Below, one piece after another: positions 1-64,000 of a stretch of DNA of 64,000 nt; positions within the stretch are counted from its first letter, which is position 1; the number at the start of each line of letters is the position of its first letter. Made by a program: the position numbers and the translations under genes. Source of the stretch: Naegleria gruberi. Taxonomy: Eukaryota. The stretch lies in the NCBI GenBank assembly GCA_000004985.1, contig GG738867.1. One strand, written 5' to 3'. The notes under the pieces are model-generated. The model had not been told where the DNA came from. It worked only from the letters and a program-made list of their open reading frames with translations, and made no database searches.

Positions 1-1143
1 GTGGCAGAAATTACCTTTCAAGTTTCGTCTGTTTCTGCAAATGATGTGAAAATTCCAGAGAAACCATTTAGTTTTGAACAGATTCTTCCATTCTCTCCTA
101 ATTATTTGTATGCTGATGAGGATGATGATCTAATATTGAAAGGAGAAGGCTCCAATTCACAAATTAAATACGAAACTAAACCTATCCAATCAAGTTTCGA
201 ATCCTCATTCAATAATAATCGATCCATCATTCAACTAGGATCAAATTCATTTGTAATGAGTGGTGTAACATCCTATTCGAATCATCACAATTTAATAATC
301 AAGCCAGATGATGTATGGCTTGCAATTTCTACTCAATTTTCGAATTACGTAAATGGAAAGTCAGAAGAATTACGAGAGAAATTTGTAGATTTCAAAGGTA
401 AAAAACAATTAACTGTTTATGGAGGTGGAACATTGTATTCTGCTGATTATGTCACTCTTTCGAATAAGATGACTGAACAAATTGAGATGAATATCAAAGA
501 TCCAAGTATCCGAAATTGGATTATTCCAAATTTTTCAACAACCACCAAAACTGATAGAATGGTTGGTTCGATAGTATTGATGGCATCGATGAAAAATTAT
601 TTTGATTATCAGATTAGTTTATCTTGTAATTTACCTAATGTTACCTTATTAGGAAATGTTGAAGATTGGATTGAAATTAGAGAAAGAGCCGAAAGATTAT
701 TAGAATTTGATACCAAGGAAGGATATATGAGAAAATGGGTAAAAATACTTTTACCAATTTTGGATAAATTTGTTGACTCTGCAAAAGGAAATCCTGATAT
801 TGAATGGTGGAATAGAATAGCTCATTGGGAAGGTGGAGGATCTGGACCATCGTATATAAGTGGTTGGATTACTGCTTTCTGTGTATTTTCAGAAAAGGGT
901 CATTGGAAAGGAGACGAAACTTCAGTTAAACTGTTCAACAAGTCAAAGGAAATCACAAGTGAATGGCTAATTATTGACAGCGATGAAATACCAAGAGGTT
1001 ATGTCAATGTACCAATTCAAATAGACGATAATGGGATATTGTATAATACTGAAATGTTTGCTGGACATATGGTTTCTGATATTTTGAAAGATGGAAAGAC
1101 GATTCAACCAAGAGTTGATTGGGCTCTCTTCCTTATTCTATAA
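1..1143 (+). CDS. Hypothetical conserved protein, 5'-partial (ORF is open at window start)
   Basis: 380-codon ORF open from nt 1; the GTG at position 1 is only the ORF-finder start and the real start may lie upstream of the window. Globular composition with a Trp/Gly-rich C-terminal half ([22 protein letters not shown]). No catalytic motif recognised. Confidence 0.45.
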
Positions 1144-1906
1144 TATTAAATTCCATAATTTTCAGAATAATCTGTGTAGAATAGTTTACTTTCGTTTATT
1201 TACTCTATTACTAATTAAACAACAGTTTTCATAACATAATATTCATAATCACCATGAGCTTCAACAAAAGGCAAAATTTGGTTATGTAAATAATTGAGGA
1301 GAATGTCATGAACTTGAGTCATTTCTCAACAAATTGTCAACACCATCCTTACAGAATGAATTCCAACACTTTTCGAATGGATTTGTCAATAACTTTTCAG
1401 ATAATTTGAATGCTGTACTTTCAGTACTTCTCTTCTTGGCAGTTTCCCATCCATTTCTTGTTTTGGACATGCCTTCGTCCCACAATTCTCTGTGTGGTTT
1501 CCATGAGAGAACAGTTTGTCTACCTTGTTCAAGGAAGTGACACTAGTTTCGGAGCTTGTTTATGAAACGGTAAGTCTTCTCATCACACCATTGAAGCCTC
1601 TGTTTTCACCCAGCATCACCTGGTCTTGGAGCCAAGTGATCCATGGATGCATGAGAAGCTGCTACTCCTTTGATATCAACAGATTAACAATGTGACATTT
1701 TGTATGTTTTGTTTGTTTGTTTGTGTGTGTTTTTTTGATTTTGTTTTAATATTAGATGCCTTAATCTCTCAGCATTTAAGGAGAATATTGTTGCGAGACT
1801 TTTCTAATTATTAAGGTAAGTCGAACAATTATCAGGGCAGTAAATGAGTTCCGTGTATTTATAAACAAATCAACAAAAATTTTACCAATAATTTATAATA
1901 AATAGT

Positions 1907-4620
1907 TTATTTTAACATGTTTTCAGATTCCTCAGTAAGATACTTGCCAATAATGGATTGAACAATAGTATTCTCGAGTGGGGTTGCTGAAAAACATCTC
2001 TCTGCACAACTGGCCATCACTTCTTGAACCAATGATGGAAGATAGGTCTTATCTTCAATCAGAGTGGCAAGTTTTTGTTGCATAAAAGCAATTTCAACTT
2101 GCAATTGTTGGAAACCATTCTTACCAAAAGTGAGACCTCTAACACATTCTTCCATGGTCTTTAAAACAATCTTGAGAACTTCAGTAACAATTTCATTACC
2201 ACTGAAACTGGAATCACCTGCTCGTTGGAAATATCTTGGTGTCTTGATGGAGAAACTTGAAAGTTTCTTGTTGAAAATTCTCATTACATCCTTCACAGCA
2301 TCAGAATTTTGACTATATTTGAGTGAAGAAGATGAATCCAAACCACCATATGAAAGACTTGACTCACCACCACTTCTTCCACTTCTGCCACTTCTACCAG
2401 AGTCACTCTTTTCTGTTTCAGTGTCATGAATTTGACTAGGTGGGAATAATTCAATCAAGTGAGACCTTATATTGAAAAGATCTGTAACTGTAACTCTGAT
2501 AAAGCTTCTCACGTCACGAGGAACATCGGTATCGAGCCAATTATGTGATTCCATGCTAGTTCTGATTAATTTGGAAACCGATCTGGCTTGAATTTCAATA
2601 TAATATACAATTAAGTGGGAAGTACATTCCTTGATACGAATTTCCATATTTTCAATATTGAAGAAGGTATCTTCATCTTCAAGTTCTGTCATACGACTTC
2701 TTGAGGATGTCTTTCTCACTGATTCGGATGATGAAAACTTTTCACGAAGCATGTGCTTGAAATCTCTCAATGGAAGTTTTGTACAAAGTTTGGTCAATAA
2801 GAGAGCTCCGACACATGTCACCTTACGGAATTTGTATTCTTCTGGTGTTAAAATAGAAACCTTGCTATGAGGAGTACCATAATCCTTACAGAATAACAAG
2901 AGAGAATCAATAAACTCGACACACATGGATCTAATCCAATTCTTGTAAAAGCTTTCTCTTGATGCCATAATGGATCCTAGTGGAGTTTGAGTATCCTCTT
3001 CATTGATAAAAACTCTATAATTATCCAATCCTGATTCCAAATCATTTTTCAAATTTTGAATAGCTCCATCAACTATGGAATATAATTGATTAGCTTTGGT
3101 ATTATCAGGTGTTTCGGCTAGCTTTTGAATATTGGTCTCAGTGTTAATCTTGACCAATTCCATTTGATTCATTAAGAATGTTCTCACAGTGTCACCAACT
3201 AAATTGTAAACCTTTTCTTGAAGCTTGTTGTTTGGAATTTCTACAATATGTGAAACGGATTCATTACAGAATAATCTGAGAGCTAACTTCAAGTCCTCGT
3301 TGGAACTCTTTGAATTGTGAAGTAAACTTCTAATGTGTTCAAAATATCCAATGAATAATTGTTTGGTCCATTCACTGAAATCTTTGGTAAGTTGTTCGTT
3401 GGTGATTTGTTTTCTAATTTTTGGATCATTGGTAAGGAAGGTCATTTGGTAGGTATAATAACATGATTGTACTCTTTTCAAAAATGATGCATTCAGTGAT
3501 TTCACTCTTTCACTGGTGTTTGCTGATTCTGTTTGTTTAATTACCCTTTCCATATCTGCCTTTAAAAATTCTGATCTGACCTTCAGATAGGAATCTCTCA
3601 CTTGTTCAACTGGAACCTCCAAATCTATCAAAATGCCGACATAATCTTGAACCTTTGGATCATCATCATCGGCAATATTTAACAAATCCTTTTCAATATT
3701 GGTCTTCATCTTGTTGATAACATCAGTAGATTCCTTTTCAATGTTTTTAAATCCAGATAAATTAGCATTCTTTTTAAATATTCTACTAGCAATATTGTAA
3801 TACTTGACAGCAATATTATACTTTTTCATTTCTATACAGTCATTCAATCTTGTTGGTAATTCCAACAAGAATTGCATTTTCTTTAAAGTTCTGTTGACAC
3901 TGGAAAGTCTCTCAATCTTGTCTCTCTTGTTTTGAAGATTGGAGTTAATAGTTTCCGAACAAGTAGTAATTTTATCCATATTTTGTAAAAGTGATTTCAT
4001 TTCATCTTCCATTCCTTCCACGTGATGTTTCATCTTCTTGATAGTATCTGTTGCTGTGATAAACTTGTTGTAATTTTGATAGACAAGCATTTGAAGTGAT
4101 GTATCCAAATTCTTAGTTTCTTTTCTCAGTGCCGATTCTTGTTGCAATAAATCCTCCACTGATTTGTTCATCAGAGTCTTTTTTAAAAAGTCATCTGCAT
4201 TAAAGTGACTTCCATCTATTATTAATTTCATGATGATAATGATGATGATGAAGTATTGTTATTATAATAATATATTATAATTCATATTATTGTTGTGAAA
4301 AAGTACATTATATAAATTTCATATTAATCCAAATCAACAATAAAATTATAATTTAACACGAATTCACAAAATCAAAACCTACCAATATCTGTCGTATCAA
4401 AAACTTGACTATTATTTACAACAGGTCTTGAAGGTGTTCCTTCATCTCCTTGGTCTTCCTCATCAGCCATGGCACCATAAAATTGTGCCAACAACAATCG
4501 TGATCTCTCTCTTTCCTTGTCCTCGGTCAAGTCAGCCAATGGAGTAGAGGTAACAACCTCCTCCTCATTATTGTTGTTTTTCATCACAGATCGGGAGGGT
4601 GTTCTTGTTGGTGTACTCAT
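1907..4620 (-). CDS. VPS51: VPS51 (GARP/EARP complex subunit, Vps51/Vps67 family); 2 exons: 4620..4383 and 4215..1907
   Basis: Strong similarity to the Vps51 family: MLVYQNYNKFITATDTIKKMK vs human [36 protein letters not shown] vs KLQFLFELPSRLTKC, and C-terminal TFGKNGFQQLQVE vs TFGRFGLQQVQVD. Exon 1 is a separate upstream ORF (RERSRLLLAQFYG resembles the Vps51 N-terminal RRR..L.LYYG). GTAGGT donor at 4382 and TAG acceptor at 4216 (167-nt intron). The spliced junction reads TTDI-D-GSHFNADDF, matching human PTDLNGAHFDPEVY. Confidence 0.85.
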
Positions 4621-4904
4621 TTTTTTACTGTGTATGATAGGAAAGATTTTTGTCCATCAAATTCTGATGAATATCAACACGGAAGGCAATGACATTCTTT
4701 AGGTAAACAATTCTATCTTGATATTTATTGTTATCCCTTCGATACTAAATAGCTGATGCTGATGATCCATACGACCTAAAATCAAGCATGCACATTTGGA
4801 TAATACAAAAAAATTGTTTTTTATTTTTTTTTAAATTTTTCAGTCATCAACAGATCATCACCATCAATAAGGAACGGCTACCTTTATTAAATAATATTAA
4901 AAAA
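4621..4904. promoter_or_regulatory. Putative bidirectional promoter region between divergently transcribed VPS51 (minus) and BIG-type ARF-GEF (plus)
   Basis: 284-bp AT-rich interval between the two inferred start codons (4620 minus, 4905 plus). It contains A/T tracts (aaaaaaattgttttttattttttttt). Inference from gene arrangement only. Confidence 0.3.
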
Positions 4905-7900
4905 ATGAATGTCTTCAATGCCATGTTCCAGACGAGAAAGGCTCCATCGTCGGCCACTGGAACCACTCAAGCCATGCATGTATTTTACATGTTGTCAATG
5001 GAAAAGATTTTGAAGAATTTAGTGAAGAAACAAACCGATTTGAAGAATGCTTGCCAAGAAGTTATGGGTATGTTTTGTTAGGGAGACTTTTTAGTTAATC
5101 AATAATCATTATTGTCATTAATTAAATTAACCTTCATTCACAAATAACAATGGAATAATATATAGATGTTATTAAAAAGTTGGAAAAGAACGAAGCCGAC
5201 GTTCTTAGGGATATTTCTGAAAATCCAAATAGATACTTTAAACCTTTGGAATTAGCTTGTGCAACCAAAAAACCAACAATAGTAGAACCGGCATTGGATT
5301 GTCTTCATAAATTGATGGCTTATGGATATATTGATAGTAAAATACCATATGAAGGGAAAACTGATCTTTTAATTGATGTTGTTGTTGCTACAATTTCTAA
5401 TTGTTTTGATCCAACACAAGACGACAATGTTCAATTACAGATCATCAAGGCCCTTCTTACAGCAGTTACATCATGTGATATCCATGGAAGGAGCTTGAGA
5501 TTAACCGTAAAGACTTGTTTCAATATTCATCTAGTTTCAAAGAATGAAATTAATAGAAAGACAGCACAAGCAACTCTCAACCAAATGTTGAATATTATTT
5601 TCCAAAGAATGGAATCAAAACCACCAAAAGCTAAACAACAAGAAGCTAATCAAGAAAATGTTCAAGATGAGAGTGCTCTTGCACAACTTCAGGAGGAAAA
5701 ACCAACAGAGGATTATATTAATGAATTTGTTGATGGAATAATAGATGACGTTGCCCAACAAATTTTGGAACAACAACAATATGATCTTGAGAATGAGGAG
5801 GATGACGAACCTATGGATGTTATTGAAAGTGAAAATAATGGAGAGTCATCGGATAAAACAAATACACGTAAGAGATCGGTTTCAGATGCTGATCACGAAC
5901 CAAACGCTCCAATTTTTGACAACCAATACCAAAAAGATGCTTTCTTTATATTTAGAGCATTATGTAGATTAGCCATGAAGCAACTCCCTAAGAAGTATGT
6001 TTTTGTTATTACAATTTATTAATTTAAATTAACAATTTAAAAACCTAGTCCAACCCCAGACTCCTTGGAACTTAAAAGTCGTTTACTTTCTCTTGAATTA
6101 ATTCACAACGTTTTGGAAAACAGTGGACCAGTGTTTAGAACATCTGAGACTTTCATTTCGGATATCAAGCAATTTTTGTGTTTATCACTTTTGAGAAATT
6201 GTACAAGTCCAGTTCCACCAATCTTTTCTCTTTCATTGTCCATTTTTAAATCCCTTGTTAAATATTTCAAAGTTAATCTGAAAGGAGAAATTCGTTTGTT
6301 CCTGACAAACTTTTTGCGTATCTTACACAGTGAAAATAGTACATATCACCACAAGATGTTGGTAATTCAGGTTTTGAGTTTTATTGCTCAAGATTCACAA
6401 ACATTATTGGATATTTTCGTTAACTATGATTGTGCTTTGGACTCTTTGAATATTTACGAACAAATTGCTAGTGAATTGTCAAACGTTGTACAAAACTTAC
6501 AAGCTGAAGGAGAATGGATGACACCTACACAAGAACTTAAATTAAAGACAGCATCTTTGAATGCTTTGGTGTCTGTTTTGGAATCACTTGTAAAGTGGAT
6601 GAATGAAAAGCAAGGTGAATCATCAGAGGAACTTAATAATCAATCCGAAGAAATGACTGAAGGTGAATACTTTGAAAAGCAAAGAAACATGAAGATTGGT
6701 CTGAAAGAAGGTATCAAACTTTTCAATAGAAACCCAAAGAAAGGTATCAAGTACCTTGTTGAAATTGGAAAACTTCCAGATCCTGAAAAAGTCGACAAGA
6801 CTGAATATGCTACCTCTGTTGCTAAGCTTTTATATAATACTGAAGATTTTTCAAAGAAGTTGATGGGTGAATTTATGGGTGAACAAGTTAATAGTGATAT
6901 TCTCCATGCCTTTACTGAATTACAATCATTTGCTGGTCTTCCATTCGATAAGGCATTCAGAAATTATTTGAATACATTCAGACTTCCAGGTGAAGGCCAA
7001 CAAATTGACAGAGTTGTCCAAAAGTTTGCTGAAAAGTACTTTAAGGATAACGGAAAGTCACATGTTTTTGCCAATGCTGATGCTTGTTACGTTTTTGCTT
7101 ACTCTGTAATTATGTTGAATACCGAATTGCACAACCCTGCTTTCAACTTCCGTGAAAGAATGTCTCTTGAAGCTTTCATTGCTAACAATAAGGGTATCAA
7201 TGATGGTGGTGATATTGACCACAAGTACCAAGAGTCTATCTATGGAAGTATTAAGAATAATGAAATTAAATTGAAGGGAGATGAAATGGAACAAATTGTG
7301 CAACAATCCCAAGATAAAACTCAACTTACAGCTCAACAAAATCCAAGAAAGAAGCGTATGTTGTTCACTTTGGAAAGCGAAAAGCTCGAAAAGGAAACAA
7401 GAAACTTGTTGAAATCAAGTCAATCACAGAGTGATTCTGATGATCAATTCTTCAGTGCTAATCACATTACTCACGTAAGAAGTATGATGGAAACAACCTG
7501 GGAATTTTTCAAGGAAGGTCTCAAGGCTACTTTGGAAAAGGACAAGTTTGCTGATACTAAGGTCCATGACAATTGTCTCAGAGGTTTGGAATATGCTATT
7601 CACATTACTAGCCGTTTTGATATGCCAACTGAAAGATTGGCTTTTGTTCAAACATTGTGTCACTTTACCAAATTGACCATTTCTGAAAAGGAATATGAAG
7701 CTCAAAATGATCCAAATCATATCCACCAAAATCCAGATACTCTCAAGAACAGATATATTATGCAAGATAGACACATCAAGGCTATCAAGATACTTCTCAA
7801 GATTGCCGAATTAGAAGGTAATTATCTTAAGGACAGTTGGGCCAATATTTTGGAATGTCTTTCTCAATTAGAAAGATTGCAATCTGATGTCCCACAAAAT

Positions 7901-9955
7901 CGTAACAAATCCAAGAGTGCTGCTAGATTAACTATTGAATTGACCCCAGAACAAATCAATTCTAATACCATCTTGAATAATAATATTGACCATCTTGTTA
8001 TTGATAAGATCTTTGTCAAGTCTGGTGAATTGAGTGATGATGCTATTGAAAGCTTTGTTAAGGGCTTGTGTGGCGTTTCTAATGATGAAATTAATCCAAA
8101 AGCTAATAGAATGACATGTACTGGTAACATTAATATTAATCCAGTACCAAGAACTTTCAGTTTGCAAAAGCTTATTGAAGTTGCTCACTATAATATTAAC
8201 AGAATCAAAATTGTTTGGTCCAAGTTGTGGGTTCACATGGGTAAACATTTCATCACTGTTGGTACACATGATGATTTGACTATTGCAATGAATGCTATTG
8301 ACTCTTTGAGACAACTTTCAATGAAATTCTTGGAACAAGACGAATTGGCTAACTATCACTTCCAACGTGACTTCCTCAAGCCATTCTTCCAAATTATTCA
8401 ACAAAGCAACAAGACTGAAATTAGATTACTCACTGTTGAATGTGTTGGTCAAATGATTTTGGGTAGATATAACAATATCAAGTCTGGTTGGAAGACAATT
8501 CTCCAAATCTTTGCTCAAGCAGCTTTGTGTGGATCACCAGTCACTGACGAGGGTTTTAGATATGTCACTGCAATGATGAAGGATGGTGGTGATGTTGATT
8601 ATTTCCATCAAATTCAACAAAACGAATCCTTTGTTGATTGTATCTTGTGTTTGACTGCTTTTGCTCGTAACTTGGCTAATACCAATATTTCCAAAAGTTC
8701 TATTGCACTTTTAAAGCTCTGTGCTCTTCATATTGTTAATAATAGAGTTGATGCTATCAAGAATGTTGACATTTACACTGATGAAGAAGTTCACTTCAAG
8801 TTGTGGTTCCCTATCTTGACTGGTCTCTCGCGATTGGTTAGTGACGATAGAAGAGAAGAAGTTAGAGCTAATGCTTTGAAGACTCTCTTTGAAGAAGTTC
8901 TCATTAACAGAAAGATTGGTGACAGATTCTCTCCAAAGCTTTGGAATTTCGTTTTCACTGGAGTTCTTTTCCCAATATTTGACGAAATCAAGCAAGCCAA
9001 TATCACTGATGAAAGCTGGATCAATACTACTTGTAGAAAATCCTTGAGCTTGATGGTCACATTATTTGCTCAATACTTTACATCCATTCCACAATTATTC
9101 GACAATATTCTCACCTTGATTAGTTCTCATTGTTTCTTTAGAGTTGAAGAGGATCAAGTCAATCAAAATACTGACTCTCCTTTGGTTGTTGAAAAGAAGA
9201 TTAAGAATGAAAAGCTTGCTGAAATTGGTAACGAGTCATTCAAGATTTTTGTTCAATTATGTGGTAAATTATTCAATGACCAACAATGGGATGCTGTTTG
9301 CAGAAGTTTGGAAAGTATTCTCACCATCAACCTTAAACTTAAGTCACCAATCGATAGCAGAATCCGTTTGAAGATTATTGAAACAACTAACGATATTCTC
9401 ACTACTCAATTCGATAACATGAAACTTGTTCACATTGAAAGTATGCTTGATTCATTGTTGAATTGTCATAACACCTCATTGGAATTCAACTCCAAGCAAA
9501 AGGGTAATGCTGAAAATGATTACGAGATTGAAATTGAAATGTTCTCCTGTACTGTTTATGTTAATATCTGTTCCAAGTTGTGCTCATCACCAAAAACAAC
9601 CGAAGAACTCTCTAAACGTCAAGAAGTTGGAGAAAATAGAATTATTGAGATTACCGAAAGAACTTTCATCAGATATTTACAACATATTGGTATTTTACAA
9701 TATTCTGGTAGTAATGCTGATTTAGATATTCAACAAGATACTGTCTTGTGTGGTAATAGATTAATGTCATCATTGGTTCCAACAGTTGTTTCTCTCCTCG
9801 AAGTTTACCTTTCATTCCCTGAAGAACAATTCCTCAAATACTTACCTAAATTCTACCCTCTTTTCACTAAATTATTGCTGACGCAACACAGAGAAATCAG
9901 ATTAGTTCTCCTTGACTTGTTCACTAGATTTGGTAAACAAGTTCTTTTGAAATAA
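4905..9955 (+). CDS. Brefeldin-A-inhibited (BIG/Sec7-family) ARF guanine-nucleotide exchange factor; 3 exons: 4905..5067, 5166..5994, 6049..9955
   Basis: Canonical Sec7 domain in the long ORF (FNRNPKKGIKYLVE...FRLPGEGQQIDRVVQKFAEKY...NTELHNP). DCB/HUS-like N-terminal regions align with BIG1 (DAFFIFRALCRLAMK.. / PDSLELKSRLLSLELIHNVLENSGPVFRTSE vs human DAFLVFRSLCKLSMK.. / PDPKSHELRSKILSLQLL..AGPIFRTNE). GTATGT donors at 5068 and 5995 with TAG acceptors give in-frame joins. About 1630 aa in total. Confidence 0.85.
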
Positions 9956-9994
9956 ATTAATATTATTTATATTGTATTCGTGAAGCTTGCTTAT

Positions 9995-10870
9995 TTAGAA
10001 GAGCTCTCGTTCAATGTTGGAGAAGCTAGCTTTTGAGAAGGTGATTCGAGGAACCTGATTGAAATATCTGTAATTTGTCAATCTCTTGAAGAAATCAAAT
10101 CGAGACGAGTTGGAATAATCCAAAGTAACATCAATTTCCAAATCTCTGTAAACATTCATGACTTCATTCTCAATTAAATTGGTCAGATTTTTCCTACATT
10201 CCTCATGGATAGAATAACTTTCCTCCATTCTCCTTCTCAAATAATAAAACAAGATTACAACACTAATAATTAAAAACCCAACTGTAAATCCAGAAATGAC
10301 TCCAATTCCAGTAAAAACTATGTCCATGTCAAACATCTTATCCACCTTCTTTAAAACTTCATAAAAGGAAAAGAGCAGCACTCCCATCAATCCTATTGCA
10401 CTCAACACTGAAATCAAAACATAAATAGATAAAAACAATAGTGGAATATGAACCTTCCTCAAGTGGCTCTGTACCGTATGTGAGGCTTCTCTCAAAGTTT
10501 GTAAAAAGTGTTGCTCGTACTCTGCCATCAAAACACCATCAACACATTTGAATTCCAAATTCTTACTATCCATCTTGTAAACCACAAAATTAACAACCTC
10601 CCTCTTCATTCTAGTTGACAACAGTAACAATTCAGTAATACCTCCTCCACTCATCGATGAATAGGACGATGATCCTCTATTGAACATCTCGTGATTATAA
10701 AAGGCCTTCAATATCGACTTTCTCTTATCCAATTTACCAACAGAACCTTCCTGATCATGATTACTATAATATAGTGCATTCATACTCTTCCTATTAATAT
10801 CATTCATATTATTATTATACTTCGGGTGATGGTGATGATTTAATTCTTCAATTCCTTGCTCTTCCATCAT
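9995..10870 (-). CDS. Hypothetical membrane protein (two predicted TM helices)
   Basis: 291-codon ATG-initiated ORF. Two hydrophobic segments (LLFLSIYVLISVLSAIGLMGVLLF and IGVISGFTVGFLIISVVILFYYL). His-run near the N-terminus. No conserved domain recognised. Confidence 0.45.
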   Translation of the reverse strand: MMEEQGIEELNHHHHPKYNNNMNDINRKSMNALYYSNHDQEGSVGKLDKRKSILKAFYNHEMFNRGSSSYSSMSGGGITELLLLSTRMKREVVNFVVYKMDSKNLEFKCVDGVLMAEYEQHFLQTLREASHTVQSHLRKVHIPLLFLSIYVLISVLSAIGLMGVLLFSFYEVLKKVDKMFDMDIVFTGIGVISGFTVGFLIISVVILFYYLRRRMEESYSIHEECRKNLTNLIENEVMNVYRDLEIDVTLDYSNSSRFDFFKRLTNYRYFNQVPRITFSKASFSNIERELF

Positions 10871-11290
10871 CTTATTTTTCCTTAATATAAAAATTCTCCT
10901 TTTGTTCGCTTAACGGCCAAGATTTGCGCCTAATTTTTTTTTCAATAAATTCATGAAACAGTAATCTTTGCAGTAGTAATACTGTTCTAATTTTGAAGAC
11001 GTTACTTTAAAGGAAATGGTTAAAAGCTAGTTAATTGTAATGGATGCGGACCTATATTTTCAGTAAGGTCTGCTTAAAAGAAAAGGACACTTGTAATAAT
11101 TTGTGACATTTGACTCTCATAAATTCATCAACAGTTCAAATTGCTCTCATCTGCCTCCTTGTGGTTGACTTGCTTTGTTTGCCACTCGTTCACCTTTTTA
11201 ATTCTAATATTCTCATATGAACCTTTCATCTCACGACTTGACTGTCATCATCGAGTCTAGACAACTTTAAAAAAAAATAACTAATTAAGA

Positions 11291-12265
11291 ATGCAATTCT
11301 GGATTCAAGACACAAAGCCATCTTGGCTGCCAGAAGGTTTTCAAGTGGTAAGTTTCAAGTAGTCAACTGAAGTATGAAATCCTCTTTTTCACATAGCCAA
11401 ATGAAATGTTAAATAAAGTGCAAGAATTGACCAAGGAAGCAGAGAATGTATATTATCAAGTTGACACTGAACGTAATGGATTTTTGAGAAGAAAGGAATT
11501 CAAGAAGGCAATGAAGAAGTTGGGTATCAACAAGTATGAAGCAAAGTAAGTTGTCTTGTTACAATTGACTGATAAATTTGAAGACACATGTTAATATTTG
11601 TTGATCAAGAACGTCTCAAAGTGGTTAGCATTAAGAATTATGTCAACTCCTACTTGTTCATCCAAAGTGGTGGATTGAATCACATCAATACTGATTATCA
11701 AGGTCCAATCACATCTGTAGTTGACCAAAGAACTCACATGAACAATACTGAGCCAGAAAGAATACCATTCGACATGTCTCAACTCTCCAAACAGCTATCA
11801 AACATCTCATTCCTTACTCAAAATGTCTTCCAATCCATTCCACGTCCAAAAAACATTGTTGGCTACTATCAAACAATGCAAGCAGCCAATGGCATGTACT
11901 TGTGCTCTGAAAATGGAAGACTGATTGCCAATCGTCCAGTTATTGGACCGTGGGAGAAATTCTTCCTACATCACGATTCAAGTTGGGGAGTTGATGGCAG
12001 AGCACTCAAAACTGTTTGGAATAAGTATATATGCTGTGAAATTGATAATACAGCTGTGGATAATAGAACTGCAGTTGGTCCTTGGGAGATTTTCAAACAA
12101 AGTATTCCAGATGATGGTGGACAGAGTATGGAAAGGAATGTTTACAAGTCGTGGACTGGGCGGTATCTCACATCTGATACTACTGGAAATGTTTCATTTG
12201 GTGCAACTTCAATTGGAACAAATGAGATTTGGATATGTAAGGTTGTTAGTGCAGTGTATATTTAA
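11291..12265 (+). CDS. EF-hand-like N-terminus plus fascin-like beta-trefoil repeat protein; about 3 exons (11291..11347, 11397..11545, about 11584 or 11629..12265)
   Basis: ATG at 11291, then GTAAGT donor at 11348. Exon 2 carries a 12-residue loop that resembles an EF-hand (DTERNGFLRRKE). A second GTAAGT donor at 11546. The C-terminal ORF contains repeated [RA]xxVGPWExF beta-trefoil-like units (NRPVIGPWEKF, NRTAVGPWEIF). The choice of second acceptor is ambiguous. Confidence 0.5.
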
Positions 12266-12441
12266 GATGTTTTGTAAATTAATAGTATTTAAAAATTGTA
12301 TGGTCGATAGTTAAATACTTATAATTTGTAAAGAAGTGTTGAAAATATGTGGAACAAAGGAAATTGAATCAATCATCTCTCTAATAAACTTAATTTCCAA
12401 CTTGTTTCCAATAATCTTTAGGAGTTACTTTCGAATAAAAA

Positions 12442-12918
12442 ATGTCATCAACATACCAAAACGCTGCCTACGATGAAGTTGCTCATCAACCACAACCATC
12501 ACAACCACCACAATATGGTCAATATCCAGTAATTCTCGACGATCATGGTCAACCAATCCACCATCCATCCGCTCAAAATTATCCACAATTATATGTAGAC
12601 GAAACCATGCCACCAAATCCACCTCTCAAAACTGTTCTCCGAGAAGTTTTTTCACCTTTTCCTAAACGTTTCGTCGCTTCTTCTCTTGCTGGTTTAGTTT
12701 TAACTTTGACTAATGTTTTACTTTTCGTATATTTACTTTTCTGGATTATTAATTCATCAGTTAATGCTTTCGAATACAAGACTGGATATGGTGTTTTCGT
12801 CTTGTTATTCACAGGATTAATGTCTGGATTAACATTGGTTTTAGGAAGTTCTTTCATGAGAATGTTGGTTGAATGTTTCTTGTCTGTTTATGCTTTGAGA
12901 GAAAAGAAATCACTTTAA
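12442..12918 (+). CDS. Small Pro/Gln-rich membrane protein (two TM helices)
   Basis: 158-aa ATG ORF. The N-terminus is Pro/Gln/Tyr-rich (PQPSQPPQYGQYP) and is followed by two hydrophobic helices. Function unknown. Confidence 0.45.
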   Translation: MSSTYQNAAYDEVAHQPQPSQPPQYGQYPVILDDHGQPIHHPSAQNYPQLYVDETMPPNPPLKTVLREVFSPFPKRFVASSLAGLVLTLTNVLLFVYLLFWIINSSVNAFEYKTGYGVFVLLFTGLMSGLTLVLGSSFMRMLVECFLSVYALREKKSL

Positions 12919-13096
12919 ATTAATATTCGAATCCGATTCATCATCATCATCACCAGTATATTAATGTATTATTATTATTGATCAAAAAAGCTAAAATCAA
13001 TAAATGTAAAATTATTGTTTTGTGATCACACAATTTTACAAAGTTGAACTATTTTACAATATAAGATTAATATTCTAAAAGGAATGGTGAAATATT

Positions 13097-14455
13097 TTAC
13101 AACTTGCTTGATCTGGCAGGGAAGGGATTGTTTGGAGAAAGGAGTGGATTGCTGGTTGAGTCAACTTTTGGAGATTCCAATAATTCCAAACAGAGTTTCA
13201 AGAGGTGTGGCCAACATTCGTCCTTTCCTTCCTGTTCTCTGAAGAAATTAAAGTGTCCAATCTTTTTGGCCACCTTTCCATGGATATAGTACATTCTCTT
13301 TTGATTTCCTCCAAATGATTTGATATCTGGTTCGTCATTTTGGAAAGTAATTCGTTTCTTGGTGATGTTTGTTGATTTTCCATTCAAATGTTGGAGTTTC
13401 AGATTTGAGATAAATGTTGGATCAGAGATGGATCTTAATAGCCACAAACTAGCTTGAAATGGAGCATAGAAATCATTCTCAATCACATAGGCAATCATTG
13501 CCTTATTTTGTAGAGCCCAAGAGGGATGTTTAGGATTGATTTTTGCTTCCTCAATTCCAAAATATTCGAAAATATAATTTGTGTTACATCTTCCGGCTGA
13601 GTACCAATCGGTGACCAATTGATTGGCTACATTAATAGGTGGAGTTTCCATTCGATAGAGTGTAGTCATGGTTGGTAGCATGATGTACCAATAAACATAG
13701 AGCAAGAGTCGTGGAATGATCCATGGCCAATGCTGAGCCACACCACTCTGTGAAGCAATCATGATAGTTCCCTTAAATTTACACAAATATTCATTTGGAC
13801 AATAGGCCAATACCTGCCCACCAATTGAATGAGCAATATATACAAATTCATTAATTGGTTTCACTCCATTAACACACTCTCCTCTCAATTTAACATCCAA
13901 ATTATTGCTTTCACATTTCAATAATTTATCCAATGATGAATTTTCCAAATAATCCATCACAGCAGGTAAATCAAATCTTCCCCAATTTACAATCGTTACA
14001 AATTTCTTTTGAATTTCCAAGAATATTTCCCTCTCACTCTTTCCTTCATCAAACTTGACACCATCAATTGAATCTTTTGTAATTCTCGATTTGAAACATC
14101 CTCTAAAATCAAAACTCATTACAATACATTTAGTATTCAAACATAAAAACCTGGCAAATTCTCTATAAAATCGAGATGGTACTCCCATCGCTGATCCTAT
14201 CACAATAGCACACTCTCTCAAATTATCATCTAGTATTATAACTTCTCTCAATGATGATGATGCAGATTTTGTATTTTCCTTTTCGTTATTAGCATTGATT
14301 GAAGTATTTTCCGATGATGAAATTTTCCTAAGGATCGGAAAAAAAATTGTTCCTGAGAGTTTGTATGAATCTCTGGTAATGATTTGGTGATGGCATTCGA
14401 GACAATCCACAGTGGTAGTTGGGAGTGAGGTGGAATCTGTGTCGTGTTGTGACAT
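13097..14455 (-). CDS. Alpha/beta-hydrolase-fold protein (putative serine hydrolase / lipase-like)
   Basis: 452-aa ORF with a GxSxG nucleophile-elbow motif (IAHSIGGQ). An upstream HG-like oxyanion region is present. No introns detected. Confidence 0.55.
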   Translation of the reverse strand: MSQHDTDSTSLPTTTVDCLECHHQIITRDSYKLSGTIFFPILRKISSSENTSINANNEKENTKSASSSLREVIILDDNLRECAIVIGSAMGVPSRFYREFARFLCLNTKCIVMSFDFRGCFKSRITKDSIDGVKFDEGKSEREIFLEIQKKFVTIVNWGRFDLPAVMDYLENSSLDKLLKCESNNLDVKLRGECVNGVKPINEFVYIAHSIGGQVLAYCPNEYLCKFKGTIMIASQSGVAQHWPWIIPRLLLYVYWYIMLPTMTTLYRMETPPINVANQLVTDWYSAGRCNTNYIFEYFGIEEAKINPKHPSWALQNKAMIAYVIENDFYAPFQASLWLLRSISDPTFISNLKLQHLNGKSTNITKKRITFQNDEPDIKSFGGNQKRMYYIHGKVAKKIGHFNFFREQEGKDECWPHLLKLCLELLESPKVDSTSNPLLSPNNPFPARSSKL

Positions 14456-14596
14456 TTTTTTTAAATTTGTTATATTTAAATATTTATTAAATACTTTACA
14501 AAAGAAGTTTTTGATTAAAGATTTGTTGATTCAGTTTACTGTATCAGGTCTAAAAAGTCAGAGAACCCAAATGTAAAATAAAGTGTGTAAAAAATT

Positions 14597-14677
14597 CGCG
14601 GTCTACAGGATTCGAACCTGTGCGGGTCGCCCCAATTGATTTCTAGTCAATCACCTTAACCACTCGGTCAAGACCGC
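14597..14677 (-). tRNA. tRNA-Ser (anticodon AGA)
   Basis: Reverse complement GCGGTCTTGACCGAGTGGTTAAGGTGATTGACTAGAAATCAATTGGGGCGACCCGCACAGGTTCGAATCCTGTAGACCGCG folds as a type-II tRNA. Acceptor GCGGTCT/AGACCGC, D-arm GCCGAGTGGTTAAGGC, anticodon stem ATTGA/TCAAT with loop CTAGAAA (AGA), long variable arm, T-loop GGTTCGAATCC. Near-identical to eukaryotic tRNA-Ser-AGA. Confidence 0.85.
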
Positions 14678-15881
14678 TTGTTGTTCAATACATTTATTAT
14701 ACCCAATTATTTCTTTATTACAATACAGCTTAATTAACCTTAACTCAATCAAGATCAGTCAAAACAATTCAAGTTCGACAATAGACCTCGCATAAGCGCC
14801 ACCACGACTGCATGAAACTCATGTTCTTGACCACTACCTTTCAATAGTAGTCATTCGCATACCATATATACTTAAATTTTGATCTAAAACCATTGATGAC
14901 TTCATGCATTTTATTCCTTTAGTTAATTACGGAATGTGACCCGATCGAATTGGCAATTAGAACAACCAAATGCTTAACTAGAATCAATGCATCAACACCT
15001 TTCTCATTGAGTGTGTTGTACTTTCAACACCAATTGCATCATCATTCATGTGTTGGTTTTCTAGGTGGAAATCAGTTCACAATCAACAAGATTAAATTTA
15101 CTCAGTGTTCCTGCAAAGTAATAATATCTTTTGTGAGATATTATTCCTCTCAACACAATAAACCAAACTAATTCATTTCACTCCAAACAAAGTATCTCAA
15201 TACCAACACAATATTCTGAAACTGCACTTTATTTTACGCTCCTTCACAATTGGTAAACAAACACAAAGAATAGAAAAAGGGTATTTGTCAAATTTCAACT
15301 CTATACAGTTAATAAATTACACATGTGGGAAAAAATTTAGTTAAAATATCCACCGAATGTTTCGGACTTACATGTTGAATCCAAAAACACAATCTTATCG
15401 ATCTGTCAATGATTGTTTACAAAATGTTATAACTTGTTTGGATTGAAATTCATATAACGCAACTTTGAATGTTAAACTTTATCTCAATGTGTTGAGGAGT
15501 GTGGAATAAACCTGTCGAATGTTATGAGAGGAGTGGCGGCTCTACATACCAAACTAAATGTTATTGACCAATTTTTAGTCGATTCTTTTTTAAAACAAAT
15601 AAAACCACATCAGCTAGCATAGAATAGTTTCGTCTAGAGAATAGTCCAAATTCATAGCTAGAGTACTCTGAAGAGTAATACCAAATTGGATGGATAAACC
15701 TCATCGTCATCATCATCAGTTTCCAGTATCAGTACAACATTAATAGTAGGAATTAGAATATTTACTGTCAGCATCCAACTGTTTCAATGAAGATTAATCT
15801 TTGCAAAAATTACAAAATTTAATATCCATCTACATATTTCAATAATCGCACTGTAAAACAAGACATCTTTTGCTATCATAG

Positions 15882-17501
15882 ATGGATGGAGGTAACCATT
15901 CTCGTAACAATAATGAGAGTATTATTCGAAACTCTCATTCGAATAACATGCTTGATGTTCAGTCCTCTTTACAAGATTCAAAAACAATACATGAATTATC
16001 ATCAGCAACAACACCACAACAACAATTATTTGGAAAAGGTTCCTCTTCTTCTACCAGTTTAGTCTTACCATTGACTGGACTAAACCTTTCCAATAACAAT
16101 ACTACTAGTAATTCTATTAATATTAATAATAATAATACCAATGGTCTGTCTTCTAATAGTAGCAGACAATATGTATCAGATACAACAAGTGTACAAACTA
16201 ATAATCGATCAGATTCGTCCAATAGGAATCGAATAGGATTAGTGGATTACACAATGTCAGATTCTAAAGATGACGATACTCATCTATTGATGCTACAACA
16301 TTCCACTAATAATAATACTAATCCTCAACAAGTTTCGTCTATCCTTTCGAATACAACATCAACAGCTTATCAGCAACAAGTCTTTCACTCTACTGCACCA
16401 ACACAACTGCATGGCAACAACACAGGACACAACAAGATTTTATCATCGAATAACGATTCTTCCATAATATTACCCAACGTTTCGTCCCAACTTTCGAATA
16501 GCAACATGTTTGTTTCTTGCATAAACAAATCAGCAAATTCTGTCCATTTTAATAACAACCAGTCAATGTCTAACATGCAATCTGATACAATGGAGGCATC
16601 AGAAGGAATTTTCATGCCAAACTCGCAAAACTCTAGGAATAGTACAACAACAGGATTGGTTTCGAATAACTCCACGATGATGCATGTAGCATTCTCAACT
16701 CAAAAAAACATGCAAAATGGTCAACCAACATGCTCCTCATCATCGTCATTGGAAAATCAACATCAACCACAACATGCATTACAACAAACGAATGTTGGTA
16801 TAAACTCGACTAATCCAAACTATCAATTCCTAATTAATCAAATGCAACAAACACCATCATCATCATCATCATCCATGAGAATGCTTCCAAATGCAACATT
16901 GAACATGCAATTGAATGCGAACATTTCATCATCTCTACAAATGGTAAACAATCAGACGACGACGACAACAAACTTTTCAAATTCTTCTTCCAACATTCAA
17001 AACATTCCAACGACATTTAATTCAATGATTGTGGAATATCAGACAATGCCACTTTCTGTCAGTAATCAAACAAATCAATTGACATCCATTGGAATGCATG
17101 ATGAAACCATGTTGAAATTGGATTTGGAAGATTTTGTGAATACGTTACATAGTGAGGAATATAGAGTCTATATGGATATGAATAATCTCGTTTCGAATAG
17201 TTACCATTCGAATAGTATTGTAGTGAATCATCCTTCACAACAACATCCTTTAACGTCATCTTCTAATTTACCTCAACAACAAATATCATCACTACATGTA
17301 AATCCACCTCCTAATTTTGTCCCTTCTTCCAATTTATTGAATAATCCCAACCTTTCGAATATTGCAAACAACAATTTGCATATTATCTCTTCTCAACAAC
17401 AGCAATTGCAACCAATCAACATTAACAACATGCAAAGAGTTGTTTCTCTAAATCTAGGTTCCTCCTCTTTAAATCCTACTTCCCATTTCCCATTCGAATA
17501 A
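15882..17501 (+). CDS. Asn/Ser/Thr/Gln-rich low-complexity protein (possible nuclear/transcription-associated; prion-like composition)
   Basis: 539-aa ATG ORF dominated by N, S, T and Q runs (NNTTSNSININNNNTNG; QQQQ). No globular domain recognised. The downstream ORF at 17575..18012 may belong to the same gene. Confidence 0.4.
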   Translation: MDGGNHSRNNNESIIRNSHSNNMLDVQSSLQDSKTIHELSSATTPQQQLFGKGSSSSTSLVLPLTGLNLSNNNTTSNSININNNNTNGLSSNSSRQYVSDTTSVQTNNRSDSSNRNRIGLVDYTMSDSKDDDTHLLMLQHSTNNNTNPQQVSSILSNTTSTAYQQQVFHSTAPTQLHGNNTGHNKILSSNNDSSIILPNVSSQLSNSNMFVSCINKSANSVHFNNNQSMSNMQSDTMEASEGIFMPNSQNSRNSTTTGLVSNNSTMMHVAFSTQKNMQNGQPTCSSSSSLENQHQPQHALQQTNVGINSTNPNYQFLINQMQQTPSSSSSSMRMLPNATLNMQLNANISSSLQMVNNQTTTTTNFSNSSSNIQNIPTTFNSMIVEYQTMPLSVSNQTNQLTSIGMHDETMLKLDLEDFVNTLHSEEYRVYMDMNNLVSNSYHSNSIVVNHPSQQHPLTSSSNLPQQQISSLHVNPPPNFVPSSNLLNNPNLSNIANNNLHIISSQQQQLQPININNMQRVVSLNLGSSSLNPTSHFPFE

Positions 17502-17574
17502 TAATCAACCTAATATTATTCATCAACCAATTACACCAGCAACCATTGTAAAAATCATCCCAATATCTTCAACA

Positions 17575-18012
17575 ATGAGTAGTAGTAATCAACCAACTCT
17601 CACACCACAACTTGTTTCCAATATTTCCACCACAACTCAAAAGATTATTCCACCACCACCACCAACAAGTGTAAATATTGGAAACAATGCAAATGTTGAT
17701 ACACCCAGAGAATATGTCATTCACGAAAATGAATATGACAGAAAAAAGACTCCAAAATCCAAAAAGAGGCAATCAATTGACTATTGCAATCAAAAGAAGA
17801 TGGAATTTAAGATGGAAATTTCAACAAAGCATCCTCAACCGAATCCTGTGCAAGTAGTTGTTACCTCGTCATCTTCAGTAAGCACACCACAAAGTAATAC
17901 AACACCAACAACAAATTCTTCAAGTATAATGATGGGTCAATATGTCAACAACAACAATAATTCATTTTACAATGAACCACAAATGGATGAGAATCCTGAA
18001 GAAAATAAATGA
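17575..18012 (+). CDS. Low-complexity Pro/Thr/Asn-rich ORF with a basic patch (KKTPKSKKRQ); may be a 3' exon of the preceding gene or an independent small gene
   Basis: 145-aa ATG ORF 74 nt after the stop of the 15882..17501 ORF, in a different frame. No splice signals could be assigned confidently. Confidence 0.3.
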   Translation: MSSSNQPTLTPQLVSNISTTTQKIIPPPPPTSVNIGNNANVDTPREYVIHENEYDRKKTPKSKKRQSIDYCNQKKMEFKMEISTKHPQPNPVQVVVTSSSSVSTPQSNTTPTTNSSSIMMGQYVNNNNNSFYNEPQMDENPEENK

Positions 18013-18269
18013 TTTTAAAAGGTGGTGTGTGAAATTCATTATTTGGACCATTGAATTATTGAACCAATTTGTAAAGTGGAGAAATAATGGAAAGTCAATT
18101 GCATTTATGTCAGTAAATAGAGGCAATGGTGCAACATTGCAAATCTGACTAATGATCCTTCCGGATGAAAATTTAAAGTATCTTCCAAATAATAATTCAA
18201 CAATTGTAATCAAGTAAAAAACACTGGACGAATTTGTGAATTTATATTAAGCCAATAGATAAAATGAAG

Positions 18270-18340
18270 TGCATTAGCCGGGAGTCGAACCCGGGTCACC
18301 AGCTTGGAAGGCTGGTATGATACCGTTACACTACTAATGC
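18270..18340 (-). tRNA. tRNA-Gly (anticodon TCC)
   Basis: Reverse complement GCATTAGTAGTGTAACGGTATCATACCAGCCTTCCAAGCTGGTGACCCGGGTTCGACTCCCGGCTAATGCA. Acceptor GCATTAG/CTAATGC, anticodon stem CCAGC/GCTGG with loop CTTCCAA (TCC), T-arm CCCGGGTTCGACTCCCGG. Closely matches eukaryotic tRNA-Gly-TCC. Confidence 0.85.
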
Positions 18341-18581
18341 TTCTTGCTAACAATTTTCAAAATATGGATTTTAAAAACTGCACTTCTTACGAATTTGGAA
18401 TGTTTGTTGAGCATTCTAATTTCTGTCAAAAGTTCGGTTGTAGGCTTACTCTTTGTGATTATGTTTGTTTCATTGTATACGAAATAACTTGGATACTACA
18501 AATAGGCTAAATATGACACAACCTTATCCTACCATTTGTGGAACAGAAATCATCGATTTAACGAACAGATTGGCCTAGCAA

Positions 18582-19568
18582 ATGTCATCTCCATTCAAAA
18601 AAATGAAACAATTAACATTTAAACTATTGATCTGTGCACTCTTTATTCTCTATTGTAGTTGCTCCATGGCTATGGCTGGTCGTGGTAGTGGAGGAAGCTC
18701 AGGTAGAAGTTCTGGAAGTAGTGGTGGTTCTAGAAGTGCTGCCTCAAGAACTACCAGATCAGCTAGTTCTGCTCCAGGGAGAAAGTCAACTACCAAGTCA
18801 AGATCTGGAACTGCAGCTAAAAAGTCCACCAAGCCATCTAAAAAAACAAGAACAACAAAACTGGTCAAAGGAGATGCACTCACTACAGGAAAATCAACAG
18901 TGGTTGTGAAGAAGGGTGACACTGTGAGTGAAATTGCATATAAACTTGCCAAGGAGCGTAATATTCCTTTCAAGGAAATGTATAAGGCAGTATATGAAGC
19001 CAACAGTAAATTACTTGGAGATAGAACTCAATTGTTTAACAAGTATGGTGCCAAGATGAGATTGCATGGTAAATTGGGTGATTTCAAGTTTAGAGATGCT
19101 ATCAAACCAGGTGATGTTTTGAATTTACCAACTTTGGGATTGAAACCAGAAAATCCAAATGGTGACAAACCTGGCAAGGGAGATCAACCAAATAATGGTG
19201 ATAAGCCTAGCAATGATAAGCCAAGCAACAACGTTGATCAGCCAAGTAATGCTGATAAACCAGACAATGGAAACAAACCAGATATTGCTCAGCCTGACAA
19301 TGGCAAGCCAGAAATCATTCCTGAAAAACCAAACAATGGTAACACTCCAGATAGTGGAAATATTCCACCTCACAGAGGTATTCCACCAATCATTGATGTT
19401 ACTCCAAAGATACCAATCTCATATCCAAAGAATCCAACTCCAATCAAACCACTTCCTATCAATAACAATGGTAAGAAACTGGTTCTCAGACATGCTAGAC
19501 TCAGAGGAAGAGGGGTTTTCATTAAGGTCAATGTTAACATTAATGGTCAACCAAATAAACTAGATTAG
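18582..19568 (+). CDS. Secreted LysM-domain protein with Gly/Ser-rich and Pro/Asn-rich (KP/QP) repeat regions; the start is probably the ATG at 18603
   Basis: N-terminal hydrophobic signal-peptide-like segment (MKQLTFKLLICALFILYCSCSMAMA). GS-rich linker, then a LysM-like core (VVVKKGDTVSEIAYKLA ... IKPGDVLNLP) with an insert. Then DKP/QPxN repeats. No TM helix. Confidence 0.6.
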   Translation: MSSPFKKMKQLTFKLLICALFILYCSCSMAMAGRGSGGSSGRSSGSSGGSRSAASRTTRSASSAPGRKSTTKSRSGTAAKKSTKPSKKTRTTKLVKGDALTTGKSTVVVKKGDTVSEIAYKLAKERNIPFKEMYKAVYEANSKLLGDRTQLFNKYGAKMRLHGKLGDFKFRDAIKPGDVLNLPTLGLKPENPNGDKPGKGDQPNNGDKPSNDKPSNNVDQPSNADKPDNGNKPDIAQPDNGKPEIIPEKPNNGNTPDSGNIPPHRGIPPIIDVTPKIPISYPKNPTPIKPLPINNNGKKLVLRHARLRGRGVFIKVNVNINGQPNKLD

Positions 19569-19752
19569 TTTTATTGAAATCTAACACTTATATGTCGTAT
19601 TGTAAATATTTTGAAGTAGGAGCAGAGTTGAAAACATAATATTGTTCCTGCTGCCATACTTGAGCTGAAATTCAATAGAGTTAGATGTTGTTGACTAAGC
19701 ACCGATTCTAGGAAGAATATCAGCATTACTGTATCTGTGACAATTTGAAAGG

Positions 19753-21330
19753 TCAATAAAATCTTCTGAACTTGGAAGGAGGAGCAATCATCCCTCCTCC
19801 ACCGAAGAAATGTGAATGTTGGAGGAATGTGACAGGAATATTCCCATCTTCTCTAATTCTTTTGAATTGTATCGTTTGTTCAGTGTTATGTAGCCCTCTA
19901 ACAGAAACGGTTTGATTTGTAACACTTTGAATATATTGAGCTTTCTTTTCTTCCAATTTTTTCTTATATGCATCCTTTTCATTTGTTGGCAGCTCTTTCC
20001 ACATTTTGCTAACCATTGACACAATCTCTTTTCTGGATTTATCTGGATTTTCTATAAGCATTTTTGGCTTGACAATATTGGTATAATAACTGTAAGCTGT
20101 TTTTTCTGGTTGCTCTATATTTCTGATTTTCTGCCCTTGACTAATTTCGAACATTCGATTCATTATTATGAACATGTCTTCTAGCATTAATGAAATGTCT
20201 TGAGTAATTTCTTTTTCATTGAAACAAGTATTAATATAATGAGTTGTTGAGTCAGTACTGACTGTGGCAGTTGTCAAACCATTTAACAGAGTTTCATTAG
20301 GAGTGGCATTATTATAAAATAATACATTTCCATCATCTTTGAAAATGATGACATTTTCGTAGATTTCTCCAAATATATAATTCTGTGAATCTCTAAACAT
20401 GTTGTATAATTTTGCCTTTCTCAAATTACAACTAACTTCATTATGTTGATAATAGGGAATATAATTTAAACATCTATGAATATTTGAAATAAGTGTTTCC
20501 TTACAACCACTGGTTTGAATTGCCCTTAAACCTGATTCACATAATTCTGATTCCAATTGTTGTAAATCACCTCCAGGGAAGTATTCCTTGTAAGAATTCA
20601 TTAAATCTTCCATTTTAGTCTTGACTTTAAAATTATATCCTTCATAGACAACTAATGCACCACGTAAAATACTCAATAATTGGAAAAAGTTATCAGTAAA
20701 GTTTAGATTAGGATATATCGACAAGTAAGCTCTCCTAATGGCTCTCATGGCAATTTGATTCAAAGTTGCTTGATCCTTAGCATTACTTTTCAAATGCTTC
20801 ATGAAACTTGTACAAGGACTGTCCTCTCCCGTCATTATATAATATTCATCATCAGAAATATCATCATCATCATCTCGGATTCTAAATACAACATGGTTAT
20901 CAGAAAATGTCTTCAAATGAGCTTCTTCATCTTCTTCATCTGAATCGAAATCATCATAATCATTCGTGAATGTATTCAAGCCTTCATCCATAGCAAAATC
21001 CATGTATGGATTAAAGTTGTATCTATTCCTTTTCTTCCTCTTCTCGGGCCGAGTTACTGCAGCTACAATACCTGCATCAGGTGCAAAAGGTAATACAGTA
21101 TCACTACCACCACACAAACAATTTACATAATACAATTTACAAAAACGTTCGGAGAAGAGTAATTCCTTCCACAACTTGTTGACCATCCACAATGGAGCAA
21201 ATTTATAATTCTTTTTTTCTCCTTTACATTCTACAGTATTAAAAAAGACATATTTTGGATGTATAAAGGAAAGTACATTGAGTATGAGTGGTTCTTGTTC
21301 AAACCATTCATAGGAGAGTGAAGAAGACAT
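19753..21330 (-). CDS. HMG-box DNA-binding protein (HMG box at C-terminus)
   Basis: 525-aa ATG ORF. The C-terminal region QPEKTAYSYYTNIVKPKMLIENPDKSRKEIVSMVSKMWKELPTNEKDAYKKKLEEKKAQY has the spacing and conserved W/K/Y positions of an HMG box. An acidic D/E stretch lies mid-protein. Confidence 0.6.
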   Translation of the reverse strand: MSSSLSYEWFEQEPLILNVLSFIHPKYVFFNTVECKGEKKNYKFAPLWMVNKLWKELLFSERFCKLYYVNCLCGGSDTVLPFAPDAGIVAAVTRPEKRKKRNRYNFNPYMDFAMDEGLNTFTNDYDDFDSDEEDEEAHLKTFSDNHVVFRIRDDDDDISDDEYYIMTGEDSPCTSFMKHLKSNAKDQATLNQIAMRAIRRAYLSIYPNLNFTDNFFQLLSILRGALVVYEGYNFKVKTKMEDLMNSYKEYFPGGDLQQLESELCESGLRAIQTSGCKETLISNIHRCLNYIPYYQHNEVSCNLRKAKLYNMFRDSQNYIFGEIYENVIIFKDDGNVLFYNNATPNETLLNGLTTATVSTDSTTHYINTCFNEKEITQDISLMLEDMFIIMNRMFEISQGQKIRNIEQPEKTAYSYYTNIVKPKMLIENPDKSRKEIVSMVSKMWKELPTNEKDAYKKKLEEKKAQYIQSVTNQTVSVRGLHNTEQTIQFKRIREDGNIPVTFLQHSHFFGGGGMIAPPSKFRRFY

Positions 21331-21472
21331 TTTTTTTCAATATTTATTTTTAATAAGAAAAATTTCAATTCATTTGCTTATATTCTTAAATCAATTTGCT
21401 TAATCGATTGTAAATAAGCATATTCGATGCACTTTTCCTCATGTTTGCTTTTGATAAAATTAAAATTTCAGA

Positions 21473-21553
21473 CGCAGACTGCAGGATTCGAACCTACGAA
21501 GGTTTCCCCAACAGATTTCAAGTCTGTCGCCTTAACCACTCGGCCAAGAATGA
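21473..21553 (-). tRNA. tRNA-Ser (TGA)-like sequence with defective acceptor stem (possible tRNA pseudogene)
   Basis: Reverse complement ..TCATTCTTGGCCGAGTGGTTAAGGCGACAGACTTGAAATCTGTTGGGGAAACCTTCGTAGGTTCGAATCCTGCAGTCTGCG has intact D-arm, anticodon arm (loop CTTGAAA = TGA), variable hairpin and T-arm typical of tRNA-Ser. The 5' acceptor strand TCATTCT pairs at only 4 of 7 positions with the 3' strand AGTCTGC. Confidence 0.45.
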
Positions 21554-21647
21554 TAAAGAATAAGTAGAATTTATGAAAGAAAACCAATAGTGTGCATTTT
21601 GTAAAGTGTTCAGCCTTACTGTTCAGCACTATCTTTTCCAAAAAAAA

Positions 21648-22193
21648 ATGTCCAACGATCAATTTTTTGATGAGGATGAAATTTTGCAAAGTCTCTTTAC
21701 CAAATATCATGAAATAACATCATCATATGGAAATGGAACACTCTATCTCGGAAATCAGAGTAGTGTTGGTGCCTTTCCCGATAAATGGAATTATTCCGAG
21801 AAGGATTACCAACAAGTATTGTTAGAATTACAATCACTGAATATAAAATCAATTGTTTGTTGTGCTGATGGCTTGGCAATATTTCCTAATGAATTTGAAT
21901 ATTATCAAGTTGATGCAAGGGATTCTCCATCTTTTGATTATTTACCTATAATTGATGGAGCAGTTGAATTCATTAAAAGAAAACTCAATGAGGGATCTTC
22001 TGTGATCGTTCATTGCAATGCTGGAGTTTCCAGGAGTGCTACAATTGTGGTTGCATTCCTGATGAAAGTAGCCAAAATACCACTAGAGCAGGCTATTAGA
22101 ATGGTTAGGGAGAAGAGGAAATGTATTGATATCTCAAATTTCAAATCTCAATTAGTTCAATATGAAAATCAATTAAAGTTACTTGGAATGTAA
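21648..22193 (+). CDS. Dual-specificity protein phosphatase (DUSP family)
   Basis: Active-site signature VHCNAGVSRSAT (HCxxGxxRS), a typical DUSP fold length, and an upstream Asp-containing general-acid region (DARDSPS). ATG at 21648 within the 21606..22193 ORF. Confidence 0.85.
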   Translation: MSNDQFFDEDEILQSLFTKYHEITSSYGNGTLYLGNQSSVGAFPDKWNYSEKDYQQVLLELQSLNIKSIVCCADGLAIFPNEFEYYQVDARDSPSFDYLPIIDGAVEFIKRKLNEGSSVIVHCNAGVSRSATIVVAFLMKVAKIPLEQAIRMVREKRKCIDISNFKSQLVQYENQLKLLGM

Positions 22194-22361
22194 TGATCTA
22201 TTATCTCAAAGCAAGATGATTATCTTCCATTGCTAAAATTTTGAACAACTTATCGAGATGTTGAATTTCATGGTTCATGTGTATTTACAACAAGATGAAA
22301 GGGTGACACGGATTTTTGATTGTTTTATGGTGTTGGAAGAATTATCCAACAAGACAAAAAA

Positions 22362-24833
22362 ATGGAACTTAAAGATGGTTACTTTCCTTCTTCCAATGGT
22401 TCCGATTTTACATCATTAGCAAAGTTGCAACGTTTTTCACCCATTTCTGTCTCATTCAATGTATTAATTTGCTTTGATTCAAAATATGAGACCGAAGTGA
22501 GTGTAAAGAAACATCAACTATCCGATGAAACAAATTTACTGGTAAGTATTAATCCACACCAAAATAATTTATTATTGATTGACTAATTTATTATTATATT
22601 ATTGAAAATAGGTAGAAACTCTTTCATCCAATCACCATTTAAAAAATTGTGAATATTTACTGCCAATCTATGAGTGCATTCCAGATGATGTTGATTCATA
22701 TTTTACTATTTCTCCCTATTGTAAAGAAGGTGATCTAGAAGAATGGATTCGTAGGAATGAATTTTCTCTGCAAAAACCCATTCCTCCCGAAACTATTCTT
22801 CTCATCCTCTATCAGGTTGGCATTGGTATTGATACGCTCCACCACTCAAATATTATTCACAGAGATTTGAAATTGAAAAACATTTTCGTTAGGGAGTATG
22901 ATCCAAACACAGGATATATCAAAATAATGATTGGAGACTTTGGTGATGCCAAACAAATGGAAAAGAGTTACTATGAATCGTCTGGTACCAAAACTTTTAA
23001 TGATTCACCTCCAGAAATAATAGACCAATGGAAGCAAAACAAGAAGGATGTTAAGTGGACAAAGAAAGCCGACTTATGGGGCATTGGTTGTGTGTTGTTT
23101 AGGTTATTGACATTTGATTTGGTATGTTGAGAATAGTTGTTTCATTAACACAGAAAAGACTTCTCCACTTCATGATATTATTTTCGATGATGCTAATGAC
23201 AATTGGATTGTAAATCTTTGTAACAGATTTGTATGTAGTTTTAATAATCAATTATTTCAAAATAATCATTGACAAGTAGCAACTCGATGACTTGTTTGTG
23301 AAATTACTATACTACACCTTACAACCAATCTACTCACAGAGAGGAGGATCTGCTAGTTTTTTGGAAAGGGTATTATTGGTTTTAACCCAAAAAGGTTGTC
23401 ATATACGTGATGAAAAAAGTGGGCTGATTAATGGTATTAGCAAAGCATTTAACGAAAATACAACTGAATTGATAAAGCAACAAACTCTCGATATTAGCAC
23501 TTTCATGGGAATGAGAGAGGACTATTTGAGAAAATTGGCAATATCAATCATAGACAATGATTTGGAAATATTAGAAGAAGTTCCTCATGCATTGGAAAAA
23601 GGAGATTCTTTTTACCAACAGAAACTAATTATTATGCTTACTACTAATGATTTGAAAGATGAGAAAGGGATGGAAGATATTTTTGAAAAATCAATTCAAT
23701 TATTTCCAAAATGTATTTATCTATCCAAATTATCATGTTCCCTTTTCTTCATGCTTGAAAAATATGAAAAATCATTATTATATATTGAGAAAGTAACATG
23801 TAATTCTGTTTTTAAACTAAATTATGAAGACTGGATTACCTGCTATGACATGAAATCAAATATTTATGCTATTCAGGAAAAATGGGATGAAGCATTATCG
23901 ATTGCAGAATTTATTCTTTTGGAATTGGCAGTTAGGAAAAGTAATTGTATTCCAAAGCACGTTATTGCTTTAAATAGAGCTGAATTGTATTTTAATAAGA
24001 AAGATTATGACCAATGTATTGAATCATGTACATTTGTAATTGACACATTTGAGAACCTTCATTCTGTAGAGGATGAGAAAAATGCCCACCTTGTAGCATA
24101 TACTTTGGCTGCTAAAGCATATGGAGAAAAAGGAGATCAGTATAATTGCTTTAGATTCATCCAGGTAGCTCATTCTACTAATGAAAGAGACTGCACAATT
24201 CTAATTATCAGAGCACAGTTATATATCAAGTTCAATCAGATTGAGTCTGCACTCGATAGTATTTTGAAAGCAATATCTATACAACCTCAAACAAGGGAAT
24301 ACTACGAGCTTGCTTTAACTGTGTTTAAAATGTGCAAAAATGTAAACATGACCACTTTATGTTCTGAACTGATTACCAAATTGGATAATAGAAAAGAGAT
24401 TACCAACTCAGACCTGAGTTTATTACTTAAATTAGAAACAAAATCTACTATTGAAACCATCAAACAAGATTCCTCTCATAATACTGTTTCACCTCTAAAT
24501 GCTATTGTAAAAACCAAAATCACTTTGAGCACTCTACGTGGAACCACTGTTAAGGTGGAATGCACTGACATTGAAGGTATCATCAAAGAATGCAGACATA
24601 AATTATTGAACGATAAGTTGGAAATAATTGTAAACATGAAAGAAAAGACTAGAATTGACTATATCGAAGATTTGGACCCCTCAATTAATTACACAATTTT
24701 AACAGTTGAAGAATTCAAGGATTTAGACGCGAAACAACCTCCTTCCAACACAAATTCAATCCTATTATCCTCCATGGCAGCTCTTTCTTTCCTTGCTGCC
24801 GCAACCTCCTATTTATTCATTGTAAGGAAATAA
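22362..24833 (+). CDS. Protein kinase with C-terminal TPR/Sel1-like repeat domain and C-terminal TM anchor (cluster copy A); exons 22362..22541, 22612..23121, 23340..24833
   Basis: GTAAGT donor at 22542 and GTATGT donor at 23122, with TAG/CAG acceptors in frame. The middle exon carries kinase subdomains IV-IX (YLLPIYEC...YCKEGDLEEWI...IIHRDLKLKNIF...IGDFGDAK...DLWGIGCVLFRLL). Exon 1 lacks a canonical GxGxxG loop. The C-terminal 500 aa is helical-repeat rich and ends with a hydrophobic helix (MAALSFLAAATSYLFIV). Confidence 0.6.
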
Positions 24834-24839
24834 AAAAAA

Positions 24840-27075
24840 ATGTCATTGCTCCTCTCGTCATATTCTCGCTTCCAAAATGTTGAGATGATTGGTGCTGGGT
24901 CTGGTGGGACTGTTTTCCGTGCTTTTGATCAAGAAATTGGAAAACAAGTGGCCATCAAAGTGACTAAAAGTATTCAAGAAATGAAAATTGTAAGTAAATT
25001 CTTGTTACATTGTAATCAATGGACAATAATTTAATATATTATATTAATAGTATAATTATATTAAAACAAACAATATTCAAAATAATTACCTGGTTGAAAT
25101 TTATGATCATTTACAGAGTGGTGACGATGACTCTATTATTGTGATGGAGTATTTTCGAGAGGGAAATTTAGAAAATTGGTTGAAACAAAGAAAGAAACCT
25201 CTCAGTTGGCTCTTAATTTATAGTATCCTATTGCAATTAACATTCGGAATACACTACTTGCATTCCAATAAGATTTTTCATAGAGATTTAAAGTTGAGTA
25301 ATATTTTGGTGGTGGAGGAGGTTTGTGAACACATGGTGAGAGTAAAGATTGCAGATTTGGGATTATCGAAAATAGTGGATCATGATACAATCAAGCACTC
25401 CAAGGTTGGAACTCACTATTATCTTCCACCAGAAGTCAGACAACAAACCACTGAAGAAATTATACCAGAGAAAATTGATATTTGGAGTTTTGGAATTCTG
25501 GTTTTCAGATTATTGTCCAGAGATTTTACGTATGATGTGGCCAGCAAGTTGGTCAATAGTAAGGAGAAGGATTTTTGTGAGGATGTACTGATGAAGATGA
25601 TTCAGAATAATGAAAATGTTGATTGTGGGGTTGTGACTAATTTTGTAACATTTCTCACACCAACACTCAAATTGAAACCAAGCGAAAGGTATAATTCACT
25701 GGATTTATTCGATTTATGTTTCAATATTCCAAATAATGAGTCGTATGTCGATCAAGATACTATTGACCTACTTGTTGATTGTAGAGTTGATCCTTTGATA
25801 ATTGGAATTTGTTACTTTTCTCTCAAACAGACAGAAAAATCAATTCACTATCTCGAAAAAGTATTAGAGAACAAAACAGAAAATAACAATAGTGCAGAGA
25901 AGGGCTTTGCATGTGCAATCATGGCCTTTATAACACTGTTCAATGGTAAAAACAGAACCATTGTTAATTCAGAGAAAGAATACAAAGTCAATCCTGACTT
26001 TTTGAGATATATTGAATATGTGGAGAAATATTCAATTACTTTCAAGCTGTATCATTTGTTAAAATCAAAGCAATATTTTATGAGCCAGCATTATGAAAAA
26101 TCTATAGAACATGCAGACCAATGTATAGAACATATTGGCTCTGCCTCTAGTTTGAAAGCTTGTTGCTTGCATGGTTTAGGTTATTATGATAAAGCACTTG
26201 AGGTTATGAAGAAAATCAACCCAAAAACTGAAATGGATTACAGAAACATGTCATATATTTATTTGGTTGAATATCAAAATTATGAGGAGGCTTTAAAGTG
26301 TGCAAATAGTGCACTAGAACTCAATCCAGGAGTTCCTGATTTTTATTTACTGAAAGTATGCTGCCTCGCAAGTGCTGCTCCAAGTGAGGCTCTTACTTGT
26401 TTGAAGAATGCTCGAAAATTAATTGGAAAAGTAGGTGTATATTACTATCACAAGGGGAGAATCTATTTGAATATGGGGAGATTGGAAATGGCTCTTTCTA
26501 AATTAAATAAGGCCCAAGAATTAGGTGAGGAGAGTATGAATTTGATTGCAGTTTTGGAAATGGCATTGGGTAGATTACCTGAAGCTCTTATTTCAATCAA
26601 TAGATATTTAGAAAAGTATCCAAATAATATTACAGCCCATAACAACAAGTTCAAGATATTAATCATGCAAAATTTGACAGAGGAGGCGAAAATTGAGCTA
26701 GAATTAATTGAACATCTCAAACGTCTCAACATCAAAACTGAAAAAACCATCAAACAACAATTGTATTTTGAAAATGACAAACCTCCCATCTCAAACATCT
26801 CAAACACGAATATTAAGGAGTGTTATTTTGTTTCCAAAAACCATACCTTCAAAAGAAAGATTAAATTTAACTCTGTGGAAGATCTTTTGAAGCAATGCAG
26901 AAAAGAATTTCAAGACGAAACAATCACCACTTTTATTGACGAAAATTCACAAGTATGTGATTTAAAATTTGGAACTTTTATACATGGAAAAACCTATACT
27001 GTTACTGGTGATTTGTATATGGAACAAACTTCATATATGAGCTCGCTAATGAATTATCTTTTCCAAAAACGGTAA
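24840..27075 (+). CDS. Protein kinase with C-terminal TPR/Sel1-like repeats (cluster copy B, apparently intact); exons 24840..24989 and 25117..27075
   Basis: Exon 1 has a Gly-loop and VAIK (IGAGSGGTVFRA..KQVAIKV). GTAAGT donor at 24990 and CAG acceptor at 25116. Exon 2 has HRDLKLSNIL, DLG (IADLGLSK), a YYLPPEV activation segment and DIWSFGILVFRLL. About 400 aa of TPR-like helical repeats follow. Confidence 0.8.
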
Positions 27076-28973
27076 ACAACAAAGGCCAAAATTGAAATAG
27101 TGCCTACTATTACATATGGGCTTATTGAACTCGATTCAGCTACTACACTGTATGTTTCATCTTCAATAATTTCATCAAATGCTTGGCATTTGGTTGCTCC
27201 TAAATGAATGGAAATAATTTTACGTTTGAATAACTTGCTGGCTTTCTCCATTAAATTTTCCATAGAATCTGAACGAATACAATGAATATAAGGGTGTCCC
27301 TCTAATCTCAGCTTTACATCCTTTTCAATAAACTTTCCTACAACGGTTTCTCTGTTGGCATTCTTATCCATTTGTTGAATATTATTGGAAGCCTCCACTA
27401 TATTACCCATTTCAAGTAGAATATTACTTCTTATTTCATTACTAAATTTGCAAGTGGGAATTTTCTGAAGATGATTATTGATTGATGAAAGAGCTTGGTC
27501 ATATCTTTTCAATTTTTGATAACATTGAGCTAGTAGTAAATCAATTTTGTTTTGAGGTATCTTAACCATCAAGAATTCCTCCAAAGCTTGCTCATAACTA
27601 CCAATAGCTCTATAAGTTTTTCCTTTCAAATAGTGGCATCTTGATTTGTCAAATTCTCTTTCAGATTCCTTCAGTACAGTATCGTAAATATCCAAAGCTT
27701 CTCCAAATCTTTTCAAGTGAGCGAGTGTCTTCCCCTTCCCCAATAAAATATTAAAATAATTTTTGTGAATTCTTAAATTGTAATTATCCAATGCAAAATT
27801 AAAATCTTCAAGTGCATTTGCAAATTCTCGAGTCTTATACCTACACTGTCCTCTATTGATATATACAGTATCTTCATCCAATCCATCACGAATAATAGAA
27901 TTGATATCTAATATTGCTTCAGAATATTGCTTACTCATTGCCTTGTAGGAACTCAATAGTATTCTTGGTCTCCTTTCACAAGGCTTTAATTGTGTAACTC
28001 TCTTGAGATATGCTAATACCTTTGCTGTGAATCCAGAATTGACAACTTGAATTTGACCACTAAGGAAATATACCAAATACCCTCCATTTTTCAAGTGTAT
28101 GTCTATTAATCGAATAATATCAGGTTCAAAACTTGATGCCAATTGTTCTGCGTCTATTTCTGGATTTTCAGCTGCATTGAAAACTTTGAAAAGCATTGAA
28201 TATAAAATCATTAAATCAAATATATCACCCTCTCCCAAAAACATTCTCAATTCTCTATTATTGATTACATTGTAAAATATCAAATCTTCTCTACCAACAG
28301 GAATTGAAACGTTCTCTCCACTCTCTGGGTGCAAGAATGCAATAACATTTAATTGTCTACAAATATCCTCAAAAAGTATAGAACTATTCACTCTCAAAGA
28401 TGGTTCAGGTTGAAGAGTTCCTTGTAAAATAATAATGAAAAAATTATCTTGTAGAGGTGTCAGCTTTTCTCTAATGATTTTCAACCATAATCTTTCATCC
28501 TCATCAATAGGAATAAAATTGGTTGACTGTATAATGAAAAGGTTATACACAAATTGATCCAACTATTGAAAACCTACCAATTTCAATAATTTCATGAGTA
28601 TTAAACCGACACACCACACGTCAACCTTCATCAATTGCATCTCTCTAGTCTCCTCATCATTCGTCATATGTAAGAGACCCTCCACTTCCTTTGGCTTGAT
28701 TTGTGAAAATTCTTCAATGGCCAACAAATGACTTTTAATATTTTCTCTCTCGTCCAAAGTGTCAAATTCTAACGAATCAATCAAAGGAATTCCTTCCTCC
28801 TTTTTAATAATTAATTTTAACAAATTCAAGTGTGCCTTTCCAACATTATGATGGTATTTATGTAAAAATAGAATTAATTTATAAATTAAATGGATGATGG
28901 TGATAGGATCATGATTGTTCTCTTTGGCAGTGTTGATAAATTCCTCCAATGTAAATCTTTTCATTTTTTTCAA
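27054..28973 (-). pseudogene. Decayed paralogue of the kinase-TPR family (cluster copy C): only C-lobe kinase remnant, in-frame TAG, TPR-like repeats retained
   Basis: Two adjacent same-frame ORFs (28973..28563 and 28562..27054) are separated by a single TAG codon. The upstream part contains only kinase subdomains V-IX with a degenerate catalytic loop (HNVGKAHLNLLKLII instead of HRDLKxxN). There is no N-lobe and no room for one, because the next gene ends at 29030. The downstream ORF is a TPR-like repeat region paralogous to copy B and has its own C-terminal hydrophobic helix. The 3' end overlaps copy B by about 22 nt (convergent). Confidence 0.5.
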
Positions 28974-29029
28974 TAAAACAATTTCGCATAGAAATATTAG
29001 ATTGCAAGGTTTTCTTCATATTGTAAAGT

Positions 29030-31204
29030 TTATTTCTCTGATTCAAGGAAGGAATTGATGATATCAGTAAACTGAGAAGGAAATTCTCGTCTCTTTGCAA
29101 GTAATTCCAATGTTTCAGGTATTATTTTCTCATGCAATAAATCTAGACTTGGTCCATTAGAAGATTTCACTGTAAAGCACAATTTGGCATTGTATCCTTT
29201 TTCATTAATACATTGTCCAAACAATTGTCGTAATTGGTAGAAATACGTATAATCACAATCCATAAAAGTCATTGAAACTCTGTCAATAATAAATATGGTT
29301 TGCAATCTCTTTTCAGTTATTTCAATAATTTTGCTTTCTTTTCTAGTACCATCGATAGTGATTGAAACTTTGATTTTCTTTCCTGGTCTTTGTAACAATT
29401 CAATAAGTGACTTATTAGACATTTCTTCATAATCTTTGATAAATATTGAGCAAGCACCGAACCAATTCTTAATGGCCTCTTGTTGTATTTCAGGATGTGA
29501 TGTAAGGATATCCATATTAATCCATCTTATAGCCTTTGGTGCATATTTTACAATCTCTAAAGCATAATCCTTATTGCTAGATATAAACTTTGACACTTTT
29601 TGGAGACTTGTAAAAGGATCTTTTTTAAGAATTGCGATAATAATGTCCATTGAGTGTATGTACTCTTTAGGAATTGTGCTAATATTGTCTCCTCCTTTGA
29701 TGGAAGCAAGAACCATTTCTTTATCAATCTCAATACTACTATCAATTTCTGAAATGCTGAAACCTCTCCTCAAACAGTCTAAAATCAGCTCTCTATCGAT
29801 TCCAATGATATCCTTATATTCCTTTTTAAAAAGATACTTGAGAATGGATGGATTGACTCTTAGAGCCTCTTTAAGGAATTCCTTATCATGTCTCAATGAC
29901 TCATCCAATATCTTGAATAATTTTCTTTCCTGACGGCAATATTTCAACAGCCCTCTATTCTTCAAGAATTCACTGTCAACTTTGAGAGAAATATTCTTGG
30001 ATATGAATTCAGTGTCTATGGTAGTACTAACTTCTATTAACTTGCAGAATAAGTCGAAACTATTGAAAAAGCGATCATCCAAACATGCACAAATATCATC
30101 ACTTTCTACATCATGGCACAGGTACGATATGTCATAATCACGGGTTGTGCACGCCTTTACAATTTCCCAAGGCACAAATCCTATTTTTCCCTCAGCTTCT
30201 CCTTGATCCCAAGGGTAATCTGTATACTTTGAATTGGAAACCTTCGCTTTTTTTAATCCAATAATGTCAATGAGATTGCATGCTACTAAATATTCATCAT
30301 CAAATCCCAAATATCCCACCATTTGTTGTAATTGCAACACTAAAATTCCCTTATCACCTGGAACAAGGGAAACCCAATAATCACTTCTATAATTACAATT
30401 TTCAAAACTTGGATATGATAAACCTCCATAAAAAGAGCATAACAATTCCTTCTCCTTCCTTTGGAAACGGATAATATTTCCATTATTAGAAACTAGGAGA
30501 AATCTATTTGAGGATGTTGTGATTTTACACAGCTTCATATTGTCCATCTCAATAAACTCTACACAATTTGATATCTTTTCTCTGGTAATTTGAATTTCCT
30601 TTACCTCCTCATCTTGTTCATCTTTATCATCTTGGTCATTTTCTTCATCCTCTCCTTCATCTTCTTGATCATCTTCTTCATCTTCCTCTTCCTCTTCATC
30701 TTCTTCTTCTTCATCGTCATGTTCCTCTTCGTTTTGCTCTGTTTCATCATCTCCATCATTTTCATCTTTCCCTTGCTCATCTGTGACCATCATTGCATTC
30801 ACTTCCTCATCCATTTTCAATACCTTCAACAATCTTAACCAATATGCCAATGAATGATATTCATTCTCTGGATTACACTCTACAGACCAAGTCCATGTCA
30901 ATTTTCCTGAACAAATCTTGTTATTCCATAGAGTATCAACCCACTCCTTCAGCAAAAGTATGATCTTCTCACGGGAAAAGTACAAATCGTGCCAATCTTT
31001 ACACACCACAGCAAGTGATGGCAAATCCTTTGGTGAACAAAACTTGAATATATGACCCAATACAAATGGATCATATCGACAAACGAGAATATTTAGAGGT
31101 TTCTCCAATAATTGATTGGATTTTTGCTTTTTTGATGATGACAACGAGAGAGAGTTATCTTCCGAAGAGGTTCGCTTCATTTGGTGTTGGGAATTAGTAG
31201 ACAA
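29030..31204 (-). CDS. F-box-like / poly-acidic / SH3-like / DUF4116-repeat protein
   Basis: 724-aa ATG ORF. N-terminal F-box-like motif (LNILVCRYDPFVLGHIFKFCSPKDLPSLAVVCKDWHDLY). About 70-residue D/E run. SH3-like segment (...GDKGILVLQLQQ...GKIGFVPWEIVKA). C-terminal tandem approx 30-aa repeats of DUF4116 type (DKEFLKEALRVNPSILKYL / DKEMVLASIKGGDNISTIP / DYALEIVKYAPKAIRWI). Confidence 0.6.
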   Translation of the reverse strand: MSTNSQHQMKRTSSEDNSLSLSSSKKQKSNQLLEKPLNILVCRYDPFVLGHIFKFCSPKDLPSLAVVCKDWHDLYFSREKIILLLKEWVDTLWNNKICSGKLTWTWSVECNPENEYHSLAYWLRLLKVLKMDEEVNAMMVTDEQGKDENDGDDETEQNEEEHDDEEEEDEEEEEDEEDDQEDEGEDEENDQDDKDEQDEEVKEIQITREKISNCVEFIEMDNMKLCKITTSSNRFLLVSNNGNIIRFQRKEKELLCSFYGGLSYPSFENCNYRSDYWVSLVPGDKGILVLQLQQMVGYLGFDDEYLVACNLIDIIGLKKAKVSNSKYTDYPWDQGEAEGKIGFVPWEIVKACTTRDYDISYLCHDVESDDICACLDDRFFNSFDLFCKLIEVSTTIDTEFISKNISLKVDSEFLKNRGLLKYCRQERKLFKILDESLRHDKEFLKEALRVNPSILKYLFKKEYKDIIGIDRELILDCLRRGFSISEIDSSIEIDKEMVLASIKGGDNISTIPKEYIHSMDIIIAILKKDPFTSLQKVSKFISSNKDYALEIVKYAPKAIRWINMDILTSHPEIQQEAIKNWFGACSIFIKDYEEMSNKSLIELLQRPGKKIKVSITIDGTRKESKIIEITEKRLQTIFIIDRVSMTFMDCDYTYFYQLRQLFGQCINEKGYNAKLCFTVKSSNGPSLDLLHEKIIPETLELLAKRREFPSQFTDIINSFLESEK

Positions 31205-31469
31205 AATCTATGCTTTTTTTTATCAAAACTTTCAAAGTGAACAAACAGCTCTCAATGTTGGTGGTTGTGACTAGAAAGAACATTTTAAAAATCCAAAGAA
31301 AATTGGAAAATGTGGAAAGGTTGTTTGTTACCTTACTCCATGACGGCAAAGCCAAATGACAAAGGCCAATTGGTCAAGTTTACAAATTTCAATTTTTTTT
31401 TGAAAAATTATTAAAAAAAATATTTTGATATTTTTAACGGTTTTTACAGTAATCGACTTTTTTCAAAAG

Positions 31470-32459
31470 ATGGAAAGAAGAGTGAATGCACTACACAATG
31501 ATGACTATGAAGAGGTCAACCAAAAAGGATACGGAAGTGATCAGAGTTTTGATCCTGATGAAGATAAAACAACTTCCAACAAGCAAGAAGAAGAAGAACA
31601 ATTAATTACCAACAATCCATCATCATCCACCACAGATAATAAGAACACAACTGTTGTTGTTGCTGAAGAATCTGCAACGAACGGAAAGCCAAAGAGACAA
31701 AGAAAAAAGAAGAATCCTGCTAAGAAGACTTCTAATAATCAACAACAATCAACAAACAATGAAGATGAAGATGACATTCAATATGTAGAAGTGGAGGAGA
31801 ATGCAGTTGAAGTTATCAGTACAACGGAAGGAACACAAGTCAAAAAGAAGAAGAAAAAGAAGAAGCCAACTCCTCCAACAACTAGTAGCGACAATAACAC
31901 ATCAGCAGATAATTCTTCATCCAATACTAATCCTAAACCAGTAACAACAACAGGTAACCAACAAAGTACTGCTGATAAGAAGAAGAATAATGGAAAGAAT
32001 CAACAACAACGTGTCTTGTTTGTGAAAGTTAACAACAACAATAATCAACAAGCTACTCCAAGTGAACAACAATCAAGTAGTGCCAATGTTAATGATGCAA
32101 CCAGTACTTCCAAAGAGGAATCTAGAAAGCCAAAGACCACTTCTCAATCAGCAGCCACTACAGGCAAAAAGGTAAAGAAAGATGCTCCTAAACAACCACC
32201 ACAACAAAAGGCACCAGTTTCCACTGGACCTAAGAGATACTCTCAACAAGATTATTCTACTGGAAGCCAATCACCAACTCTTTACAATAATTACAATCCT
32301 TATCGTAATAATAGTGGAAAGAAATCTTTCAATACACCATCAGGAAATACTGAAAGAATTAACAGCTTTAAATTAGATGCTAATGCTAAGTCCTTTGTTC
32401 CTCCACCTTCCTTTACTCCAATTATTATTGAATCTCCAAAACAAGAGAATCAAACCTAA
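31470..32459 (+). CDS. Basic Lys/Ser/Thr/Asn-rich low-complexity protein with C-terminal PAM2-like (PABP-interacting) motif
   Basis: ATG at 31470 inside the 31425..32459 ORF. Lys runs (KKKKKKKK, KRQRKKKNPAKK) suggest nuclear/RNA association. C-terminal SFKLDANAKSFVPPP fits the PAM2 consensus (xxLNxNAxEFxP). Confidence 0.5.
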   Translation: MERRVNALHNDDYEEVNQKGYGSDQSFDPDEDKTTSNKQEEEEQLITNNPSSSTTDNKNTTVVVAEESATNGKPKRQRKKKNPAKKTSNNQQQSTNNEDEDDIQYVEVEENAVEVISTTEGTQVKKKKKKKKPTPPTTSSDNNTSADNSSSNTNPKPVTTTGNQQSTADKKKNNGKNQQQRVLFVKVNNNNNQQATPSEQQSSSANVNDATSTSKEESRKPKTTSQSAATTGKKVKKDAPKQPPQQKAPVSTGPKRYSQQDYSTGSQSPTLYNNYNPYRNNSGKKSFNTPSGNTERINSFKLDANAKSFVPPPSFTPIIIESPKQENQT

Positions 32460-32643
32460 ATGGTTTCTGTATTACTAACATTAGTAATTCTGGAAAATAC
32501 CTAATATTTTCCTTACAGAAATTTTGGATAGTTGAAGGAAATATTCAATTGACCTATCATCCTGTTGGATATTTTATTGAGCGATGACTATGAACCAAAA
32601 AATACGGAGAACTAATGCATTTCTTTCAATTTTAGCAGTCAAG

Positions 32644-33988
32644 TCAACTTAACAAACTTTCAGCCATCTCTACACCATTTAAAATACGTTTAAATGGTTC
32701 CACACAAAGTCCTGGTCTCTCATCTTTATCAGTAAACAAGTTATGATTGAGATGGTCAATTCTTTTTGTCAATGCATAATTACACATTATATCGACCAAC
32801 ATGCAAGGAGTTAGTTTTCTATTTAGTCCTAATACTTTCTGTACTCTACTCAAGTATTTCTCTTTGATGCTTTCTGACCATTCATTCACCTCATGATTCT
32901 GTGGATCACAATTTGAAATATCAAAATGGTAAAGTGTGATAATATTCTCTGGTTGGTTTTCAAAATATAGTACCAGCTCTGTATACTTTAAATCGTTGAA
33001 AAAATCATGTTCACAACAATACCTCAAACAGAAAGTATCTTGTCCATCCTCAATCCTGCCCTTAAATTTTACAGTAAGAAAAGCTTTCACAGTAGTCTTG
33101 GTTTTGTAATATTGTAAAGGTGATGATTCGATAATAGTGTTGTAGAGTGGAAGAGTTAAAGTGATGGGAATAGAGCATGTTGTCATAGTTTGGCAATAAG
33201 CTAGATTCTTAATTGTATACAAAGTTTGGAGATTGATTTTGCCCTCTTGATTGGATAGTAGTTGTATTGTTTTTGATCCAGCAGCTATACCTTTTTGATT
33301 GATTTCACTTGTTGCCCAACAGTAGAGACTTGAATTTGAGGGAGGCTCTACATTGGTGTATAGCTCAATGACTTGTTTGGCAATTTCTTGGTTGTCCCAC
33401 GATAAATATGGGATAACACAATTTAAAAAGTCTGTCTTATCCACTAATTTATCTAATTCCTCCCTATTGATCATCCTTTCAGATAGTGTGTCAAATATAA
33501 TCACATGTAAAAGTTTCCTGTTTTCATGTGCTACAGCAAATTCACGACAATTAGATCTAAAACTTGCTTCCACAATATTAAACTTGACAAATGACTCATT
33601 CACTGGAATCAATTGATCTATAAAAACTCCTATCACATTGATAGAAGCATTCATAATTTTTGTGGTCATTCTCAATATTTTGAATTTCTCCTCCCAATCG
33701 ATAAACCAAGCCAAGATAAAAATTCCTCCTTTCCCATTCAGATTCGAATTCTATTTCTTGTTCTTTCAAAAACTTGGCAATCCTCAATGCATGATAACTT
33801 GGAAAATCACGAGAATTTACAATTTTTACAATTGATGAACAAGTTACATAGAAATTACACTGACAAGTAATATCCAAAAATCCAAATAAATTCTCCACAA
33901 TCAATGGTTCCATCGGAAGTGTCTTTTGCTGTTTCGTACGTTTCTTATCAAATTTTGATTGAGAATTTTCATTCTTTCGTTTTTTCAT
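32644..33988 (-). CDS. Hypothetical protein with F-box-like N-terminus; two overlapping ORFs in different frames (33988..33596 and 33714..32644) imply an intron or a frameshift
   Basis: The N-terminal ORF starts MKKRKNENSQ.. and has an F-box-like LPMEPLIVENLFGFLDI. Candidate phase-0 donors (GTAACT, GTAAAA, GTAAAT) at 33880..33850. A candidate acceptor (GAGGAG|AAATTC, near 33680) would join to the 356-aa downstream ORF. The junction is unresolved. Confidence 0.35.
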
Positions 33989-34027
33989 TTTTTTTTAAAT
34001 TTTAAAAAATTATTTTAGGCGGGAAAC

Positions 34028-35016
34028 ATGGATCTAAATAAGGTCAAAAAAATGCTTACACATTCTCTTCATAGATCTGCTTGTTTTCGCGGAGTGATGA
34101 AATCATCAGGTTATTCTTCTTCTTGTTTATTGATGAATGGATTCCGATCATCATCACCATCAGCAACAACAACATGTTTTAAAAACAATTTATTGAATAG
34201 TAGTACAACATTTGCCTCTCCGAAAGTTTCATCATTTAGTAGAGCCAATTTATTATATAAACCAATACAAAAGTCAGCAAGTAAATCATCATCAGCTGAG
34301 GAGGATGAAGAACCAAAGTTTTTACTTCATTTTGGTGGATTGACAATTCCTTTCGGAGAAAAGCCTGACAATATAGAGGTAGGTTTGGGTACCGAGTGTT
34401 AAATATTAATGTATTAATGGAATATTGTGTGGAATAATATTAGGATTTGAGAGATTTTGTTGCACAAGGTTTATCAATTAAAAAGAATAGAGATTGTATC
34501 AGATTTTTTGAAATTAATGAAGGAAAATTCAAGGAACAATTATCTGGACTTGTTAAAGTTAAAAAGGAAGTTACTGATATGAAGAATTTTAATGGAGTTT
34601 CATTACAAGCAGTGTTAAAAATTAGAGTTCATCCTTACTCATTCCTCCAACTTCAGGAACCATTTACTCTCTATCTTCATGATATGAAATCATCAGATGA
34701 TCTTGCTACAGCTCTTCATACCTACACTAGAAAGTACAAGTACAGCTATGTGGATAAGATTTCAGCTCCAGCAGATCCTACAACTCCAACACCGGCAGCC
34801 CCAACCACAACAGAAGGTCAACAACCAGCAAGTGCTCAACCTAAACCTCCAACTAAGCAAGTTGATGTAAAGAAACAAACCATTCTCCAACTCATTGATG
34901 AGGGTAAGGATTTACAATTTGTTGTGAGGACCACTAGAAAAGCTCACATTTATAGAGCTACTCAATTTGGTACATGCTTAATGGTTTGTCTTTGCTTCTA
35001 CTTGTTCGTTCTTTAA
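34028..35016 (+). CDS. Hypothetical protein with N-terminal mitochondrial-presequence-like region and C-terminal TM helix; exons 34028..34378 and 34444..35016
   Basis: GTAGGT donor at 34379 and TAG acceptor at 34443 (65-nt intron, phase 0). The N-terminus MLTHSLHRSACFRGVMKSSG is Arg/Ser-rich and amphipathic. The middle has a Pro/Thr/Ala-rich linker. The C-terminal hydrophobic tail is TCLMVCLCFYLFVL. Confidence 0.5.
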
Positions 35017-35069
35017 ATGAAATTTTTAGTTGTTTATTTGATTTTTTTAGTGATTTTTTGATTTTTTAA

Positions 35070-38000
35070 CTAAACCCAGTTGGTCTGTCTTCCTAAAGTA
35101 TAAATGTCTTGAAGAGTGGATGTAAAGGTATTTTTTTGTTTGAGTTCTAGGTACTTCTTGTAGAGTCTTAATGCAGTTCTGGCATCCTCTATACTGTCGT
35201 GCGTATCTTGTTGAATATCTTGATTCAATAAATATTTACAAAGGAATCTCAAAGAAATCTTTCTTTGATTTGGTAATCTATATAATTCTACAGTGTCAAT
35301 TATTTGTTCCTTAGGTACGAAAATGTTAATAATCTTAAAATCGTTTGGCAAGCCATGACCGATAAATTTAACCTTCTTCACATCAAGTAAATATCTCAAC
35401 TTGAGGTAGGTATTCTTAATATCAGTAACATGGTGGGTATTAGACTTGTTATTAATATCCAAGTCTCCAGCCTTCAATCCAGAGAATCGTGTCATGTAAT
35501 CTCCAATACGTTTCTCAGCAGTTGAAATGTAATCGTCAATGAGTATCTCCTCATTGAATGTAATAATACTGACTCTACCCAAACCAAAACGTTGTCCATC
35601 ATCAATTTGATCTTCCTTTCTTGTTCTAACAAATTCAGCATCAATAGATACAATATCACCACTAAAGTTTACAATAGTTTTGAATTCGTCATTGTTGAAT
35701 AGGGAGGTATTTTCAGAGATTGGATTTACAGGGTTTACAGTTGGTAGGACGTTCTGAATATCTTGTCTCACGTAGAAAAGTAATGCTGGTGTCTTCCAAG
35801 TTTGACTGTAGATAGTAACATCCTTTTCTTTCTGTGGACTGATGGAAAAATCGTTGAAGAGAACCCAATCATTTGCAATCTTGATGAGAGCTACACAGTG
35901 ACCATCAAAATTCTTTGAGAGAGAAATATTTTCATTTTCTTCCTCACATTCATCTTCTTCATTTTCATTCTCATTTTCAATATTTTCGTAATCTTCCTTG
36001 TTGGCACTTTCAATAATTTTGGTTGTTTGAGTTTTTGGAGCAGTTGACTTTTCTTGGAATGGATGTTTAACTTGGATAATAACAGCAGCCAAATTATAGG
36101 TGATGGACATTGGAGGTTTTCTCTTCTGCTTGGTATAGACCTCGGCAGGTTGAATGTTGTGAATTGACTCTTGTAATTGCTTTTGCTTTTCGTCATTATA
36201 GATAAATGGCTCCCATTGATTCTTATCAGTACCGTGAATAATTGTAAAGTGGAGAGGTATGGTGGTATTTGTCAATTCATTTACAGTATGTTGTGTTCTT
36301 ATCCATCTAATGTCTTCTTCTCTTGCTGGTACAGTGAAGTTGAAAATATTAGGCAATGTCAACAAGCTTCCAGAGCTATTGTTGAGATAATCTTTCAACA
36401 TGACTTCAAAGTTGTCGTATGGATATTGTGGATTGACGCTCTTGAGCTTGTTATCAAAGTTAGTATCAACAGTTTTTTGAGTTTGAACTTCAGAACCAAA
36501 GAGAATGTCTACCATTGTTCTTTGTCTTCTCTTGTTTTGCTTCTTCAAGAGTTGAATGTTACTATTGTTGGTTGCTATAACTTGTTTCTTATTGTTTGGT
36601 GTGCTTCTCAAAAAATTGTAATTTGGTGAAGCAAAGATATATGGATAGGTCATGGAATAACTAAAGGTGGATGCTGATAAAAATTCCTTGTGAAGTTGTT
36701 TGATAATGTATGAGTGGAACTTTTGGATTGTTTCTATACAGGAAATTTTGCTACTCTTTTCATTCAAAAAGGTAAGTTCGAGATTTTGAATAGTTCTATA
36801 CAAGTTGGTAGCTTCTACTGCCTTCTTTTCAGTCTTTTCTGCTTGTTCAATCATGGTGAACAGGAAGCCAAGTTCTGAGGCAATACAGTTAGTCTTCTCA
36901 GATAGATGGTTCATGAGGCACACTCTCAATTGGGGAACAATGTGGTAGAGCACTTGGACGTAGGCATTAAAGATGGATGCTATTTCTAGGCCATTTTCTA
37001 ATCCAACAAATTTAGTGTCGTTATATTTTGAATAGTCAAATTCTTGGAAACGAAGTCTATTGTTGTGTTTAGCAACGTTCAAAGAGAACTCCTTTGGAAT
37101 GACACGCAAAACTCTTGAAAGTTTCTTCTTTGATTTGACATTGTCTTGTGCAAAATCTTTAAATGTTCTTCTTTCTAAATAGCCATCAATGACACGTTTT
37201 AGACCTGGGTTAATACTGGTTCCATAACTAATTTTAGAGTTGGGAGGGTTCTTATATTGAAGATTTTCTAAAATTTGGGGATGTATCTCAAGTGGATGTT
37301 GTCCAACCATGTAGGAATAATTTGGCCAATCAGACAACAGGGATGATCCATCATTTGTAACTTCTTCATCGTCAACGAGTTTGTGTAAATTCAATGGCTT
37401 GAAATCGTCATCGAAAGAAGATTGGTTTTGTGTTGAATAAAAGTGAAGAGTATTGGATGTATCTGCAAATGTCAATACATTTCCTGTTGTGCTAATATCA
37501 AATGATTGAATACCATTAGAATTATCTTGGTCAAATATTTGATAGAGGTTACCATCAGAATTTTGGTATCTATGATCAAATGAAGCTTGTAAATCTTTGA
37601 ATTGGAAATAACCTGTTTGAGATACCATCATTAAGAGTGAGTTGACTCTTGGATGGAATCCCAAAAATGTTGGATCAAGTTGGAAGTGAACTTGACCAAG
37701 CATTCTCAAAGTTCTAAGATCGTATGCTTTTACCATATTGTCAACACTTAGCTCACCATATCTATTGTTAAAACCACAAGTGACCAAGACATTATCTTTG
37801 ATGGCAATATCATTAATGGTACCTGTGTGGACTTCAAAAGAGTGTTCACTCTTGAGTGTTCTTGGATCTCTCAAGGACAATTCTCCCAAAGTACCACCAC
37901 AGCATACATATCTTCCTCCAGTTTTCATTACACAAATACCTTGATTGGTTTCTACTTGGAGACCCATCTTTTGAGCATTTAAATCAAAACTAAAGAGCTT

Positions 38001-38633
38001 GGTGAAATTACCTCCCATGATGAGAGAGTATTGTGATCTACTGCCAGATGATGAATTTCCTGGTGTGTGATCTGAATTGAATGCACATGACAATAATTGT
38101 TCACCAAATAGTTTAGAATCTTCATAGCTGTATCTGTATAGACCACCTCTTGTATGAACAGCAAAACCATTTGAACACAATGAATAAATTCTCTCCTTTT
38201 GAACGATCAATTGTTTGACATCGTAATTGGGTTCAAATGCTCTGAAGGAACAATACTTTTCCATGTTTGGATAATAGTAACCTGTGATTCTACCGTTTGA
38301 TGATCCTGTCCAAATGCACTCATCATAATTGTCTGTTACAACAACACGATTATCGTCTGGAGTGTCTACAGATGGCAGTTGACACCAATCTCCACTATTT
38401 GATTGTCTAGTATTTGAATAAAAATCATCGTTTGAATATCCATAACCATAGTTTACCATTTGACGTTGATAATTCTGTTGTTGTTGATAATAATATGGAG
38501 ATGATTGTTGCTTTCCTAGAGATGGTGATCGTTGTGGAGATCCACCACCTTGGTAATTATTCTTTCTTCCATTGTTTCCATATGAAGAACCTCTATAATT
38601 TGATTGTTGTGGTGAATATTGATTATAATACAT
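35070..38633 (-). CDS. PAN2: PAN2 (poly(A)-specific ribonuclease subunit of the PAN2-PAN3 deadenylase)
   Basis: 1187-aa uninterrupted ORF with the PAN2 architecture: N-terminal WD40-like region; central inactive UCH-like region; C-terminal DEDD exonuclease (IVSIDAEFV...; ...HDSIEDARTALRLYKKYLELK). Gln/Tyr-rich low-complexity N-terminal extension. Confidence 0.85.
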   Translation of the reverse strand: MYYNQYSPQQSNYRGSSYGNNGRKNNYQGGGSPQRSPSLGKQQSSPYYYQQQQNYQRQMVNYGYGYSNDDFYSNTRQSNSGDWCQLPSVDTPDDNRVVVTDNYDECIWTGSSNGRITGYYYPNMEKYCSFRAFEPNYDVKQLIVQKERIYSLCSNGFAVHTRGGLYRYSYEDSKLFGEQLLSCAFNSDHTPGNSSSGSRSQYSLIMGGNFTKLFSFDLNAQKMGLQVETNQGICVMKTGGRYVCCGGTLGELSLRDPRTLKSEHSFEVHTGTINDIAIKDNVLVTCGFNNRYGELSVDNMVKAYDLRTLRMLGQVHFQLDPTFLGFHPRVNSLLMMVSQTGYFQFKDLQASFDHRYQNSDGNLYQIFDQDNSNGIQSFDISTTGNVLTFADTSNTLHFYSTQNQSSFDDDFKPLNLHKLVDDEEVTNDGSSLLSDWPNYSYMVGQHPLEIHPQILENLQYKNPPNSKISYGTSINPGLKRVIDGYLERRTFKDFAQDNVKSKKKLSRVLRVIPKEFSLNVAKHNNRLRFQEFDYSKYNDTKFVGLENGLEIASIFNAYVQVLYHIVPQLRVCLMNHLSEKTNCIASELGFLFTMIEQAEKTEKKAVEATNLYRTIQNLELTFLNEKSSKISCIETIQKFHSYIIKQLHKEFLSASTFSYSMTYPYIFASPNYNFLRSTPNNKKQVIATNNSNIQLLKKQNKRRQRTMVDILFGSEVQTQKTVDTNFDNKLKSVNPQYPYDNFEVMLKDYLNNSSGSLLTLPNIFNFTVPAREEDIRWIRTQHTVNELTNTTIPLHFTIIHGTDKNQWEPFIYNDEKQKQLQESIHNIQPAEVYTKQKRKPPMSITYNLAAVIIQVKHPFQEKSTAPKTQTTKIIESANKEDYENIENENENEEDECEEENENISLSKNFDGHCVALIKIANDWVLFNDFSISPQKEKDVTIYSQTWKTPALLFYVRQDIQNVLPTVNPVNPISENTSLFNNDEFKTIVNFSGDIVSIDAEFVRTRKEDQIDDGQRFGLGRVSIITFNEEILIDDYISTAEKRIGDYMTRFSGLKAGDLDINNKSNTHHVTDIKNTYLKLRYLLDVKKVKFIGHGLPNDFKIINIFVPKEQIIDTVELYRLPNQRKISLRFLCKYLLNQDIQQDTHDSIEDARTALRLYKKYLELKQKNTFTSTLQDIYTLGRQTNWV

Positions 38634-39408
38634 AGTGTTATGTTGTTAATGATGAAATTCTATACAATAATATTCACAAATTAATAATGTATTCTAATGA
38701 TGCAAAATATCTCTGATCCGACTGTTATTTCACTTTTTAGAGTTATTATTATTGTTGTTGTTGCTAGATGATGAATATTGATTATTAAATAATAATTAAT
38801 TGATGATGATCGTGTGATGATCACCCGATGAAAAATTGCAACGAATCAATTGCACAATAAATAAGTTCTTTAGATCTCAAAGTTCATACTATCACCACAT
38901 AGGTGTGTTAATATTTGAACAAGGAAACCTAGTAGTGGAAGAGAACACAACAAGAACGCGATCACTACTTGTGTTGTTGTTGCTTGTTGATCAACGTTGT
39001 GATGAATTTTTTATTGATTGAAAAGCTTGGAAATTTGATTTGGCGCCAAAAATCAAATCGTTAAAAAAAAAGACTTGAACAATTTCTTGTGTTCGATAAT
39101 TATTGGAAAAGAAGGAGGAGCATATGCTATAATTTGTTATTATTGGAAAATAGCCTGTCAATTTGCCATTTAATTAAAGGTTTCCGATGTAGATTAATTC
39201 AAATGACATTATTTCAAATAAGGAGGATGTGTCTTTTCATCTCCATCATTGCTTATCATCATTAGGAAACAACAATCTCAGAAGAAAAAGAAAAAACTGA
39301 GCGAATTAGTGGTTTTAGTTAACAAGCTGAATATTTCTTCTACATTCCATCATCAATAATATTATTATTATTACATATAATAATCTATCATTGAAACATT
39401 AAACAACG

Positions 39409-42103
39409 ATGAGCAAAAAGATAGTGCCCATTTTGAGTCTGTATGAGCCTACTATATCAGATTCCGATCAGGTGTTAGCTTCAGGTCGATCAGCTCGTTA
39501 CCAAGGAAAACTCCAATTACATTCATCTACTGCATCCATCTACAAAACACCTTCATTAGCTCATATGACAACCACGGCTAGTATTAGATCTTCCGTAACT
39601 GATTTAGTCAAGTTCAATAGGCTCTCTCCTCATTTAAAACCTGAAGAGGAAGGGAAAGAGGAAAGAGTTTCCAAGTTTTTCTTATCAATCAAGTTTTTCC
39701 TGATTTTAATTATTTGTGGAATTGTAATTATGAGCTCTGTAGTTTTATCATCGACATGGATTGGAGCTTTATTGCCCTCAATCTGGGGGTTGAGTAATAG
39801 TGTAAAGGACAAACAAGTATTTGAGATAGTGAATAATATCAAAGAAACCATACAGGAGGTGCTGATCGTTTCTTCAGCAACAAAAAGTCAATTAGTTCAT
39901 TCACTGAATTATACAGACAGAGCTTGGATAGAAAAGCACATGTATACCATCTACAAATCTGAGTTGGATTTTCACAAGGATTTAATGATTACAACATACA
40001 TTGGAGATAATTTGGGAACTTGTTATGGAATAATAACATGGGATTCAAAAGTAGCCTTAGTGCACACCAACCTGAATGATCAGCAGTTATATTTTTGTGA
40101 GGATGTTGTAACATATGATTATTGTAAACGCAATTCAAAACCTGATATTACTTTAGGCAAATTTGAAATGTCAGAAATAGTTGAAACTGCAAACCTTTAT
40201 GCAGGATTTCCAGCATTTACACTGAGCTATGCAGATCGTACAATGCCTCAGTATGTGTTTATTAGTTTGATTAATAGTTGGAAAAGAGCTGCTCCTGTGA
40301 ATGGAACCAATTTTGACTATTATTTTGGATATGATATCAGTGTTGCAACCTTAACAACTCATGTTGAAAAGATTTTGGATCGTTCATATGGGGATAGATT
40401 TGCAATTGTAGAAACTGCTACTAATTACGTTATAGCAATGGATCACACAACACAATTTCTTTCTTGGGATTCGGATCGTTATACTCGAATGAGTATAAAT
40501 TCAGTCCAAGACACACAAATGAAATACATCTTCTCACAGATTAGTGGTGACTACTCATCAATGAAGACTGTCAAATGTAATAATCAAGAGTATCTGTCTA
40601 AGGGTGGATATTTCATAGCTCTTCATCGTTACTGTACTGGAAATAACATTGATTGGATGATTGTCTATACAGGTTTGTTTTAATAGATTGAATTGAAAAT
40701 AACACAAATTCTTCAGTTCCTGAATGGAATTTTACTGGAAGTTTTATTGTTGGCATGTTATCAGCTTTAACTGGAACAGTATTGATAATGATTGTAAGCG
40801 CAATTGTTGGAATTATTGTTTCATATAGAATTGTGAGACCATTCAATAACCTTATTGAACTATTTGAGAGTGTTTCTCATATGGATTTAGACAGATTGAC
40901 CGTTTCGAAAACCTACTTTTCAGAAGTTGTTAAACTCCAGAAAAACTTTTTATTTATGGTGAATAGAATTAGAAGTTACAAAAGCTTCATTCCTCCTCAC
41001 TTGATCAGCCAAATAGAGAATGGAGGAATGGAAATTCCCGAAGTTGAAGATCCAAGCACTTCACGGCAGCAAAGTGAGGGATATAATTCGAACAATTCTC
41101 TATCAAGTACTGGAAGTTTACGGAAAACTACTCTTGCGAAGAGTGGAAAGAAGAAGTATATTGCTTCAAAAACAATGTTCTCTCTACACTTGGAAATAAG
41201 GCAGGTTACAATCGTTACCATATTAATGGAAGGACTCAATGAAATGTTGAATGAAGCAAATGCTAAAGAGGTTGTGAATTTGTTGAGTGATGTATTTCTG
41301 GAGATTAGTACTGCCGTAAAACCAAAAGGAGGTCAACTAATTGGAACTGATAATGACATGTTTACCATTTCATTTAATGCTTCGACTGATCTTTCAAGGC
41401 ATGAAGAAAAAGCTCTTTCAGCATCTCAATTATTGAGAGACAAGTTATCGAAGCTAAAATCAATCAAATGGAAAAATTTGGAATATTGGAAGAAACATAG
41501 TTTCTTTTTGGATAAAGTCGTTTTCAGAACAGCTATCCTTTGCCAACAATCTCAAACTGGAAATATTGGTACCTCTGACTCAAAAACTTTTACAATTATT
41601 GGAAGTTTCAAATATAATGCTGATGCTTTGCTTGAGGTTGCCCAACGTTTAGATTTGGATGTGGTTGTCACTGAAAGATTATACTCTCAATTTTCCCATT
41701 TGTACTATATGAGATTTGTAGACAGTGTCGACTTGGCAAACGACTCCATGTACACCTCACCAAAGTTTAAAGAGGATAATATCTATGTTGGGAATGTGTT
41801 TGAAGTTGGTGACTTGTGTGAAACAAAAGCAGATGGTAAGTTTTCTAATTTCATTTTAATTAATTGTTATTTCTGATTTTAGAATGGATGTACGAATTGG
41901 AGGAACAAGGAAAGAAAGAAAAATGGAAAATCTACAATAAGGCTTGTGATTTATTCTTTGAAATGGTACATACAGAAGCTATAGAGCTATTTGAAGAATT
42001 CCTTCATCAACACAACCAAACAGCTTCTACCATTGATAAACCAGCTCATCATCTTATCAACGTATGTAGATCACAAATGGAAGAAGAAGAAAAAAGAGAG
42101 TAA
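39409..42103 (+). CDS. Receptor-type class III nucleotidyl cyclase-like protein (TM - extracellular sensor region - TM - HAMP-like - cyclase-homology domain); exons 39409..40672, 40717..41835, 41883..42103
   Basis: GTTTGT donor at 40673 with CAG acceptor at 40716, and GTAAGT donor at 41836 with TAG acceptor at 41882; both are phase 1 and restore the frame. TM1 is FFLILIICGIVIMSSVVLSS. About 300 aa lie between the TMs. TM2 is GSFIVGMLSALTGTVLIMIVSAIVGIIV, followed by a HAMP-like VRPFNNLIELFESVSHMDLDRL. The cyclase-homology region is VTIVTILMEGLNEMLNEANAKEVVNLLSDVFLEISTAVKPKGGQLIGTDNDMF..., in which the first metal-binding Asp of the FADIVGFT motif appears to be replaced. Confidence 0.55.
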
Positions 42104-42554
42104 TAGACTGGCTCAATTAATAACCAACACTGCCAATGGCTCGTTAAATTATAAAATACCTTACAGTGTATGTAGAGTTTTGGAAATTTAATAGATTCAA
42201 ATTCAGATATTTGATAAGATGACCCTAAAGATGTCCCACACCACAATTAAAATTTGAAGTTTACTCAAACAATAGAAGAGCGATGGATTCAGTTTGAATC
42301 ATCATACCGATGCCTGTGTGGTTAGTTGGGACTCTCAACTACAGCGCTGTTACGGAGATATCCTTGTTATGTATTTCACCACACACAAGATGAACCTTAT
42401 CAGAGGTACCTTATCGACCCATGTAACACACCCAAAAAACACACTTTCAACTCACGTTCCAAAATGATTGCAATGCAACTTGCCATAGTCACTATTTAAA
42501 TCACCGGAGCAGAGAGCACCATTCTTTCACAACAGCAACAATATCTCTAAAAAA

Positions 42555-44018
42555 ATGTTTCAAGAAGAACACCACCAACACCAGTTCGGTAAATTGCTTA
42601 TTGGTAGCATGCTGCTATTGATGTGTTGCTGCTGTGTGATGATGGGTGAGGTTAGTGCAACACTTGAGGTTACGAGGGCTGAGAAACAAGCAGTTACATC
42701 TAAGGGAATTTTGCAAATTCAAGCAATTTCTAGACACTGTGATAGATTGCCAGTTTCAGAGTTGAATATTCCTAATGATCCGATTGATTTTGAAAAGATT
42801 TCCAAGTTGAAATTGGGTGAGTTAACTGGTTTGGGACAATATCAATGCAATCAAATGGGTAATAACCTGTACAATAGATACATCAGTGAACAATCATTGA
42901 ATAGAGTTAGAGGTATTTCAACACAATATGTATCAAGTGATTATTCATTTAGATCAACAGATTTAGATAGAACATTGATGAGCATGTGGTCTGTTTCAAT
43001 GGGTTTATTCAAGCAAGGAACTGGAAATACACCAATTGTTAATTTTATGAATGTAAATGATTTGGAAGGTAATTCAATGTTTTCACTTCCAAATGGTACT
43101 CAAGCAGTTCCTGTTCACACAGTTCCACAAGAGTCGGATTCAGTCTTGATTGGATATCAATTTTGTAACAGCGTAATGAAAAGAATGCATGCGGTGAATA
43201 CTCAATCAGCTATTGAATATTTCAATAAGAATCGTCAATTAATTAATGAATTGTTCAAGGTTACTGGATGGGATGCCTCTAAGGGTGATTTATCTTTGGC
43301 AACACTTGTTGATGTTTTAACAGTTCAAAAATCTCACAATTTACTTTCTCTCCAATGGGTTCATGAACATTGGGATGAGATTTGTGCATTGAGAGATGGA
43401 TATTTGAAATTAATTTATACCTATCCAGTATTTGGAAGAGAAGGAAGTAGTGATCTTGTTACATTGATGAATTACAATGTTGCTCAGACCAAAGTCAAGT
43501 ATTATCACTACTCGGCTCATGACACTACTCTGCAAGCACTTGCTGCCAGTTTGAAATTAACTGCTGATTATCCTTATTTGGCCAATCAACCAGGTTATGG
43601 ATCATTCATGGTTATGGAATTACATGAAATGAGTGATGGATCTAAGGCTGTCAGATTTGTTCATGCCAAGCAATTTAATGATACTTCATTCACTCCTCTC
43701 ACAATGACCTCATTGGGTTGCAAGAGTGAATATTGTCCATTAGAACAATTTTCTGAGCTAGTTAGTGAATATTCAATGGTCCCTTCTGATTCAACATGGT
43801 GTATGGAATGTAAAAATTCAAATAGAGATTTGTGTGCTAGCGAATTTATTCAAACCTACCAAGAATCCAATAAGGCATTGATGATTACCACTCCAATTCT
43901 TGCCTTTACTAATCTTTGCACCATTTTTATCATGATTGCAGTAATTGCTTGTTGCATTAGAAAGAATAGAAAACTAGCAAACCAACAACAAGATGCCATG
44001 TATCATGGAATGAAATAA
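42555..44018 (+). CDS. Histidine acid phosphatase (branch-2, lysosomal/prostatic acid phosphatase-like) with signal peptide and C-terminal TM anchor
   Basis: N-terminal hydrophobic leader; RHCDRLP (a variant of the RHGxRxP catalytic motif) and a downstream HD motif (YSAHDTTLQAL); C-terminal TM helix ILAFTNLCTIFIMIAVIACCI followed by a basic tail. Confidence 0.7.
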   Translation: MFQEEHHQHQFGKLLIGSMLLLMCCCCVMMGEVSATLEVTRAEKQAVTSKGILQIQAISRHCDRLPVSELNIPNDPIDFEKISKLKLGELTGLGQYQCNQMGNNLYNRYISEQSLNRVRGISTQYVSSDYSFRSTDLDRTLMSMWSVSMGLFKQGTGNTPIVNFMNVNDLEGNSMFSLPNGTQAVPVHTVPQESDSVLIGYQFCNSVMKRMHAVNTQSAIEYFNKNRQLINELFKVTGWDASKGDLSLATLVDVLTVQKSHNLLSLQWVHEHWDEICALRDGYLKLIYTYPVFGREGSSDLVTLMNYNVAQTKVKYYHYSAHDTTLQALAASLKLTADYPYLANQPGYGSFMVMELHEMSDGSKAVRFVHAKQFNDTSFTPLTMTSLGCKSEYCPLEQFSELVSEYSMVPSDSTWCMECKNSNRDLCASEFIQTYQESNKALMITTPILAFTNLCTIFIMIAVIACCIRKNRKLANQQQDAMYHGMK

Positions 44019-44067
44019 ATCAATATTAAAAAACAAGATTGATGTAGATTTATCTATACAAAGAGAT

Positions 44068-46455
44068 TTATTCACAAATCCTTGAGATGAGTCCATAAAA
44101 TTCAACACCTGCAAGGGAAAAATAATTATTGTTCGAAGAATTGTTAGCAGTTTGAGTAATTTTGAAATATTGATAGTATGAGGTACAATTCAAATCCCAG
44201 GAACCGGTAGAGCCTTTGAGATTCAAAGCTTGGTCATTGGTATGTGTGAAAATATCTGAATAATTGATACCGTCTGAACTTCCACTCAAAGTCCAATGAC
44301 GAAGAGCTTCTCCATCTCTAGACATGGTGTGTCTGAGAGAATATTTGGTTGGCATCACTCTAATGGTTTCAAATTTGATAATTATGAAAGCATTGGCCTT
44401 TCCAATAAGATTACATTTAGTTGGTTCATGACTCACCAAGTCCTTTGCTGAGCCAACCTCAAAGTTGGATGAGGCAGTAACAGAAAGGTACGATCTATCC
44501 ATTGGGCTAGTGTATGCTTCTTGACTGTAATTGGTACCCAACCAATACAAGATTCCATTAGTATCAAAGTCCTTTTCATAGATAAAGACACGAATTTTTC
44601 TTGGTCTCGTGCTGTAAACAGATTCATCATTCTTCTTACCTTCCAATCTGCTAACTCTACTCCACAAAGCTTCCAAAATGTCTTCCTTAGATACAAAGAG
44701 TGGATCATTCTTGAGTTTAGTCAAGAGTGGAATGCTCAAGTAGGTATATCTTACACATTTGAATATTTGGACTTTTTGTTCTTGAGTCAACTTGTCCTTA
44801 TTACTTTCAATATAGTTGCAAGCAATTTCATAAACTTGATCCTCATCTTTAGTATAAAGTTCATCACATCTCAATAATTCTACAAATGTATTTGGCAATA
44901 CATCATAAATAATTGTACTTCTACCAGAGTTGAGTAAAGTGTAAAAGTTTGCAGCCAAAATTTGTGAACATTTACCAGATTGCTCTTCCAATTCTGGTAC
45001 ATGAGAATCACAGTATTGTAAATACTTGATAGCAAGTTCTACATCCAATGATCTAGAATCTACAGATGCATTGATAATGTTTTTAAATAATTCAATATTA
45101 TCAAATGCTTTGAACTCGTCAATAAATCTCTGTACAATTTCTGAAACAATTTTAACTCTCTCTTCGGTTGGATTACTCTTCATATTCTTATTTCCAATAA
45201 TGGAGAAGAAAATATCAAGAGGGAATTTACGATCATTATCAAAGACCTTTTCCACCAACTTTTGATTAAGAATATCAAAGTTATAAGCAATAGAATCAAC
45301 ACAAATACTCTTGATAGAATTATCATTTGAAATAATAGCAGAATCCAAAACATCAAACACATTCTCTGCATTGATAAATGAAAGCAAAAAGTTTTCAACT
45401 TCACACTTCAAAGGATCTACATCTAAAAAGTTGGCCAACAACTTCAAAGAAACCACATTGTATCTGTCAATGGTAATCATACCCGAATATAAATATTCTA
45501 TTAAAATTCATATATAATTACAATTATTAATAATTAATAATAATTATTACTATTACATACCAATGACTGTTGGAAAAACTTGATCAACATTACACAATGA
45601 TAAATTAGAACTCTTCTCATCAATAACACAATCCGAAGTAGTTTGGAATATCTCTCTGAAATAGGATGATCTATAACCCAGAACCATCTTGTGTACCTTG
45701 AATTGAACACCACCACATGTAACTGTAGCATCAGTAAACAAACCAGACTTGTAGAATGGTAAAAATCCTTCAATAAACAATCCAGGAATAACTTTAGCTT
45801 GCTCAATCACTTCCAATGGAACAACATCAACTTTTTCTGTTGTTGCTGTGGCTGGTGTTACTGGAGTCGGTACAGCAGTGGTGGTTGTTGTTGGAGTTGG
45901 CAATGTAGTAGTGGCAGCAGCAACAGGTGTTGGAGTTGTTGTTGTTGCAAGAGTCGGATCAACAGGTGGAGGAACACTCTTGTACTTTGTGATGAGACTA
46001 CTCGTTGGATCGACTTGAACCAGTGATTTGTATTCCTTTGTGGCGTTGTTATAGTTTGGAATGACAGCTAGAGTGAAGAGTTTAGAGCCTTCTAAAGGTT
46101 TCTTATTTATCTTTATGCCTTTTGGTGAAGAAGCAATAACATCAGTAGCACTATCTAATGTTGTTGAATCATCTGAAGCACTAGCAGTTGTAGTAGCAAG
46201 AGTTGTTGTTGTATCATCAGCAGCTGTTGTAAATAAACTACTTGTTGTTTGAGTATCAGCGGATGAAGCTTCTTGTCCTTGATCTGTTATTGTTGTTGTT
46301 GTTACTGTTGTACCTTGAATATCTCCTCCCTCTCCATTATTTGCTATCGATGAAGATGTTGCTCCCAATGTTGCAGGCGTGGTGGTTATTGTTGTTGTTG
46401 AATCCTCACTAGTGTTTGATCCAATTTCCATTTTTTTGCTTGTTGTAAAAATCAT
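44068..46455 (-). CDS. BTB/POZ-domain protein with Thr-rich mucin-like N-terminal extension and BACK-like plus beta-rich C-terminal region; exons 46455..45561 and 45497..44068
   Basis: The BTB core spans the intron (DATVTCGGVQFKVHKMVLGYRSSYFREIF...VFPTVIG | EYLYSGMITIDRYNVVSLKLLANFLDV). GTATGT donor at 45560 and TAG acceptor at 45498 (63-nt intron, phase 1). About 200 aa of T/A/P-rich sequence lie upstream of the BTB. The C-terminal approx 150 aa (HWTLSGSSDGINY...YFSLAGVEFYG) resembles a galactose-binding-like/discoidin-like module. Confidence 0.65.
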
Positions 46456-46601
46456 GAGTTCATCAACTTGCTTGTCTTTTCAAAGTTGAACTCAAAACCA
46501 CTTGAAAATAACAAATTATAAACTTGGAATTATTGAGAATGATAATTGAGAAAGGAATGTGAGTTTTTAATAGAGAAATAATGATTGGAAGAAGTGTGAA
46601 A

Positions 46602-49600
46602 TTATAAAATTTCCTTTCTTTGAGCATTGGGTGGTTCTCTAATTCTGGCAATTTTGATGAATTGCTCGACAGTCATGGTGCTTCCATAGAGTGCAGAGGC
46701 TTCTCGTTGTTGCTTTTGGATCATCATTTGGATTTGGAAAACTGGTTGGATGGCAAAGTCAACTCGACACTTTTCCAATCTGTTCATGGCTGTGGCAAGT
46801 TCTTCAAATTTGGCCCATCGAATCATGTTATTGTGATGTTTCACATAGGTTTCAGTTGAGTAAAAGTAGCTCAATTCTTCCTGTTGTAAAAAATCCATAA
46901 AATGATTCTGAATATACATGAGCTCTCTCAAGTGAGCTTCAACAATTGGAAGACAAGGAGTTCTGCATCCATCAAATAGGTCATTATAATTCTGATATCG
47001 AGAATCTTCAACAACTACTACATCGATATGATAATTGGATGGATCAAATCCGAAAAAGATGTCATATTTGGATTTGAAATGAATGAGGGATGGAGTTGGC
47101 ATGTGAGAGAAGGAAGAATCTTTTGATTTGGCAGTATGGTGATCCTCATAAAAGACTACGAGTGGATTAGTTTCCACTTCTTCAGCTTCATTGTCATCCT
47201 CTGAGGCAATTTGTTGCTGTTTGATTGAGTTGTTGACACTTGTTGGAATTACTCTGACAGTGCTTATTGATTCCTTTCTTCTGACAATATTTGGAGATGG
47301 AAGGGAACTTTCTACATTGACAGAAGTGGAACTATTGATAGAGAATGAGTCGAATGAGCCTGATTTTCTCATTTCTTGAACAATGGTATGGCTGTGTTTT
47401 GGGTGACCGAGATTTCTCACAATACTCTTGAAACTAAAGTTGGCATTTCCTTTGAATTTCTTTTTGGATTCATCGACAGTATGGTAGAGATTTTCCTTAA
47501 TGGCTGGATGTGAAAAGATGGTAGCAAGTGCATGGGCAGCACCATAGTTTTGCATATTGTACAATTCAATAATGATTTGCTTAATCTTGATGATCAATTC
47601 AACACGATCCTTGATGTGTGGTTTATCCAAGACATCACACATAAGCCAATTAGCTCTATCGTGGATCAACTCGAGATATTGACACAATTTAGGACAATTC
47701 ATCTTGAAATATTGAGATCTAAAATTGGAAATGGCCATATTGAAATCCAAGTAGCCATACGTCTTTTTACAATTCTTTACAGAGAGAATGGAATAATTCA
47801 AAAATTCAACACTCGAAATTTCACTATAAAAGTAATAATCCATAATAGTGAATTGTCTAGATAATTCTACAGGTGACACATCTGACCATTTGAGAGAGGA
47901 TGAAAAGACATTTGGAGGAATGTTTGGTCTTGGACATTTTGACGAGTCCATGTAAATGGTTTTGTAAAAGTGATAATATTCGTCAGTGTTGGTATTATCA
48001 TCATCAAGATTTTCATCGGTATCAATTGAAGTTTCCAAGGCATTCCTCTTTCCTCTTCTATTGTTGCCATTAGTGAAGATTACATCAGAATCTGATTCAG
48101 ATAAATGGGACGAGAAGAAATTAGACAACTTATCAGAGAATGACTCTGTGTCGGTCTTTTCAATTTCCAGCGAAGTGAATTGGGTATATTCCTTAATGCT
48201 GACCTTCTTTCTCAGATTCTTCTTACCTAAAATTGTTGCCATTTTCTTTTTCAATGTTGTATTGATAGTTTCACATAATTCGAGTGCATTTCCAACTTTT
48301 GATAGAGTCACAACCGAGTCTGGAATCTTGCTTGACTCAACCTTTTTCAATAAGTGTAGGGATTTTATCTGTTCGATAATCTTTGAGAGAAATTCGAACA
48401 TGTTTTGATTCCATTGATAGTAATATTCCGATAGCCAATAGCTCAACACATCGAGACAACAAATAATAATTTCAATACACTCTACAGTTTCCAAAAGTTT
48501 TGACATTGTGTTGGTAATTCTATCAACGTGTTCACCGACTGATTCTTCAAGAATATTATCATTAGTGACATCAGTAGAGGAAAAGACTCCCTTACTATCT
48601 AATCCGAAATTTTTCATGATCAAGATGAGTGGAAGACTCAACCTTTCGAATATTTTCAATAGGAGACCATCTGGAGACAGAATGTGAACATATCCCCTGA
48701 AGAATGCCTTTCTAAAAGTGTCCTTTGTTTCGATTCTTGTCTCAGGACGTACACAATTCTCTCCAAATACTTCGAAATAATCATTAGCAACAGTATCGTA
48801 TTCTCTGAAACGAATCTTACTCATAGTATCGAATAGTCTGTGCTCAGTGACTGTAACCATTTCAATGAGTTTGTTCAAAGTCAATCCAAATAAGACGTTG
48901 TGATTCTTATCGTCGTCTTTGAATGTATAAAAATTGGAGAATGAGTCAAATAATTCATGATGTTCTCCAGTGCTTTGATTCTTCCTCTCTATGAATAGTT
49001 TTCGTTGTTTGATATCATTTGAGGTCAGAGTTTCGAATGCAATCTTGGGAATGTTTGAGAACTCCTCCCAATAGGAAGGTTTCAGAGAGAGCTTGTTAGA
49101 TTGAGAACGAAGGAGGAATTTTTGGAAGAAATTTTGAGTTACTGTTTTCGAAGGAATGAAAGTGTTTCTTCTGATGGTACTTTCTCTCACTCTCGATTTG
49201 GCAGGCGAGAGAGGAGAATTTTTGCTCGATAAAGTGCTAGCTCTTCCATGAATGGAACGAAGCTTTTCCAATGTTTCGGCAGCTGTTGGTCTTCCAATAG
49301 GATTAGGATCCAATAATTTACAAATCAATTCGGCCAATTCAGTTCCATTAGTTACACATTCCATAACTTGTTGTCTGAGTTGGGCATGGAAATTCACATT
49401 CTGATACACCTCAATGTAAAATTGTCTATTCAAGACTTGGAACAAGAGTTCATAAAATACACAACCAAGAGACCACATATCTGTCGAATATCCATATGGT
49501 TCCTGGGACATCATTTCTGGTGAGCAATATTTAACAGTACCCAGAAGAGTTTGTTCAGAGCTAAAGCTTTGTGGAACAAGAAGCTGGTCAGTGTGAATAC

Positions 49601-50426
49601 TGCCATTATTCCTATTGAAAAAATTACCTCTTTCCTTTTCCAATTCTACTGCTTCTTCACTGGTGGAGAATTTCATCTTTTTCATAGTTTCAAAATCTCC
49701 AATCTTGATCGACTTTTCATCATTGGTAACAAAAATGTTACTCGGCTTTAAATCCAAATGTACAAATCCCTCGGAATGCAAATACTTGACACCCTCTGCA
49801 ATTTGAATCATGTAACTCAATAATTGATCTCTCGAAATGACTTCAAATATTGAATTGACATGACAATTATTCGTACTTTCGTATTGTTTAGTTTTCTTCT
49901 TCAAATAGGTATCCAAATCACCATGTTTAAAGTATTCCATTTGAAAGCAAATCCAATAACTTTGTTTCTTATCAACAAGCTGACTCAAATTCTCAACTTG
50001 CATCTTGATAGATGATGATGAATCGGAAGAAATTGAACCTGCTTCAGCAATTTCATTCTCATCCTCATCGTCATCTTCACTTCCAACAAGTAATTTGGAT
50101 TTTTCACTAGCTTCATTCTTTGTATTGGCAACAAACTGATTACCATTCACATTCCCAGTACCAGTACCAACACTATTTCCTCCTCCACCTCCTCCCAAAT
50201 TAGAATTACTATTCGAATTATTTGTATTCATAATATTTGCAAACTTTTCAAAAAAGATATCTTCAATTTCTACAAGATTTGGCGACTTTAAATGTCTCAA
50301 TTTCCATCCCTCAGATATAAATCTGTTCAACTCATCCTCCGAGTAGCATTGTGTCTTTTTGAGAACTTTTGTAATGTGCTCTCGGGTGACAATGACGAGA
50401 ACCATTTGTTGATTATTCTTCATCAT
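46602..50426 (-). CDS. Protein kinase - RasGEF (CDC25-homology) fusion protein; the 5' end possibly extends upstream
   Basis: 1274-aa ORF. Kinase C-lobe motifs YLHSEGFVHLDLKPSNIF, IGDFETMK, GTVKYCSPE and DMWSLGCVFYELL. Gly/Asn-rich insert. RasGEF N-terminal-like region and a CDC25 catalytic domain (..NMQNYGAAHALATIFSHPAIKENLYHTVDE.. / ..PCLPIVEAHLRELMYIQNHFMDF). The reading frame stays open for about 70 codons upstream of the first Met without another ATG. Confidence 0.65.
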   Translation of the reverse strand: MMKNNQQMVLVIVTREHITKVLKKTQCYSEDELNRFISEGWKLRHLKSPNLVEIEDIFFEKFANIMNTNNSNSNSNLGGGGGGNSVGTGTGNVNGNQFVANTKNEASEKSKLLVGSEDDDEDENEIAEAGSISSDSSSSIKMQVENLSQLVDKKQSYWICFQMEYFKHGDLDTYLKKKTKQYESTNNCHVNSIFEVISRDQLLSYMIQIAEGVKYLHSEGFVHLDLKPSNIFVTNDEKSIKIGDFETMKKMKFSTSEEAVELEKERGNFFNRNNGSIHTDQLLVPQSFSSEQTLLGTVKYCSPEMMSQEPYGYSTDMWSLGCVFYELLFQVLNRQFYIEVYQNVNFHAQLRQQVMECVTNGTELAELICKLLDPNPIGRPTAAETLEKLRSIHGRASTLSSKNSPLSPAKSRVRESTIRRNTFIPSKTVTQNFFQKFLLRSQSNKLSLKPSYWEEFSNIPKIAFETLTSNDIKQRKLFIERKNQSTGEHHELFDSFSNFYTFKDDDKNHNVLFGLTLNKLIEMVTVTEHRLFDTMSKIRFREYDTVANDYFEVFGENCVRPETRIETKDTFRKAFFRGYVHILSPDGLLLKIFERLSLPLILIMKNFGLDSKGVFSSTDVTNDNILEESVGEHVDRITNTMSKLLETVECIEIIICCLDVLSYWLSEYYYQWNQNMFEFLSKIIEQIKSLHLLKKVESSKIPDSVVTLSKVGNALELCETINTTLKKKMATILGKKNLRKKVSIKEYTQFTSLEIEKTDTESFSDKLSNFFSSHLSESDSDVIFTNGNNRRGKRNALETSIDTDENLDDDNTNTDEYYHFYKTIYMDSSKCPRPNIPPNVFSSSLKWSDVSPVELSRQFTIMDYYFYSEISSVEFLNYSILSVKNCKKTYGYLDFNMAISNFRSQYFKMNCPKLCQYLELIHDRANWLMCDVLDKPHIKDRVELIIKIKQIIIELYNMQNYGAAHALATIFSHPAIKENLYHTVDESKKKFKGNANFSFKSIVRNLGHPKHSHTIVQEMRKSGSFDSFSINSSTSVNVESSLPSPNIVRRKESISTVRVIPTSVNNSIKQQQIASEDDNEAEEVETNPLVVFYEDHHTAKSKDSSFSHMPTPSLIHFKSKYDIFFGFDPSNYHIDVVVVEDSRYQNYNDLFDGCRTPCLPIVEAHLRELMYIQNHFMDFLQQEELSYFYSTETYVKHHNNMIRWAKFEELATAMNRLEKCRVDFAIQPVFQIQMMIQKQQREASALYGSTMTVEQFIKIARIREPPNAQRKEIL

Positions 50427-50922
50427 GGATGAATCTGCTATGGAGAGTAAATCAGCAGCAGGAATGTTATTTGTGGAGGCATCAGAAAGAGCGAGAGAAT
50501 TATGTGGTGAAGATGATGAGATGATGATTATTGATGGGATTCGAATATTGATGACTTCCGAAACTAGAGGAAGAAATTCGTTGTGAATTGGAAACGGATA
50601 GACATTTAACCACTTGATATTGTTGTTGCGAAGATGATGACTTCATCCTCGATGCTCTGGTGAACTAGTTTAAAATGTGTTGAGATGAAGAGGCTAAATA
50701 TTATTCGAAACGAAGCAGATTTTTTTGGACTGTAATATGACAAGTTAATGAGGTGTCAGATAGGTGCATCCAATTTTGCCTTTTACAATTTCTTCCTGTA
50801 CTGTAATCAAACTCCTATTCAAAGGTTACACAATCAAATTGGCGCCATTTTAAAATCTTTTTGAAAAATAAGAAAAATAGAAAAAAGGCACAAAACTTTG
50901 GAAAAACAAATTACAAAAAAAA

Positions 50923-52216
50923 ATGTCCTTATTTTCCAACTCATTATTCACGCCTCCTACAGTTGCTAATAGTGATGATTGTAAAGATTGCACAGAGGAG
51001 GGATTTACCAGTCCTATGAGTTATGTGTGTTCCGATTGTTCCTCCAATTTGTGTTGTTATCACGGACAAAAACATATGAAGGAAAATTCTGATCATTCTG
51101 TTGTAGCTAAATCAGCTTACAGTAGTAATAGTAGTAGTAATAGTGGAAATGTAACAACAAGTGGTAGCAATTTGTTTGGATTTATGAGTTCTTCTTCTTC
51201 TTCTGGTATTTTCGGATCAACAAGTAATAGTGCTAATAGTATTTTCGGATCAACAAGTGGAACAACAAGTGGTGGTGGTTTGTTTGGTAATAGTAGCAGT
51301 ACTAATAATTCTGGATCGATATTTAGTGGTGCTTTTTCAACTTCATCCCCGATTGTTGAGCTTACTCCAGAGGAAATTATGAAGAAAAATCTTGAAGCTG
51401 TTGAAATGTTTGAGAATAGTAGGGATTCTGCATTATCACTCTTTATTGCAATGCATAACCATGTTCCTGTTAACAATAGTTGTAAATTGATTTTGGTTGT
51501 AAGTGAAATATTTTCTAATTTTTTCATCTATTTGAAATATTGTTAGGGAGATAGCTGTGGAAAATCATCCTTTGTTAAAAGATTAATCTCAAATGAATTC
51601 CATGGGCCATACATTCCAACCCTTGGTGTCTCTGTTCATGCAAAGGTAAGCTCTCTTGATTAATATTAATTCAAATTGACTTTATTGAAGAAATTTGAAA
51701 CAACCCATGGTGATATCACTTTCAACATTTGGGATTGTGCAGGTCAAGAAAAGTTTGGAGGCAAGTTGACTTTATTAAGCAATTCTAATATTATTTTATA
51801 ACATTTTAGGATTGAGAGAAGGTTATTATATCAATGGTAATTGTGCCATCATTATGTTTGATTGTGTAAATTCTTTGAAAAGTGTTAATAATTGGCTTAG
51901 AGATGTTGTAAGAATTTGTGAAGGCATTCCAATTGTATTGTGTCTCAATAAGGCTGATCTCTTATCAGAGGAAGCAAGACAAAGACTCAAATTTGAAATA
52001 GCAGGTTTTCGTGGTCGTATTCTCAACTATTTCGAGTTGTCAAATAAGGATTCATTGAATTTGGAAGATCCACTCGAATATTTGGCCAAAGCACTGCTCA
52101 AAAACAAACATGTTTCATTCTTTTCCAAGGTAAGAAAGCAACAAGAAAATGTATTCCATCAAAAGCTTCAAAACACTTCCATGACAGCAGATGCCAACAT
52201 CAAGACAATTGAGTAA
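50923..52216 (+). CDS. Divergent Ran-like small GTPase with N-terminal Cys-rich zinc-ribbon-like motif and FG repeats; exons 50923..51498, 51547..51645, 51691..51760, 51810..52216
   Basis: Ran homology runs across 3 introns: KLILVGDSCGKSSFVKRLISNEF (Ran [24 protein letters not shown]), [31 protein letters not shown] (Ran [31 protein letters not shown]), and VLCLNKADL (NKxD). Intron 1 is GTAAGT...TAG and intron 2 is GTAAGC...AAG. Intron 3 can only be drawn as GCAAGT...TAG (51761..51809), which exactly restores GG-L-REGYYI. The N-terminal 190 aa have CKDC...CSDC...CCYHGQKH followed by GIFGSTSN / SIFGSTSG / GLFGNSS / LFGFMSS FG-type repeats. Confidence 0.7.
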
Positions 52217-52394
52217 ATTAATCTACAGAATTGTTGTAAAATGAATATTGCGGTTTACTCCAACTCTTGATGAACAGTTCTGTTGATCCATGATGGGGTA
52301 ATAGACAACGATCCGTGTCCAGTACAGAAAAGACTGTTGATGAACGATACATTCCATTACATTCCACCATTACCAAATTTTCCACAAAAACGAA

Positions 52395-55300
52395 ATGTCA
52401 TCATCACACTCATTCACTCTAATCTTTCTAACTATTGCTGTTATATTGCTAACTTTAAATGGGCACTATTCGATATTTGCCTTTGATCTTACTTTTCCAA
52501 CATTTCCTGATGCCAAGTTTCGATCGGATACTTCCAATGCCACTGAAGTGTTTATTAAAGACTCAATTGACCAAATTGCTAAACAACTCGAGCCACCATC
52601 TTTAGCTCTTCCATATTATATTGATGGACCAATAGCACTATTCGCAGAAGTGGTTGGAGTTCTCTCAAATAGTGACACGTACAGTAAACCTTACGTAAAA
52701 CCACCAGATGTTATTTCGAATAGTACACACGAAATGTTGAACATAATGATGACCAAAGTATTGAACCGAGTAGAAACTGCCCTGTTAGAAACCAAATATG
52801 ATAAGCTTGTTATTGCTCTCGTTATTGAACTCGATAAGGATCTTGAAGTTGCTGATTGTAACATTTCGCCAATCATTCCAATAGAAATATCAAAAAAACT
52901 TGCTGACATTACTGTCTATTTGACAATTAATGGTCATTCCTTGAATATGAAATGTGGTGGAGATTATTTATTCTCTAGTGGTCCAGATTCCAATTGGAAC
53001 ATTGTTATTAACAGAGCAGTACTTTCGAATATATATTTTACTGGAAATTATGTTTTCAAAAAGGTTGAATTTTTGGCTCAATGTGAAATATCAGCTTCTA
53101 GTTTTTTAGTATTCATCAAATCCAAGACTCTTCACACACTATATATTCCCTACATTAGTGCTATTAAGGAATTGATATTTATTGATAGTGTTATGGATAA
53201 ATTAAGAGTGGATTTCATTCAAGAGTTTCATCTATTTTTGGCAAGTAATAGTTTGATTGGTTTAGGAATGTTCGATTGTGAAATTAAGAATGTTTGGCTG
53301 TATAATTCAAAGGTTTATCTAGAAGACAGGTTTATTATTGAAAGTTCTGATCAATTCATATTATTTAACTCAACTATTCAATCAAAGAACTCTCCAATAC
53401 AGATGAGAATAGAATATTCGAAACTTATTTTCATAGATGGCTTTAAAAATTCTCATACTCCAATCATGCTCTCACTTTCACATTCCATTTCTGTTGTAAT
53501 GAAAAACATATTACTCAATTCTGCCACTTTACAACAAGAATCACTTCTTAATTTTCGAGGAATCAAATCATTATCCATCTATTCCTCCATATTTAAAGAA
53601 AACAATGCAAATAGAATTATAGACATTAGTGATTCAAGTGAGGTTGACATTAAAGAGATTTTATTTGAGGAGAATTCTGCTACTGATAGTCCAATTTGCA
53701 TTTCTCCTGGTGGAGCTAAGAGCTCACATACCCGTATTGTGGACAGTGTTTTTAATAGGAATAAGGCGGGAAATAAGGCAGTGATTGCATTGTCTCATCC
53801 AATTATATTGGCCCGATCTGTTTTTAATGAAAATGAGGGAGTTAGTGGAGGTTTGTATATTTTGATTTAAATTGGTGGTTGACCATGTTTAGGAGCTATT
53901 TATGTTGAAGCTGGATTTACTATTTCTGGGTCCACTTTCAAGAAGAACAAGGCCAAGAATGGAGGAGCTCTGTATATTCACTCAGAAATTGGTGCTTCAG
54001 GTACCATGCAAAATGTTGATTTTGTGGAAAATCAAGTAACAGATCTAGATGATGTTAAAGTGTGTGGTCAAGATAGTTGTGATGGAAGTGGAGGTGCTAT
54101 TTATTATAACCAAAACGACCTTTTCTCAATAATGTCATGCAATTTTGTCAAGAATTTGGCTGTCAGAGGAGGTGCCATCTTTGCAAATTTTGAAAATGAT
54201 ACCATTTTTATTACTTATTCGAAATTCAAAGAAAATTATGCAAGTTATGGAGGAGGTGCAATCTATTCTAATTCTGCCTCATATCTTCCATTAATTTATG
54301 AAGAATTGGGAAGTGGAAATAAGGCTAAAGTATTTGGAGATTATGTTGCTTCTTCCATTGCTAGTGTGAATTGGAGAGTTCAAATTGAGGATCAAAAAGA
54401 TAGATTATATGAAGGAAATCAAACTATTTCAGTATATCCAGGTCAATTATTTACCATTATTCCCTATTTTACTGACCTTTACAATAATTCTTTTGTAATG
54501 AATAAGGAAGTTTCAAAAATCAAAGTTTCAGGATCAAATTTCACAATTAGTCAATCATCAGAAAAGGAATTTACTAATCTATTCATTGCATCAACCGGTC
54601 CACTTCCAAATTCTGAACATTTACACATGACAACACTTACCATTTCATTTTACAAAACCGAAACCAATCTAAAAGTCCAACTTCTCCCCTGTCCAAAGAA
54701 TTTCTATTTGAAAGATAATCAATTTAGTAAGAATCTTGTCTGTGTCTATGAAGAATCCAGAGAATATCTGATTGCTGTAGCTGTTTCAGTAACCATTGTG
54801 GTCATTACCCTTCTCCTATGCTCAATAGGTGTCATTTCCATGCTCTGCTACAAGATATCCCACAAGGTAAAGTATTGGATGCGTAGAGATAAGGCAGAAA
54901 AGGAAATTGAAAAGCGATTACTCGAATCTGATCTATGTCCAGAAGAGGAATTGCTCAGTGTTCGAAATTTGAATTTTGTGATTAGTATTGATCAGATTAC
55001 ATTGGAAAGAAAGATTGGAGAAGGTGGTTCTGGAATTGTTTATTTGGGAAAATGGCATCACCATCCAGTTGCTGTCAAATGTCTTAAACTTCAAGATGCT
55101 TATCAAAATTCAGATGAAATTGAAAAGGAAGCAGCTCTATTATGCAAACTTAGACATCCCAATATTGTATTATTCTTTGGTGTTTCATTAACTCCACAGA
55201 AACAATATCTCATTGTGGAATATTTGGAGAAGGGAAGTTTGGAGAAACATATTTCATTAATGAAACGAAACCATCAATTCGAATTTGTTGACAAGTTGAA

Positions 55301-56086
55301 GCTTTTGATTGATATCACATGTGGAATGGCATATCTTCATTCCCTTAAAGTTATTCATAGGTATGTGAAATATTTAAACTATTTATTCCTAATATTCGAA
55401 ACAGAGATTTGAAACCTGGAAATATTCTATTAGATTCTGTTGGAGTAGCCAAAGTTTGTGATTTTGGCATTTCTAGAATTGCTGGAAACACTGCAGCAAA
55501 CTCCACAACCATCTGTGCTGGAACTTTAACCTACATGGCTCCTGAACTATTGCAATCAGATGCCGAAAAGAATCGAATTACAACCTCAGTCGATGTTTAC
55601 AGTTTCTCAATTATCATGTATGAAATATTCTTTGAGGAAGCTCCCTATGCAAAATCTTTGAAAATCAAACAATTTAAACAGGAAAGAAATGGAAAAATTC
55701 ATAATTCTCATTCAGAAGATGGTTTTTATAATAATCATCATCTTGTAACTCCATTTTCAGTTATTTCCAAAGTGATTAAGGGAGTGAGACCTGAAATTCC
55801 ATTCGAAAATCCACAAGATATTGCTGAATGGCTTCAATTATACATGTTTGAATATGGATTACTTTCCGATATTTGTAAATCAAAGGCAATTTCTATTGTA
55901 AATGATTATGTGGAATTGATGAAAGCTTGTTGGAGTGCAGAGCCAGATCAGAGACCAAACTTTGAAACTGTTCTCAATTGTCTTTCATTGTTGAGACAGC
56001 AATTTATGGACTTGACAGATTATCATAAACAGATATCTGGTTCTCTATCCTCTACATCAACAACTACTACAACTGCCTATGACTAA
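52395..56086 (+). CDS. Receptor-like TKL-family protein kinase with large GGAIY-repeat (Pmp-like / parallel beta-helix) ectodomain; exons 52395..53850, 53893..55360, 55405..56086
   Basis: Signal peptide (LIFLTIAVILLTLNG). Approx 800-aa ectodomain containing recurrent GGA[IL]Y/GGGAIY units (GGAIYYNQND, GGAIFANFEN, GGGAIYSNSA, GGALYIHSE). Single TM (LIAVAVSVTIVVITLLLCSIGVISMLCY). The cytoplasmic kinase has IGEGGSGIVYLG, AVK, HRDLKPGNILL and DFG. GTTTGT donor at 53851 with TAG acceptor at 53892, and GTATGT donor at 55361 with CAG acceptor at 55404. Confidence 0.7.
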
Positions 56087-56186
56087 AATTCTACTTGTTT
56101 CGAATAGCCAATCATTAACTAAATATTAAAATACAATCTCTTCTGTTGTTGGGAAGATAATTAGTAAATAAATGTCCATTTTGTGA

Positions 56187-57520
56187 TTATATTGAATTAC
56201 CGTGTAGAGATTCTTCTGCCATTGCATTAAAATTAGAAACAGTTTCGTCCTGTGAAACTGAAATACTACTACAAGGTGTACCATTAATATCATGTGGTGG
56301 AGTTGCAACTGGAGTGCCTGAATCAGAAGGCGACAAGATCAACTCTGAAATCTTTGCCTTCTCTCCAATTGGCACAAATACAGAGCTACGATTTCTTGGA
56401 CTTGTTGGAATTGTTTTCGTTTCGGAACAATTAGATTTCGTATCATCCATATGCAACTCTTTGAAAACTGTCTCAGTCTGAATGAATAACGGATAGAATA
56501 GAGCAAGAGTCAAGCTGGCAAAAAATAAAATTCCAGCACAGTTTACAAAATGCCAAATAAACTTGAATTCGTCCTTGTCAGCAACGAGTGCAGCTCCAAT
56601 GATTACTGCTAAAAGTTGAAGCAAGATACAGGCAATTAAGCCAATCAGGAGAGAGAATGTCACAATAAATGGGTTTTCCATCTTTTTTTGATGACTAGTG
56701 ACGTTCTTAATCTTTTGGATGGACTTTCGAATAGTTTTAATCACTAATATTCCAGAAGTTAAAATAGCAATGGTATCTTTTGCATATAAAACTAGAATAA
56801 TTCCAAATAGTACAAAGTTAAGGGTGGTAGTTTCTGTTTTGTTAAAGATATTAAACTTGGTCAGAGGAACAAATAAACTTGCCAAGGTTAATACAATGAA
56901 AGTGGCAATTACGAAAAGAACTATTGTGATCTGAGTAAAGATTCTAACTCTCTTGAATGCCTTCTTTGAAATGGCTCTCATGGTTACAGCAGTTCTCCAA
57001 CTATTTTTTCTATTAGAATCAAAACTAAATTATTCGAAACTTACAAAACCATCTGAACGAAAAACAAAATCACAAACAACATGATAAAGTTCAGAAACAT
57101 GAAGAATGATGAAAATCCAGCAGTTACCCAAATAGCCATATAGTGTGAGTAAGAAACCCTTTCACCTCTCTCAACAATTATTCTAGCTCTAATGAATAGG
57201 ATATCATTTACTATACGAATCAGTAAATTGATACATTGGATAGCTACCATGGACCCTGCCAATAAGAACATGATGATATGATTCCTTTTCATGATTCCTT
57301 CACCAACTTTCTTCTCAGACGAAACGTGTTGATGTTTAATTCTATTTCGAATAAGACTCAATAACAATCCAAAGCAAATAAAGTAAATAATAAACAAGCA
57401 CAAATAGAAACCAGAATTAGCCATCGAAGCAGCTGGACCCCATATTGGTGGAAAGGCATTCACAGACGAAACATTGACGAAACCATCACCAGGGAACGAA
57501 ACAGTAACATTTGAAGACAT
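56187..57520 (-). CDS. 7-transmembrane receptor-like protein (GPCR-like), tandem paralogue 1; exons 57520..57045 and 57000..56187
   Basis: Exon 1 has about 3-4 hydrophobic helices and ends FFVQMV with a GTAAGT donor (phase 2). A 44-nt intron with TAG acceptor. Exon 2 begins ..WRTAVTMRAISKKAFKRVRIF, has 4 more helices and then a Ser/Thr-rich cytoplasmic tail. Seven to eight TM segments in total. A VERGERVSY motif sits at the end of a helix. Start taken as the ATG at 57520 (MSSNVTV...); an alternative ATG is at 57559. Confidence 0.6.
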
Positions 57521-57975
57521 TTTTTTATAGTAGAAGCTCGTTATTCTCTCACTCAACACCTGTATTAACGTTTGATGGAATGGTTATCATATAGTACAGA
57601 GATAAAACATGTCAAATTGACAGTTGGCTCTTTCCAAATATGGAATAATCTCACTTTTCATGTTGGTATGATATTTAGTAATAGACACCAAAGAAATACA
57701 ACTACTATATAGGAATGATGGAAGTGAGATATTGAAAAAAGCAAAGAACCACTTGTACTGTAAAATACTGAATTGTAAACTTGGTGAGACTTGATGTCAT
57801 CAAATGCGTACTACACAAGATTAATGCTTACAGTAAGTTTCTAGTTCATGAAAAGATTCTGATGAAATTGTTGGTCCACAGTGATGGAAGGTTTCTTCAA
57901 AGTTTAGAATAGTTTGGTTTCTGACCACAAAATATTCGAAATTCTCGAAAGTTTCAACTTGATTGCAATAGTTTC

Positions 57976-59296
57976 TCATTCAATCATTGCAATGACAGAT
58001 TCACTACTTGGTAAGGGCATGAAATTCGAAAGTGTTTCACCAGGAGTTTCATTCGAAAGTGCACTACTGCTCGATGTTCCAGAATTTCCCTGCAATATTT
58101 GCAATGTTGCATCACCAGGTGATAAAACCATTGCACTCTTCTTATTATCAATTGAAAGAAGCATTGAATTTCTATTATTCGATTCGTTTCTTCTACTTTC
58201 AGATAGATTAGAAATGTTTGACTTTGTATCATCAATATGCAATTCCTTAATCACCGTCTCTGTCTGAATAAACAATGGATAGAATAATCCAAGTGTCAAA
58301 ATGGCAAACATTAAAATTCCAGCACAATTAATGAAATGCCAAACAAATTTCAATTCTTCCCTATCAGAAACCAAAACTGCTCCGACAATTACTGCAAGGA
58401 ATTGAAGTAAAATGCAAGAAATTAAAGCTATCAGTAAGGAAAATGTGACAAGGAATGGATTTTCCATTTTCTTGTGTTGAGTGGAAATGTTCTTAATTTT
58501 CAGAATGGACTTTCGAATGGTTTTAATGACCAGTATTCCAGAAATGAGAATGGCAATGGTATCTTTGGAGTATAATAGAACGATTAATCCTAGTAAAATA
58601 AAGTTGACTGTGTTGCTTGTTGATTTTGAAAGGTAATCGAATTTCAATAGGGGAACTGAGATACTAATGAGGATTAGTAAGACGAAAGCAGCAAATACAA
58701 AGAGAGAAATGGTGATTTGAGTAAAGATTCTAACTCTCTTGAATGTCTTCTTTGAAATGGCTCTCATTGTTGCGGCAGTTCTCCAACTAGTTTTTCTGTT
58801 AGAAACAAAATATTAAATTATTCGAAACTTACAAAACCATCTGAACGAAAAATAGAATCACAAACAACATGATATAGTTAAGAAACATGAAGAATGATGA
58901 AATACTAGTCAATGACCACATGGCTGCATAGTGAGCGAAGGTTATCCTTTCACCTCTCTCAACAATTAATCTTGCCTCCATGAATAGGATATCAGAAACT
59001 AATCTGATCAGTAAATTAATACATTGAACGGCAACCATGGACCCTGCCAATATGAACATGATCACATGATTACGTTTCATCACTTGTTTAGTTCTGTTTT
59101 GATCCACTCTCTTTCGAATAGTTCTAAACAACAAGCCGAAACATATGAAATAAATGGCAAAGAGAACCAGATAGAAACCAGAATTAGCCATCGAAGCAGC
59201 AGTTCCCCACACAGGAGGAAATACATTCACAGACGAAACATTGACGAAACCATCCTCTGAAAATTTAATGGTTTCATTGCAACAACCTTTTGACAT
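57976..59296 (-). CDS. 7-transmembrane receptor-like protein (GPCR-like), tandem paralogue 2; exons 59296..58833 and 58786..57976
   Basis: Same two-exon structure as the neighbouring gene, with the same phase-2 GTAAGT donor after FFVQMV and a 46-nt intron. High similarity along the whole length (e.g. MRAISKKTFKRVRIFTQITISLFVF... vs MRAISKKAFKRVRIFTQITIVLFVI...). The C-terminal tails have diverged. Confidence 0.6.
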
Positions 59297-59708
59297 TTTT
59301 TCCACTTATCCTAAAACCATTCGCTTAAATTGCTACCATTCAAAGTTCTGAAAATTTCACTTTTCACATGCCAATTAGGATTGTCATCTTCGTTAATAGA
59401 AACTCCACAATGGCGTTTGAAAAGAATGAAGTTTAGGTGGAACAATGAATTATGTCTCAAAAATGCAATCCAGCCAATTTTTAATACCATATCTTTTTTC
59501 CAACTGTTTCTTCTCAACAATTTCAATGAGAAAGAATGAGAACAAATCATGAGAATAGCTTCTCTATACTCTTATCTTCCATTTAATATCTTCAATTTTC
59601 CAATATTTGACCTCAATCTCCAACCATATGGCAAATAATCATTCCATAATCAAAATTCTCAGAAAATCATCTTTTGGCTGATTTTTGGTAATTTTTTATT
59701 AAAAAAAA

Positions 59709-61379
59709 ATGTTATCAAAAGCAGATGCCGATCAAAGAATTTTAGATTTTCCGAGCAGTATTTTTAGTCAGGGTACAATTTGTAGGTTTTTACATGATCG
59801 GAATGTGTTGATCATTGATTATGATGCCAATCCTACTTGGATTTTCTATTTTTCCAATTAATTATTATTATTAATTACTATTAATTATTATTATTTAAAT
59901 ATTTGATGATCAAAAATCAATTCAGGGGTTTGTGGAAGAAATGTTGATGGACAATTACTTACACCATGTAAAGATACAACTTTCCACTCAGTATCAGATA
60001 TTCTTCCTGTCGAAGTTTCTGAAATATTTCCATATGGTGATAGTTTAAAGTGGATTGGAGCTGGAGATCATTTTACAATTCTCGTGACCAAATCAAATGT
60101 TGTCTATGCTGCTGGACAAAATACGAGTGGTCAGCTTGGATTAGATCACAACAAGGTTTTGACTGAAAAGGTTGTTCGAGTTCACTTTTTTGATCACAAG
60201 AATATTGCAAGTATTAGTTGTGGAGCTTATTATACGTTTTTTATGGAGGAAATTGGAGATTCACAAATTGTTTATGTGTGTGGAAAGAATAATAGTGGAG
60301 TGAGTATTTATTGTTATTCAAAATGTTGCTGAACGGAGTTTTCATGAAATTGTTGTGAATATTGTGAATTTATTAAATATTATTAACGGAATAATATAGC
60401 AATTGGGAATTACATACAATGAAGATGAGGATAATTTGATCTTTCCACCTCATAACTTGAATTTATCATTTATTGAAAATGATAGAATTGAAAAGATTGT
60501 TTGTGGATATGAAACTACCTTGATATTATGCAGTAAGTAGAGGTATCAATTTCGCATTGCGAAATACTATAACCATTTAGAGAGTGGAAAGCTTTATGGT
60601 GCAGGAGCAAATACCACCAATCAATTGGCTAGACCATCATCAGATCCATTACTACACAAATCAGGAAGTTTTGAATTATGTAATTTTGAATCCTTAATTT
60701 CCGATCACGAAAAGATCATCGACGTTTCCTTGGGAACAAGTTATGTTCTAATTTTAACAGATATTGGCAATGTGTACAGCAATGTGAATACATCGTATCC
60801 ATTTTTCAAGAGAATTGGCTTGAATAGCTCACCATTTTCCAAAATTCATTTTGGAGCATCAAATGGTATGTTTCAAAAATTCAAGAATTTTACAATTTCT
60901 TGAAAATAGCTTATTTGAAAATTTCAGATAATCACCCAAACGAAGATATTGCAGGAAAGATTACACAATTACTCATTGATAATCAATCGGGTTCATTTGA
61001 CAATAATTTGAATATACTAGACCCAGTAATTAACAATTCAGATACAAATATTGCAATTATGAGTGGATTGACAGGATTCTTTTTCATTTCAGCTGACTAT
61101 TCCCAAGTATTCTCCCTTGGAAGTTCTGGATCTGGTGAATTGGGTTATATAGTACATTCTGTACCTGTTCCAGAAAGGAATTTTATTGTAGAAACAATTA
61201 TTTCAAGAACTCGATCCTCATCCAATAGAGAACTAGAACCAAAAATTGTTTGTGGTTACAGTCACACATTATTGTACTTTTCAGATGTTAGATCCAGAAA
61301 TTATCTTCTCTTTGTTGCTAATATGGAAAAGCACAGTCACACTACCACTTATCTGTGTGATATTTCTTTTGTATTTTAA
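59709..61379 (+). CDS. RCC1-like repeat (beta-propeller) protein; about 5 exons (59709..59781, 59926..60299, 60400..60532, 60581..60865, 60928..61379)
   Basis: Repeated RCC1-type units (VVYAAGQNTSGQLGLDHNK; KLYGAGANTTNQLARP; VFSLGSSGSGELGYIV; IVCGYSHTLLYF). Introns are bounded by GTAGGT, GTGAGT, GTAAGT and GTATGT donors with CAG/TAG acceptors, and the phases close to an uninterrupted approx 438-aa product. Exon models are inferred by eye. Confidence 0.5.
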
Positions 61380-61639
61380 TCTTGTTTTCCTCTTCCGCCA
61401 CTGCCATTGCTATCATCATCATTATTTAATTTCTCACTAATACTTTTATAAAGATCCGATTCAGCAAATTGCTTCATTAATTTGTAATCCGATTGGGCAG
61501 TACTACTGGCTTGATCTGAGCACATCAGTGAATAGGTAGAATTGGCCTTGCTGCAAATACTATTGGAGTTTGATTGTCGGAGAGATTTGACTAGAAATTT
61601 GGGAGCACAACAGGAAATACGTGACGACATTTTTTTCAA
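61376..61639 (-). CDS. Small hypothetical ORF (87 aa, Ser/Cys-rich)
   Basis: ATG-initiated ORF in the short interval between two genes; no recognisable domain. It may be a genuine small protein or non-coding. Confidence 0.2.
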   Translation of the reverse strand: MKKMSSRISCCAPKFLVKSLRQSNSNSICSKANSTYSLMCSDQASSTAQSDYKLMKQFAESDLYKSISEKLNNDDDSNGSGGRGKQD

Positions 61640-61764
61640 ATTGAAGTTATAAATGATTCTATTTCGTGTGTTTTTAATTCGCCTCCACTTGACTTGTTCG
61701 ATTCCTTATTTTTTGAGTTTCGCCTCAATTCATTTAAATTAATGTTTTAAAAATAAATATTGAT

Positions 61765-63795
61765 TTATTGTTGTGCTGTAGTTGGAGCTTGTTCTGAGTT
61801 TGAACCTTCTCCCTCTTTGGATTTTTGATAAGTGTAAAGTGGAATGTGAAGTTCTTCTTCCTCTTGAATTTCGACTTTCTTTTCAGTTGGTATAAATGAA
61901 CTTTGTCCATTGAAAGCAATCATTTCCAAATACTTTTTGGCATCTCTGACCTTTCTCAATTCATGAGAGACCATTTCCACAATAGCACTATCTACAGTGA
62001 AATGAACATTGGCAATCAACTTGTCAATATAAAGATCTTCATCACCTTCCTCATCCAAATCGTGAATTGATGCATACGAAGCTGTCTTTTTAGTTTCCAC
62101 AACAGTGACATTGTTTTGCATTGGCATTGCACCCTTACTTTCTTCCTTCTCTTCCTCTTCCTTTCTTTCCTCAGAAACTTGGGTTTCAAATGATTTCATA
62201 GCATGGGCAATAGCTGATTGCTTGAATTTGATAATAGTATTACAAATTTCAATACCTGCACACAACATGAACACCTCAGCATTGGTCTCTCGTTTGGTCA
62301 TGGCATCACTCATAAAGAGGTGTAATCTCTTTGAAAATCCTTGTTCCTTATAGAACTTGTCAAATCTACTTGACATTTTTTGTTGAATAAGACTCAGTAG
62401 TGAGTCAACTTCATATAATCCTGTCAATGCGGTAATCATGGACACTAAATTCTTCTTTACCTTTTCTACCTTTGTCAGCGATAAATCCCTATGATTTTCC
62501 AAAATAATATCCTTTGCTTTGAGTTCCTTCCCCAAAGTTGAAGATTGTTGAGCATTTACAAATACACTCTTCACAAGATCTGGGAGAACAAGCATTGTAG
62601 ATCGTGACAATCTATCGATACCCATAGTCTTTTCCAATGTAATATTACCATTACATTCTTTACACATAATGGTACAAGTACCGGCCTTGAGTCTCTTTCT
62701 AATCTTGGTAGATCCGCAAGATGGACATTCCTTTGTATCGAAATTTTTACAAAAGGCAACTGTTGGATAAATACCAATACAATTTGGTAAATTAAAGTTT
62801 GCAATAGTATCGATCATGATATCTCTAATTTGATTCTTTACAGCATCGGCCTTATTTAACACAAAAATGATTGGAATTCCCTTGAGCTCATCTCTACAAA
62901 ATTCTGCTTCAAAAGGTTGGAATCTAGCTTGAGTTAAATCAAGCACATACCAAACAACGTGTACGTGCTTGGCAAGATCTTTTTCACCTCTAATTTTCTT
63001 GAAAAATCTTCTTGTATCAGCAACAAATCCATCTTGAATATATCCGTGTTCAATACCTCTACTGTCATAAATAACAACTGGACTGTGTTCACCAGCATAT
63101 TTGGTATATTGTTGTGTTACTGGTTTACCTTCACCAATTTCGGCCAAAGATTTACCAAAAACCGCATTAACAAGTGATGATTTTCCACTTCCACTACCAC
63201 CTAATAAGAGAATATTTGGTTTGCTAGTTTTTTCTGCAATTGTACTACAGTCACTAGAGAGTTGTTCCTTCATTTGATTGACTTGACTATAAATGATTCT
63301 AGAGTTTTCATCCTTATCGACAATTGTTAAATTTTCCCCGAATTGTGTTTGCAATGAATTAACTTCACTCTTCTCCACATATTTACTTCTTATTCTTGAC
63401 CATTGTTTTCTTCTAGCAAAATCAAAAAGTGAATTATAGGCGTGTGACCAACTTTTAGAATCATCACTCCATGAGTGACAATATTCCCAAGAATCCTCTC
63501 CTTCACTAGTCCACTCCTTTGACAACCAACTCCAACCACCTTCCGTAGCCTTCTTTTCCACTGCACTAAAAGTAATATCCTTAAAATCGGCAGTCTTGTA
63601 CACTCCTGATTTTACAGCAGGTTGAAAATCACCAAACACTCTTCTTGTTTGGTATTCATAAACAATATCAGTTAATAAAACTTTTGTCTTTGAGTTGGAT
63701 GCATCTATTAATTGTGTTCCGGATGATGAAGAAGGAAAACTTGTACTTGATGACGATGATGCAACAACAACTTTATCTTCGCTCATTTTTTTCAA
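61765..63795 (-). CDS. P-loop GTPase (IRG/MMR_HSR1-like G domain) with Trp-rich N-terminal region and internal Cys4 zinc-ribbon
   Basis: 676-aa ATG ORF. G1 is LLLGGSGSGKSSLVNAVFG, G3 is YDSRG, G4 is VLNKADAV. A C-x2-C-x13-C-x2-C zinc-ribbon (CPSCGSTKIRKRLKAGTCTIMCKECNG) follows the G domain. The N-terminal segment is W-rich (GGWSWLSKEWTSEGEDSWEYCHSWSDDSKSW). Acidic, Glu-rich C-terminal tail. Confidence 0.55.
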   Translation of the reverse strand: MKKMSEDKVVVASSSSSTSFPSSSSGTQLIDASNSKTKVLLTDIVYEYQTRRVFGDFQPAVKSGVYKTADFKDITFSAVEKKATEGGWSWLSKEWTSEGEDSWEYCHSWSDDSKSWSHAYNSLFDFARRKQWSRIRSKYVEKSEVNSLQTQFGENLTIVDKDENSRIIYSQVNQMKEQLSSDCSTIAEKTSKPNILLLGGSGSGKSSLVNAVFGKSLAEIGEGKPVTQQYTKYAGEHSPVVIYDSRGIEHGYIQDGFVADTRRFFKKIRGEKDLAKHVHVVWYVLDLTQARFQPFEAEFCRDELKGIPIIFVLNKADAVKNQIRDIMIDTIANFNLPNCIGIYPTVAFCKNFDTKECPSCGSTKIRKRLKAGTCTIMCKECNGNITLEKTMGIDRLSRSTMLVLPDLVKSVFVNAQQSSTLGKELKAKDIILENHRDLSLTKVEKVKKNLVSMITALTGLYEVDSLLSLIQQKMSSRFDKFYKEQGFSKRLHLFMSDAMTKRETNAEVFMLCAGIEICNTIIKFKQSAIAHAMKSFETQVSEERKEEEEKEESKGAMPMQNNVTVVETKKTASYASIHDLDEEGDEDLYIDKLIANVHFTVDSAIVEMVSHELRKVRDAKKYLEMIAFNGQSSFIPTEKKVEIQEEEELHIPLYTYQKSKEGEGSNSEQAPTTAQQ

Positions 63796-64000
63796 TCAAA
63801 TTTGTTTCACGTTTTTTAATTCCAACAGAAAAATCCGAACAACAATTATTAATAGCCGTGTTTATACCTACAATTGAATTGGAAGGCAAATAATAATGAA
63901 TAGGAATGAATTTTGATATAAAGTTCAAGAATTTAATTCCTTTTAAAAAAATATTTTTACCTTAGAGTGTCCTTAGAAATATGGTACAATAGTAGGTTCA

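Follow-up and report, generated by a model that had tools for sequence, protein, structure and literature searches.

The window analysed here, a stretch of 64,000 nucleotides from Naegleria gruberi contig GG738867.1, is AT-rich (about 33-36 % GC) and carries genes of a typical eukaryotic kind, among them genes for Sec7/BIG, an exocyst-type subunit, PAN2, an HMG-box protein, and kinase-TPR proteins. Two ORFs on the minus strand on either side of the gene discussed below match N. gruberi proteins exactly (13097-14455, identical to XP_002677441.1, and 19753-21330, identical to XP_002677442.1), which identifies the window as N. gruberi nuclear DNA. These matches rule out a parabasalid origin, which had been considered on account of the DUF4116 and BTB proteins encoded in the window. 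Between the two ORFs, on the plus strand at 18582-19568, lies a single-exon gene of 328 codons plus TAG that starts with ATG and requires no intron. It corresponds to NAEGRDRAFT_67471 (EFC44605.1, XP_002677349.1, UniProt D2VF17), which is labelled “predicted protein”. The deposited D2VF17 model is 321 aa long, begins at the second methionine (Met8, position 18603), and is identical to the ORF from there on. This model falls in a protein cluster represented by P0001, for which the database lists no Pfam domain. We considered whether the gene was unannotated, given that the 328-aa sequence is missing from the protein collection and that the accession numbers of the flanking genes are consecutive; a cluster look-up ruled this out, since the deposited model starts at Met8.

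The same locus is present in a metagenome contig (L001/L002; ENA ERZ929261, run ERR1078381, project PRJEB11402) that is 98.6 % identical over 18546-20282; it comes from a Naegleria strain whose identity to N. gruberi NEG-M here is ~98.6 %. A literature search for project PRJEB11402 returned nothing. The whole frame, including the leader, is open in L001, with one in-frame 3-bp indel at codons 216-218, in the tail of the protein. The metagenome gene caller started the protein at an internal methionine, so that the signal peptide is lost from that model. Because the ORF is an annotated N. gruberi gene and its frame has been kept open in an independent contig, it is not a chance open frame; the gene is real.

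Several other features surround it. A tRNA-Gly(TCC) gene (18269-18340, minus strand) lies ~240 bp upstream of the ATG and is kept in the metagenome contig, and a tRNA-Ser(AGA) gene (14597-14677, minus strand) lies further upstream. The HMG-box gene at 19753-21330, NAEGRDRAFT_49009, is the convergent neighbor; the two stop codons are 185 bp apart, and this arrangement is common to the metagenome contig. Two long Asn/Ser/Gln/Thr-rich low-complexity ORFs on the plus strand (15882-17501 and 17575-18012), neither with a Pfam match, also sit between the genes for XP_002677441.1 and XP_002677442.1. They may be one gene, and no obvious GT...AG intron is seen in the 73-bp gap between them. Further along, TPR-rich ORFs are clustered at 23292-28562 and 29030-31204, where a DUF4116 protein is also encoded; one of the TPR-rich ORFs includes a fused protein kinase domain. 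The ORFs at 23292-24833 and 25141-27075 may belong together as exons of a single kinase-TPR gene. The metagenome strain differs by a 34-bp insertion at 18546, 36 bp 5' of the ATG, and by a 7-bp indel near 18405; the upstream sequence is ~95 % identical, versus 98.6 % across the genes.

Predicted leader and low-complexity arms

With a leader of ~32 residues removed, the mature protein is computed to be ~31.5 kDa, with a pI of ~10.3, no cysteines, and no N-glycosylation sequons. Pfam and NCBIfam profile scans of the 328-aa protein detect no catalytic or other domain besides LysM. Outside approximately residues 104-183, AlphaFold predicts disorder, the leader helix excepted.

Residues 1-32 (18582-18677, plus strand) resemble a signal peptide by hydropathy, by the -3/-1 rule, and by an AlphaFold helix spanning residues 4-30 (pLDDT 72-91). 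The leader sequence, MSSPFKKMKQLTFKLLICALFILYCSCSMAMA, has a Lys-rich n-region (K6, K7, K9), a hydrophobic core (LLICALFILYC), and a c-region (SCSMAMA), with the predicted cut between A30-M31-A32 and G33; by inspection, small residues occupy positions -3 and -1. The Kyte-Doolittle mean over 19 residues reaches 2.13 in the leader and is at most 0.42 anywhere else in the protein. Hydropathy along the 328 aa reveals no second hydrophobic segment, no C-terminal anchor, and no GPI-like signal. By rule-based inspection, the protein is probably secreted via a cleaved signal peptide. Since the hydrophobic stretch LLICALFILYCSCSMAMA is ~18 residues long and its hydropathy falls within the range of membrane helices, it could instead act as an uncleaved signal anchor. 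A His_Phos_2 histidine acid phosphatase encoded in the same window (42555-44018, plus strand) has a similar N-terminus, MFQEEHHQHQFGKLLIGSMLLLMCCCCVMMGEVSA, also Cys-rich and hydrophobic. Histidine acid phosphatases are normally secretory or lysosomal, and a Cys-rich hydrophobic leader may be a typical style of Naegleria signal peptide.

The leader is followed by a disordered region, residues 33-103 (18678-18890, plus strand; pLDDT <50), that is rich in Ser, Gly, Thr, Arg, and Lys and is cationic. Residues 33-92 have a net charge of +15 and a pI of ~12, and the Pfam matches of this arm are limited to weak, sub-threshold composition matches to Mucin and SSP160. On the other side of the LysM module, residues 184-297 (19131-19472, plus strand) form an extended tail rich in Pro, Asn, Asp, and Lys (23, 18, 11, and 11 residues, respectively) that is disordered in the AlphaFold model. 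Seven (D/N)(K/Q)P triplets occur in the tail, between residues 195 and 233. At the DNA level, the tail contains a single tandem repeat, of 15 bp x 2, at 19199-19228, and it is therefore semi-regular low complexity and not a clean repeat array. The protein ends with a basic segment, KKLVLRHARLRGRGVFIKVNVNINGQPNKLD (residues 298-328; 19473-19565, plus strand), that has a net charge of +7 and is not hydrophobic. No family match or relative of this segment was found with Pfam or with a word-index search, the latter being weak as a negative because the same tool missed a known near-identical protein.

An earlier reading made from the sequence alone (the sequence-only reading) had described a signal-peptide-like leader, a Gly/Ser-rich linker, a (D/N)KP / QPxN repeat tail, and no membrane anchor. 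The leader is indeed present, with an AMA site ahead of G33, and is the sole hydrophobic segment; the lack of a C-terminal anchor is borne out by hydropathy. The linker is Ser/Gly-rich as described, although not merely so, being strongly basic. For the tail, the triplets hold but the orderly repeats do not.

A predicted LysM module split by a basic insert

The folded part of the protein begins with residues 104-144 (18891-19013, plus strand), which are recognized as the first part of a LysM module by Pfam, hhalign, and a custom HMM, and which AlphaFold models at pLDDT 77-85. The AlphaFold model and the profile place a strand (VVV) at residues 106-108, the GDT loop at 112-114, helix 1 at 115-126, and helix 2 at 130-147, the latter including Asn141; GDTVSEIAYKLA occupies residues 112-123. 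The residues kept in common with LysM domains are G112-D113-T114, I118-A119, N141, G177, L180, and L182-P183.

There are several lines of evidence for membership of the family. Pfam LysM (PF01476, clan CL0187) is the top match of the full-length protein, with 18.1 bits and E = 0.0027 over positions 2-23 of 43. This falls short of the Pfam gathering score of 20.9 bits. Residues 104-185 on their own score 23.1 bits, over the cut-off. Searched exhaustively with HMMER against 1.84 billion representative proteins, the domain returned its own cluster plus 11 weak matches, with E-values of 3.6e-6 to 5e-4; these whole-sequence values are inflated by repeat number, the per-domain phmmer scores against single LysM repeats being only 12-20 bits. 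Pfam LysM is found in 9 of the 11, five of which also have FimV_N; the remaining two are a polyubiquitin and a calcium-binding protein and appear to be spurious. Residues 108-143 reach 32.4 bits with a custom HMM built from 17 FimV-type 57-aa repeats, compared with a best of 8.9 bits among 5000 shuffled domains (3,848 of which scored at all), with some circularity in this test, as the repeats were picked from the query's own matches. Alignment by hhalign to 23 genuine LysM repeats gives a probability of 98.1 % over residues 106-145. Of the four strongest among the weak NCBIfam matches, three (YneA, the LysM/YgaU protein PRK11198, and Rpf) also fall on the LysM-like stretch.

A sequence search of the PDB with the protein gave no match, and a Foldseek search of the PDB with the model gave nothing significant, the best match being a LysM at E = 0.35. 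The top structural matches include several baseplate “glue” proteins as well as the LysM modules of AtlA and of a Thermus thermophilus NlpC/P60 protein. AlphaFold produces the order beta-alpha-alpha-beta, with strands 106-108 and 179-181 paired, both with and without an alignment; the better model used an alignment of LysM sequences, such that its fold is not independent of them, and the insert and closing strand are of low confidence in both models. By sequence and predicted fold, residues 104-183 form a LysM that is divergent and belongs to the long-helix-2 (FimV/YgaU-like) subtype.

Where does the module close? Two registers are conceivable. In the first, a contiguous LysM would close at YGAKMRLHG, with Asn and Gly spaced exactly as in FimV repeats; MAFFT chose this register. 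In the second, a 27-aa basic insert, LGDRTQLFNKYGAKMRLHGKLGDFKFR (residues 145-171; 19014-19094, plus strand; net charge +5), separates helix 2 from strand 2, and the module closes at DAIKPGDVLNLP (residues 172-183; 19095-19130, plus strand), which includes IKPGDVLNLP at residues 174-183; the family pattern is N.L..G..L.IP. Designed constructs scored against Pfam LysM distinguish between them. The N-terminal half alone scores 19.3 bits. The YGAKMRLHG register yields no gain, whether the sequence is cut at residue 163 (18.3 bits) or YGAKMRLHG is spliced to canonical spacing (18.6 bits). Deletion of residues 145-171, which brings about closure at DAIKPGDVLNLP, raises the score to 28.5-29.4 bits and extends the match to positions 2-43 of 43, a contribution of ~10 bits by the closing motif. 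In ten control splices, nine other 14-mers scored 18.5-19.7 bits, and one that overlaps the motif scored 22.5 bits (a gain of 3-4). AlphaFold also disfavors the first register: supplied with an alignment set in the YGAKMRLHG register, it still pairs the later VLN strand. The insert-split register was chosen because of the construct scores and the AlphaFold pairing, with residues 149-172 left at low confidence in the models with and without an alignment and the insert itself at pLDDT <50 in both.

The sequence-only reading had proposed a LysM-like fold with an insert of approximately 25 aa that closes at IKPGDVLNLP, to be checked by LysM profile scoring. The fold agrees with Pfam, hhalign, and AlphaFold, and the closure with Pfam and AlphaFold; the insert is best estimated at 27 aa. 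The profile check gives a split answer: the full-length protein scores below the Pfam threshold, whereas the isolated domain and the insert-deleted constructs score above it. The module is not a contiguous LysM of 43-57 residues, as residues 145-171 interrupt the helix2-strand2 loop. The insert sits in a predicted ligand-binding loop, beside the canonical sugar-binding groove, and could alter or abolish sugar binding.

Relatives, substitution pattern, and origin

The closest relative of the protein is the metagenome copy, which is 97 % identical. No further relatives were found in protein collections, JGI metagenome contigs, or viral contigs, and no paralogs were found in the window; the sub-fragment word-index searches are weak as negatives, as even the known near-identical protein was not returned by them. 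Likewise, the protein, metagenome, and viral collections searched yielded no ortholog from beyond the N. gruberi lineage. Between N. gruberi and the metagenome copy, pN/pS is 0.43 overall (Nei-Gojobori). The region around the LysM module, residues 93-192, has no nonsynonymous and three synonymous changes, and the leader, basic arm, and tail have a pN/pS of ~0.7, a pattern that rests on small numbers of changes in two copies. This is the pattern expected of a folded module between fast-evolving disordered arms.

The module is 26-37 % identical to bacterial LysM repeats over about 45-55 residues. An old bacterial transfer is compatible with the FimV-type resemblance but is not demonstrable at this level of identity over ~50 residues, and a common AT-rich amino-acid composition may lie behind the ranking of the bacterial repeats.

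Comparison with known systems

How does the protein compare with better-known LysM proteins? The likeness to FimV/HubP is limited to the LysM subtype, which resembles the FimV repeats in its long helix 2. Membership of FimV/HubP calls for FimV_N, LysM, and a membrane segment, and the N. gruberi protein has no FimV_N match and no internal hydrophobic segment. It also differs from YgaU/Kbp, since it has neither a BON domain nor a transmembrane segment and does have the 27-aa insert. FimV and YgaU are bacterial, whereas this protein is eukaryotic and has a predicted secretory leader. AcmA- and p60-type autolysins and NlpC/P60 LysM proteins likewise combine basic LysM modules with linkers rich in Ser, Thr, Asn, and Pro; unlike them, the N. 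gruberi protein has no catalytic domain, has a single LysM, and would belong to a eukaryotic secretory context.

Fungal LysM effectors such as Ecp6, Mg1LysM, and Slp1 have several LysMs or form dimers, are stabilized by disulfides, and belong to host-colonizing fungi. N. gruberi is a free-living, non-parasitic, bacterivorous amoeboflagellate, and its protein has one LysM, no cysteines in the mature part, and long disordered arms. It is therefore not a member of this group, although by analogy its mode of glycan binding may be similar. For the same reasons, the suggestion in the sequence-only reading that it could be effector-like and evade host detection is unlikely to be correct.

A third comparison is with the cyst-wall lectins of other amoebae. 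The Jacob and Jessie lectins of Entamoeba have a signal peptide and combine a small module that binds carbohydrate with spacers of low complexity. The same is true of the Luke, Leo, and Jonah lectins of Acanthamoeba (PMC6541295). The N. gruberi protein, with its predicted signal peptide, has this design logic in common with both sets. The modules of those lectins bind chitin or cellulose, are rich in cysteine, and are unrelated to LysM; no sequence relationship between the lectins and the N. gruberi protein was found.

Proposed function and alternatives

GlcNAc-containing polymers are the ligands of LysM modules, which contact them through the strand1-helix1 and helix2-strand2 loops; a single module binds weakly. 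Membership of the family suggests that the N. gruberi protein may bind peptidoglycan or chitin. Literature searches on the gene and on Naegleria LysM proteins returned nothing usable. We propose, with about an even chance of being right, that it is a cationic protein of the secretory pathway that uses a single split LysM to act as a lectin coating cell walls; its ligand, secretion, and role are what we infer. The proposal has four parts. First, the signal peptide of ~32 residues would be removed as the protein enters the secretory pathway. Second, its sole folded part is predicted to be a LysM of the FimV and YgaU/Kbp long-helix-2 subtype, split by the 27-residue basic insert. Third, the LysM would provide specificity for GlcNAc-containing polymers, with the peptidoglycan of prey bacteria the most plausible ligand and chitin the alternative. 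Fourth, the cationic arms and the insert could add avidity for anionic bacterial envelopes; this is proposed because a lone LysM binds weakly. The protein would thus coat cell walls as a lectin, either outside the cell or in the phagosome.

Three other explanations have to be weighed. The protein could be a lectin of the cyst wall or matrix that is secreted at encystment, with the LysM binding an endogenous chitin-like GlcNAc polymer and with arms similar to those of extensins or mucins. Wall and matrix proteins typically have Pro-rich and Ser/Thr-rich low-complexity arms and a high pI and are without a catalytic domain. The anatomy of the protein (leader, LysM, and low-complexity arms) is common to this explanation and the preferred one. 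In its arms, its pI, and the absence of a catalytic domain it resembles such proteins, and its LysM is conserved between arms whose evolution is almost neutral. We nonetheless consider a cyst-wall role rather unlikely: literature searches found no evidence of chitin in the Naegleria cyst wall, and the known protist cyst-wall lectins are Cys-rich, whereas the mature LysM protein is free of cysteines.

It is also possible, if doubtful, that the LysM is degenerate and does not bind glycans, such that the protein is a disordered cationic protein that works via its arms, as a mucin-like coat, in adhesion, or as an antimicrobial polycation, or is one that makes protein-protein contacts. LysM modules can take part in protein-protein contacts, as in the baseplate LysM proteins of phages and pyocins and the LysM of Kbp. 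The position of the insert at a binding loop and the baseplate proteins among the top structural matches are consistent with a degenerate module. The retention of the LysM motif residues listed above argues against this, as does the comparison with the metagenome copy, in which the module alone is under clear purifying selection.

The least probable explanation, and a very unlikely one in our judgement, is a type II membrane-anchored surface lectin, a prey-recognition receptor that would hold the LysM on a long stalk at the plasma or phagosomal membrane through an uncleaved leader: the hydropathy and length of the leader and its long predicted helix would suit an anchor, but the A-x-A c-region ahead of Gly33 is a classic signal-peptidase site, the cytosolic side would keep only 10-14 residues, and the very similar leader of the histidine acid phosphatase suggests an ordinary secretory signal.

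Implications

What does a lectin that coats cell walls, the preferred reading, mean for Naegleria and for the LysM family? In most respects, this is an ordinary, probably secreted LysM protein, and what is new is a divergent, split member of a well-known domain family. First, D2VF17, which until now was without a precomputed domain, receives its first domain assignment. Second, an insert in a loop can split a LysM so that standard thresholds miss the domain. Third, the pathogenic relative N. fowleri lends some applied interest to the surface and secreted proteins of Naegleria, although the protein and metagenome collections searched contained no detectable ortholog of this one. Fourth, there is a tentative and less probable evolutionary scenario, in which a bacterial FimV/YgaU-type LysM was acquired, or solely retained, by the N. 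gruberi lineage and, through the basic insert at the binding loop and the cationic arms, remodelled into a secreted lectin that recognizes or agglutinates the walls of prey cells. If this were true, this heterolobosean amoeba would possess a feeding or antibacterial factor specific to its lineage, of which no counterpart has been detected elsewhere. Few molecular players are known in the recognition of prey by amoebae. If the protein binds peptidoglycan, it would be a candidate for a role in the recognition or handling of bacterial prey by a free-living amoeba.

What the first reader, a model, noticed from the sequence alone, without database searches (positions are those of the whole stretch)
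22320..28973. Tandem cluster of three kinase + TPR/Sel1-like repeat genes with one decaying copy
Three consecutive genes (A plus, B plus, C minus) share the architecture protein kinase followed by approx 400-500 aa of TPR-like helical repeats. A and C end in a hydrophobic helix. B looks intact (GxGxxG, VAIK, HRD, DxG). A has a degenerate N-lobe. C retains only the kinase C-lobe with a degenerate catalytic loop and an in-frame TAG. C is 5'-truncated against the neighbouring gene and overlaps the 3' end of B. This looks like birth-and-death evolution of a lineage-expanded signalling family.
Basis: seen in the sequence. Interest (0 to 1): 0.55.

Follow-up and report, generated by a model that had tools for sequence, protein, structure and literature searches.

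The report
Naegleria kinase–TPR gene trio
Three neighbouring, very old and very divergent Naegleria gruberi genes encode a kinase (or kinase remnant), TPR repeats and a small ubiquitin-like domain; the "decaying" copy looks intact, because its apparent stop codon lies in an ordinary intron.

Summary
The window is Naegleria gruberi nuclear DNA, with short GT..AG introns. There are three adjacent genes. A is on the + strand (4 exons, 771 aa), B on the + strand (2 exons, 724 aa) and C on the − strand (2 exons, 619 aa).

- B has every catalytic motif but no hydrophobic tail.
- A lacks the glycine-rich loop but keeps Lys, HRD and DFG, and has a tail anchor.
- C starts at helix αD. It keeps only non-catalytic C-lobe motifs and has a tail anchor.

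The "in-frame TAG" in C lies inside a canonical 51-nt intron. The public gene model already removes that intron, and it is base-for-base identical in an independent metagenome contig. C has an open 619-codon frame and gene-like codon usage, yet only 19–23% identity to A and B. It is therefore an anciently diverged, maintained paralogue, not a decaying pseudogene.

No relatives were found outside N. gruberi-like DNA, and no further family members were seen.

Function is inferred only: a membrane-anchored kinase/pseudokinase scaffold set. The finding is ordinary to mildly interesting.

The parts
22362..24833 (+). Gene A, 771 aa. Exons are 22362-22541, 22612-23121, 23159-23230 and 23280-24833. 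Introns are 70 nt (GTAAGT..ATAG), 37 nt (GTATGT..AAAG) and 49 nt (GTATGT..GTAG). Not present in the public protein sets.
   Evidence: Searches give the model. The Pfam Pkinase match (8e-26) is continuous across the exon 1/2 junction, and TPR_1/TPR_2 also hit. Codon score is positive in every exon. No Naegleria hit was found for A.
22461..23387 (+). Kinase domain of A. It has no Gly-rich loop. It keeps VSVKK (22497-22511), HRDLKLKN (22858-22881), DFG (22936-22944) and DLWGIG (23071-23088).
24510..24731 (+). Beta-grasp (ubiquitin-like, CIDE-N-like) domain of A.
24759..24824 (+). C-terminal hydrophobic helix (tail anchor) of A, followed by VRK and the stop.
   Evidence: Kyte-Doolittle 19-residue mean is 1.68.
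24840..27075 (+). Gene B, 724 aa. Exons are 24840-24989 and 25051-27075, with a 61-nt intron (GTAAGT..ATAG). The public model P0001 (580 aa) starts at an internal Met and lacks the N-lobe.
   Evidence: Searches give the model. Pfam Pkinase (4e-42) is continuous over residues 12–266 across the junction, and TPR_2 hits at 4e-18. B is 100% identical to P0001 from N. gruberi.
24873..25698 (+). Kinase domain of B with a full catalytic motif set: GAGSGG (24891-24908), VAIK (24948-24959), HRDLKLSN (25279-25302), DLG (25354-25362) and DIWSFG (25477-25494).
   Evidence: The nearest solved kinases are eukaryotic (STK24/MST, PAK, MAP3K12, PLK4) at E about 1e-20.
26815..27009 (+). Beta-grasp domain of B.
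   Evidence: Local alignment to the C domain gives z 5.6 (0 of 2000 shuffles reach it). Alignment to the A domain gives z 3.3.
27022..27072 (+). Tail of B (EQTSYMSSLMNYLFQKR). It is not hydrophobic and looks like a shortened remnant of the anchor seen in A and C.
   Evidence: Kyte-Doolittle mean is −0.04. Alignment.
27054..28964 (-). Gene C, 619 aa. Exons are 28964-28578 and 28526-27054. The public model P0121 (442 aa) uses the same 51-nt intron, but starts at an internal Met and splices a further 118-nt 3' intron.
   Evidence: ORF-open probabilities are and codon score.
28527..28577 (-). The 51-nt intron of C (GTAGGT…ATACAG). It contains the 'in-frame' TAG at 28560-28562.
   Evidence: The splice junction is identical in P0121. 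The intron is 51/51 identical in metagenome contig L001, and P0137 from that contig ends at the same TAG.
28356..28964 (-). Kinase C-lobe remnant of C (aa 1–186). It starts at αD, has a degenerate catalytic loop GKAHLNLLK (28815-28841), has no DFG, and retains DVWCVG (28605-28622) and the subdomain-XI Arg.
27354..28046 (-). TPR repeat region of C.
   Evidence: Pfam TPR_1 at 2e-13, TPR_2 at 2e-11 and TPR_12 at 2e-10. All distant database hits fall in query residues about 300–515.
27138..27317 (-). Beta-grasp domain of C. The public model's 118-nt intron (27200-27317) would remove it.
   Evidence: The frame stays open for about 87 codons through and beyond that putative intron, with chance about 4e-4 using the per-codon stop rate.
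27072..27116 (-). C-terminal hydrophobic helix (tail anchor) of C, followed by RFWKR and the stop.
   Evidence: Kyte-Doolittle mean is 1.89.
27054..27075 (.). 22-nt tail-to-tail overlap of the B and C coding sequences. YLFQKR-stop (B) and YRFWKR-stop (C) are read from opposite strands of the same DNA, which is 14/22 self-complementary.

Best explanation
This is a cluster of three anciently diverged paralogous genes of Naegleria gruberi. All three appear intact once short introns are removed. Each encodes one colinear architecture: a protein-kinase domain, then TPR repeats, then a small beta-grasp domain, then a C-terminal tail.

The copies have specialised rather than decayed.
- B keeps a complete catalytic kinase but has lost the hydrophobic anchor.
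- A keeps the catalytic Lys, HRD and DFG and the tail anchor, but has no glycine-rich loop. It is therefore an atypical kinase or a pseudokinase.
- C has lost the whole N-lobe and the catalytic residues. It keeps the structural C-lobe core, the TPR repeats, the beta-grasp domain and the tail anchor.

Shown here: the gene structures, the motifs, the paralogy, the open reading frames and the intronic position of the TAG.

Inferred only: A and C are tail-anchored and cytosol-facing. They act as TPR docking scaffolds, and the beta-grasp and/or TPR modules let them associate with each other and with the soluble active kinase B. Catalysis and membrane anchoring would then be split between paralogues.
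For: - Organism and splicing habit.
- Gene models with canonical GT..AG introns, and Pfam kinase alignments that run continuously across exon junctions.
- Paralogy links: A–B E 1e-20, B–C E 1e-4 and 6e-5, A–C E 6e-4. The tail domain gives z 5.6 for B–C and 3.3 for A–B.
- C-lobe homology of C from a kinase HMM built without A or B.
- Motif table.
- ORF-open probabilities of 1e-19 to 1e-25 for the long exons, with 37–66 stops in each off-frame.
- Codon-usage score of every A, B and C exon within the range of 17 other genes.
- The TAG and its intron are identical in an independent 98.4%-identical contig, and both indels between the two strains fall in the intergenic spacer.
- pN/pS is 0.3–0.4 in C. 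This points towards constraint but is not significant.
- Hydropathy of the tails.
- Beta-grasp model and CIDE-N/ubiquitin-like matches.
Against: - No transcript or protein evidence could be consulted.
- No orthologue was found in any other species, so constraint cannot be measured across species.
- The two-strain comparison has only 8 substitutions in C and cannot reject neutrality (p 0.12–0.19).
- C exon 1, the kinase remnant, carries more substitutions than the flanking coding DNA (7/387 against 2/614, p 0.03). This fits relaxed constraint on that part.
- Pfam does not recognise a kinase domain in C.
- The full-length AF2 model of C was unusable (pLDDT 46).
- The beta-grasp model rests on a 3-sequence alignment, and only one of five models was confident.
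- The public model of C uses a different 3' end that lacks the beta-grasp domain and anchor.
- The functional scheme (anchoring, hetero-association) is entirely inferred.
Confidence: 0.7

Rival explanations
1. One reading: C is a decaying, non-functional copy (a pseudogene). It was truncated at the 5' end and interrupted by a stop codon, and is a product of birth-and-death turnover.
For: - C lacks the N-lobe and all catalytic residues.
- Pfam sees no kinase domain in it.
- No orthologues were found.
- Substitution density is higher in exon 1 than in flanking coding DNA.
Against: - The stop lies in a canonical intron that the public model also removes.
- There is no other stop or frameshift in 619 codons, although C is only about 20% identical to its paralogues.
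- The TPR consensus is still strong, with TPR_1 at 2e-13.
- Codon usage is gene-like.
- The tail anchor and the terminal Y-x-F-x-K-R motif are retained.
- Indels between the two strains occur only in the spacer.
Confidence: 0.1
2. C is a functional TPR protein, but its kinase-like first exon is largely untranslated leader. Translation would start at the internal Met used by the public model (MQLMKVDVW…), and the protein might also lack the beta-grasp domain and anchor because of the 118-nt 3' intron.
For: - The public model P0121 has exactly this structure.
- Both of its splice sites (GTAAAG…TTTAG) look plausible.
- Exon 1 evolves faster than its surroundings.
Against: - The 108 codons upstream of that Met are open in both strains and start with an ATG.
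- They are colinear with αD–αF of A and B.
- Their codon score is 0.26, against −0.97 and −0.61 in the other frames.
- The region removed by the 118-nt intron, and the region downstream of it, stay in frame and are homologous to the B domain (z 5.6).
- The downstream region ends with the same tail motif as A and B.
- The public models of this cluster are demonstrably incomplete: B lacks its N-lobe and A is absent.
Confidence: 0.15
3. The kinase–TPR architecture was acquired from bacteria, where Ser/Thr kinase plus C-terminal TPR is very common. The three genes would then be copies of a horizontally transferred gene.
For: The best non-self database hits of B are bacterial or metagenomic kinase–TPR proteins, with E 4e-26 to 1e-13 and up to about 80% coverage at 20–24% identity.
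Against: - The genes have spliceosomal introns and host-like composition and codon usage.
- The nearest solved kinase domains are eukaryotic (STE20/MST, PAK, MAP3K, PLK4), and no bacterial PknB-type chain is in the top 60.
- Similarity to the bacterial proteins is generic kinase plus generic TPR at 20–30% identity.
- The beta-grasp domain and tail have no bacterial counterpart among the hits.
Confidence: 0.05

Closest known systems
Plant BSK (brassinosteroid-signalling kinase) family: membrane-attached kinase or pseudokinase with C-terminal TPR (background from my own knowledge; BSK1 is discussed in PMC11019013)
   Same: The order is kinase domain followed by C-terminal TPR repeats. The protein is membrane-attached and faces the cytosol. 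Several members have degenerate catalytic motifs and act as scaffolds.
   Different: BSKs attach through N-terminal myristoylation, not a C-terminal tail anchor. They have no beta-grasp domain. No specific sequence affinity was seen: no BSK chain is among the top 60 solved kinase matches. A and B start MELKDG and MSLLLS, so they have no MG myristoylation motif.
Bacterial Ser/Thr kinases with C-terminal TPR (PknG-like and the many STK–TPR proteins; survey in bioRxiv 10.1101/2025.01.12.632604)
   Same: The domain order is kinase then TPR. These are the best non-self database hits of B.
   Different: Identity is only 20–30% and generic. A, B and C have introns, a eukaryote-like kinase domain, a beta-grasp domain and a tail anchor.
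BUB1/BUBR1 (MadBub) paralogue pairs: TPR plus kinase, with one copy degenerating into a pseudokinase (bioRxiv 10.1101/733378; PMC13385977)
   Same: Duplication of a TPR-containing kinase is followed by loss of catalysis in one copy, which is kept for a scaffolding role.
   Different: In BUB1/BUBR1 the TPR is N-terminal and the pseudokinase keeps both lobes. There is no sequence relationship to the present genes. In C the whole N-lobe is gone.
CIDE-N domains (DFF40/DFF45, CIDE-A/B/C, Drosophila DREPs), which assemble head-to-tail into filaments (PMC6292858, PMC7156525)

Membership tests
Eukaryotic protein kinase superfamily (Pfam PF00069) | Profile match above the Pfam gathering score | tested here: met
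   A scores 91.4 bits and B scores 144.7 bits against a cut-off of 31.7. This holds for A and B only.
Eukaryotic protein kinase superfamily (Pfam PF00069) | The same profile match for gene C | tested here: not met
Catalytically competent kinase | Gly-rich loop, β3 Lys, HRD Asp, catalytic-loop Asn and DFG Asp are all present | tested here: inconclusive
   B has all of them: GAGSGG, VAIK, HRDLKLSN and DLG. A lacks the Gly-rich loop but has the rest. C has none. Activity itself cannot be tested with these tools.
Pseudokinase (kinase fold without catalytic residues) | Recognisable bilobal kinase fold with substituted catalytic residues | tested here: not met
   C begins at αD and its N-lobe is absent, with only 65 nt to the upstream gene. 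It is a C-lobe remnant, not a complete pseudokinase domain. The AF2 model was too poor to examine the fold.
TPR repeat proteins | Pfam TPR family matches above the gathering score | tested here: met
   A has TPR_1 at 28.5 bits (cut-off 27.8). B has TPR_2 at 64.4 bits (cut-off 27). C has TPR_1 at 50 bits (cut-off 27.8).
Tail-anchored membrane proteins | A single hydrophobic helix within about 30 residues of the C-terminus and no other transmembrane segment | tested here: met
   A residues 748–769 score KD 1.68, and C residues about 597–614 score KD 1.89. In each protein this is the most hydrophobic 19-residue window. B does not meet the feature (−0.04). Membrane insertion cannot be tested here.
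CIDE-N domain (Pfam PF02017) | Sequence-profile membership | tested here: not met
   No Pfam hit at E ≤ 10 for the three domains. No CIDE chain appears in the PDB profile search.
CIDE-N domain (Pfam PF02017) | Beta-grasp fold closest to solved CIDE-N structures | tested here: inconclusive
Plant BSK kinases | N-terminal myristoylation motif (MG…) and specific sequence affinity of the kinase domain | tested here: not met
   The N-termini are MELKDG (A) and MSLLLS (B). No BSK chain is among the top 60 solved kinase matches.
Pseudogene (decaying copy) | In-frame stops or frameshifts in exons, and loss of coding signature | tested here: not met
   The only stop is intronic. The exons are open, with chance 1e-5 and 1e-19. 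The codon score is gene-like.

The most novel reading that the evidence does not exclude
A, B and C form one hetero-oligomeric signalling machine in which the functions are split between paralogues. The soluble, catalytically complete B would be recruited to an organelle or ER membrane by the tail-anchored, catalytically impaired A and C. Recruitment would go through head-to-tail assembly of their CIDE-N-like beta-grasp domains. That would also place a CIDE-N-type polymerising module outside animals.
Probability: 0.12. Interest if true: 0.5.

Novelty: new variant of a known kind. Interest (0 to 1): 0.22.

Why it matters
The main value is corrective. The apparent premature stop is an intron, so this is not a case of gene decay.

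The public N. gruberi models of this locus are incomplete:
- B lacks its N-lobe.
- C lacks its kinase remnant and probably its true C-terminus.
- A is missing altogether.

Biologically, it is a small example of how a kinase–TPR gene can diversify after duplication. The result is an active soluble copy, an anchored copy without a Gly-rich loop, and an anchored copy that keeps only the C-lobe. The domain combination kinase, TPR, beta-grasp and tail anchor matched no named family in the searches run here. It bears on no long-standing open question.

Tried and rejected
- Orthologue searches. Word-based searches with B, C and A found only the N. gruberi self-hits for B and C, nothing for A, and generic kinase/TPR proteins.
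- The exhaustive phmmer search with C found only itself, a 97%-identical exon-1 fragment and generic TPR hits.
- Two JGI metagenome scans with C and B found nothing.
- Exact-product look-ups for P0001, the B exon-1 ORF and the C exon-2 ORF found nothing.
- AF2 of full-length C with a 3-sequence alignment gave pLDDT 46 and was not used.
- The afdb50 fold library was unavailable.
- Pfam at E ≤ 10 and a PDB profile search gave no family for the post-TPR domain or for C's N-terminus.
- Sequencing error at the TAG was rejected, because the independent contig is identical there.
- Hidden N-lobe exons for C were rejected. The upstream gene is one continuous 724-codon ORF ending 65 nt before C's ATG, and the only other minus-strand ORF there (28909–29100) is not kinase-like.
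- Recent tandem duplication was rejected, because identities are only 19–33%.
- The dN/dS test has too few substitutions to decide.
- Two literature searches for a described Naegleria kinase–TPR family found none.
Full report
WHAT THE WINDOW IS

The window has 31–36% G+C throughout. Gene B is 100% identical to a "predicted protein [Naegleria gruberi]" (P0001), and so is gene C (P0121). The sequence is therefore N. gruberi nuclear DNA. The genome is compact and has short GT..AG introns.

GENE MODELS

I read the sequence directly and translated all three frames. From this I built spliced models.
- A is on the + strand. Its exons are 22362–22541, 22612–23121, 23159–23230 and 23280–24833, giving 771 aa. 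Its introns are 70, 37 and 49 nt, with donors GTAAGT, GTATGT and GTATGT.
- B is on the + strand. Its exons are 24840–24989 and 25051–27075, giving 724 aa. Its intron is 61 nt (GTAAGT..ATAG).
- C is on the − strand. Its exons are 28964–28578 and 28526–27054, giving 619 aa. Its intron is 51 nt (GTAGGT..ATACAG).

Three results support these models.
- The Pfam Pkinase alignments run without a break across the A exon 1/2 junction and the B exon 1/2 junction.
- Every exon has a positive codon-usage score in the chosen frame (0.19–0.32 bits/codon). The other two frames are strongly negative. Seventeen other long ORFs of the window score 0.12–0.49.
- The public model P0121 uses exactly my C intron junction, …LLKL|STNF….

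THE "IN-FRAME TAG"

The TAG at 28560–28562 lies inside the 51-nt intron of C. Because 51 is a multiple of three, the frame appears to run straight through it.

An independent ENA metagenome contig (L001, 1123 bp) is 98.4% identical to 29364–28248. It carries the whole intron unchanged, 51 of 51 bases. The gene caller's product on that contig (P0137) ends at the same TAG. The TAG is therefore neither a sequencing error nor a coding lesion.

ARCHITECTURE AND MOTIFS

Pfam finds Pkinase in A (8e-26) and in B (4e-42). It finds several TPR families in all three. It finds no kinase domain in C (at E ≤ 10).

Alignment of the three proteins and alignment to a kinase HMM with PKA as reference give the following.
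- B has GAGSGG, VAIK, HRDLKLSN, DLG, PPE and DIWSFG, which is a complete catalytic set.
- A has no glycine-rich loop. It keeps VSVKK, HRDLKLKN, DFG, PPE and DLWGIG.
- C starts at the position of helix αD (…LEEFI… aligns with …LEEWI…). It has KAHLNLLK where HRDLKxxN should be and has no DFG. It keeps DVWCVG and the subdomain-XI Arg.

The C-lobe homology of C rests on three results.
- Pairwise BLAST gives E 1e-4 against B and 6e-4 against A, and the alignments are colinear.
- C's ATG lies 65 nt below the stop of the upstream F-box/DUF4116 gene, so there is no room for N-lobe exons.

- AF2 of the A copy with a 3-sequence alignment gives a ββαβββα beta-grasp at pLDDT 83. Only one of the five models was confident.
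- Foldseek gives only generic beta-grasp matches at E about 1e-2.
- There is no sequence-level link to any family.
- The domain is homologous among the paralogues. B–C gives z 5.6 with 0 of 2000 shuffles reaching it, and A–B gives z 3.3. A–C is not significant.

A and C end in a hydrophobic helix a few residues from the stop, with Kyte-Doolittle means of 1.68 and 1.89. B's tail is not hydrophobic (−0.04) and looks like a shortened remnant.

IS C DECAYING?

I conclude it is not, for these reasons.
- C is only 19% identical to B and 23% identical to A overall, so the duplication is ancient.
- C's exons are nevertheless open for 129 and 490 codons. The chance of this at local composition is about 1e-5 and 1e-19, and the other frames hold 13–54 stops.
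- The TPR consensus is well preserved.
- Codon usage is gene-like.
- The tail anchor and the terminal Y-x-F-x-K-R motif are retained.
- Between the two available strains, the two indels fall in the intergenic spacer.
- pN/pS in C is 0.3–0.4. With only 8 substitutions this is not significant.

One observation points towards relaxed constraint. Exon 1, the kinase remnant, carries 7 substitutions in 387 nt, against 2 in 614 nt of flanking coding DNA (p 0.03).

On balance C is a maintained gene whose kinase part has been reduced to a C-lobe remnant. It is not a pseudogene.

FAMILY SIZE AND RELATIVES

- tblastn of A, B and C against the window finds only the three genes themselves. It also gives weak generic kinase matches to two unrelated kinase genes.
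- Protein searches with B, C and A find no other Naegleria protein. Beyond that they find only generic bacterial and metagenomic kinase–TPR or TPR proteins.
- The exhaustive HMMER search with C finds nothing beyond TPR matches to query residues 300–515.
- The metagenome scans were empty.

"Lineage-expanded family" is therefore not supported. As far as these tools can see, the family is this trio. No eukaryotic genome collection could be searched at the DNA level.

The kinase domain of B is closest to eukaryotic STE20/MST, PAK, MAP3K and PLK4 kinases. A bacterial origin of the kinase–TPR arrangement is therefore unlikely.

PUBLIC ANNOTATION

- P0001 (B) starts at an internal Met and lacks the N-lobe.
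- P0121 (C) starts at an internal Met. It also splices a 118-nt 3' intron (27200–27317, GTAAAG..TTTAG) that shifts the frame and removes the beta-grasp domain and anchor. I prefer the unspliced reading. The frame stays open for about 87 further codons, and that stretch is homologous to B's domain and tail.
- A is absent from the protein collections.

HOW IT PROBABLY WORKS

This part is inferred. Tail anchors would place A and C on a membrane facing the cytosol. TPR repeats are protein-docking modules. Beta-grasp domains of the CIDE-N/PB1 type mediate homo- and heterotypic assembly (PMC6292858, PMC7156525).

The complementary pattern suggests subfunctionalisation. B has an intact kinase but no anchor. 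A and C have an anchor but an impaired kinase (A) or only a C-lobe remnant (C). This would give an anchored scaffold plus a recruitable catalytic subunit. Nothing here tests that idea.

COMPARISON WITH KNOWN SYSTEMS

The nearest analogues are:
- plant BSKs, which are membrane-attached kinase or pseudokinase proteins with C-terminal TPR;
- bacterial STK–TPR and PknG-like proteins;
- BUB1/BUBR1-type duplication followed by kinase degeneration in one copy.

None is a sequence relative. The combination with a beta-grasp domain and a tail anchor, and a copy reduced to the C-lobe alone, make this a variant of a known kind.

VERDICT

The key inference of a decaying copy with an in-frame stop is wrong. 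The locus is an ordinary, if tidy, example of an old lineage-specific paralogue cluster. Interest is low.

Noticed in passing
window 24822-24884: A's stop (24831-33) and B's ATG (24840) are only 6 nt apart on the same strand, so their transcripts must overlap or share regulatory sequence. A GTAAGG…TTGAG segment of 63 nt would, if spliced, fuse A in frame to B (…SYLFI|MIGAGSGG…). This is probably chance, because B has its own complete kinase start.
   Followed up: partly
window 27054-27075: The last six codons and the stop of B (YLFQKR*) and of C (YRFWKR*) are encoded on opposite strands of the same 22 nt. That stretch is 14/22 self-complementary. The similar tails of the two proteins are therefore mechanically coupled.
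   Followed up: partly
window 24840-27075 and 27054-28964; gene A 22362-24833: The public N. gruberi gene models are incomplete here. P0001 (B) lacks the N-lobe. P0121 (C) lacks the kinase remnant and uses a frame-shifting 118-nt 3' intron (27200-27317). Gene A has no counterpart in the protein collections.
   Followed up: partly
window 21606-22193 (+): A dual-specificity phosphatase gene (Pfam DSPc, 3e-27) lies directly upstream of A on the same strand. The phosphatase and the kinase trio therefore sit side by side.
   Followed up: no
L001 (ENA ERZ929261 contig, 1123 bp), matching window 29364-28248: This is an environmental N. gruberi-like strain, 98.4% identical. It has a 7-bp insertion and a 1-bp deletion, both in the spacer between the F-box gene and C. 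Substitutions are concentrated in C exon 1 (7 of 387 nt).
   Followed up: yes
window 29030-31204 (−): The neighbouring gene encodes an F-box plus DUF4116 protein with a long Asp/Glu-rich run. It ends 65 nt before C's ATG.
   Followed up: no
window 46602-50426 (−) and 54006-56086 (+): There are two further, unrelated kinase genes. One has kinase plus RasGEF (1274 aa). The other has Chlamydia-PMP-type repeats followed by the N-terminal half of a kinase domain, which apparently continues in the overlapping ORF 55409-56086. That suggests an intron or frame change there.
   Followed up: no

What the first reader, a model, noticed from the sequence alone, without database searches (positions are those of the whole stretch)
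39409..42103. Receptor-type adenylyl/guanylyl-cyclase-like protein with HAMP-like linker and apparently degenerate catalytic Asp
The protein has two TM helices bracketing an approx 300-aa extracellular region (a possible Cache/CHASE-like sensor), then a HAMP-like helix and a class III cyclase-homology domain. The segment aligned to the canonical F(A/T)DIVGFT metal-binding motif reads ILMEGLNEM, so the first Asp seems to be lost. A second Asp-containing stretch (IGTDNDMF) is shifted. This could be a pseudo-cyclase or a regulatory subunit, or a cyclase that uses non-canonical residues. Sensor-linked cyclases are a hallmark of protists with large sensory repertoires.
Basis: partly seen in the sequence, partly recalled or inferred. 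Interest (0 to 1): 0.6.

Follow-up and report, generated by a model that had tools for sequence, protein, structure and literature searches.

The report
Receptor with a dead cyclase domain
This Naegleria gruberi gene encodes a membrane receptor with a bacterial-style outside sensor whose inside "cyclase" domain keeps the enzyme fold but has lost residues needed for catalysis; it belongs to a large, conserved family, so it probably signals without making cAMP or cGMP.

Summary
Window 39409-42103 (+) carries a three-exon gene (introns of 44 and 47 nt) encoding 867 aa. It is 99% identical to the uncharacterised N. gruberi protein XP_002677353.1 (NAEGRDRAFT_67478).

Domain order:
- disordered N-terminus
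- TM1
- TM2
- HAMP-like segment
- low-complexity linker
- conserved DEWxYEL motif plus one TPR-like repeat

In the CHD:
- The first metal-binding Asp is Leu591.
- The substrate Lys is Gly631.
- The transition-state Arg is Ala725/Leu726.
- The second Asp (D635) and Thr714 are kept.

None of the 121 closest family representatives that cover the CHD has the canonical first Asp, the Lys or the Arg. These include Naegleria paralogues, Percolomonas and metagenomic relatives, some with NIT sensors or ankyrin repeats. The domain is nevertheless under strong purifying selection (dN/dS about 0.10).

Best reading: a dCache chemoreceptor with a non-catalytic pseudo-cyclase output domain. The Cache-HAMP-cyclase architecture in Naegleria and Euglena is published. 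The family-wide loss of catalytic residues and the TPR-like tail appeared in none of the papers my searches returned. I rate it a new variant of a known kind, of moderate interest.

The parts
39409..40672 (+). Exon 1 (aa 1-421 plus the first base of codon 422). It encodes the disordered cytosolic N-terminus, TM1 and almost all of the dCache ectodomain.
   Evidence: ORF and splice model; 99% identity to XP_002677353.1.
40673..40716 (+). Intron 1, 44 nt, GT..AG, phase 1.
   Evidence: Removing it restores the frame and the conserved junction IDWMIVYT|VPEWNF seen in all five Naegleria homologues.
40717..41835 (+). Exon 2. It encodes the end of dCache, TM2, HAMP, the linker and the degenerate CHD.
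41836..41882 (+). Intron 2, 47 nt, GT..AG, phase 1.
   Evidence: Removing it creates the family-wide conserved motif D-E-W-M-Y-E-L across the junction.
41883..42103 (+). Exon 3. It encodes the rest of the DEWxYEL motif, the TPR-like tail and the stop codon.
39682..39756 (+). TM1 (about aa 92-116).
   Evidence: Kyte-Doolittle 19-residue window maximum 2.83. It is one of only two hydrophobic segments in the protein.
39760..40727 (+). Extracellular double-Cache (dCache) sensor domain, aa 118-425 (spans intron 1). Two Cys pairs are invariant (C230/C239 and C390/C409), and the classic Cache motifs are present (FTxSYxD, then ISLxNS, then YFGYDIS).
40740..40820 (+). TM2 (about aa 430-456).
   Evidence: Kyte-Doolittle maximum 2.60.
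40821..41018 (+). HAMP-like domain (aa 457-about 510) and the conserved Y-R/K-x-F-I-P-x-H-L connector (to aa 522).
   Evidence: The family profile's only real PDB match is the NarQ HAMP domain (residues 174-228), but at E 0.13. Pfam HAMP is the family hit most often among relatives: 7 of 30, best E 0.0014. F, P and H of the connector are invariant in 30 relatives.
41019..41177 (+). Low-complexity Ser/Asn/Lys-rich linker (aa 523-575), inserted between the connector and the CHD.
   Evidence: It is poorly conserved and variable in length among homologues, with dN/dS 0.30.
41178..41822 (+). Degenerate class III cyclase-homology domain (aa 576-790).
41223..41225 (+). Codon TTA = Leu591, at the position of the first metal-binding Asp (F-x-D-I-x-G-F-T).
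   Evidence: Alignments to CyaB and CyaC, to canonical bacterial cyclases and by hhalign. Among the 121 relatives the commonest residues at this column are K/R/Y/H/L/F; 7% carry D or E (8 proteins's listing), none of them with the rest of the canonical set.
41355..41357 (+). Codon GAC = Asp635, the retained second metal-binding Asp, inside the conserved D-N-D (E-N-D in relatives) turn.
   Evidence: It aligns with the G-D Asp of CyaB, CyaC and canonical CHDs. It is acidic in 64% of the near subfamily and is Asn in the second group of Naegleria paralogues (P0003-P0005).
41616..41630 (+). Codons N722-A-D-A-L726, the region of the transition-state Asn and Arg. The Arg is absent (Ala725 or Leu726). 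Asn722 is present but one residue out of register in ungapped alignments.
   Evidence: HMMER places N722 on the Asn and L726 on the Arg with a one-residue gap. hhalign and hmmalign place Y721 on the Asn and A725 on the Arg. At column 726 none of the 121 relatives has a basic residue: the column is L/M/I/V. At the alternative column 725 basic residues occur in 21%.
41823..42100 (+). C-terminal tail (aa 791-867; spans intron 2). It holds the near-invariant D794-E-W796-x-Y-E-L motif followed by one TPR-like helix-turn-helix (W809, Y812, A815, A827, D846, C856).
   Evidence: Conservation across 98 relatives, for example W796 at 96%, D846 at 97% and A827 at 94%. The tail profile hits the TPR proteins YbgF (E 1e-5), SRP72 (E 3e-5) and CDC27. 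TPR_2, TPR_6 and TPR_1 are the commonest Pfam hits among the tails.

Best explanation
The gene encodes a type-II-like, two-pass transmembrane chemoreceptor of Naegleria gruberi. It descends from the bacterial-type 'dCache - HAMP - class III cyclase' receptor cyclases, but its cyclase domain has become a pseudo-enzyme.

Shown here:
- an extracellular double-Cache sensor;
- a HAMP-like transmitter directly after TM2;
- a cytosolic domain with the class III cyclase fold;
- that domain lacks the first metal-binding Asp (Leu591), the substrate-binding Lys (Gly631) and the transition-state Arg (Ala725/Leu726);
- the same three losses occur in all of the closest 121 family representatives;
- the domain, the sensor and the HAMP segment are under equally strong purifying selection.

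Inferred:
- A homodimer cannot assemble a canonical two-metal active site, so the protein does not make cAMP or cGMP at a meaningful rate.
- Ligand binding to the dCache domain is instead relayed through TM2 and HAMP to the dimeric pseudo-cyclase domain, which acts as a conformational switch or scaffold.
- Its state is read out by protein-protein contacts, most plausibly through the almost invariant DEWxYEL motif and the single TPR-like repeat at the C-terminus.
- Heterodimerising with, and thereby regulating, catalytically competent cyclase paralogues is a second possible read-out.
- Retained pocket residues (D633-N634-D635, E593, T714, N722, G703-N-x-G706) may still bind a nucleotide or metal as an allosteric ligand.
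For: - Gene model and identity.
- Two TM segments.
- HAMP-like segment: the only real PDB match is the NarQ HAMP domain; Pfam HAMP is weak but the commonest hit among relatives.
- Catalytic positions were mapped with a positive control. Canonical bacterial cyclases aligned to the same HMM show D, K, D and T at the expected columns, where the candidate has L, G, D and T.
- Family-wide loss: among the 121 representatives covering the CHD, the first-Asp column is mostly K/R/Y/H/L/F, the Lys column mostly S/N/G/H, and the column aligned to the Arg is L/M/I/V with 0% basic residues.
- Purifying selection (N. fowleri against N. lovaniensis positional orthologues): dN/dS is 0.099 for the CHD, 0.107 for dCache, 0.087 for TM2+HAMP and 0.157 for the tail, against about 0.30 for the disordered N-terminus and linker. 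Synteny with PAN2 is kept in three species.
- Modular use of the same HAMP / pseudo-CHD / tail cassette with other inputs: a NIT sensor in N. fowleri P0168 and N-terminal ankyrin repeats in P0055, P0068 and P0081.
- Tail conservation and TPR similarity.
Against: - No biochemical data exist, so inactivity is inferred from sequence only.
- One metal Asp (D635), Thr714 and probably Asn722 are retained.
- The near subfamily conserves an unusual acidic/polar cluster around the former active site: D/E at 593 in 64%, D/E at 633 in 89%, N634 in 78% and N722 in 89%. This could mean residual or altered catalysis, or ligand binding.
- The CHD model is only of moderate confidence (mean pLDDT 66.5), and no dimer model could be made.
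- The roughly 50-aa low-complexity insertion between HAMP and the CHD would interrupt the rigid helical coupling that canonical HAMP-cyclases use, so how the signal reaches the CHD is unclear.
- No partner for the TPR-like tail is known.
- HAMP assignment is statistically weak (E 0.13).
Confidence: 0.62

Rival explanations
1. It is a regulatory, non-catalytic subunit that works only as a heterodimer with a catalytically competent class III cyclase paralogue. This would resemble mammalian AC C1/C2 or soluble guanylate cyclase alpha/beta: the protein contributes one face of a single shared active site or blocks it, so the dCache ligand tunes cAMP or cGMP output of the partner.
For: - The candidate keeps residues that a 'C2-like' partner supplies (T714 and probably N722) and one metal Asp (D635).
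- Published work describes many nucleotidyl cyclases, including Cache/HAMP types, in N. gruberi and relatives (PMC6366073, PMC4822843).
- A metagenomic relative sits 4 kb from a canonical receptor cyclase gene (L001).
Against: - The protein has neither a complete 'C1-like' set (first Asp missing) nor a complete 'C2-like' set (Lys and Arg missing). Both composite sites of any heterodimer would therefore lack at least one key residue.
- The two Naegleria paralogue groups do not complement each other.
- None of the 121 nearest relatives has an intact set that could serve as a dedicated partner.
- No co-expression or interaction data exist.
Confidence: 0.2
2. It is still an enzyme. In this reading the active site has been rebuilt with relocated acidic residues (E593 two residues after the lost Asp, plus D633 and D635). 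It would catalyse cyclisation, or another nucleotidyl-transfer or hydrolysis reaction, without the canonical Lys and Arg.
For: - The near subfamily conserves D/E at 593 (64%), D/E at 633 (89%), N634 (78%), D/E at 635 (64%) and N722 (89%), all around the former catalytic centre.
- dN/dS is as low as for the sensor.
- Some mycobacterial class III cyclases tolerate non-canonical substrate-specifying residues (my own knowledge, not tested here).
Against: - E593 is Gln in the second group of Naegleria paralogues (P0003-P0005), where D635 is Asn.
- The more distant half of the family has no conserved acid at 593, 633 or 635.
- To my knowledge no class III cyclase is active without the first metal Asp, and the transition-state Arg is absent in every member.
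- The candidate fails the Pfam Guanylate_cyc model entirely.
Confidence: 0.1
3. It is a decaying or mis-predicted gene: a pseudogene or an annotation artefact with no function.
For: - The candidate sequence alone has no Pfam domain.
- The public model contains a dubious 27-nt intron.
- No expression data were available.
Against: - The 867-codon reading frame is intact, with two clean GT..AG introns.
- Positional orthologues sit next to PAN2 in N. fowleri and N. lovaniensis.
- dN/dS is 0.16 overall and 0.10 in the CHD.
- More than 100 relatives at the 50% identity level have the same architecture.
Confidence: 0.02

Closest known systems
Bacterial-type dCache/Cache1 - HAMP - class III nucleotidyl cyclase receptors. 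Examples are the Cache-containing adenylate cyclase noted in Naegleria by Upadhyay et al. 2016 (PMC4822843) and the 'pan-eukaryotic' TM-Cache1-HAMP-NCIII subfamily of Euglena and N. gruberi (Ebenezer et al. 2019, PMC6366073). M. tuberculosis Rv2435c is a bacterial example named in PMC4822843.
   Same: The domain order and topology are the same: TM, extracellular Cache-type sensor, TM, HAMP, then CHD. The pre-CHD connector resembles the '...F/Y-x-P-x-x-L...' segment of bacterial class IIIb enzymes. The closest solved CHDs are the bacterial CyaB and CyaC.
   Different: - The first metal Asp, the substrate Lys and the transition-state Arg are lost here and in all 121 nearest relatives.
- A roughly 50-aa low-complexity insert separates HAMP from the CHD.
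- There is an additional conserved DEWxYEL plus TPR-like tail.
- The candidate passes no Pfam threshold for dCache_1, HAMP or Guanylate_cyc.
Degenerate halves of heterodimeric class III cyclases: mammalian adenylyl cyclase C2 (PDB 1ab8, 1cs4) and the soluble guanylate cyclase beta subunit (3uvj, 6pas).
   Different: Those subunits keep the Lys/Glu, Asn and Arg that they donate to the shared site. This protein lacks the Lys and the Arg as well, so it cannot fill that role fully. No dedicated partner has been identified.
Class III adenylyl cyclase-like ATP-binding protein of Pseudomonas aeruginosa (PDB 6yii), a non-catalytic CHD in a regulator.
   Different: It is a soluble bacterial transcription-regulator architecture with no sensor, TM or HAMP. 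It is a much weaker structural match than the true cyclases. Nucleotide binding by the Naegleria protein is untested.
dCache chemoreceptor ligand-binding domains (PctD 7prq; PctA, McpU and TlpC).
   Different: Sequence identity is about 10% and the ligand is unknown. Two invariant Cys pairs suggest eukaryotic-style disulfides. The output is a pseudo-cyclase rather than an MCP signalling domain.

Membership tests
Class III nucleotidyl cyclase catalytic domain (CHD, Pfam PF00211) | Beta-alpha-beta-beta-alpha-beta CHD fold | tested here: met
Class III nucleotidyl cyclase catalytic domain (CHD, Pfam PF00211) | Significant sequence match to the family model | tested here: inconclusive
   The candidate alone gives no Pfam hit at E<=10 and PDB phmmer E about 1. 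The family profile is significant against CyaB (E 4.4e-7), and hhalign against canonical CHDs gives 95.3% probability and E 2.2e-8. Some relatives pass the Pfam cutoff (P0050 at 28.3 bits and P0081 at 29.7 bits, against a cutoff of 21.9).
Class III nucleotidyl cyclase catalytic domain (CHD, Pfam PF00211) | First metal-binding Asp (F-x-D-I-x-G-F-T) | tested here: not met
   The residue is Leu591. At this column 7% of the 121 relatives carry D or E, none with a canonical set; the commonest residues are K/R/Y/H/L/F.
Class III nucleotidyl cyclase catalytic domain (CHD, Pfam PF00211) | Second metal-binding Asp (K-x-x-G-D) | tested here: met
   Asp635 aligns with the Asp of CyaB, CyaC and canonical bacterial CHDs. 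It is not conserved family-wide: 40% of relatives have an acidic residue here.
Class III nucleotidyl cyclase catalytic domain (CHD, Pfam PF00211) | Substrate-specifying Lys (AC) or Glu (GC) | tested here: not met
   The residue is Gly631. In the family this column is S/N/H/V/G, with 4% basic residues.
Class III nucleotidyl cyclase catalytic domain (CHD, Pfam PF00211) | Second substrate-specifying residue (Asp/Thr in ACs, Cys/Ser in GCs) | tested here: met
   Thr714 aligns with the Thr of class IIIb enzymes.
Class III nucleotidyl cyclase catalytic domain (CHD, Pfam PF00211) | Transition-state Asn | tested here: inconclusive
   Asn722 matches the Asn only if a one-residue gap is allowed. Ungapped hhalign and hmmalign alignments put Tyr721 there.
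Class III nucleotidyl cyclase catalytic domain (CHD, Pfam PF00211) | Transition-state Arg (N-x-x-x-R) | tested here: not met
   The residue is Leu726 or Ala725, depending on the register. In the 121 relatives column 726 has no basic residue; the alternative column 725 has basic residues in 21%.
Class III nucleotidyl cyclase catalytic domain (CHD, Pfam PF00211) | Measured cyclase activity | not testable with these tools
   This needs an enzyme assay.
dCache_1 / double-PDC extracellular sensor domain | Long N-terminal helix plus two PAS-like (PDC) modules, located between two TM helices | tested here: met
dCache_1 / double-PDC extracellular sensor domain | Match to the Pfam dCache_1 model | tested here: not met
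   The candidate gives no Pfam hit. Relative P0050 shows only a sub-threshold MCP-like_PDC_1 match (18.6 bits against a cutoff of 27). The sequence profile against PDB found no Cache domain.
dCache_1 / double-PDC extracellular sensor domain | Defined ligand-binding motif (for example the amino-acid or amine signature) | not tested
   No structural superposition or docking was possible, so the ligand is unknown.
HAMP domain | Roughly 50-aa two-helix unit immediately after the last TM, with a Pro in AS1 and a Glu at the start of AS2 | tested here: met
   RIVRP464F...FSE491V...L-Q-x-x-F-x-x-M lies directly after TM2. The Pro is nearly invariant and the Glu is invariant in 30 relatives.
HAMP domain | Significant match to a HAMP model or structure | tested here: inconclusive
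   The only real PDB match of the family profile is the NarQ HAMP domain (174-228), but at E 0.13. Pfam HAMP matches 7 of 30 relatives, best E 0.0014. The candidate itself gives no hit. No structure model of this segment was made.
TPR repeat | 34-residue helix-turn-helix with the W/Y/A/F/A/P consensus pattern | tested here: met
   The tail profile matches YbgF TPR (E 1e-5), SRP72 TPR (E 3e-5), CDC27 and consensus TPR proteins. TPR_2, TPR_6 and TPR_1 are the commonest Pfam hits among the tails. Helices are predicted at aa 811-821, 825-839 and 848-867. There is only a single repeat, so this is not a TPR array.
Pseudo-enzyme (non-catalytic CHD) | Fold retained, catalytic residues lost across the family, and the domain under purifying selection | tested here: met
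   Fold. Losses in all 121 relatives. dN/dS 0.099.
Pseudo-enzyme (non-catalytic CHD) | Demonstrated lack of catalysis | not testable with these tools
   This needs biochemistry.

The most novel reading that the evidence does not exclude
These proteins would form a previously unrecognised class of heterolobosean chemoreceptors. More than 100 representatives at the 50% identity level were found, with dCache or NIT sensors and some with cytosolic ankyrin repeats. In this reading the class III cyclase domain has been repurposed into a non-catalytic, ligand-switched output module that signals independently of cyclic nucleotides by recruiting partners through its invariant DEWxYEL / TPR-like tail. 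A less likely variant is that the conserved E593/D633/N634/D635 cluster forms a rebuilt active or ligand-binding site with a new chemistry.
Probability: 0.4. Interest if true: 0.65.

Novelty: new variant of a known kind. Interest (0 to 1): 0.45.

Why it matters
Naegleria and its relatives carry very large repertoires of receptor-type cyclases, and these are usually counted as cAMP or cGMP sources. This analysis shows that one sizeable and well-conserved branch keeps the sensor, transmitter and cyclase fold but has lost residues that every known active class III cyclase needs.

If these are true pseudo-cyclases:
- Cyclase counts in these genomes overestimate cyclic-nucleotide output.
- The family would be an example of a eukaryotic receptor that uses a dead cyclase domain as its signalling output. 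That offers a tractable system for asking how pseudo-enzymes transmit signals.

The family includes members in the pathogen N. fowleri (P0001, P0005, P0012, P0053, P0168). Extracellular dCache receptors there could be relevant to chemosensing, but this is speculative.

Tried and rejected
- Single-sequence searches were nearly blind. Pfam gave 0 hits at E<=10, and PDB phmmer gave only E about 1 to CyaC. Family profiles were needed.
- The word-indexed homologue search returned only 5 Naegleria proteins and missed the self-match. The exhaustive representative search revealed the real family size: 5684 hits at E<=1e-3 and 126 at E<=1e-30.
- A second word-indexed search with a 34-sequence profile added only a few bacterial canonical cyclases. 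These were useful as positive controls for residue mapping.
- A third search with the tail profile alone found nothing. Whether canonical cyclases share the DEWxYEL/TPR tail therefore remains unknown.
- The sequence profile of the ectodomain against PDB gave only a chance-level hit to a periplasmic binding protein (E 0.087). The dCache assignment rests on the predicted fold.
It was re-run with the exon-1-only segment.
- The AFDB Foldseek library was unavailable, so no taxonomic survey by structure was made.
- Exact look-ups of the neighbouring ORFs (PAN2, histidine phosphatase) were not in the collection. The organism was identified through cluster members of P0018.
- A literature search for the locus tag found nothing. 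No searched paper used the terms 'pseudocyclase' or 'pseudo-cyclase', and none of the listed 'cyclase homology domain' papers concerns a protist receptor of this kind.
- The pseudogene reading was rejected on dN/dS and synteny.
Full report
**1. What is at the coordinates**

The window has 33% G+C and is eukaryotic. ORFs at 39409-40683, 40755-41876 and 41864-42103 on the + strand join into one reading frame if two short GT..AG introns are removed (40673-40716, 44 nt; 41836-41882, 47 nt). The result is an 867-aa protein.

The protein is 99% identical to the N. gruberi 'predicted protein' XP_002677353.1 / EFC44609.1 / D2VF26 (NAEGRDRAFT_67478, 858 aa). The window is therefore N. gruberi, and the gene is annotated but uncharacterised. 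The only difference is that the public model splices out 27 nt (40251-40277; QYVFISLINS becomes H). That segment is conserved in all homologues and forms a beta-strand of the sensor model, so the extra intron in the public model is probably wrong.

**2. Architecture**

- Two, and only two, hydrophobic segments are present, at about aa 92-116 and 430-456.
- The 310 residues between them gave an AlphaFold model with mean pLDDT 76.5 and pTM 0.72.
  - No Pfam Cache model is matched, and the sequence profile finds no Cache structure. The classic Cache motifs are nevertheless visible (FTxSYxD…ISLxNS…YFGYDIS).
  - Two Cys pairs are invariant, which fits an extracellular location.
- Directly after TM2 lies a roughly 55-aa segment with the HAMP landmarks: a Pro in helix 1 and a Glu at the start of helix 2.
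  - The only real PDB match of a 30-sequence profile is the NarQ HAMP domain, over its whole length but at E 0.13.
  - Pfam HAMP is the family hit most often among relatives, though weakly (7 of 30).
  - I call it HAMP-like.
- A conserved Y-R/K-x-F-I-P-x-H-L connector follows (F, P and H invariant). After it comes a poorly conserved Ser/Asn-rich insert of about 50 aa.

**3. The cyclase-homology domain**

The single sequence is nearly undetectable: Pfam gives 0 hits and PDB phmmer gives E about 1 to CyaC. Family-level evidence is clear.

- A profile of six Naegleria sequences matches P. aeruginosa CyaB at E 4.4e-7 and Spirulina CyaC at E 2.4e-4.
- hhalign against six canonical bacterial and eukaryotic CHDs gives 95.3% probability and E 2.2e-8 over 170 columns.

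So the homology to class III cyclases is real.

**4. Catalytic positions**

I mapped these by three independent alignments. As a positive control, canonical cyclases aligned to the same family HMM show D, K, D and T in the expected columns.

| Canonical position | Candidate residue | Status |
|---|---|---|
| First metal Asp | Leu591 (ILMEG) | lost |
| Substrate Lys | Gly631 | lost |
| Second specificity residue | Thr714 | retained, as in class IIIb enzymes |
| Transition-state Asn | Asn722 with a one-residue gap, otherwise Tyr721 | ambiguous |
| Transition-state Arg | Leu726 or Ala725 | lost |

Three of the six canonical residues are lost and one is uncertain.

**5. It is a family trait, not an accident**

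An exhaustive HMM search of 1.84 billion representatives with the full-length profile found 5684 proteins at E<=1e-3, 967 at E<=1e-10 and 126 at E<=1e-30. I examined the best 150.

- 121 of them cover the CHD.
  - At the first-Asp column the commonest residues are K/R/Y/H/L/F. Only 7% carry D or E, and none of those has a canonical set.
  - Basic residues occupy 4% of the Lys column.
  - No basic residue occurs at the column aligned to the Arg (726). The alternative column (725) has basic residues in 21%.
- The named members examined are Naegleria paralogues and Percolomonas:
  - N. gruberi P0003, P0022 and P0154;
  - N. fowleri P0001, P0005, P0012, P0053 and P0168;
  - N. lovaniensis P0002, P0004, P0006 and P0009;
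  - Percolomonas cosmopolitus P0113.
  - The others looked up are unnamed metagenome or SRA assemblies. In the one case checked, these lie on a eukaryote-like contig.
- The same HAMP / pseudo-CHD / tail cassette is also combined with other inputs. N. fowleri P0168 has a NIT sensor, and P0055, P0068 and P0081 have N-terminal ankyrin repeats.

The most conserved CHD residues are N642, H650, G703-N704-x-G706, K711, G717 and R754.

**6. Selection**

N. fowleri and N. lovaniensis carry positional orthologues next to PAN2, as in the window. Nei-Gojobori dN/dS between them:

| Region | dN/dS |
|---|---|
| CHD | 0.099 |
| dCache | 0.107 |
| TM2+HAMP | 0.087 |
| Tail | 0.157 |
| Disordered N-terminus | 0.32 |
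| Linker | 0.30 |

(All.) The degenerate domain is as constrained as the sensor. That excludes decay and argues for a retained, non-canonical function.

**7. The tail**

After the CHD comes a nearly invariant D794-E-W796-x-Y-E-L motif, followed by about 60 residues with the pattern W809…Y812…A815…A827…D846…C856. A profile of 28 tails matches TPR proteins: YbgF at E 1e-5, SRP72 at E 3e-5, plus CDC27 and consensus TPRs. TPR_2, TPR_6 and TPR_1 are the commonest Pfam hits. It is a single TPR-like repeat with a capping helix, which makes it a plausible protein-docking element. A word-indexed search with the tail alone found nothing. I could not determine whether canonical cyclases share it.

**8. 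Mechanism**

Shown:
- the receptor topology, the dCache fold and the CHD fold;
- the loss of the first metal Asp, the Lys and the Arg in the whole family;
- purifying selection on the domain;
- modular reuse of the cytosolic cassette.

Inferred:
- A homodimer cannot build the two-metal site of class III cyclases. The protein is therefore most likely a pseudo-cyclase receptor.
- Ligand binding at the dCache domain would be relayed by TM2 and HAMP to a dimeric CHD that acts as a conformational switch.
- That switch would be read out through the DEWxYEL/TPR tail or through contacts with other proteins.

Rivals:
1. It is a regulatory subunit that heterodimerises with an intact cyclase. This is possible, but the protein offers neither a full C1-like nor a full C2-like residue set, and no complementary paralogue was seen.
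2. It has a rebuilt active site. The near subfamily conserves acidic and polar residues at 593, 633, 634, 635 and 722, which I cannot explain. These are not conserved in the second group of Naegleria paralogues (P0003-P0005) or in the distant half of the family.
3. It is a pseudogene. This is refuted.

One open problem is how a signal crosses the disordered roughly 50-aa insert between the HAMP connector and the CHD.

**9. Comparison with what is known**

The TM-Cache-HAMP-class III cyclase architecture is published for Naegleria and Euglena. PMC4822843 describes 'a bacterial-type adenylate cyclase' as the single Cache protein of Naegleria. PMC6366073 describes a Cache1/HAMP/NCIII subfamily related to N. 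gruberi genes. UniRef labels several orthologues 'Guanylate cyclase domain-containing protein'.

Three things appeared in none of the papers my searches returned:
- the family-wide loss of catalytic residues;
- the TPR-like tail;
- the fact that many more Naegleria proteins carry a dCache fold than profile searches detect.

Non-catalytic CHDs have precedents: AC C2, sGC beta, and the P. aeruginosa AC-like ATP-binding protein 6yii, which appears. Those differ in context and in which residues are kept.

**10. Verdict**

The gene is a divergent, annotated-but-uncharacterised N. gruberi receptor with a dCache sensor and a conserved, catalytically degenerate cyclase domain. It is a member of a large heterolobosean family.

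- Novelty: new variant of a known kind.
- Interest: moderate (0.45). It should be notable for pseudo-enzyme and cyclic-nucleotide specialists and it is testable, but it is not a new principle.

Noticed in passing
window 40251-40277 (+): The public N. gruberi model XP_002677353.1 (858 aa) splices out a 27-nt GT..AG 'intron', replacing QYVFISLINS with H. The removed residues are conserved in all Naegleria homologues and form a Cache beta-strand in the model, so the annotated mini-intron is probably spurious and the protein is 867 aa.
   Followed up: yes
window 35070-38633 (-) and loci L002 and L003: The divergently oriented neighbour is PAN2 (PAN2_N, UCH_1 and RNase_T domains in the orthologous loci). 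The PAN2 / pseudo-cyclase gene pair is syntenic in N. gruberi, N. fowleri and N. lovaniensis. The downstream neighbour differs: a histidine acid phosphatase in the window (42555-44018) and calreticulin in the other two species.
   Followed up: partly
aa 593, 633-635 and 722 of the protein (window 41229-41231, 41349-41357, 41616-41618): In the 45 closest relatives an acidic/polar cluster around the former active site is conserved even though the canonical residues are gone: D/E at 593 in 64%, D/E at 633 in 89%, N634 in 78%, D/E at 635 in 64% and N722 in 89%. It may mark a residual metal- or nucleotide-binding site. This is unexplained.
   Followed up: partly
proteins P0168 (N. fowleri), P0055, P0068 and P0081 (metagenome/SRA): The same HAMP / degenerate-CHD / TPR-tail cassette is fused to other inputs. 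N. fowleri P0168 (764 aa) is named 'Nitrate/nitrite sensing protein domain-containing'. In P0055, P0068 and P0081 roughly 400-aa N-terminal cytosolic ankyrin-repeat arrays precede the receptor.
   Followed up: partly
L001:929-5662 (metagenome contig Ga0606064_0145): A distant family member (P0070) lies on a compact eukaryote-like contig. About 4 kb away is a 1577-aa Peripla_BP_6 / ANF_receptor / Guanylate_cyc receptor cyclase gene. Other neighbours are a PH-kinase, a zuotin-like DnaJ-Myb protein and an EGF/REJ protein.
   Followed up: no
L002 and L003 compared with the window: Intron positions differ between species. The N. fowleri and N. lovaniensis orthologues have an intron at about aa 311-322 of their proteins (inside the dCache region). 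N. gruberi has none there but has the 44-nt intron at the end of the ectodomain.
   Followed up: no
window 25141-27075 (+), 46602-50426 (-) and 6065-9955 (+): Other signalling and trafficking genes in the window are a protein kinase with C-terminal TPR repeats, a kinase-RasGEF fusion (1274 aa), a BIG/Sec7 ArfGEF and a Sec5/Vps51-like protein. There is no other cyclase-like gene among the ten large ORFs scanned.
   Followed up: partly
one search compared: The word-indexed protein search missed the annotated N. gruberi protein itself. Its 90% cluster is represented by a 373-aa bacterial-style ORF call (P0018, identical to window ORF 40755-41876, which reads through intron 2). This is a caveat for using that index on eukaryotic genes.
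   Followed up: yes

What the first reader, a model, noticed from the sequence alone, without database searches (positions are those of the whole stretch)
46602..50640. Kinase-RasGEF fusion with atypical kinase motifs and an unresolved 5' end
A single 1274-aa ORF joins a protein-kinase-like domain to a RasGEF-N plus CDC25 domain. The kinase has HLD instead of HRD and DFE instead of DFG, and the N-terminal part of the ORF shows no glycine loop or VAIK lysine. It may be a pseudokinase scaffold for the GEF, or the N-lobe is encoded upstream. The frame upstream of the first Met stays open for about 70 codons back to about 50637 without any ATG. A separate ATG ORF (MKSSSSQQQYQV...) begins at 50646 in another frame. 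This pattern suggests a missing 5' exon.
Basis: partly seen in the sequence, partly recalled or inferred. Interest (0 to 1): 0.5.

Follow-up and report, generated by a model that had tools for sequence, protein, structure and literature searches.

The report
Naegleria kinase-like RasGEF fusion gene
This is an intron-less Naegleria gene that joins an unusual protein-kinase-like domain to a Ras-activating (RasGEF) domain; its "unresolved 5' end" is a small frameshift in a coding microsatellite, not a missing exon, so the gene is a modest lineage-specific curiosity.

Summary
A 1274-codon ORF lies at 46602-50426(-), with Pfam Pkinase (5.5e-33) and RasGEF (2.4e-15). HLD replaces HRD and DFE replaces DFG. 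There is no GxGxxG. Upstream, 72 ATG-free codons stay open, and a separate ATG ORF starts at 50646.

The window is Naegleria gruberi-like. A 97%-identical metagenome contig and the N. lovaniensis, N. fowleri and a fourth species' orthologues all carry one uninterrupted ORF. Each starts at the equivalent of ATG 50646 (M..YQ[VI][VI]K.L, kinase strand beta1). The window differs by a net +1 indel in a (TCA)n repeat at about 50520-50529. No credible intron rescues the frame, so there is no missing exon.

The beta3 lysine (KVLK), alphaC Glu, HxD Asp, Asn and DFx Asp are all present and invariant. Only the Gly-rich loop, the HRD Arg and the DFG Gly are lost. The loop is replaced by a variable Ser-rich insert. 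By the K/D/D criterion this is not a pseudokinase.

Purifying selection is strong (dN/dS 0.13 overall, 0 in the N-lobe). No protein outside the Naegleria clade matched beyond the kinase region.

Most likely it is a Ras/Rap exchange factor regulated by an atypical kinase-like module. This architecture is independent of the Dictyostelium GbpC-type fusions. Interest is modest.

The parts
50500..50646 (-). True 5' end of the gene. It holds the start codon (50644-50646) and 48 codons (MKSSSSQQQYQVVKCLSVSNSQRISSSSFGSHQYSNPIN...) that encode kinase strand beta1 and a relic of the Gly-rich loop. In this window it runs out of frame into TAA at 50500-50502.
   Evidence: L001 has the same sequence and continues in frame as a 1343-aa ORF. 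N. lovaniensis, N. fowleri and species 4 start at the equivalent position with NYQI[VI]K.L.
50520..50529 (-). Frameshift site within a coding (TCA/ATC)n microsatellite. Compared with L001 the window has +2 nt at 50528-50529 and +2 nt at 50520-50521, plus an in-frame -3 at 50555. The net shift is +1.
   Evidence: All other indels in the coding sequence between the two sequences are multiples of 3.
46602..50426 (-). Main ORF of 1274 aa plus stop: a kinase-like domain, a conserved linker, a REM-like region and a CDC25-type RasGEF domain.
   Evidence: pN/pS against L001 is 0.089. dN/dS between N. lovaniensis and N. fowleri is 0.13.
49236..50405 (-). Kinase-like domain (ORF aa 8-397), running from beta2 to subdomain XI. 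Conserved residues are K23 (50358-50360, or K20), alphaC E39 (50310-50312), HLD, N228, DFE, SPE at aa 302-304 (APE equivalent; 49515-49523) and the subdomain XI Arg.
   Evidence: Pfam. PDB alignments to PKR and GCN2. MAFFT alignment with canonical kinases. BLASTP to P0098 and P0101. AF2 model with C-lobe pLDDT above 90 and N-lobe 63-92.
49980..50240 (-). Low-complexity insert of about 87 aa between beta4 and beta5 (N/S/G/D/E-rich). It is predicted to be disordered.
   Evidence: dN/dS is 0.34.
49752..49760 (-). HLD in place of HRD. The catalytic Asp is retained and the Arg is replaced by Leu. The motif is invariant in all four species.
49689..49697 (-). DFE in place of DFG. The Mg-binding Asp is retained and the Gly is replaced by Glu. 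The motif is invariant in all four species.
49560..49679 (-). Insert of about 40 aa in the activation segment, between DFE and GT.KY.SPE.
48729..49235 (-). Highly conserved linker (RRNTFIPSKTVTQNFFQKFLLRSQSNK.SLKPSYWEEF...) with no family match. It is a candidate regulatory segment.
   Evidence: Invariant columns. dN/dS is 0.046. No Pfam hit.
48387..48728 (-). REM-like (RasGEF_N) region. The match is weak.
   Evidence: PF00618 scores E=0.0015-0.022, below the gathering score, and is seen in 2 of 4 orthologues.
46605..47867 (-). CDC25-homology RasGEF domain. It is split by an insert of about 100-130 aa (about 47121-47420), so the helical-hairpin part (..CRTPCLPIVEAHLRELMYIQNH..) lies at ORF aa about 1141-1187.
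   Evidence: PF00617 scores E=9e-17 in two stretches and matches 4 of 4 orthologues. Both halves align to RasGRP1 and RasGRP2.

Best explanation
The locus is one intron-less Naegleria gene. It encodes a protein of about 1345 aa: an N-terminal atypical Ser/Thr-kinase-like domain, a conserved linker, a REM-like region and a divergent CDC25-type RasGEF domain.

Gene structure (shown). Translation in the intact form starts at the ATG at 50646. In this window a net +1 indel in a coding TCA microsatellite (about 50520-50529) disconnects the first 48 codons from the 1274-codon main ORF. I rate a real strain or allele difference at about 60% and an assembly error at about 40%. If it is real, the protein would start at the internal Met at 50426. 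A Met is present just before beta2 in all four species. Such a protein would lose only a disordered, weakly conserved N-terminal segment.

Mechanism (inferred). The CDC25 domain catalyses GDP release on a Ras/Rap-subfamily GTPase. The kinase-like domain acts as its built-in regulator. It keeps the Lys-Glu pair, the HxD Asp, the Asn and the DFx Asp. It has lost the Gly-rich loop, the HRD Arg and the DFG Gly. I therefore expect a nucleotide-binding, weakly active or auto-phosphorylating switch or dimerisation module that gates the GEF, rather than a conventional high-turnover kinase. This would be loosely comparable to the way the PKR/IRE1/RNase L-type kinase or pseudokinase domains control an attached effector; that comparison rests on my own knowledge.
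For: Gene structure:
- L001 is 97% identical in DNA and carries one 1343-aa ORF beginning MKSSSSQQQYQVVKCL.
- The N. lovaniensis gene is a single 1356-aa exon beginning MNYQIVKYL.
- N. fowleri has an in-frame upstream ATG that gives MMNYQIVKYL.
- Species 4 begins MNTTGNNNYQIIKVL.
- The only frame-breaking difference lies in the microsatellite.
- No good splice donor is available.

Function is retained:
- pN/pS between the window and L001 is 0.089.
- dN/dS between N. lovaniensis and N. fowleri is 0.13 overall, 0 in the N-lobe, 0.03-0.13 in the C-lobe and 0.08-0.09 in the CDC25 domain.

Kinase anatomy:
- Pfam Pkinase scores 115 bits.
- Catalytic residues are invariant.
- The Gly loop is replaced by a 20-65-aa Ser-rich loop. 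Its relic ranges from 'SGAFGGG' in species 4 to 'SFGS' in N. gruberi.
- The closest canonical relatives have GSGAFG, HRD and DFG.
- The AF2 model has a kinase fold with residues 1-79 disordered.

GEF:
- PF00617 scores above the gathering threshold in 4 of 4 orthologues.
- Both halves align to RasGRP1 and RasGRP2.
Against: - There are no transcript data and no biochemical data.
- Whether the indel is real cannot be decided from the sequence.
- The REM domain is below Pfam threshold.
- The AF2 model of the GEF half failed (pLDDT 35), so the CDC25 fold rests on sequence profiles only.
- The invariance of all catalytic residues could equally mean a fully active non-RD kinase.
- The GTPase substrate is unknown. 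The Ras gene that neighbours the orthologues in three species is absent from this window.
Confidence: 0.7

Rival explanations
1. Missing 5' exon or intron. The MKSSSS ORF and the main ORF would be separate exons joined by splicing, or a further N-lobe exon would lie upstream.
For: Two ORFs lie in different frames with an overlapping open stretch. Nineteen GT..AG pairs would formally restore a frame. Short introns do exist in this clade (the 42-nt intron in L004).
Against: The same stretch is an uninterrupted in-frame ORF in L001 and in three other species, and all start at the same motif. The candidate donors (GTCATC, GTTTCG, GTCTAT, GTGGTT, GTTAAA) do not resemble GTAAGT. The upstream 276 bp runs into a divergent gene at 50923. 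The kinase domain starts within about 10 residues of Met1, so nothing is missing.
Confidence: 0.04
2. Fully active, conventional (non-RD) protein kinase. On this view the HLD and DFE variants and the long beta1-beta2 loop are tolerated, and the domain phosphorylates substrates, possibly the GEF or its GTPase pathway.
For: K, E, D, N and D are all invariant across about 50% sequence divergence, with dN/dS of 0-0.13. HLD also occurs in a canonical kinase in the alignment (P0062). From my own knowledge it occurs in the active Wee1/Myt1 kinases. Species 4 still has 'SGAFG'.
Against: No Gly-rich loop is conserved in the Naegleria species. The N-terminal segment has dN/dS 0.39 and is predicted disordered. 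The DFG Gly-to-Glu change sits at the hinge of the activation segment. Three nucleotide-site motifs have changed together relative to the closest canonical relatives.
Confidence: 0.3
3. Catalytically dead pseudokinase that serves purely as a scaffold or allosteric partner for the GEF.
For: The Gly loop, the HRD Arg and the DFG Gly are lost. Large inserts lie in the N-lobe and in the activation segment.
Against: It fails the usual K/D/D-loss criterion, since all three residues are present and invariant. Scaffolds usually let these residues drift.
Confidence: 0.2
4. Decaying pseudogene in this strain, with the frameshift as the first step of gene loss.
For: A frame-breaking indel lies near the 5' end. 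The reference annotation holds only a 93-aa partial model.
Against: The 1274-codon ORF is intact. There are 28 synonymous and 10 non-synonymous differences from L001 (pN/pS 0.089), and all amino-acid changes fall in low-complexity inserts. An in-frame Met lies right after the shift.
Confidence: 0.05

Closest known systems
Orthologues: N. fowleri FDP41_013067 (P0002), N. lovaniensis C9374_009814 (P0003), two metagenome Naegleria-clade sequences (P0001; P0094 with P0096), and the N. gruberi partial model EFC44704.1 (P0095)
   Same: They share the architecture and are colinear over the whole length, at 50-99% identity. HLD, DFE, the missing Gly loop and the split CDC25 domain are all conserved.
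   Different: In all of them the N-terminal piece is in frame. The public names are only 'hypothetical protein' or 'non-specific serine/threonine protein kinase'. The N. fowleri model starts at the internal Met. The N. gruberi model is a 93-aa fragment that splices out the DFE segment.
Dictyostelium kinase-RasGEF fusions: GbpC (ROCO family) and a LISK-family kinase with a RasGEF domain
   Same: A protein kinase domain and a RasGEF(_N plus CDC25) module lie in one polypeptide (PMC1273635; PMC1420674).
   Different: Those kinases belong to the TKL group. GbpC also has LRR, Roc-COR, DEP and cGMP-binding domains. None of these domains was found here. No amoebozoan protein matched beyond the kinase region. 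The fusion here is therefore independent.
eIF2alpha kinases (PKR, GCN2, PERK) and NEK/PLK kinases, the closest solved kinase domains
   Same: They are the best PDB sequence matches, at 64.5-62 bits for PKR, GCN2 and PERK. They share the 'H.DLKPSNIF' catalytic loop. A long beta4-beta5 insert is also present; I know this as an eIF2alpha-kinase feature from my own knowledge, and most eIF2AK-type hits here have 200-390 residues between Gly loop and HRD, against about 113-118 in the remaining hits.
   Different: The margin over PLK and NEK (60-57 bits) is too small for a family assignment. There are no dsRBD, RWD/HisRS or luminal domains. The Gly loop is absent, and HLD and DFE are present.
Uncharacterised canonical kinases P0098, P0101, P0102 and P0104 (metagenomic; some carry B-box or RCC1 domains; one is named 'NIMA-related')
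   Same: They are the closest non-orthologous sequences in an exhaustive search, at 100-129 bits. They are 27-32% identical over BLASTP alignments that include long gaps at the inserts. They share motifs such as 'FKxGDL', 'GT.KY..PE' and 'Y.EV..N.NF'.
   Different: They have a normal GSGAFG, AVK/ALK, HRD and DFG, no large inserts and no RasGEF domain.
RasGRP1 and RasGRP2, the closest solved CDC25 domains
   Same: Both halves of the catalytic domain are alignable, including the '..P.LG.HLKDL..' hairpin region with 'LPIVEAHLREL'.
   Different: The similarity is very weak (E=1e-3 to 2.5e-3). The CDC25 domain carries an insert of 100-130 aa. There are no C1 or EF-hand domains.

Membership tests
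Eukaryotic protein kinase (ePK) superfamily | Significant match to the Pkinase profile and a kinase fold | tested here: met
   PF00069 scores 114.9 bits against a cutoff of 31.7. The AF2 C-lobe has pLDDT above 90, and Foldseek hits are all kinases.
Eukaryotic protein kinase (ePK) superfamily | beta3 Lys, alphaC Glu, catalytic-loop Asp and Asn, and DFG Asp | tested here: met
   K23 (or K20), E39, D225, N230 and D244 in ORF numbering. All are invariant in the orthologues and align to canonical kinases.
Eukaryotic protein kinase (ePK) superfamily | Gly-rich loop GxGxxG between beta1 and beta2 | tested here: not met
   It is replaced by a variable Ser-rich stretch of 20-65 aa. Only relics remain ('SFGS'; 'SGAFGGG' in species 4).
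Pseudokinase (usual triad criterion, from my own knowledge: loss of at least one of the VAIK Lys, HRD Asp or DFG Asp) | At least one of the three catalytic residues missing | tested here: not met
   All three are present and invariant. Only the HRD Arg, the DFG Gly and the Gly loop are changed.
eIF2alpha kinase (PEK) family | Kinase domain clearly closest to PKR, PERK, GCN2 or HRI | tested here: inconclusive
   They are the top PDB hits but lead PLK and NEK by only 4-7 bits. The exhaustive search finds closer kinases of NEK/PEK-like type.
eIF2alpha kinase (PEK) family | Family regulatory domains (dsRBD, RWD plus HisRS-like, luminal PQQ-like, haem-binding) | tested here: not met
   None appears in the Pfam scan.
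CDC25-type RasGEF | RasGEF (CDC25-homology) catalytic domain | tested here: met
   PF00617 scores 57-62 bits against a cutoff of 23.1 and matches 4 of 4 orthologues. The second half aligns to RasGRP1 and RasGRP2.
CDC25-type RasGEF | REM / RasGEF_N domain upstream of the catalytic domain | tested here: inconclusive
   PF00618 scores 15-19 bits against a cutoff of 28.3, in 2 of 4 orthologues. The AF2 model of this half was unusable.
CDC25-type RasGEF | Nucleotide-exchange activity on a Ras/Rap/Ral GTPase | not testable with these tools
   This needs a biochemical assay.
ROCO / GbpC-type kinase-RasGEF | Roc-COR tandem, LRR and a TKL-group kinase | tested here: not met
   There are no Roc, COR or LRR hits. 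The kinase's nearest relatives are PEK, NEK and PLK, not TKL.

The most novel reading that the evidence does not exclude
This would be a Naegleria-specific signalling device. A kinase domain has been converted into a nucleotide- or dimerisation-operated switch: the catalytic core residues are kept, the Gly loop is deleted, and HLD and DFE are fixed. That switch directly gates an attached, highly divergent CDC25 RasGEF. This would be an IRE1/RNase L-like 'kinase domain as allosteric switch' logic applied to Ras activation. A second isoform lacking beta1 could arise from the conserved internal Met.
Probability: 0.15. Interest if true: 0.5.

Novelty: new variant of a known kind. Interest (0 to 1): 0.3.

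Why it matters
Practical value. The N. gruberi reference holds only a 93-aa fragment model for this locus, as far as these searches show. The N. fowleri model starts too late. The analysis gives the full gene, its true start and the exact position of a frameshift that should be checked against reads.

Biological value. This is an independent invention of a kinase-RasGEF fusion outside Amoebozoa. It is conserved under strong purifying selection in the Naegleria clade, which includes the pathogen N. fowleri. Its kinase domain sits on the border between kinase and pseudokinase: the catalytic residues are intact and the Gly loop is gone. That makes it a useful natural test case for what a kinase core can do without a Gly-rich loop. 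It is also a candidate regulator of Ras signalling in Naegleria. It does not address a long-standing open question.

Tried and rejected
- AF2 of the linker, REM and CDC25 half with only four orthologues gave mean pLDDT 35. The model was unusable, so no fold search was run on it.
- Foldseek of the kinase model against the PDB returned generic kinases (MerTK, JAK, NIK) and did not help with family assignment.
- Word-indexed searches with the GEF half, as a single sequence and as a profile, found only the orthologues.
- The exhaustive search listed only kinase-region hits beyond the orthologues in its top 150. More distant RasGEF-only relatives may exist below that list.
- Enumerating GT..AG introns gave 19 formal solutions. 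All have poor donors, and all are contradicted by the continuous orthologous ORFs.
- An exact-sequence lookup of the window ORF and of P0095 found no recorded gene.
- Literature searches (Naegleria plus RasGEF plus kinase; pseudokinase plus RasGEF; N. gruberi plus kinome) found nothing on this protein.
- The Kwon et al. 2019 pseudokinase survey is not held, so the triad criterion is cited from my own knowledge.
- I first read the domain as 'eIF2alpha-kinase-like' from the word-indexed hits. I withdrew that as a family assignment after the exhaustive search and the PDB comparisons.
- I considered gene neighbourhood as a clue to the substrate GTPase. The Ras gene is conserved next to three orthologues but is absent from this window.

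Full report
**Observation.** The region holds a 1274-codon ORF on the minus strand, 46602-50426. Pfam finds a protein kinase domain (PF00069, E=5.5e-33) that covers only profile positions 54-259. It also finds a RasGEF/CDC25 domain (PF00617, E=2.4e-15, profile 1-124) and a sub-threshold RasGEF_N match. HLD and DFE align residue for residue with the HRD and DFG of PKR and GCN2 and of 14 other kinases. The frame upstream of Met1 stays open for 72 ATG-free codons. A 48-codon ORF, MKSSSSQQQYQVVKCL..., starts at 50646 in another frame and stops at 50500.

**Source.** G+C content is about 33%. The best matches are Naegleria proteins:
- N. fowleri FDP41_013067, 1306 aa, 52% identity.
- N. lovaniensis C9374_009814, 1356 aa.
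- A 99%-identical 1343-aa protein from a metagenome contig (P0001 on L001).
- A fourth Naegleria-clade species, represented by P0094 and P0096 (L004).
- The N. gruberi reference entry EFC44704.1. This is a 93-aa 'partial' model that matches the window exactly where the window differs from L001. The window is therefore N. gruberi of the reference type. As far as these databases show, the gene is essentially unannotated there.

The other genes in the window are ordinary eukaryotic housekeeping genes: a BIG/Sec7 ArfGEF, PAN2, a Vps51/Sec5-like protein and an F-box protein.

**The 5' end.**
- L001 is 97% identical to the window over 5.6 kb. In L001 the MKSSSS piece and the main ORF form one continuous reading frame.
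- The N. lovaniensis gene is a single exon that starts MNYQIVKYL.
- N. fowleri has an in-frame ATG 43 codons upstream of its annotated start, giving MMNYQIVKYL.
- Species 4 starts MNTTGNNNYQIIKVL.
- All four therefore start just before the same conserved motif, YQ[VI][VI]K.L. The alignments, and the closest canonical kinase (P0098, 'RFRIVKVLGSGAFG'), identify this motif as kinase strand beta1.
- Within the coding sequence, the window differs from L001 by indels of -3, +2, +2 and +12 nt. Only the two +2 events, at 50528-50529 and 50520-50521 inside a TCA/ATC microsatellite, break the frame.
- I enumerated every GT..AG pair that could restore the frame and found 19. None has a donor like the GTAAGT of the one verified intron of this gene family, a 42-nt intron in species 4 (L004:624-665). 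Each would also delete sequence that is coding in the other genomes.
- The 276 bp upstream of 50646 lead directly to a divergently oriented gene.

Conclusion: there is no missing exon. The gene starts at 50646, and in this window its first 48 codons are out of frame. The sequence alone cannot say whether that is a real allele or an assembly error. The main ORF is clearly not decaying. Against L001 it has 28 synonymous and 10 non-synonymous differences (pN/pS 0.089), and all amino-acid changes fall in low-complexity inserts. If the shift is real, the first in-frame Met after it (50426) is the likely start. A Met lies just upstream of beta2 in all four species. The AF2 model predicts residues 1-79 to be disordered.

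**Kinase-like domain.**
- BLASTP against the closest canonical kinases aligns ORF 'KVLK-KTQCYSEDELNRFISEGW' without gaps to 'ALK-EILCQNENEINNAMREGF' and to 'AVK-RVFFSDADDFNKAMQEVW'. K23 is therefore the beta3 lysine and E39 the alphaC glutamate. MAFFT prefers K20. Both lysines are invariant.
- Also invariant are H223-L-D225, K227, N230, D244-F-E246, SPE (the APE equivalent), and the D, G and R of subdomains IX and XI.
- Three elements are missing: the Gly-rich loop, the HRD Arg and the DFG Gly.
- Between beta1 and beta2 the orthologues have a Ser-rich stretch of 20-65 aa with no conserved pattern. Species 4 keeps 'SGAFGGG', N. gruberi keeps 'SFGS', and N. fowleri keeps nothing recognisable.
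- Two further inserts are an 87-aa low-complexity loop between beta4 and beta5 and a 40-aa insert in the activation segment. Both are predicted disordered.
- Between N. lovaniensis and N. fowleri, dN/dS is 0 for the N-lobe (56 codons, dS 0.35) and 0.03-0.13 for the C-lobe. It is 0.3-0.4 for the inserts and the N-terminal segment. The core is thus as constrained as the GEF domain.
- By the usual K/D/D criterion (my own knowledge) this is not a pseudokinase. HLD alone is not diagnostic: a canonical kinase in my alignment has it (P0062), and from memory so do Wee1/Myt1.
- Loss of the Gly loop together with the DFG Gly-to-Glu change argues against ordinary ATP handling.

**Kinase family assignment.** The word-indexed search returned mainly eIF2alpha kinases. 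PKR, GCN2 and PERK are the best PDB matches at 64.5-62 bits, but PLK and NEK follow at 60-57 bits. An exhaustive phmmer search of 1.84 billion representatives found closer relatives, at 100-129 bits. These are canonical kinases, some with B-box or RCC1 domains and one named NIMA-related. Their own best PDB matches are NEK2, PKR and CaMK1. I therefore place the domain in the NEK/PEK neighbourhood without assigning a family. It is not TKL.

**GEF half.**
- PF00617 is significant in all four orthologues, in two stretches in the window protein.
- RasGRP1 and RasGRP2 align weakly to both halves. This includes the hairpin segment '..YQNYNDLFDGCRTPCLPIVEAHLRELMYIQNH..' against '..[32 protein letters not shown]..'.
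- The domain is split by a low-complexity insert of 100-130 aa.
- RasGEF_N stays below threshold.
- The GEF half finds no relative outside the Naegleria clade, either as a single sequence or as a profile. In the exhaustive search every listed non-orthologue matched the kinase region only.
- The AF2 model of this half failed (pLDDT 35), so the fold rests on sequence profiles.
- A 170-aa linker between kinase and REM is among the most conserved parts (dN/dS 0.046) and has no family match. Its invariant 'RRNTF' resembles a basophilic phospho-site; this is inference only.

**How it probably works.** The following is inferred. The protein is a Ras/Rap-family exchange factor whose activity is set by its own N-terminal kinase-like module. 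I rank the options as follows:
- About 0.5: a nucleotide-binding, weakly active or auto-phosphorylating switch.
- About 0.3: a fully active non-RD kinase.
- About 0.2: an inert scaffold.

In three sister species a Ras-subfamily GTPase gene with a YDPTIE effector motif lies tail-to-tail with the orthologue. It is an obvious first substrate candidate. It is not in this window, however, and gene adjacency is weak evidence in eukaryotes.

**Comparison with what is known.** Dictyostelium has kinase-RasGEF fusions: GbpC of the ROCO family and a LISK kinase (PMC1273635, PMC1420674). Those are TKL kinases with Roc-COR, LRR and cNMP-binding domains, none of which occurs here. No amoebozoan protein matched beyond the kinase domain. 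The Naegleria protein is therefore an independent, lineage-restricted variant of a known kind of fusion. Orthologues already sit in public databases as uncharacterised hypothetical proteins.

**Verdict.** The 'missing exon' reading is rejected in favour of a microsatellite frameshift. The 'pseudokinase' reading remains open. Interest is modest (0.3).

Noticed in passing
L002:10157-12137, L003:10134-12963, L004:3581-4327 (no counterpart in the window): A Ras-subfamily GTPase gene with a YDPTIE effector motif (two copies in N. lovaniensis) lies tail-to-tail immediately 3' of the kinase-RasGEF orthologue in three species. tblastn finds no match in this 64-kb window, where a BTB-BACK gene occupies that position.
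   Followed up: partly
window 50923-52216 (+): A Cys-rich, FG-repeat-like ORF (50923-51546) is followed by an ORF encoding the C-terminal half of a Ran-like GTPase (51812-52216; PF00071 positions 64-161; 'LNKAD' instead of NKxD). They are probably exons of one gene, divergent from the kinase-RasGEF gene, with only 276 bp between the two start codons.
   Followed up: partly
window 49611-49712 (-): The N. gruberi reference model EFC44704.1 (93 aa, partial) treats this 102-nt GT..AG stretch as an intron, which removes the DFE motif. The stretch is conserved coding sequence in all orthologues, so the model looks like an annotation artefact.
   Followed up: yes
L004:624-665: The species 4 orthologue has a 42-nt intron (GTAAGT...CTAAT...ATAG) at the SPE (APE) motif of the kinase domain. 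The intron is absent from N. gruberi, N. fowleri and N. lovaniensis, which indicates intron gain or loss within the clade.
   Followed up: partly
window 44068-46455 (-): The downstream neighbour is a BTB plus BACK protein encoded in two ORFs (45553-46455 and 44068-45480), implying one short intron. It has a long Thr/Ser-rich N-terminal region with several in-frame indels relative to L001.
   Followed up: no
L005:1-2964, L007:1501-2529: The closest canonical relatives of the kinase domain (P0101, P0104) come from one JGI metagenome (3300037860). There, kinase plus B-box genes sit in tandem with about 36-bp spacers on contigs of 14-180 kb with 38-40% G+C. The organism is unknown; it could be a protist or a giant virus.
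   Followed up: no
window 50424-50426 and the orthologue alignment A5: A Met lies 3-8 residues before strand beta2 in all four species. It is the annotated start in N. fowleri and the first in-frame ATG after the frameshift in the window, so it could be an alternative start codon.
   Followed up: no

Follow-up and report, generated by a model that had tools for sequence, protein, structure and literature searches.

The analysed window, 64,000 nt of Naegleria gruberi contig GG738867.1, holds at positions 50923-52216 an intact gene of four exons that encodes a divergent, 383-aa Ran paralogue. The gene limits are exact: the ATG lies at 50923 and the TAA stop ends at 52216, on the (+) strand. Its product carries, in order, a Cys/His zinc module, an FG-motif stretch, a two-helix linker and a Ran-family G domain. 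The features are as follows (window coordinates).

50923..51498, +, exon 1, residues 1-192 (from the ORF list and splice model)
50980..51096, +, zinc module, residues 20-58, eight ligands, invariant in the three-member alignment
51109..51351, +, FG-motif low-complexity stretch, residues 63-143, 81 aa (from motif counts and shuffles)
51352..51480, +, linker, residues 144-186, with AF2 helices at 149-164 and 167-179 (pLDDT 50-61)
51499..51546, +, intron 1, 48 nt, GTAAGT...TAG
51547..51645, +, exon 2, residues 193-225, shortened P-loop and switch I
51646..51690, +, intron 2, 45 nt, GTAAGC...AAG
51691..51760, +, exon 3, residues 226-249, with a 14-residue segment, the first half of switch II
51761..51809, +, intron 3, 49 nt, non-canonical GC-AG (GCAAGT...TTTTAG)
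51810..52216, +, exon 4, residues 249-383 and the TAA stop

The gene and its environmental relatives

Exon 1 is one open frame: it opens with the start codon, encodes the zinc module, the FG stretch and the helical linker, and reaches the first strand of the G domain (beta-1, CKLILV). The proposal of the earlier note that the FG region and the G domain belong to one gene therefore holds, since a single exon spans the zinc module, the FG stretch and beta-1. Exon 4 contributes the remainder of switch II, the NKAD and SNK motifs, a basic patch weakened to FRGR, and a C-terminal extension that is not acidic (...ADANIKTIE). The chosen set of introns is the only combination that keeps the frame open and restores the 18-residue switch II sequence. 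Intron 3 interrupts a 13-residue block that is contiguous only in the spliced form, and the Ran-specific QEKFGGLR(D/E)GYYI block that had been read from the sequence is indeed present once this GC-AG intron is removed. The sole other open option at intron 3 was rejected; it adds ten unrelated residues and breaks GGLREGYYI. With short introns, one of them GC-AG, the gene is likely to be missed or broken up by annotation pipelines. The window contains no second Ran gene and no second copy of the zinc module and FG stretch. The neighbouring genes encode a kinase-RasGEF and a receptor-like kinase, and one neighbouring ORF is 1274 aa long. A marker protein of the genome is 83% identical to its N. 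fowleri counterpart, as befits a Naegleria.

A search for orthologues with the same fusion, which the earlier note had recommended, found the layout on two independent environmental contigs, L001 and L002. In both, the zinc module, the FG stretch and 'FKI[IL]LVGDG' share one exon, which is followed by a short intron and then by the rest of the Ran-like domain; intron 1 of the Naegleria gene lies 7 nt upstream of this intron position. In each environmental contig a prokaryote-style gene caller had cut the gene short at intron 1. Homology of the N-terminal halves was established by an exhaustive scan of 1.84e9 proteins (E=1.1e-07), and profile searches gave matches at 5e-76 and 3e-33. The G domains of the family cluster at 99% neighbour-joining (NJ) bootstrap, a value that could be inflated by long-branch attraction. 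What the members have in common is the eight-ligand zinc module, a disordered polar stretch rich in F-[G/S/T], a helical linker and a Ran-type G domain without DEDDDL. The linkers of L001 and L002 are of similar length and also precede the P-loop, but align poorly with the Naegleria linker.

Comparison of L001 with L002 gives dN/dS values of 0.16 for the zinc module, 0.29 for the G domain and about 0.72 for the FG stretch. The family is thus under purifying selection, with the zinc module under strong constraint, while the FG stretch evolves almost neutrally. On L001 a degenerate Ran-like gene, in which CAMKVD replaces NKxD, adjoins the fusion gene, which indicates that decaying Ran copies exist in this lineage.

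No orthologue was found among annotated proteins of N. fowleri or Willaertia; either the distribution of the gene is patchy or it has escaped annotation there. A scan of JGI metagenomes with zinc-module patterns gave 128 pattern matches, none of them confirmed. Viral contigs had no match to the zinc module or to exon 4, and an origin from giant viruses is therefore not supported.

A Ran-family G domain with departures

The G domain occupies residues 187-355. The C-terminal part had been called Ran-like from the letters, and the database searches bear this out: phmmer against PDB finds Ran and Gsp1 at 4.5e-48 to 1e-45, far ahead of the best Rabs (Rab35 and Rab23, about 1e-19 to 1e-20), and the best 120 database matches of the protein are all Ran proteins. 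The Pfam Ras match is 9e-32. After splicing, the 18-residue switch II sequence keeps the catalytic Gln and has two conservative changes, T66C and D77E; over the 16 residues set against canonical Ran/Gsp1 it is near-identical. Residues kept from canonical Ran (human numbering) are Y39, T42, Q69, K71, F72 and R76, together with NKxD. Switch I reads YIPTLGV, which includes T42; NKAD is present, and the G5 motif is SNK, a variant of SAK.

Elsewhere the domain departs from Ran. The P-loop (51547-51567) reads GDSCGKS, that is, G-x3-G-K-S, one residue short of the GDGGTGKT of Ran, and no alternative splice supplies the residue missing from the canonical G-x4-G-K-[ST] pattern. The KLxLVGDxxxGK context described in the earlier note is thus a misreading of KLILVGD-SC-GKSS. 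With its P-loop one residue short, the window copy may have an altered or lost nucleotide cycle, and the deletion may abolish normal GTP binding. In the relatives the P-loops are canonical (GDGGVGKS in L001, GDGAVGKT in L002); L002 has SSK at G5 and ends ...SSAFEGL. Relative to Ran, the Naegleria domain also lacks 2 residues after beta-4 and has 3 extra ones after NKAD. Its identity is only 44-52%, both to canonical Rans and to members of its own family; against canonical Rans the figure is about 45-52%, whereas these are typically >75% identical to one another.

Canonical Ran also lacks the 186-aa N-terminal extension, and the two proteins differ at the other end as well. The absence of an acidic DEDDDL tail, already remarked on from the sequence, is confirmed: the protein ends ...TADANIKTIE, the net charge of its last 30 aa is +2 (-9 in human Ran), and we found no alternative 3' exon or splice choice that would restore the tail. 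The HRKK basic patch of Ran is reduced to FRGR.

The zinc module and the FG stretch

The C-x2-C-x12-C-x2-C cluster that had been pointed out is present as C20-x2-C23-x12-C36-x2-C39. It is followed by four further ligands, C44, H47, H51 and H58, which are invariant in 3/3 family members, so that the module has eight ligands and a B-box-1-like spacing (C-x2-C-x12-C-x2-C-x4-C-x2-H-x3-H-x6-H). Its likening to RanBP2/Nup153-type fingers did not survive. The PROSITE pattern of that type (PF00641; W-x-C-x(2,4)-C-x3-N-x6-C-x2-C) is absent from all members, even when relaxed to C-x2-4-C-x10-C-x2-C; their spacing is x12, and they lack both the Trp and the Asn. The Zn_ribbon_RanBP profile has no match in the full protein; with the module it reaches E=6 in 1/3 members, the weakest among 12 marginal Pfam families.

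All three members instead match the B-box-1 consensus C-x2-C-x7-12-C-x2-C-x4-C-x2-[CH]-x3-4-H-x4-9-H (two zinc ions), applied as a regular expression, and the match in the module is the only one across the six-frame window. B-box-2 and HIT spacings were tried and do not fit. None of the twelve marginal Pfam families is significant or reaches its gathering score; the matches are weak (zf-HIT 0.016, Trim66 B-box 0.02, UBP 0.064, ANCHR B-box 0.1, AN1 0.11, zf-B_box 4). In phmmer and profile searches of PDB the module had only chance-level matches (Rpb12, PRDM9 C2H2 linkers and KAP1 B-box 1, the last at E~1). AF2 pLDDT is 43 for the exon-1 protein and 50 for the module alone, values too low to define a fold.

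The FG stretch is 70% S/T/G/N with one charged residue in 81 aa, and carries the motifs NLFG, GIFG, SIFG and GLFG and one IFS, spaced 11-13 aa apart. All five of the FG-type repeats that had been counted are thus there, although only four are true FG and the fifth is the IFS. Shuffles of the stretch's own composition give P=0.011 for at least 4 FG and <1e-5 for at least 5 [LI]F[GS], and among 69 stop-free segments in the window this is the sole one with >2 FG per 60 aa. The motifs lie, as expected of an FG nucleoporin, within a disordered, low-charge polar spacer, though they number only 4-5; AF2 gives the stretch no secondary structure (pLDDT 31-41). Nucleoporin_FG (PF13634) is the only family without a GTPase fold that matches the N-terminal half, with 27.0 bits (E=8.7e-06) for the protein, below the gathering score of 32.2, and 21.3 bits for the N-terminal half alone. 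No nucleoporin anchoring domain was detected in the protein with Pfam. Among family members the FG count is 2-4 (2-3 in the relatives), one FG is strictly conserved between L001 and L002, and every member has 6-9 Phe per about 80 polar residues. The description of the repeats as nucleoporin-type is, then, weakly supported: the motifs are non-random and the model is disordered, while the profile match is below threshold, the FG are few and dN/dS is about 0.72. The last value fits the evolution of an FG-nucleoporin-like segment and fits a plain linker equally.

Proposed role and rival explanations

That the locus encodes this architecture, with a G domain of the Ran family, we hold to be very probable. 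To the account as a whole, architecture and role together, we give a probability of about 0.4. The role we prefer is that of a Ran-derived switch or adaptor that would be held on FG-binding transport factors or on the pore and uncoupled from RanBP1-type regulators. In structures of Ran, it is these residues of switch I and II that karyopherin-beta receptors, NTF2, RCC1 and RanGAP contact. Since these contact residues are kept and the switch surface is nearly unchanged, the G domain has probably kept the ability to bind part of the Ran machinery. As the protein has no DEDDDL tail and keeps little of the HRKK patch, RanBP1-type Ran-binding domains would be unable to clasp it, and its C-terminal autoinhibitory switch would be lost. 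The FG motifs might then serve as an in-cis site for FG-binding transport factors, or confer affinity for the FG meshwork of the pore, and the Ran-like domain would thereby be tethered, whether at a receptor or at the nuclear pore. This tethering is the tentative part of the proposal and, taken by itself, somewhat doubtful. The constrained zinc module may bind a lineage-specific partner. The net result would be a Ran-like switch or adaptor tethered to the pore or to a receptor, and not a freely cycling Ran.

The protein could, on the other hand, be a drifting lineage-specific duplicate of Ran and effectively a pseudo-GTPase, with a G domain that no longer cycles and an F-rich stretch that is a mere linker between the zinc module and a Ran-derived scaffold, its FG motifs having no role related to the pore. 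We judge this possible, though somewhat less likely than the preferred account. It would account for the short P-loop of the window copy, the SNK at G5, the two indels, the low identity of the G domain and its dN/dS of 0.29, and for the 0.72, the variable FG count and the sub-threshold Nucleoporin_FG match of the FG stretch; the degenerate neighbour of the L001 gene points the same way. It accords less well with an ORF unbroken over four exons, in which splicing restores exactly the most conserved motif of Ran, or with the retention of switch II, T42, Y39 and NKxD, which should have eroded had nucleotide binding been lost long ago. L001 and L002 moreover have canonical P-loops, the zinc module has a dN/dS of only 0.16, the [LI]FG pattern far exceeds what the composition of the stretch predicts, and its Phe content is kept in all members. 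Still less room is left for the idea that the gene model is an artefact, the zinc/FG ORF and the Ran-like exons being separate genes or the whole a pseudogene. The GC donor of intron 3 is of a rare kind, and if intron 1 is not removed a stop codon ends the ORF at 207 aa. Yet the exon-1 ORF already holds beta-1, no start codon between the linker and the P-loop could give a complete G domain, the three short introns have consensus-like ends and keep the frame, the arrangement is identical in L001 and L002, and the family is under purifying selection; we consider an artefact highly improbable.

Two other readings keep a working Ran-derived protein, and both are unlikely. The less improbable has Ran turned into a mobile FG protein: with FG motifs of its own, the paralogue could partition into the FG phase of the pore or clamp FG-binding carriers, either NTF2-fold factors (NTF2, Mex67-Mtr2) or karyopherins, without RanBP1-type cofactors. 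If true, this would be a previously unseen direct wiring of a GTPase switch to the permeability barrier. Ran-dependent mRNA export has been described in trypanosomes, which are also Discoba (PMC11825100), and this reading may connect to it. The other, slightly less credible still, places the protein outside bulk nuclear transport, at a flagellar or basal-body gate during the amoeba-to-flagellate switch or in closed mitosis, where the FG motifs would add to a selective barrier or condensate. The host, Naegleria, makes basal bodies de novo, and Ran and importins have been linked to ciliary entry and to assembly of the spindle; a missing RanBP1-binding tail would also suit a specialised job outside the main cycle. 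The protein has no ciliary or mitotic domain, however, the gene's neighbours are the kinase-RasGEF and the receptor-like kinase, and the sequence does not discriminate this role from one at the nuclear pore.

If the FG motifs are functional, as the preferred reading of a tethered Ran-derived switch or adaptor would have it, the gene is a natural experiment in which the Ran switch is tethered to transport receptors or to the pore, and could illuminate how the Ran system was rewired in Discoba. If they are not, it remains a clean case of a Ran-derived pseudo-GTPase scaffold, and of a zinc-finger family left unassigned by every profile library.

Comparison with known systems

The fusion is genuine and rare, and no paper searched describes its layout: FG motifs and a constrained zinc module share one chain with a Ran-type G domain whose effector face is intact but which has no tail for RanBP1 to dock on. 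The architecture had seemed unfamiliar from the outset, and in keeping with this we found no account, in the literature searched, of Ran fused to FG motifs or to a zinc finger, nor any of Ran paralogues in Naegleria. Zinc fingers and FG repeats are normally borne by the regulators and effectors of Ran, not by Ran. Ran itself is reported to be strongly conserved and almost always present as a single copy (PMC6177115).

Among the database matches of the protein are three Drosophila Ran-like retrogenes, P0071, P0098 and P0107. Such retrogenes are likewise lineage-specific, fast-evolving Ran duplicates, but they are single-domain proteins of about 215 aa with no zinc or FG extension. The eight-ligand spacing of the zinc module resembles that of TRIM/KAP1-like B-box-1 domains and of HIT/AN1 cross-brace fingers; TRIM proteins, however, have a RING and a coiled coil, and the Ran paralogue has neither.

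RanBP2/Nup358 and Nup153 likewise have a zinc module and FG motifs in one polypeptide, together with a connection to Ran. These proteins bind Ran, whereas the window protein is a Ran itself; their fingers are four-Cys ribbons, whose pattern and profile the window module does not match; and they have many FG repeats plus domains that anchor them in the pore, compared with 4-5 FG motifs and no detected anchor here.

FG motifs have also been joined to Ran in other ways. P0058, from an environmental, transcript-like contig, has a Ran, an acidic tail, four SSLFGNSS repeats (with a precomputed Pfam Nucleoporin_FG assignment) and a second Ran, while P0001, also environmental, has an N/Q-rich stretch with FSFG/FNFG, a Ran-like domain and a Ran ending DDDDL. 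Neither has a zinc module; in P0058 the FG motifs separate two Ran domains, and in P0001 they sit in a Q/N-rich leader. The first domain of P0001 groups with the fusion family at 99% NJ bootstrap, and the G domains of P0058 do not. P0058 is an independent precedent for FG motifs joined to Ran.

The nearest functional analogy is with Nup50/Nup2 and RanBP3/Yrb2, small or soluble mobile proteins that combine a few FG motifs with a module of the Ran system, and in which the FG motifs hold a component of the Ran cycle on transport receptors. Only FG composition is alike, and there is otherwise no homology: Nup50/Nup2 and RanBP3/Yrb2 carry a Ran-binding domain that needs the acidic tail of Ran, and the window protein carries the G domain itself, without that tail.

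Gene model and Ran-type domain

The gene lies at 50923-52216 on the plus strand, exactly as the earlier note had placed it, in an AT-rich eukaryotic window (GC 33.8%) where introns are very short. Before splicing, the ORF from 50923 extends for 207 codons; joining four exons gives a single 383-codon frame with a TAA stop at 52214-52216.

Introns of the gene and modules of its protein
51499-51546, +: intron 1, GTAAGT...TAG
51646-51690, +: intron 2, GTAAGC...AAG
51761-51809, +: intron 3, GCAAGT...TTTTAG, 49 nt, non-canonical GC-AG
Residues 20-58: zinc module, C-x2-C-x12-C-x2-C-x4-C-x2-H-x3-H-x6-H
Residues 63-143: FG stretch, 70% Ser/Thr/Gly/Asn, one charged residue

Two splice combinations are open. 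Intron 3 is taken as GC-AG because only the acceptor at 51809/51810 restores a contiguous Ran hallmark; the other option inserts ten unrelated residues into it. Gene finders limited to GT-AG introns would split the gene within this most conserved Ran motif. The first strand of the G domain, CKLILV, sits in exon 1 directly after the linker; the Zn/FG region therefore cannot be a gene apart from the Ran region, and the fusion proposed in the earlier note stands as one gene.

Residues 187-355 match Ran/Gsp1 at E=4.5e-48 to 1e-45 when all PDB chains are searched, against about 1e-19 to 1e-20 for the next-best family (Rab35/Rab23), which upholds the Ran-like call; the Pfam match is Ras (9e-32). In a search of 5.8 billion proteins the top matches are Ran proteins, 43-54% identical, and none comes near identity with the window protein.

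Motifs of the G domain (human Ran numbering)
Switch I: human Ran KKYVATLGV; window protein GPYIPTLGV; Y39 and T42 kept
Switch II: 16-residue block compared; Q69, K71, F72 and R76 kept
G4: human Ran NKVD; window protein NKAD
G5: human Ran SAK; window protein SNK
Basic patch: human Ran HRKK; window protein FRGR
Tail: human Ran DEDDDL; window protein none, ends ...ADANIKTIE

The last 30 residues carry a net charge of +2 (human Ran, -9), and no alternative 3' splicing of the gene produces an acidic tail, so its reported absence is real. The P-loop pattern given in the earlier note, KLxLVGDxxxGK, does not fit: alignments show that the loop, GDSCGKS, falls one residue short of GDGGTGKT. The loop spans the junction of intron 1, but the residue is not regained with any other donor or acceptor. 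Elsewhere the G domain lacks 2 residues after beta-4 and has 3 extra ones after NKAD. On overall similarity and switch II the window protein classes with the Ran family; since it departs from Ran in two defining features, the canonical P-loop and the acidic tail plus basic patch, we class it as a divergent paralogue rather than 'a Ran'.

The 64-kb window holds no other Ran-like sequence. Its further features include the following.

46602-50426, -: single 1274-aa ORF, protein kinase domain (5.5e-33) and RasGEF domain (2.4e-15); upstream of and divergent from the Ran-like gene, ~500 bp between start codons
52395-56086, +: downstream, three consecutive ORFs resembling one intron-split receptor-like kinase, with an N-terminal signal- or TM-like start and Chlam_PMP repeats; kinase domain divided between 54006-55412 and 55409-56086
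6065-9955, +: BIG/Sec7-type ArfGEF, identity 83% with Naegleria fowleri and 73% with Willaertia magna; no database protein at least 90% identical; assigns the window to the genus Naegleria
1907-4231, -: beside the ArfGEF, Sec5/Vps51-like exocyst or GARP subunit
29030-31204, -: 724-aa ORF with DUF4116 repeats (3.6e-16)
14597-14677 and 18269-18340: tRNAs Ser-AGA and Gly-UCC, by both Rfam and ARAGORN
21473-21553, -: tRNA by Rfam (44.4 bits, 81 nt), none by ARAGORN; possibly carries an intron

Neither of the two flanking genes is informative on the Ran-like gene.

Relatives and selection

When 1.84 billion representative proteins were scanned exhaustively by HMMER with residues 1-186, one proved to be a real relative (P0121, E=1.1e-07), and a two-sequence profile then gave a second, P0123. 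Both are 174-aa prokaryote-style gene calls, each ending inside an intron. Their environmental contigs, L001 (1444 nt) and L002 (2281 nt), both from one ENA assembly (ERZ27315067), encode the same fusion. In each, a single exon carries the same zinc module, a polar stretch rich in F-[G/S/T], the linker and FKI[IL]LVGDG. Next come a GTAAGT...AG intron of 37 or 34 nt, placed 7 nt further downstream than intron 1 of the window gene, and the Ran-like domain. The L002 protein is complete at 359 aa, and its tail (...SSAFEGL) is not acidic. Both P-loops are canonical, so only the window copy has lost the P-loop residue. Directly upstream of the gene on L001, positions 1-435 hold the 3' end of a clearly degenerate Ran-like gene (...ADAALVMFAI...CAMKVD...LEPLEWIIKALLSN...; NKxD lost); that organism therefore has Ran-like genes in tandem duplication and in decay.

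In a neighbor-joining tree of G domains (300 bootstraps), those of the window, L001 and L002 formed a 99% clade with the first domain of P0001, an environmental multi-Ran protein that lacks the zinc module, although branches are long throughout the clade, so long-branch attraction may contribute. Support for the pairing of L001 with L002 is 100%. With these two the window G domain shares 44-50% identity, not more than with canonical Rans (49-52%).

Nei-Gojobori dN/dS, L001 versus L002 only
Zinc module: 0.16
Helical linker: 0.33
G domain: 0.29
FG stretch: 0.72, alignment unreliable

In this unreliable alignment, L001 and L002 have only a single strictly conserved FG in common. Protein searches gave no orthologue among annotated Naegleria or Willaertia proteins; the gene is either absent from the organisms so represented or unannotated there. 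JGI metagenome contigs and viral contigs yielded no further members. Judged by sequence, these Ran paralogues, which combine a zinc module with FG motifs, make up a family that is small, rare and apparently unannotated.

Zinc module and FG stretch

All eight zinc ligands are invariant in the alignment of the window, L001 and L002 proteins, as are the FTS, Y, L-C and YHGQKH motifs. The C-x2-C-x12-C-x2-C cluster of the earlier note is thus present, but its assignment to the RanBP2/Nup153 type fails: the PROSITE-style pattern of that finger is unmatched even when relaxed (inter-pair spacing 12, not 10, without Trp/Asn), and Zn_ribbon_RanBP is the weakest marginal Pfam match (E=6, one member). In all three members the spacing of the eight ligands agrees with the B-box-type-1 consensus, and with neither B-box 2 nor HIT spacing. 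Matches to B-box, HIT, UBP and AN1 profiles are only suggestive (zf-HIT 0.016, Trim66 B-box 0.02, zf-UBP 0.064, ANCHR B-box 0.1, AN1 0.11, KAP1 B-box 1 E~1). A PDB profile search with the module gave chance matches only, and AF2 no usable fold. Because the spacing fits, yet the profiles only suggest and no fold emerges, we use a generic name: a putative two-zinc, cross-brace-type module with B-box-1-like spacing.

The FG stretch contains NLFG, GIFG, SIFG and GLFG spaced 11-13 residues apart, plus IFS, and in composition is like cohesive GLFG/SLFG-type repeats. Shuffling the stretch gave P=0.011 for at least four FG and <1e-5 for at least five [LI]F[GS]. The window background is 0.26 FG per 100 aa, and of the 69 window segments that stay free of stops for 100 aa or more, no other has >2 FG in 60 residues. 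The claimed nucleoporin-type repeats are therefore present as a non-random cluster, but Nucleoporin_FG, the sole non-GTPase Pfam family matching the protein, scores 27.0 bits against a gathering score of 32.2, so by Pfam's own threshold this is not an FG nucleoporin. AF2, at low confidence throughout (pLDDT 43), predicts disorder over residues ~60-148 and helices at 149-164 and 167-179.

Possible mechanism and known systems

We put the architecture and the family at about 0.9. What the sequences establish is the conserved architecture, the intact Ran effector face, the missing tail and largely missing basic patch, an FG cluster that is not random and lies in a disordered, uncharged stretch, and the strong constraint on the zinc module. 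The switch regions of Ran contact karyopherin-beta receptors, RCC1 and RanGAP, and F72 and R76 of switch II contact NTF2. The DEDDDL tail and basic patch are the C-terminal switch of Ran and the handle for RanBP1-type domains; mutants without the tail bind importins more readily and do not respond to RanBP1. FG motifs dock on the outside of karyopherins and of NTF2-fold carriers; they also partition into the FG phase of the pore. The window protein might thus be a Ran-derived switch or adaptor that still recognises part of the Ran machinery, escapes RanBP1-type control and is held on carriers or at the pore by its own FG motifs, with the zinc module binding a lineage-specific partner. This mechanism is tentative and carries appreciable but minority weight.

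The main rival, of similar weight, takes the FG stretch as a mere linker and the G domain as a drifting pseudo-GTPase scaffold. The residue lost from the window copy's P-loop, relaxed dN/dS values, an FG number that varies among members and the clearly degenerate Ran-like gene beside the one on L001, with CAMKVD for NKxD, all speak for it, whereas the window G domain retains G2-G4 and switch II motifs, both relatives have canonical P-loops, and motif enrichment in the FG stretch is strong.

Ran is reported to be almost always single-copy and extremely conserved (PMC6177115). Trypanosomes, also Discoba, have rewired Ran-dependent mRNA export (PMC11825100), which makes lineage-specific innovation of the Ran system in Discoba plausible but is no evidence for the window gene. 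A specialist in nuclear transport would find the architecture surprising; on the other side, the FG evidence is thin and the P-loop of the window copy damaged. A literature search found no description of such a fusion, in keeping with the earlier note, or of the P0058 and P0001 architectures, both on transcript-like environmental contigs from JGI. P0058 (L004 3-1214) has, in order, a Ran, an acidic tail, four SSLFGNSS repeats and a second Ran; P0001 (L003 3-1838) opens with an N/Q-rich leader containing FSFG/FNFG, followed by a Ran-like domain and a Ran ending in DDDDL. Ran with FG-like repeats in cis has thus arisen elsewhere too. The nearest functional analogies are Nup50/Nup2 and RanBP3/Yrb2, mobile FG proteins of the Ran system, which pair FG motifs with a Ran-binding domain, whereas the window protein pairs them with a Ran-type domain itself.
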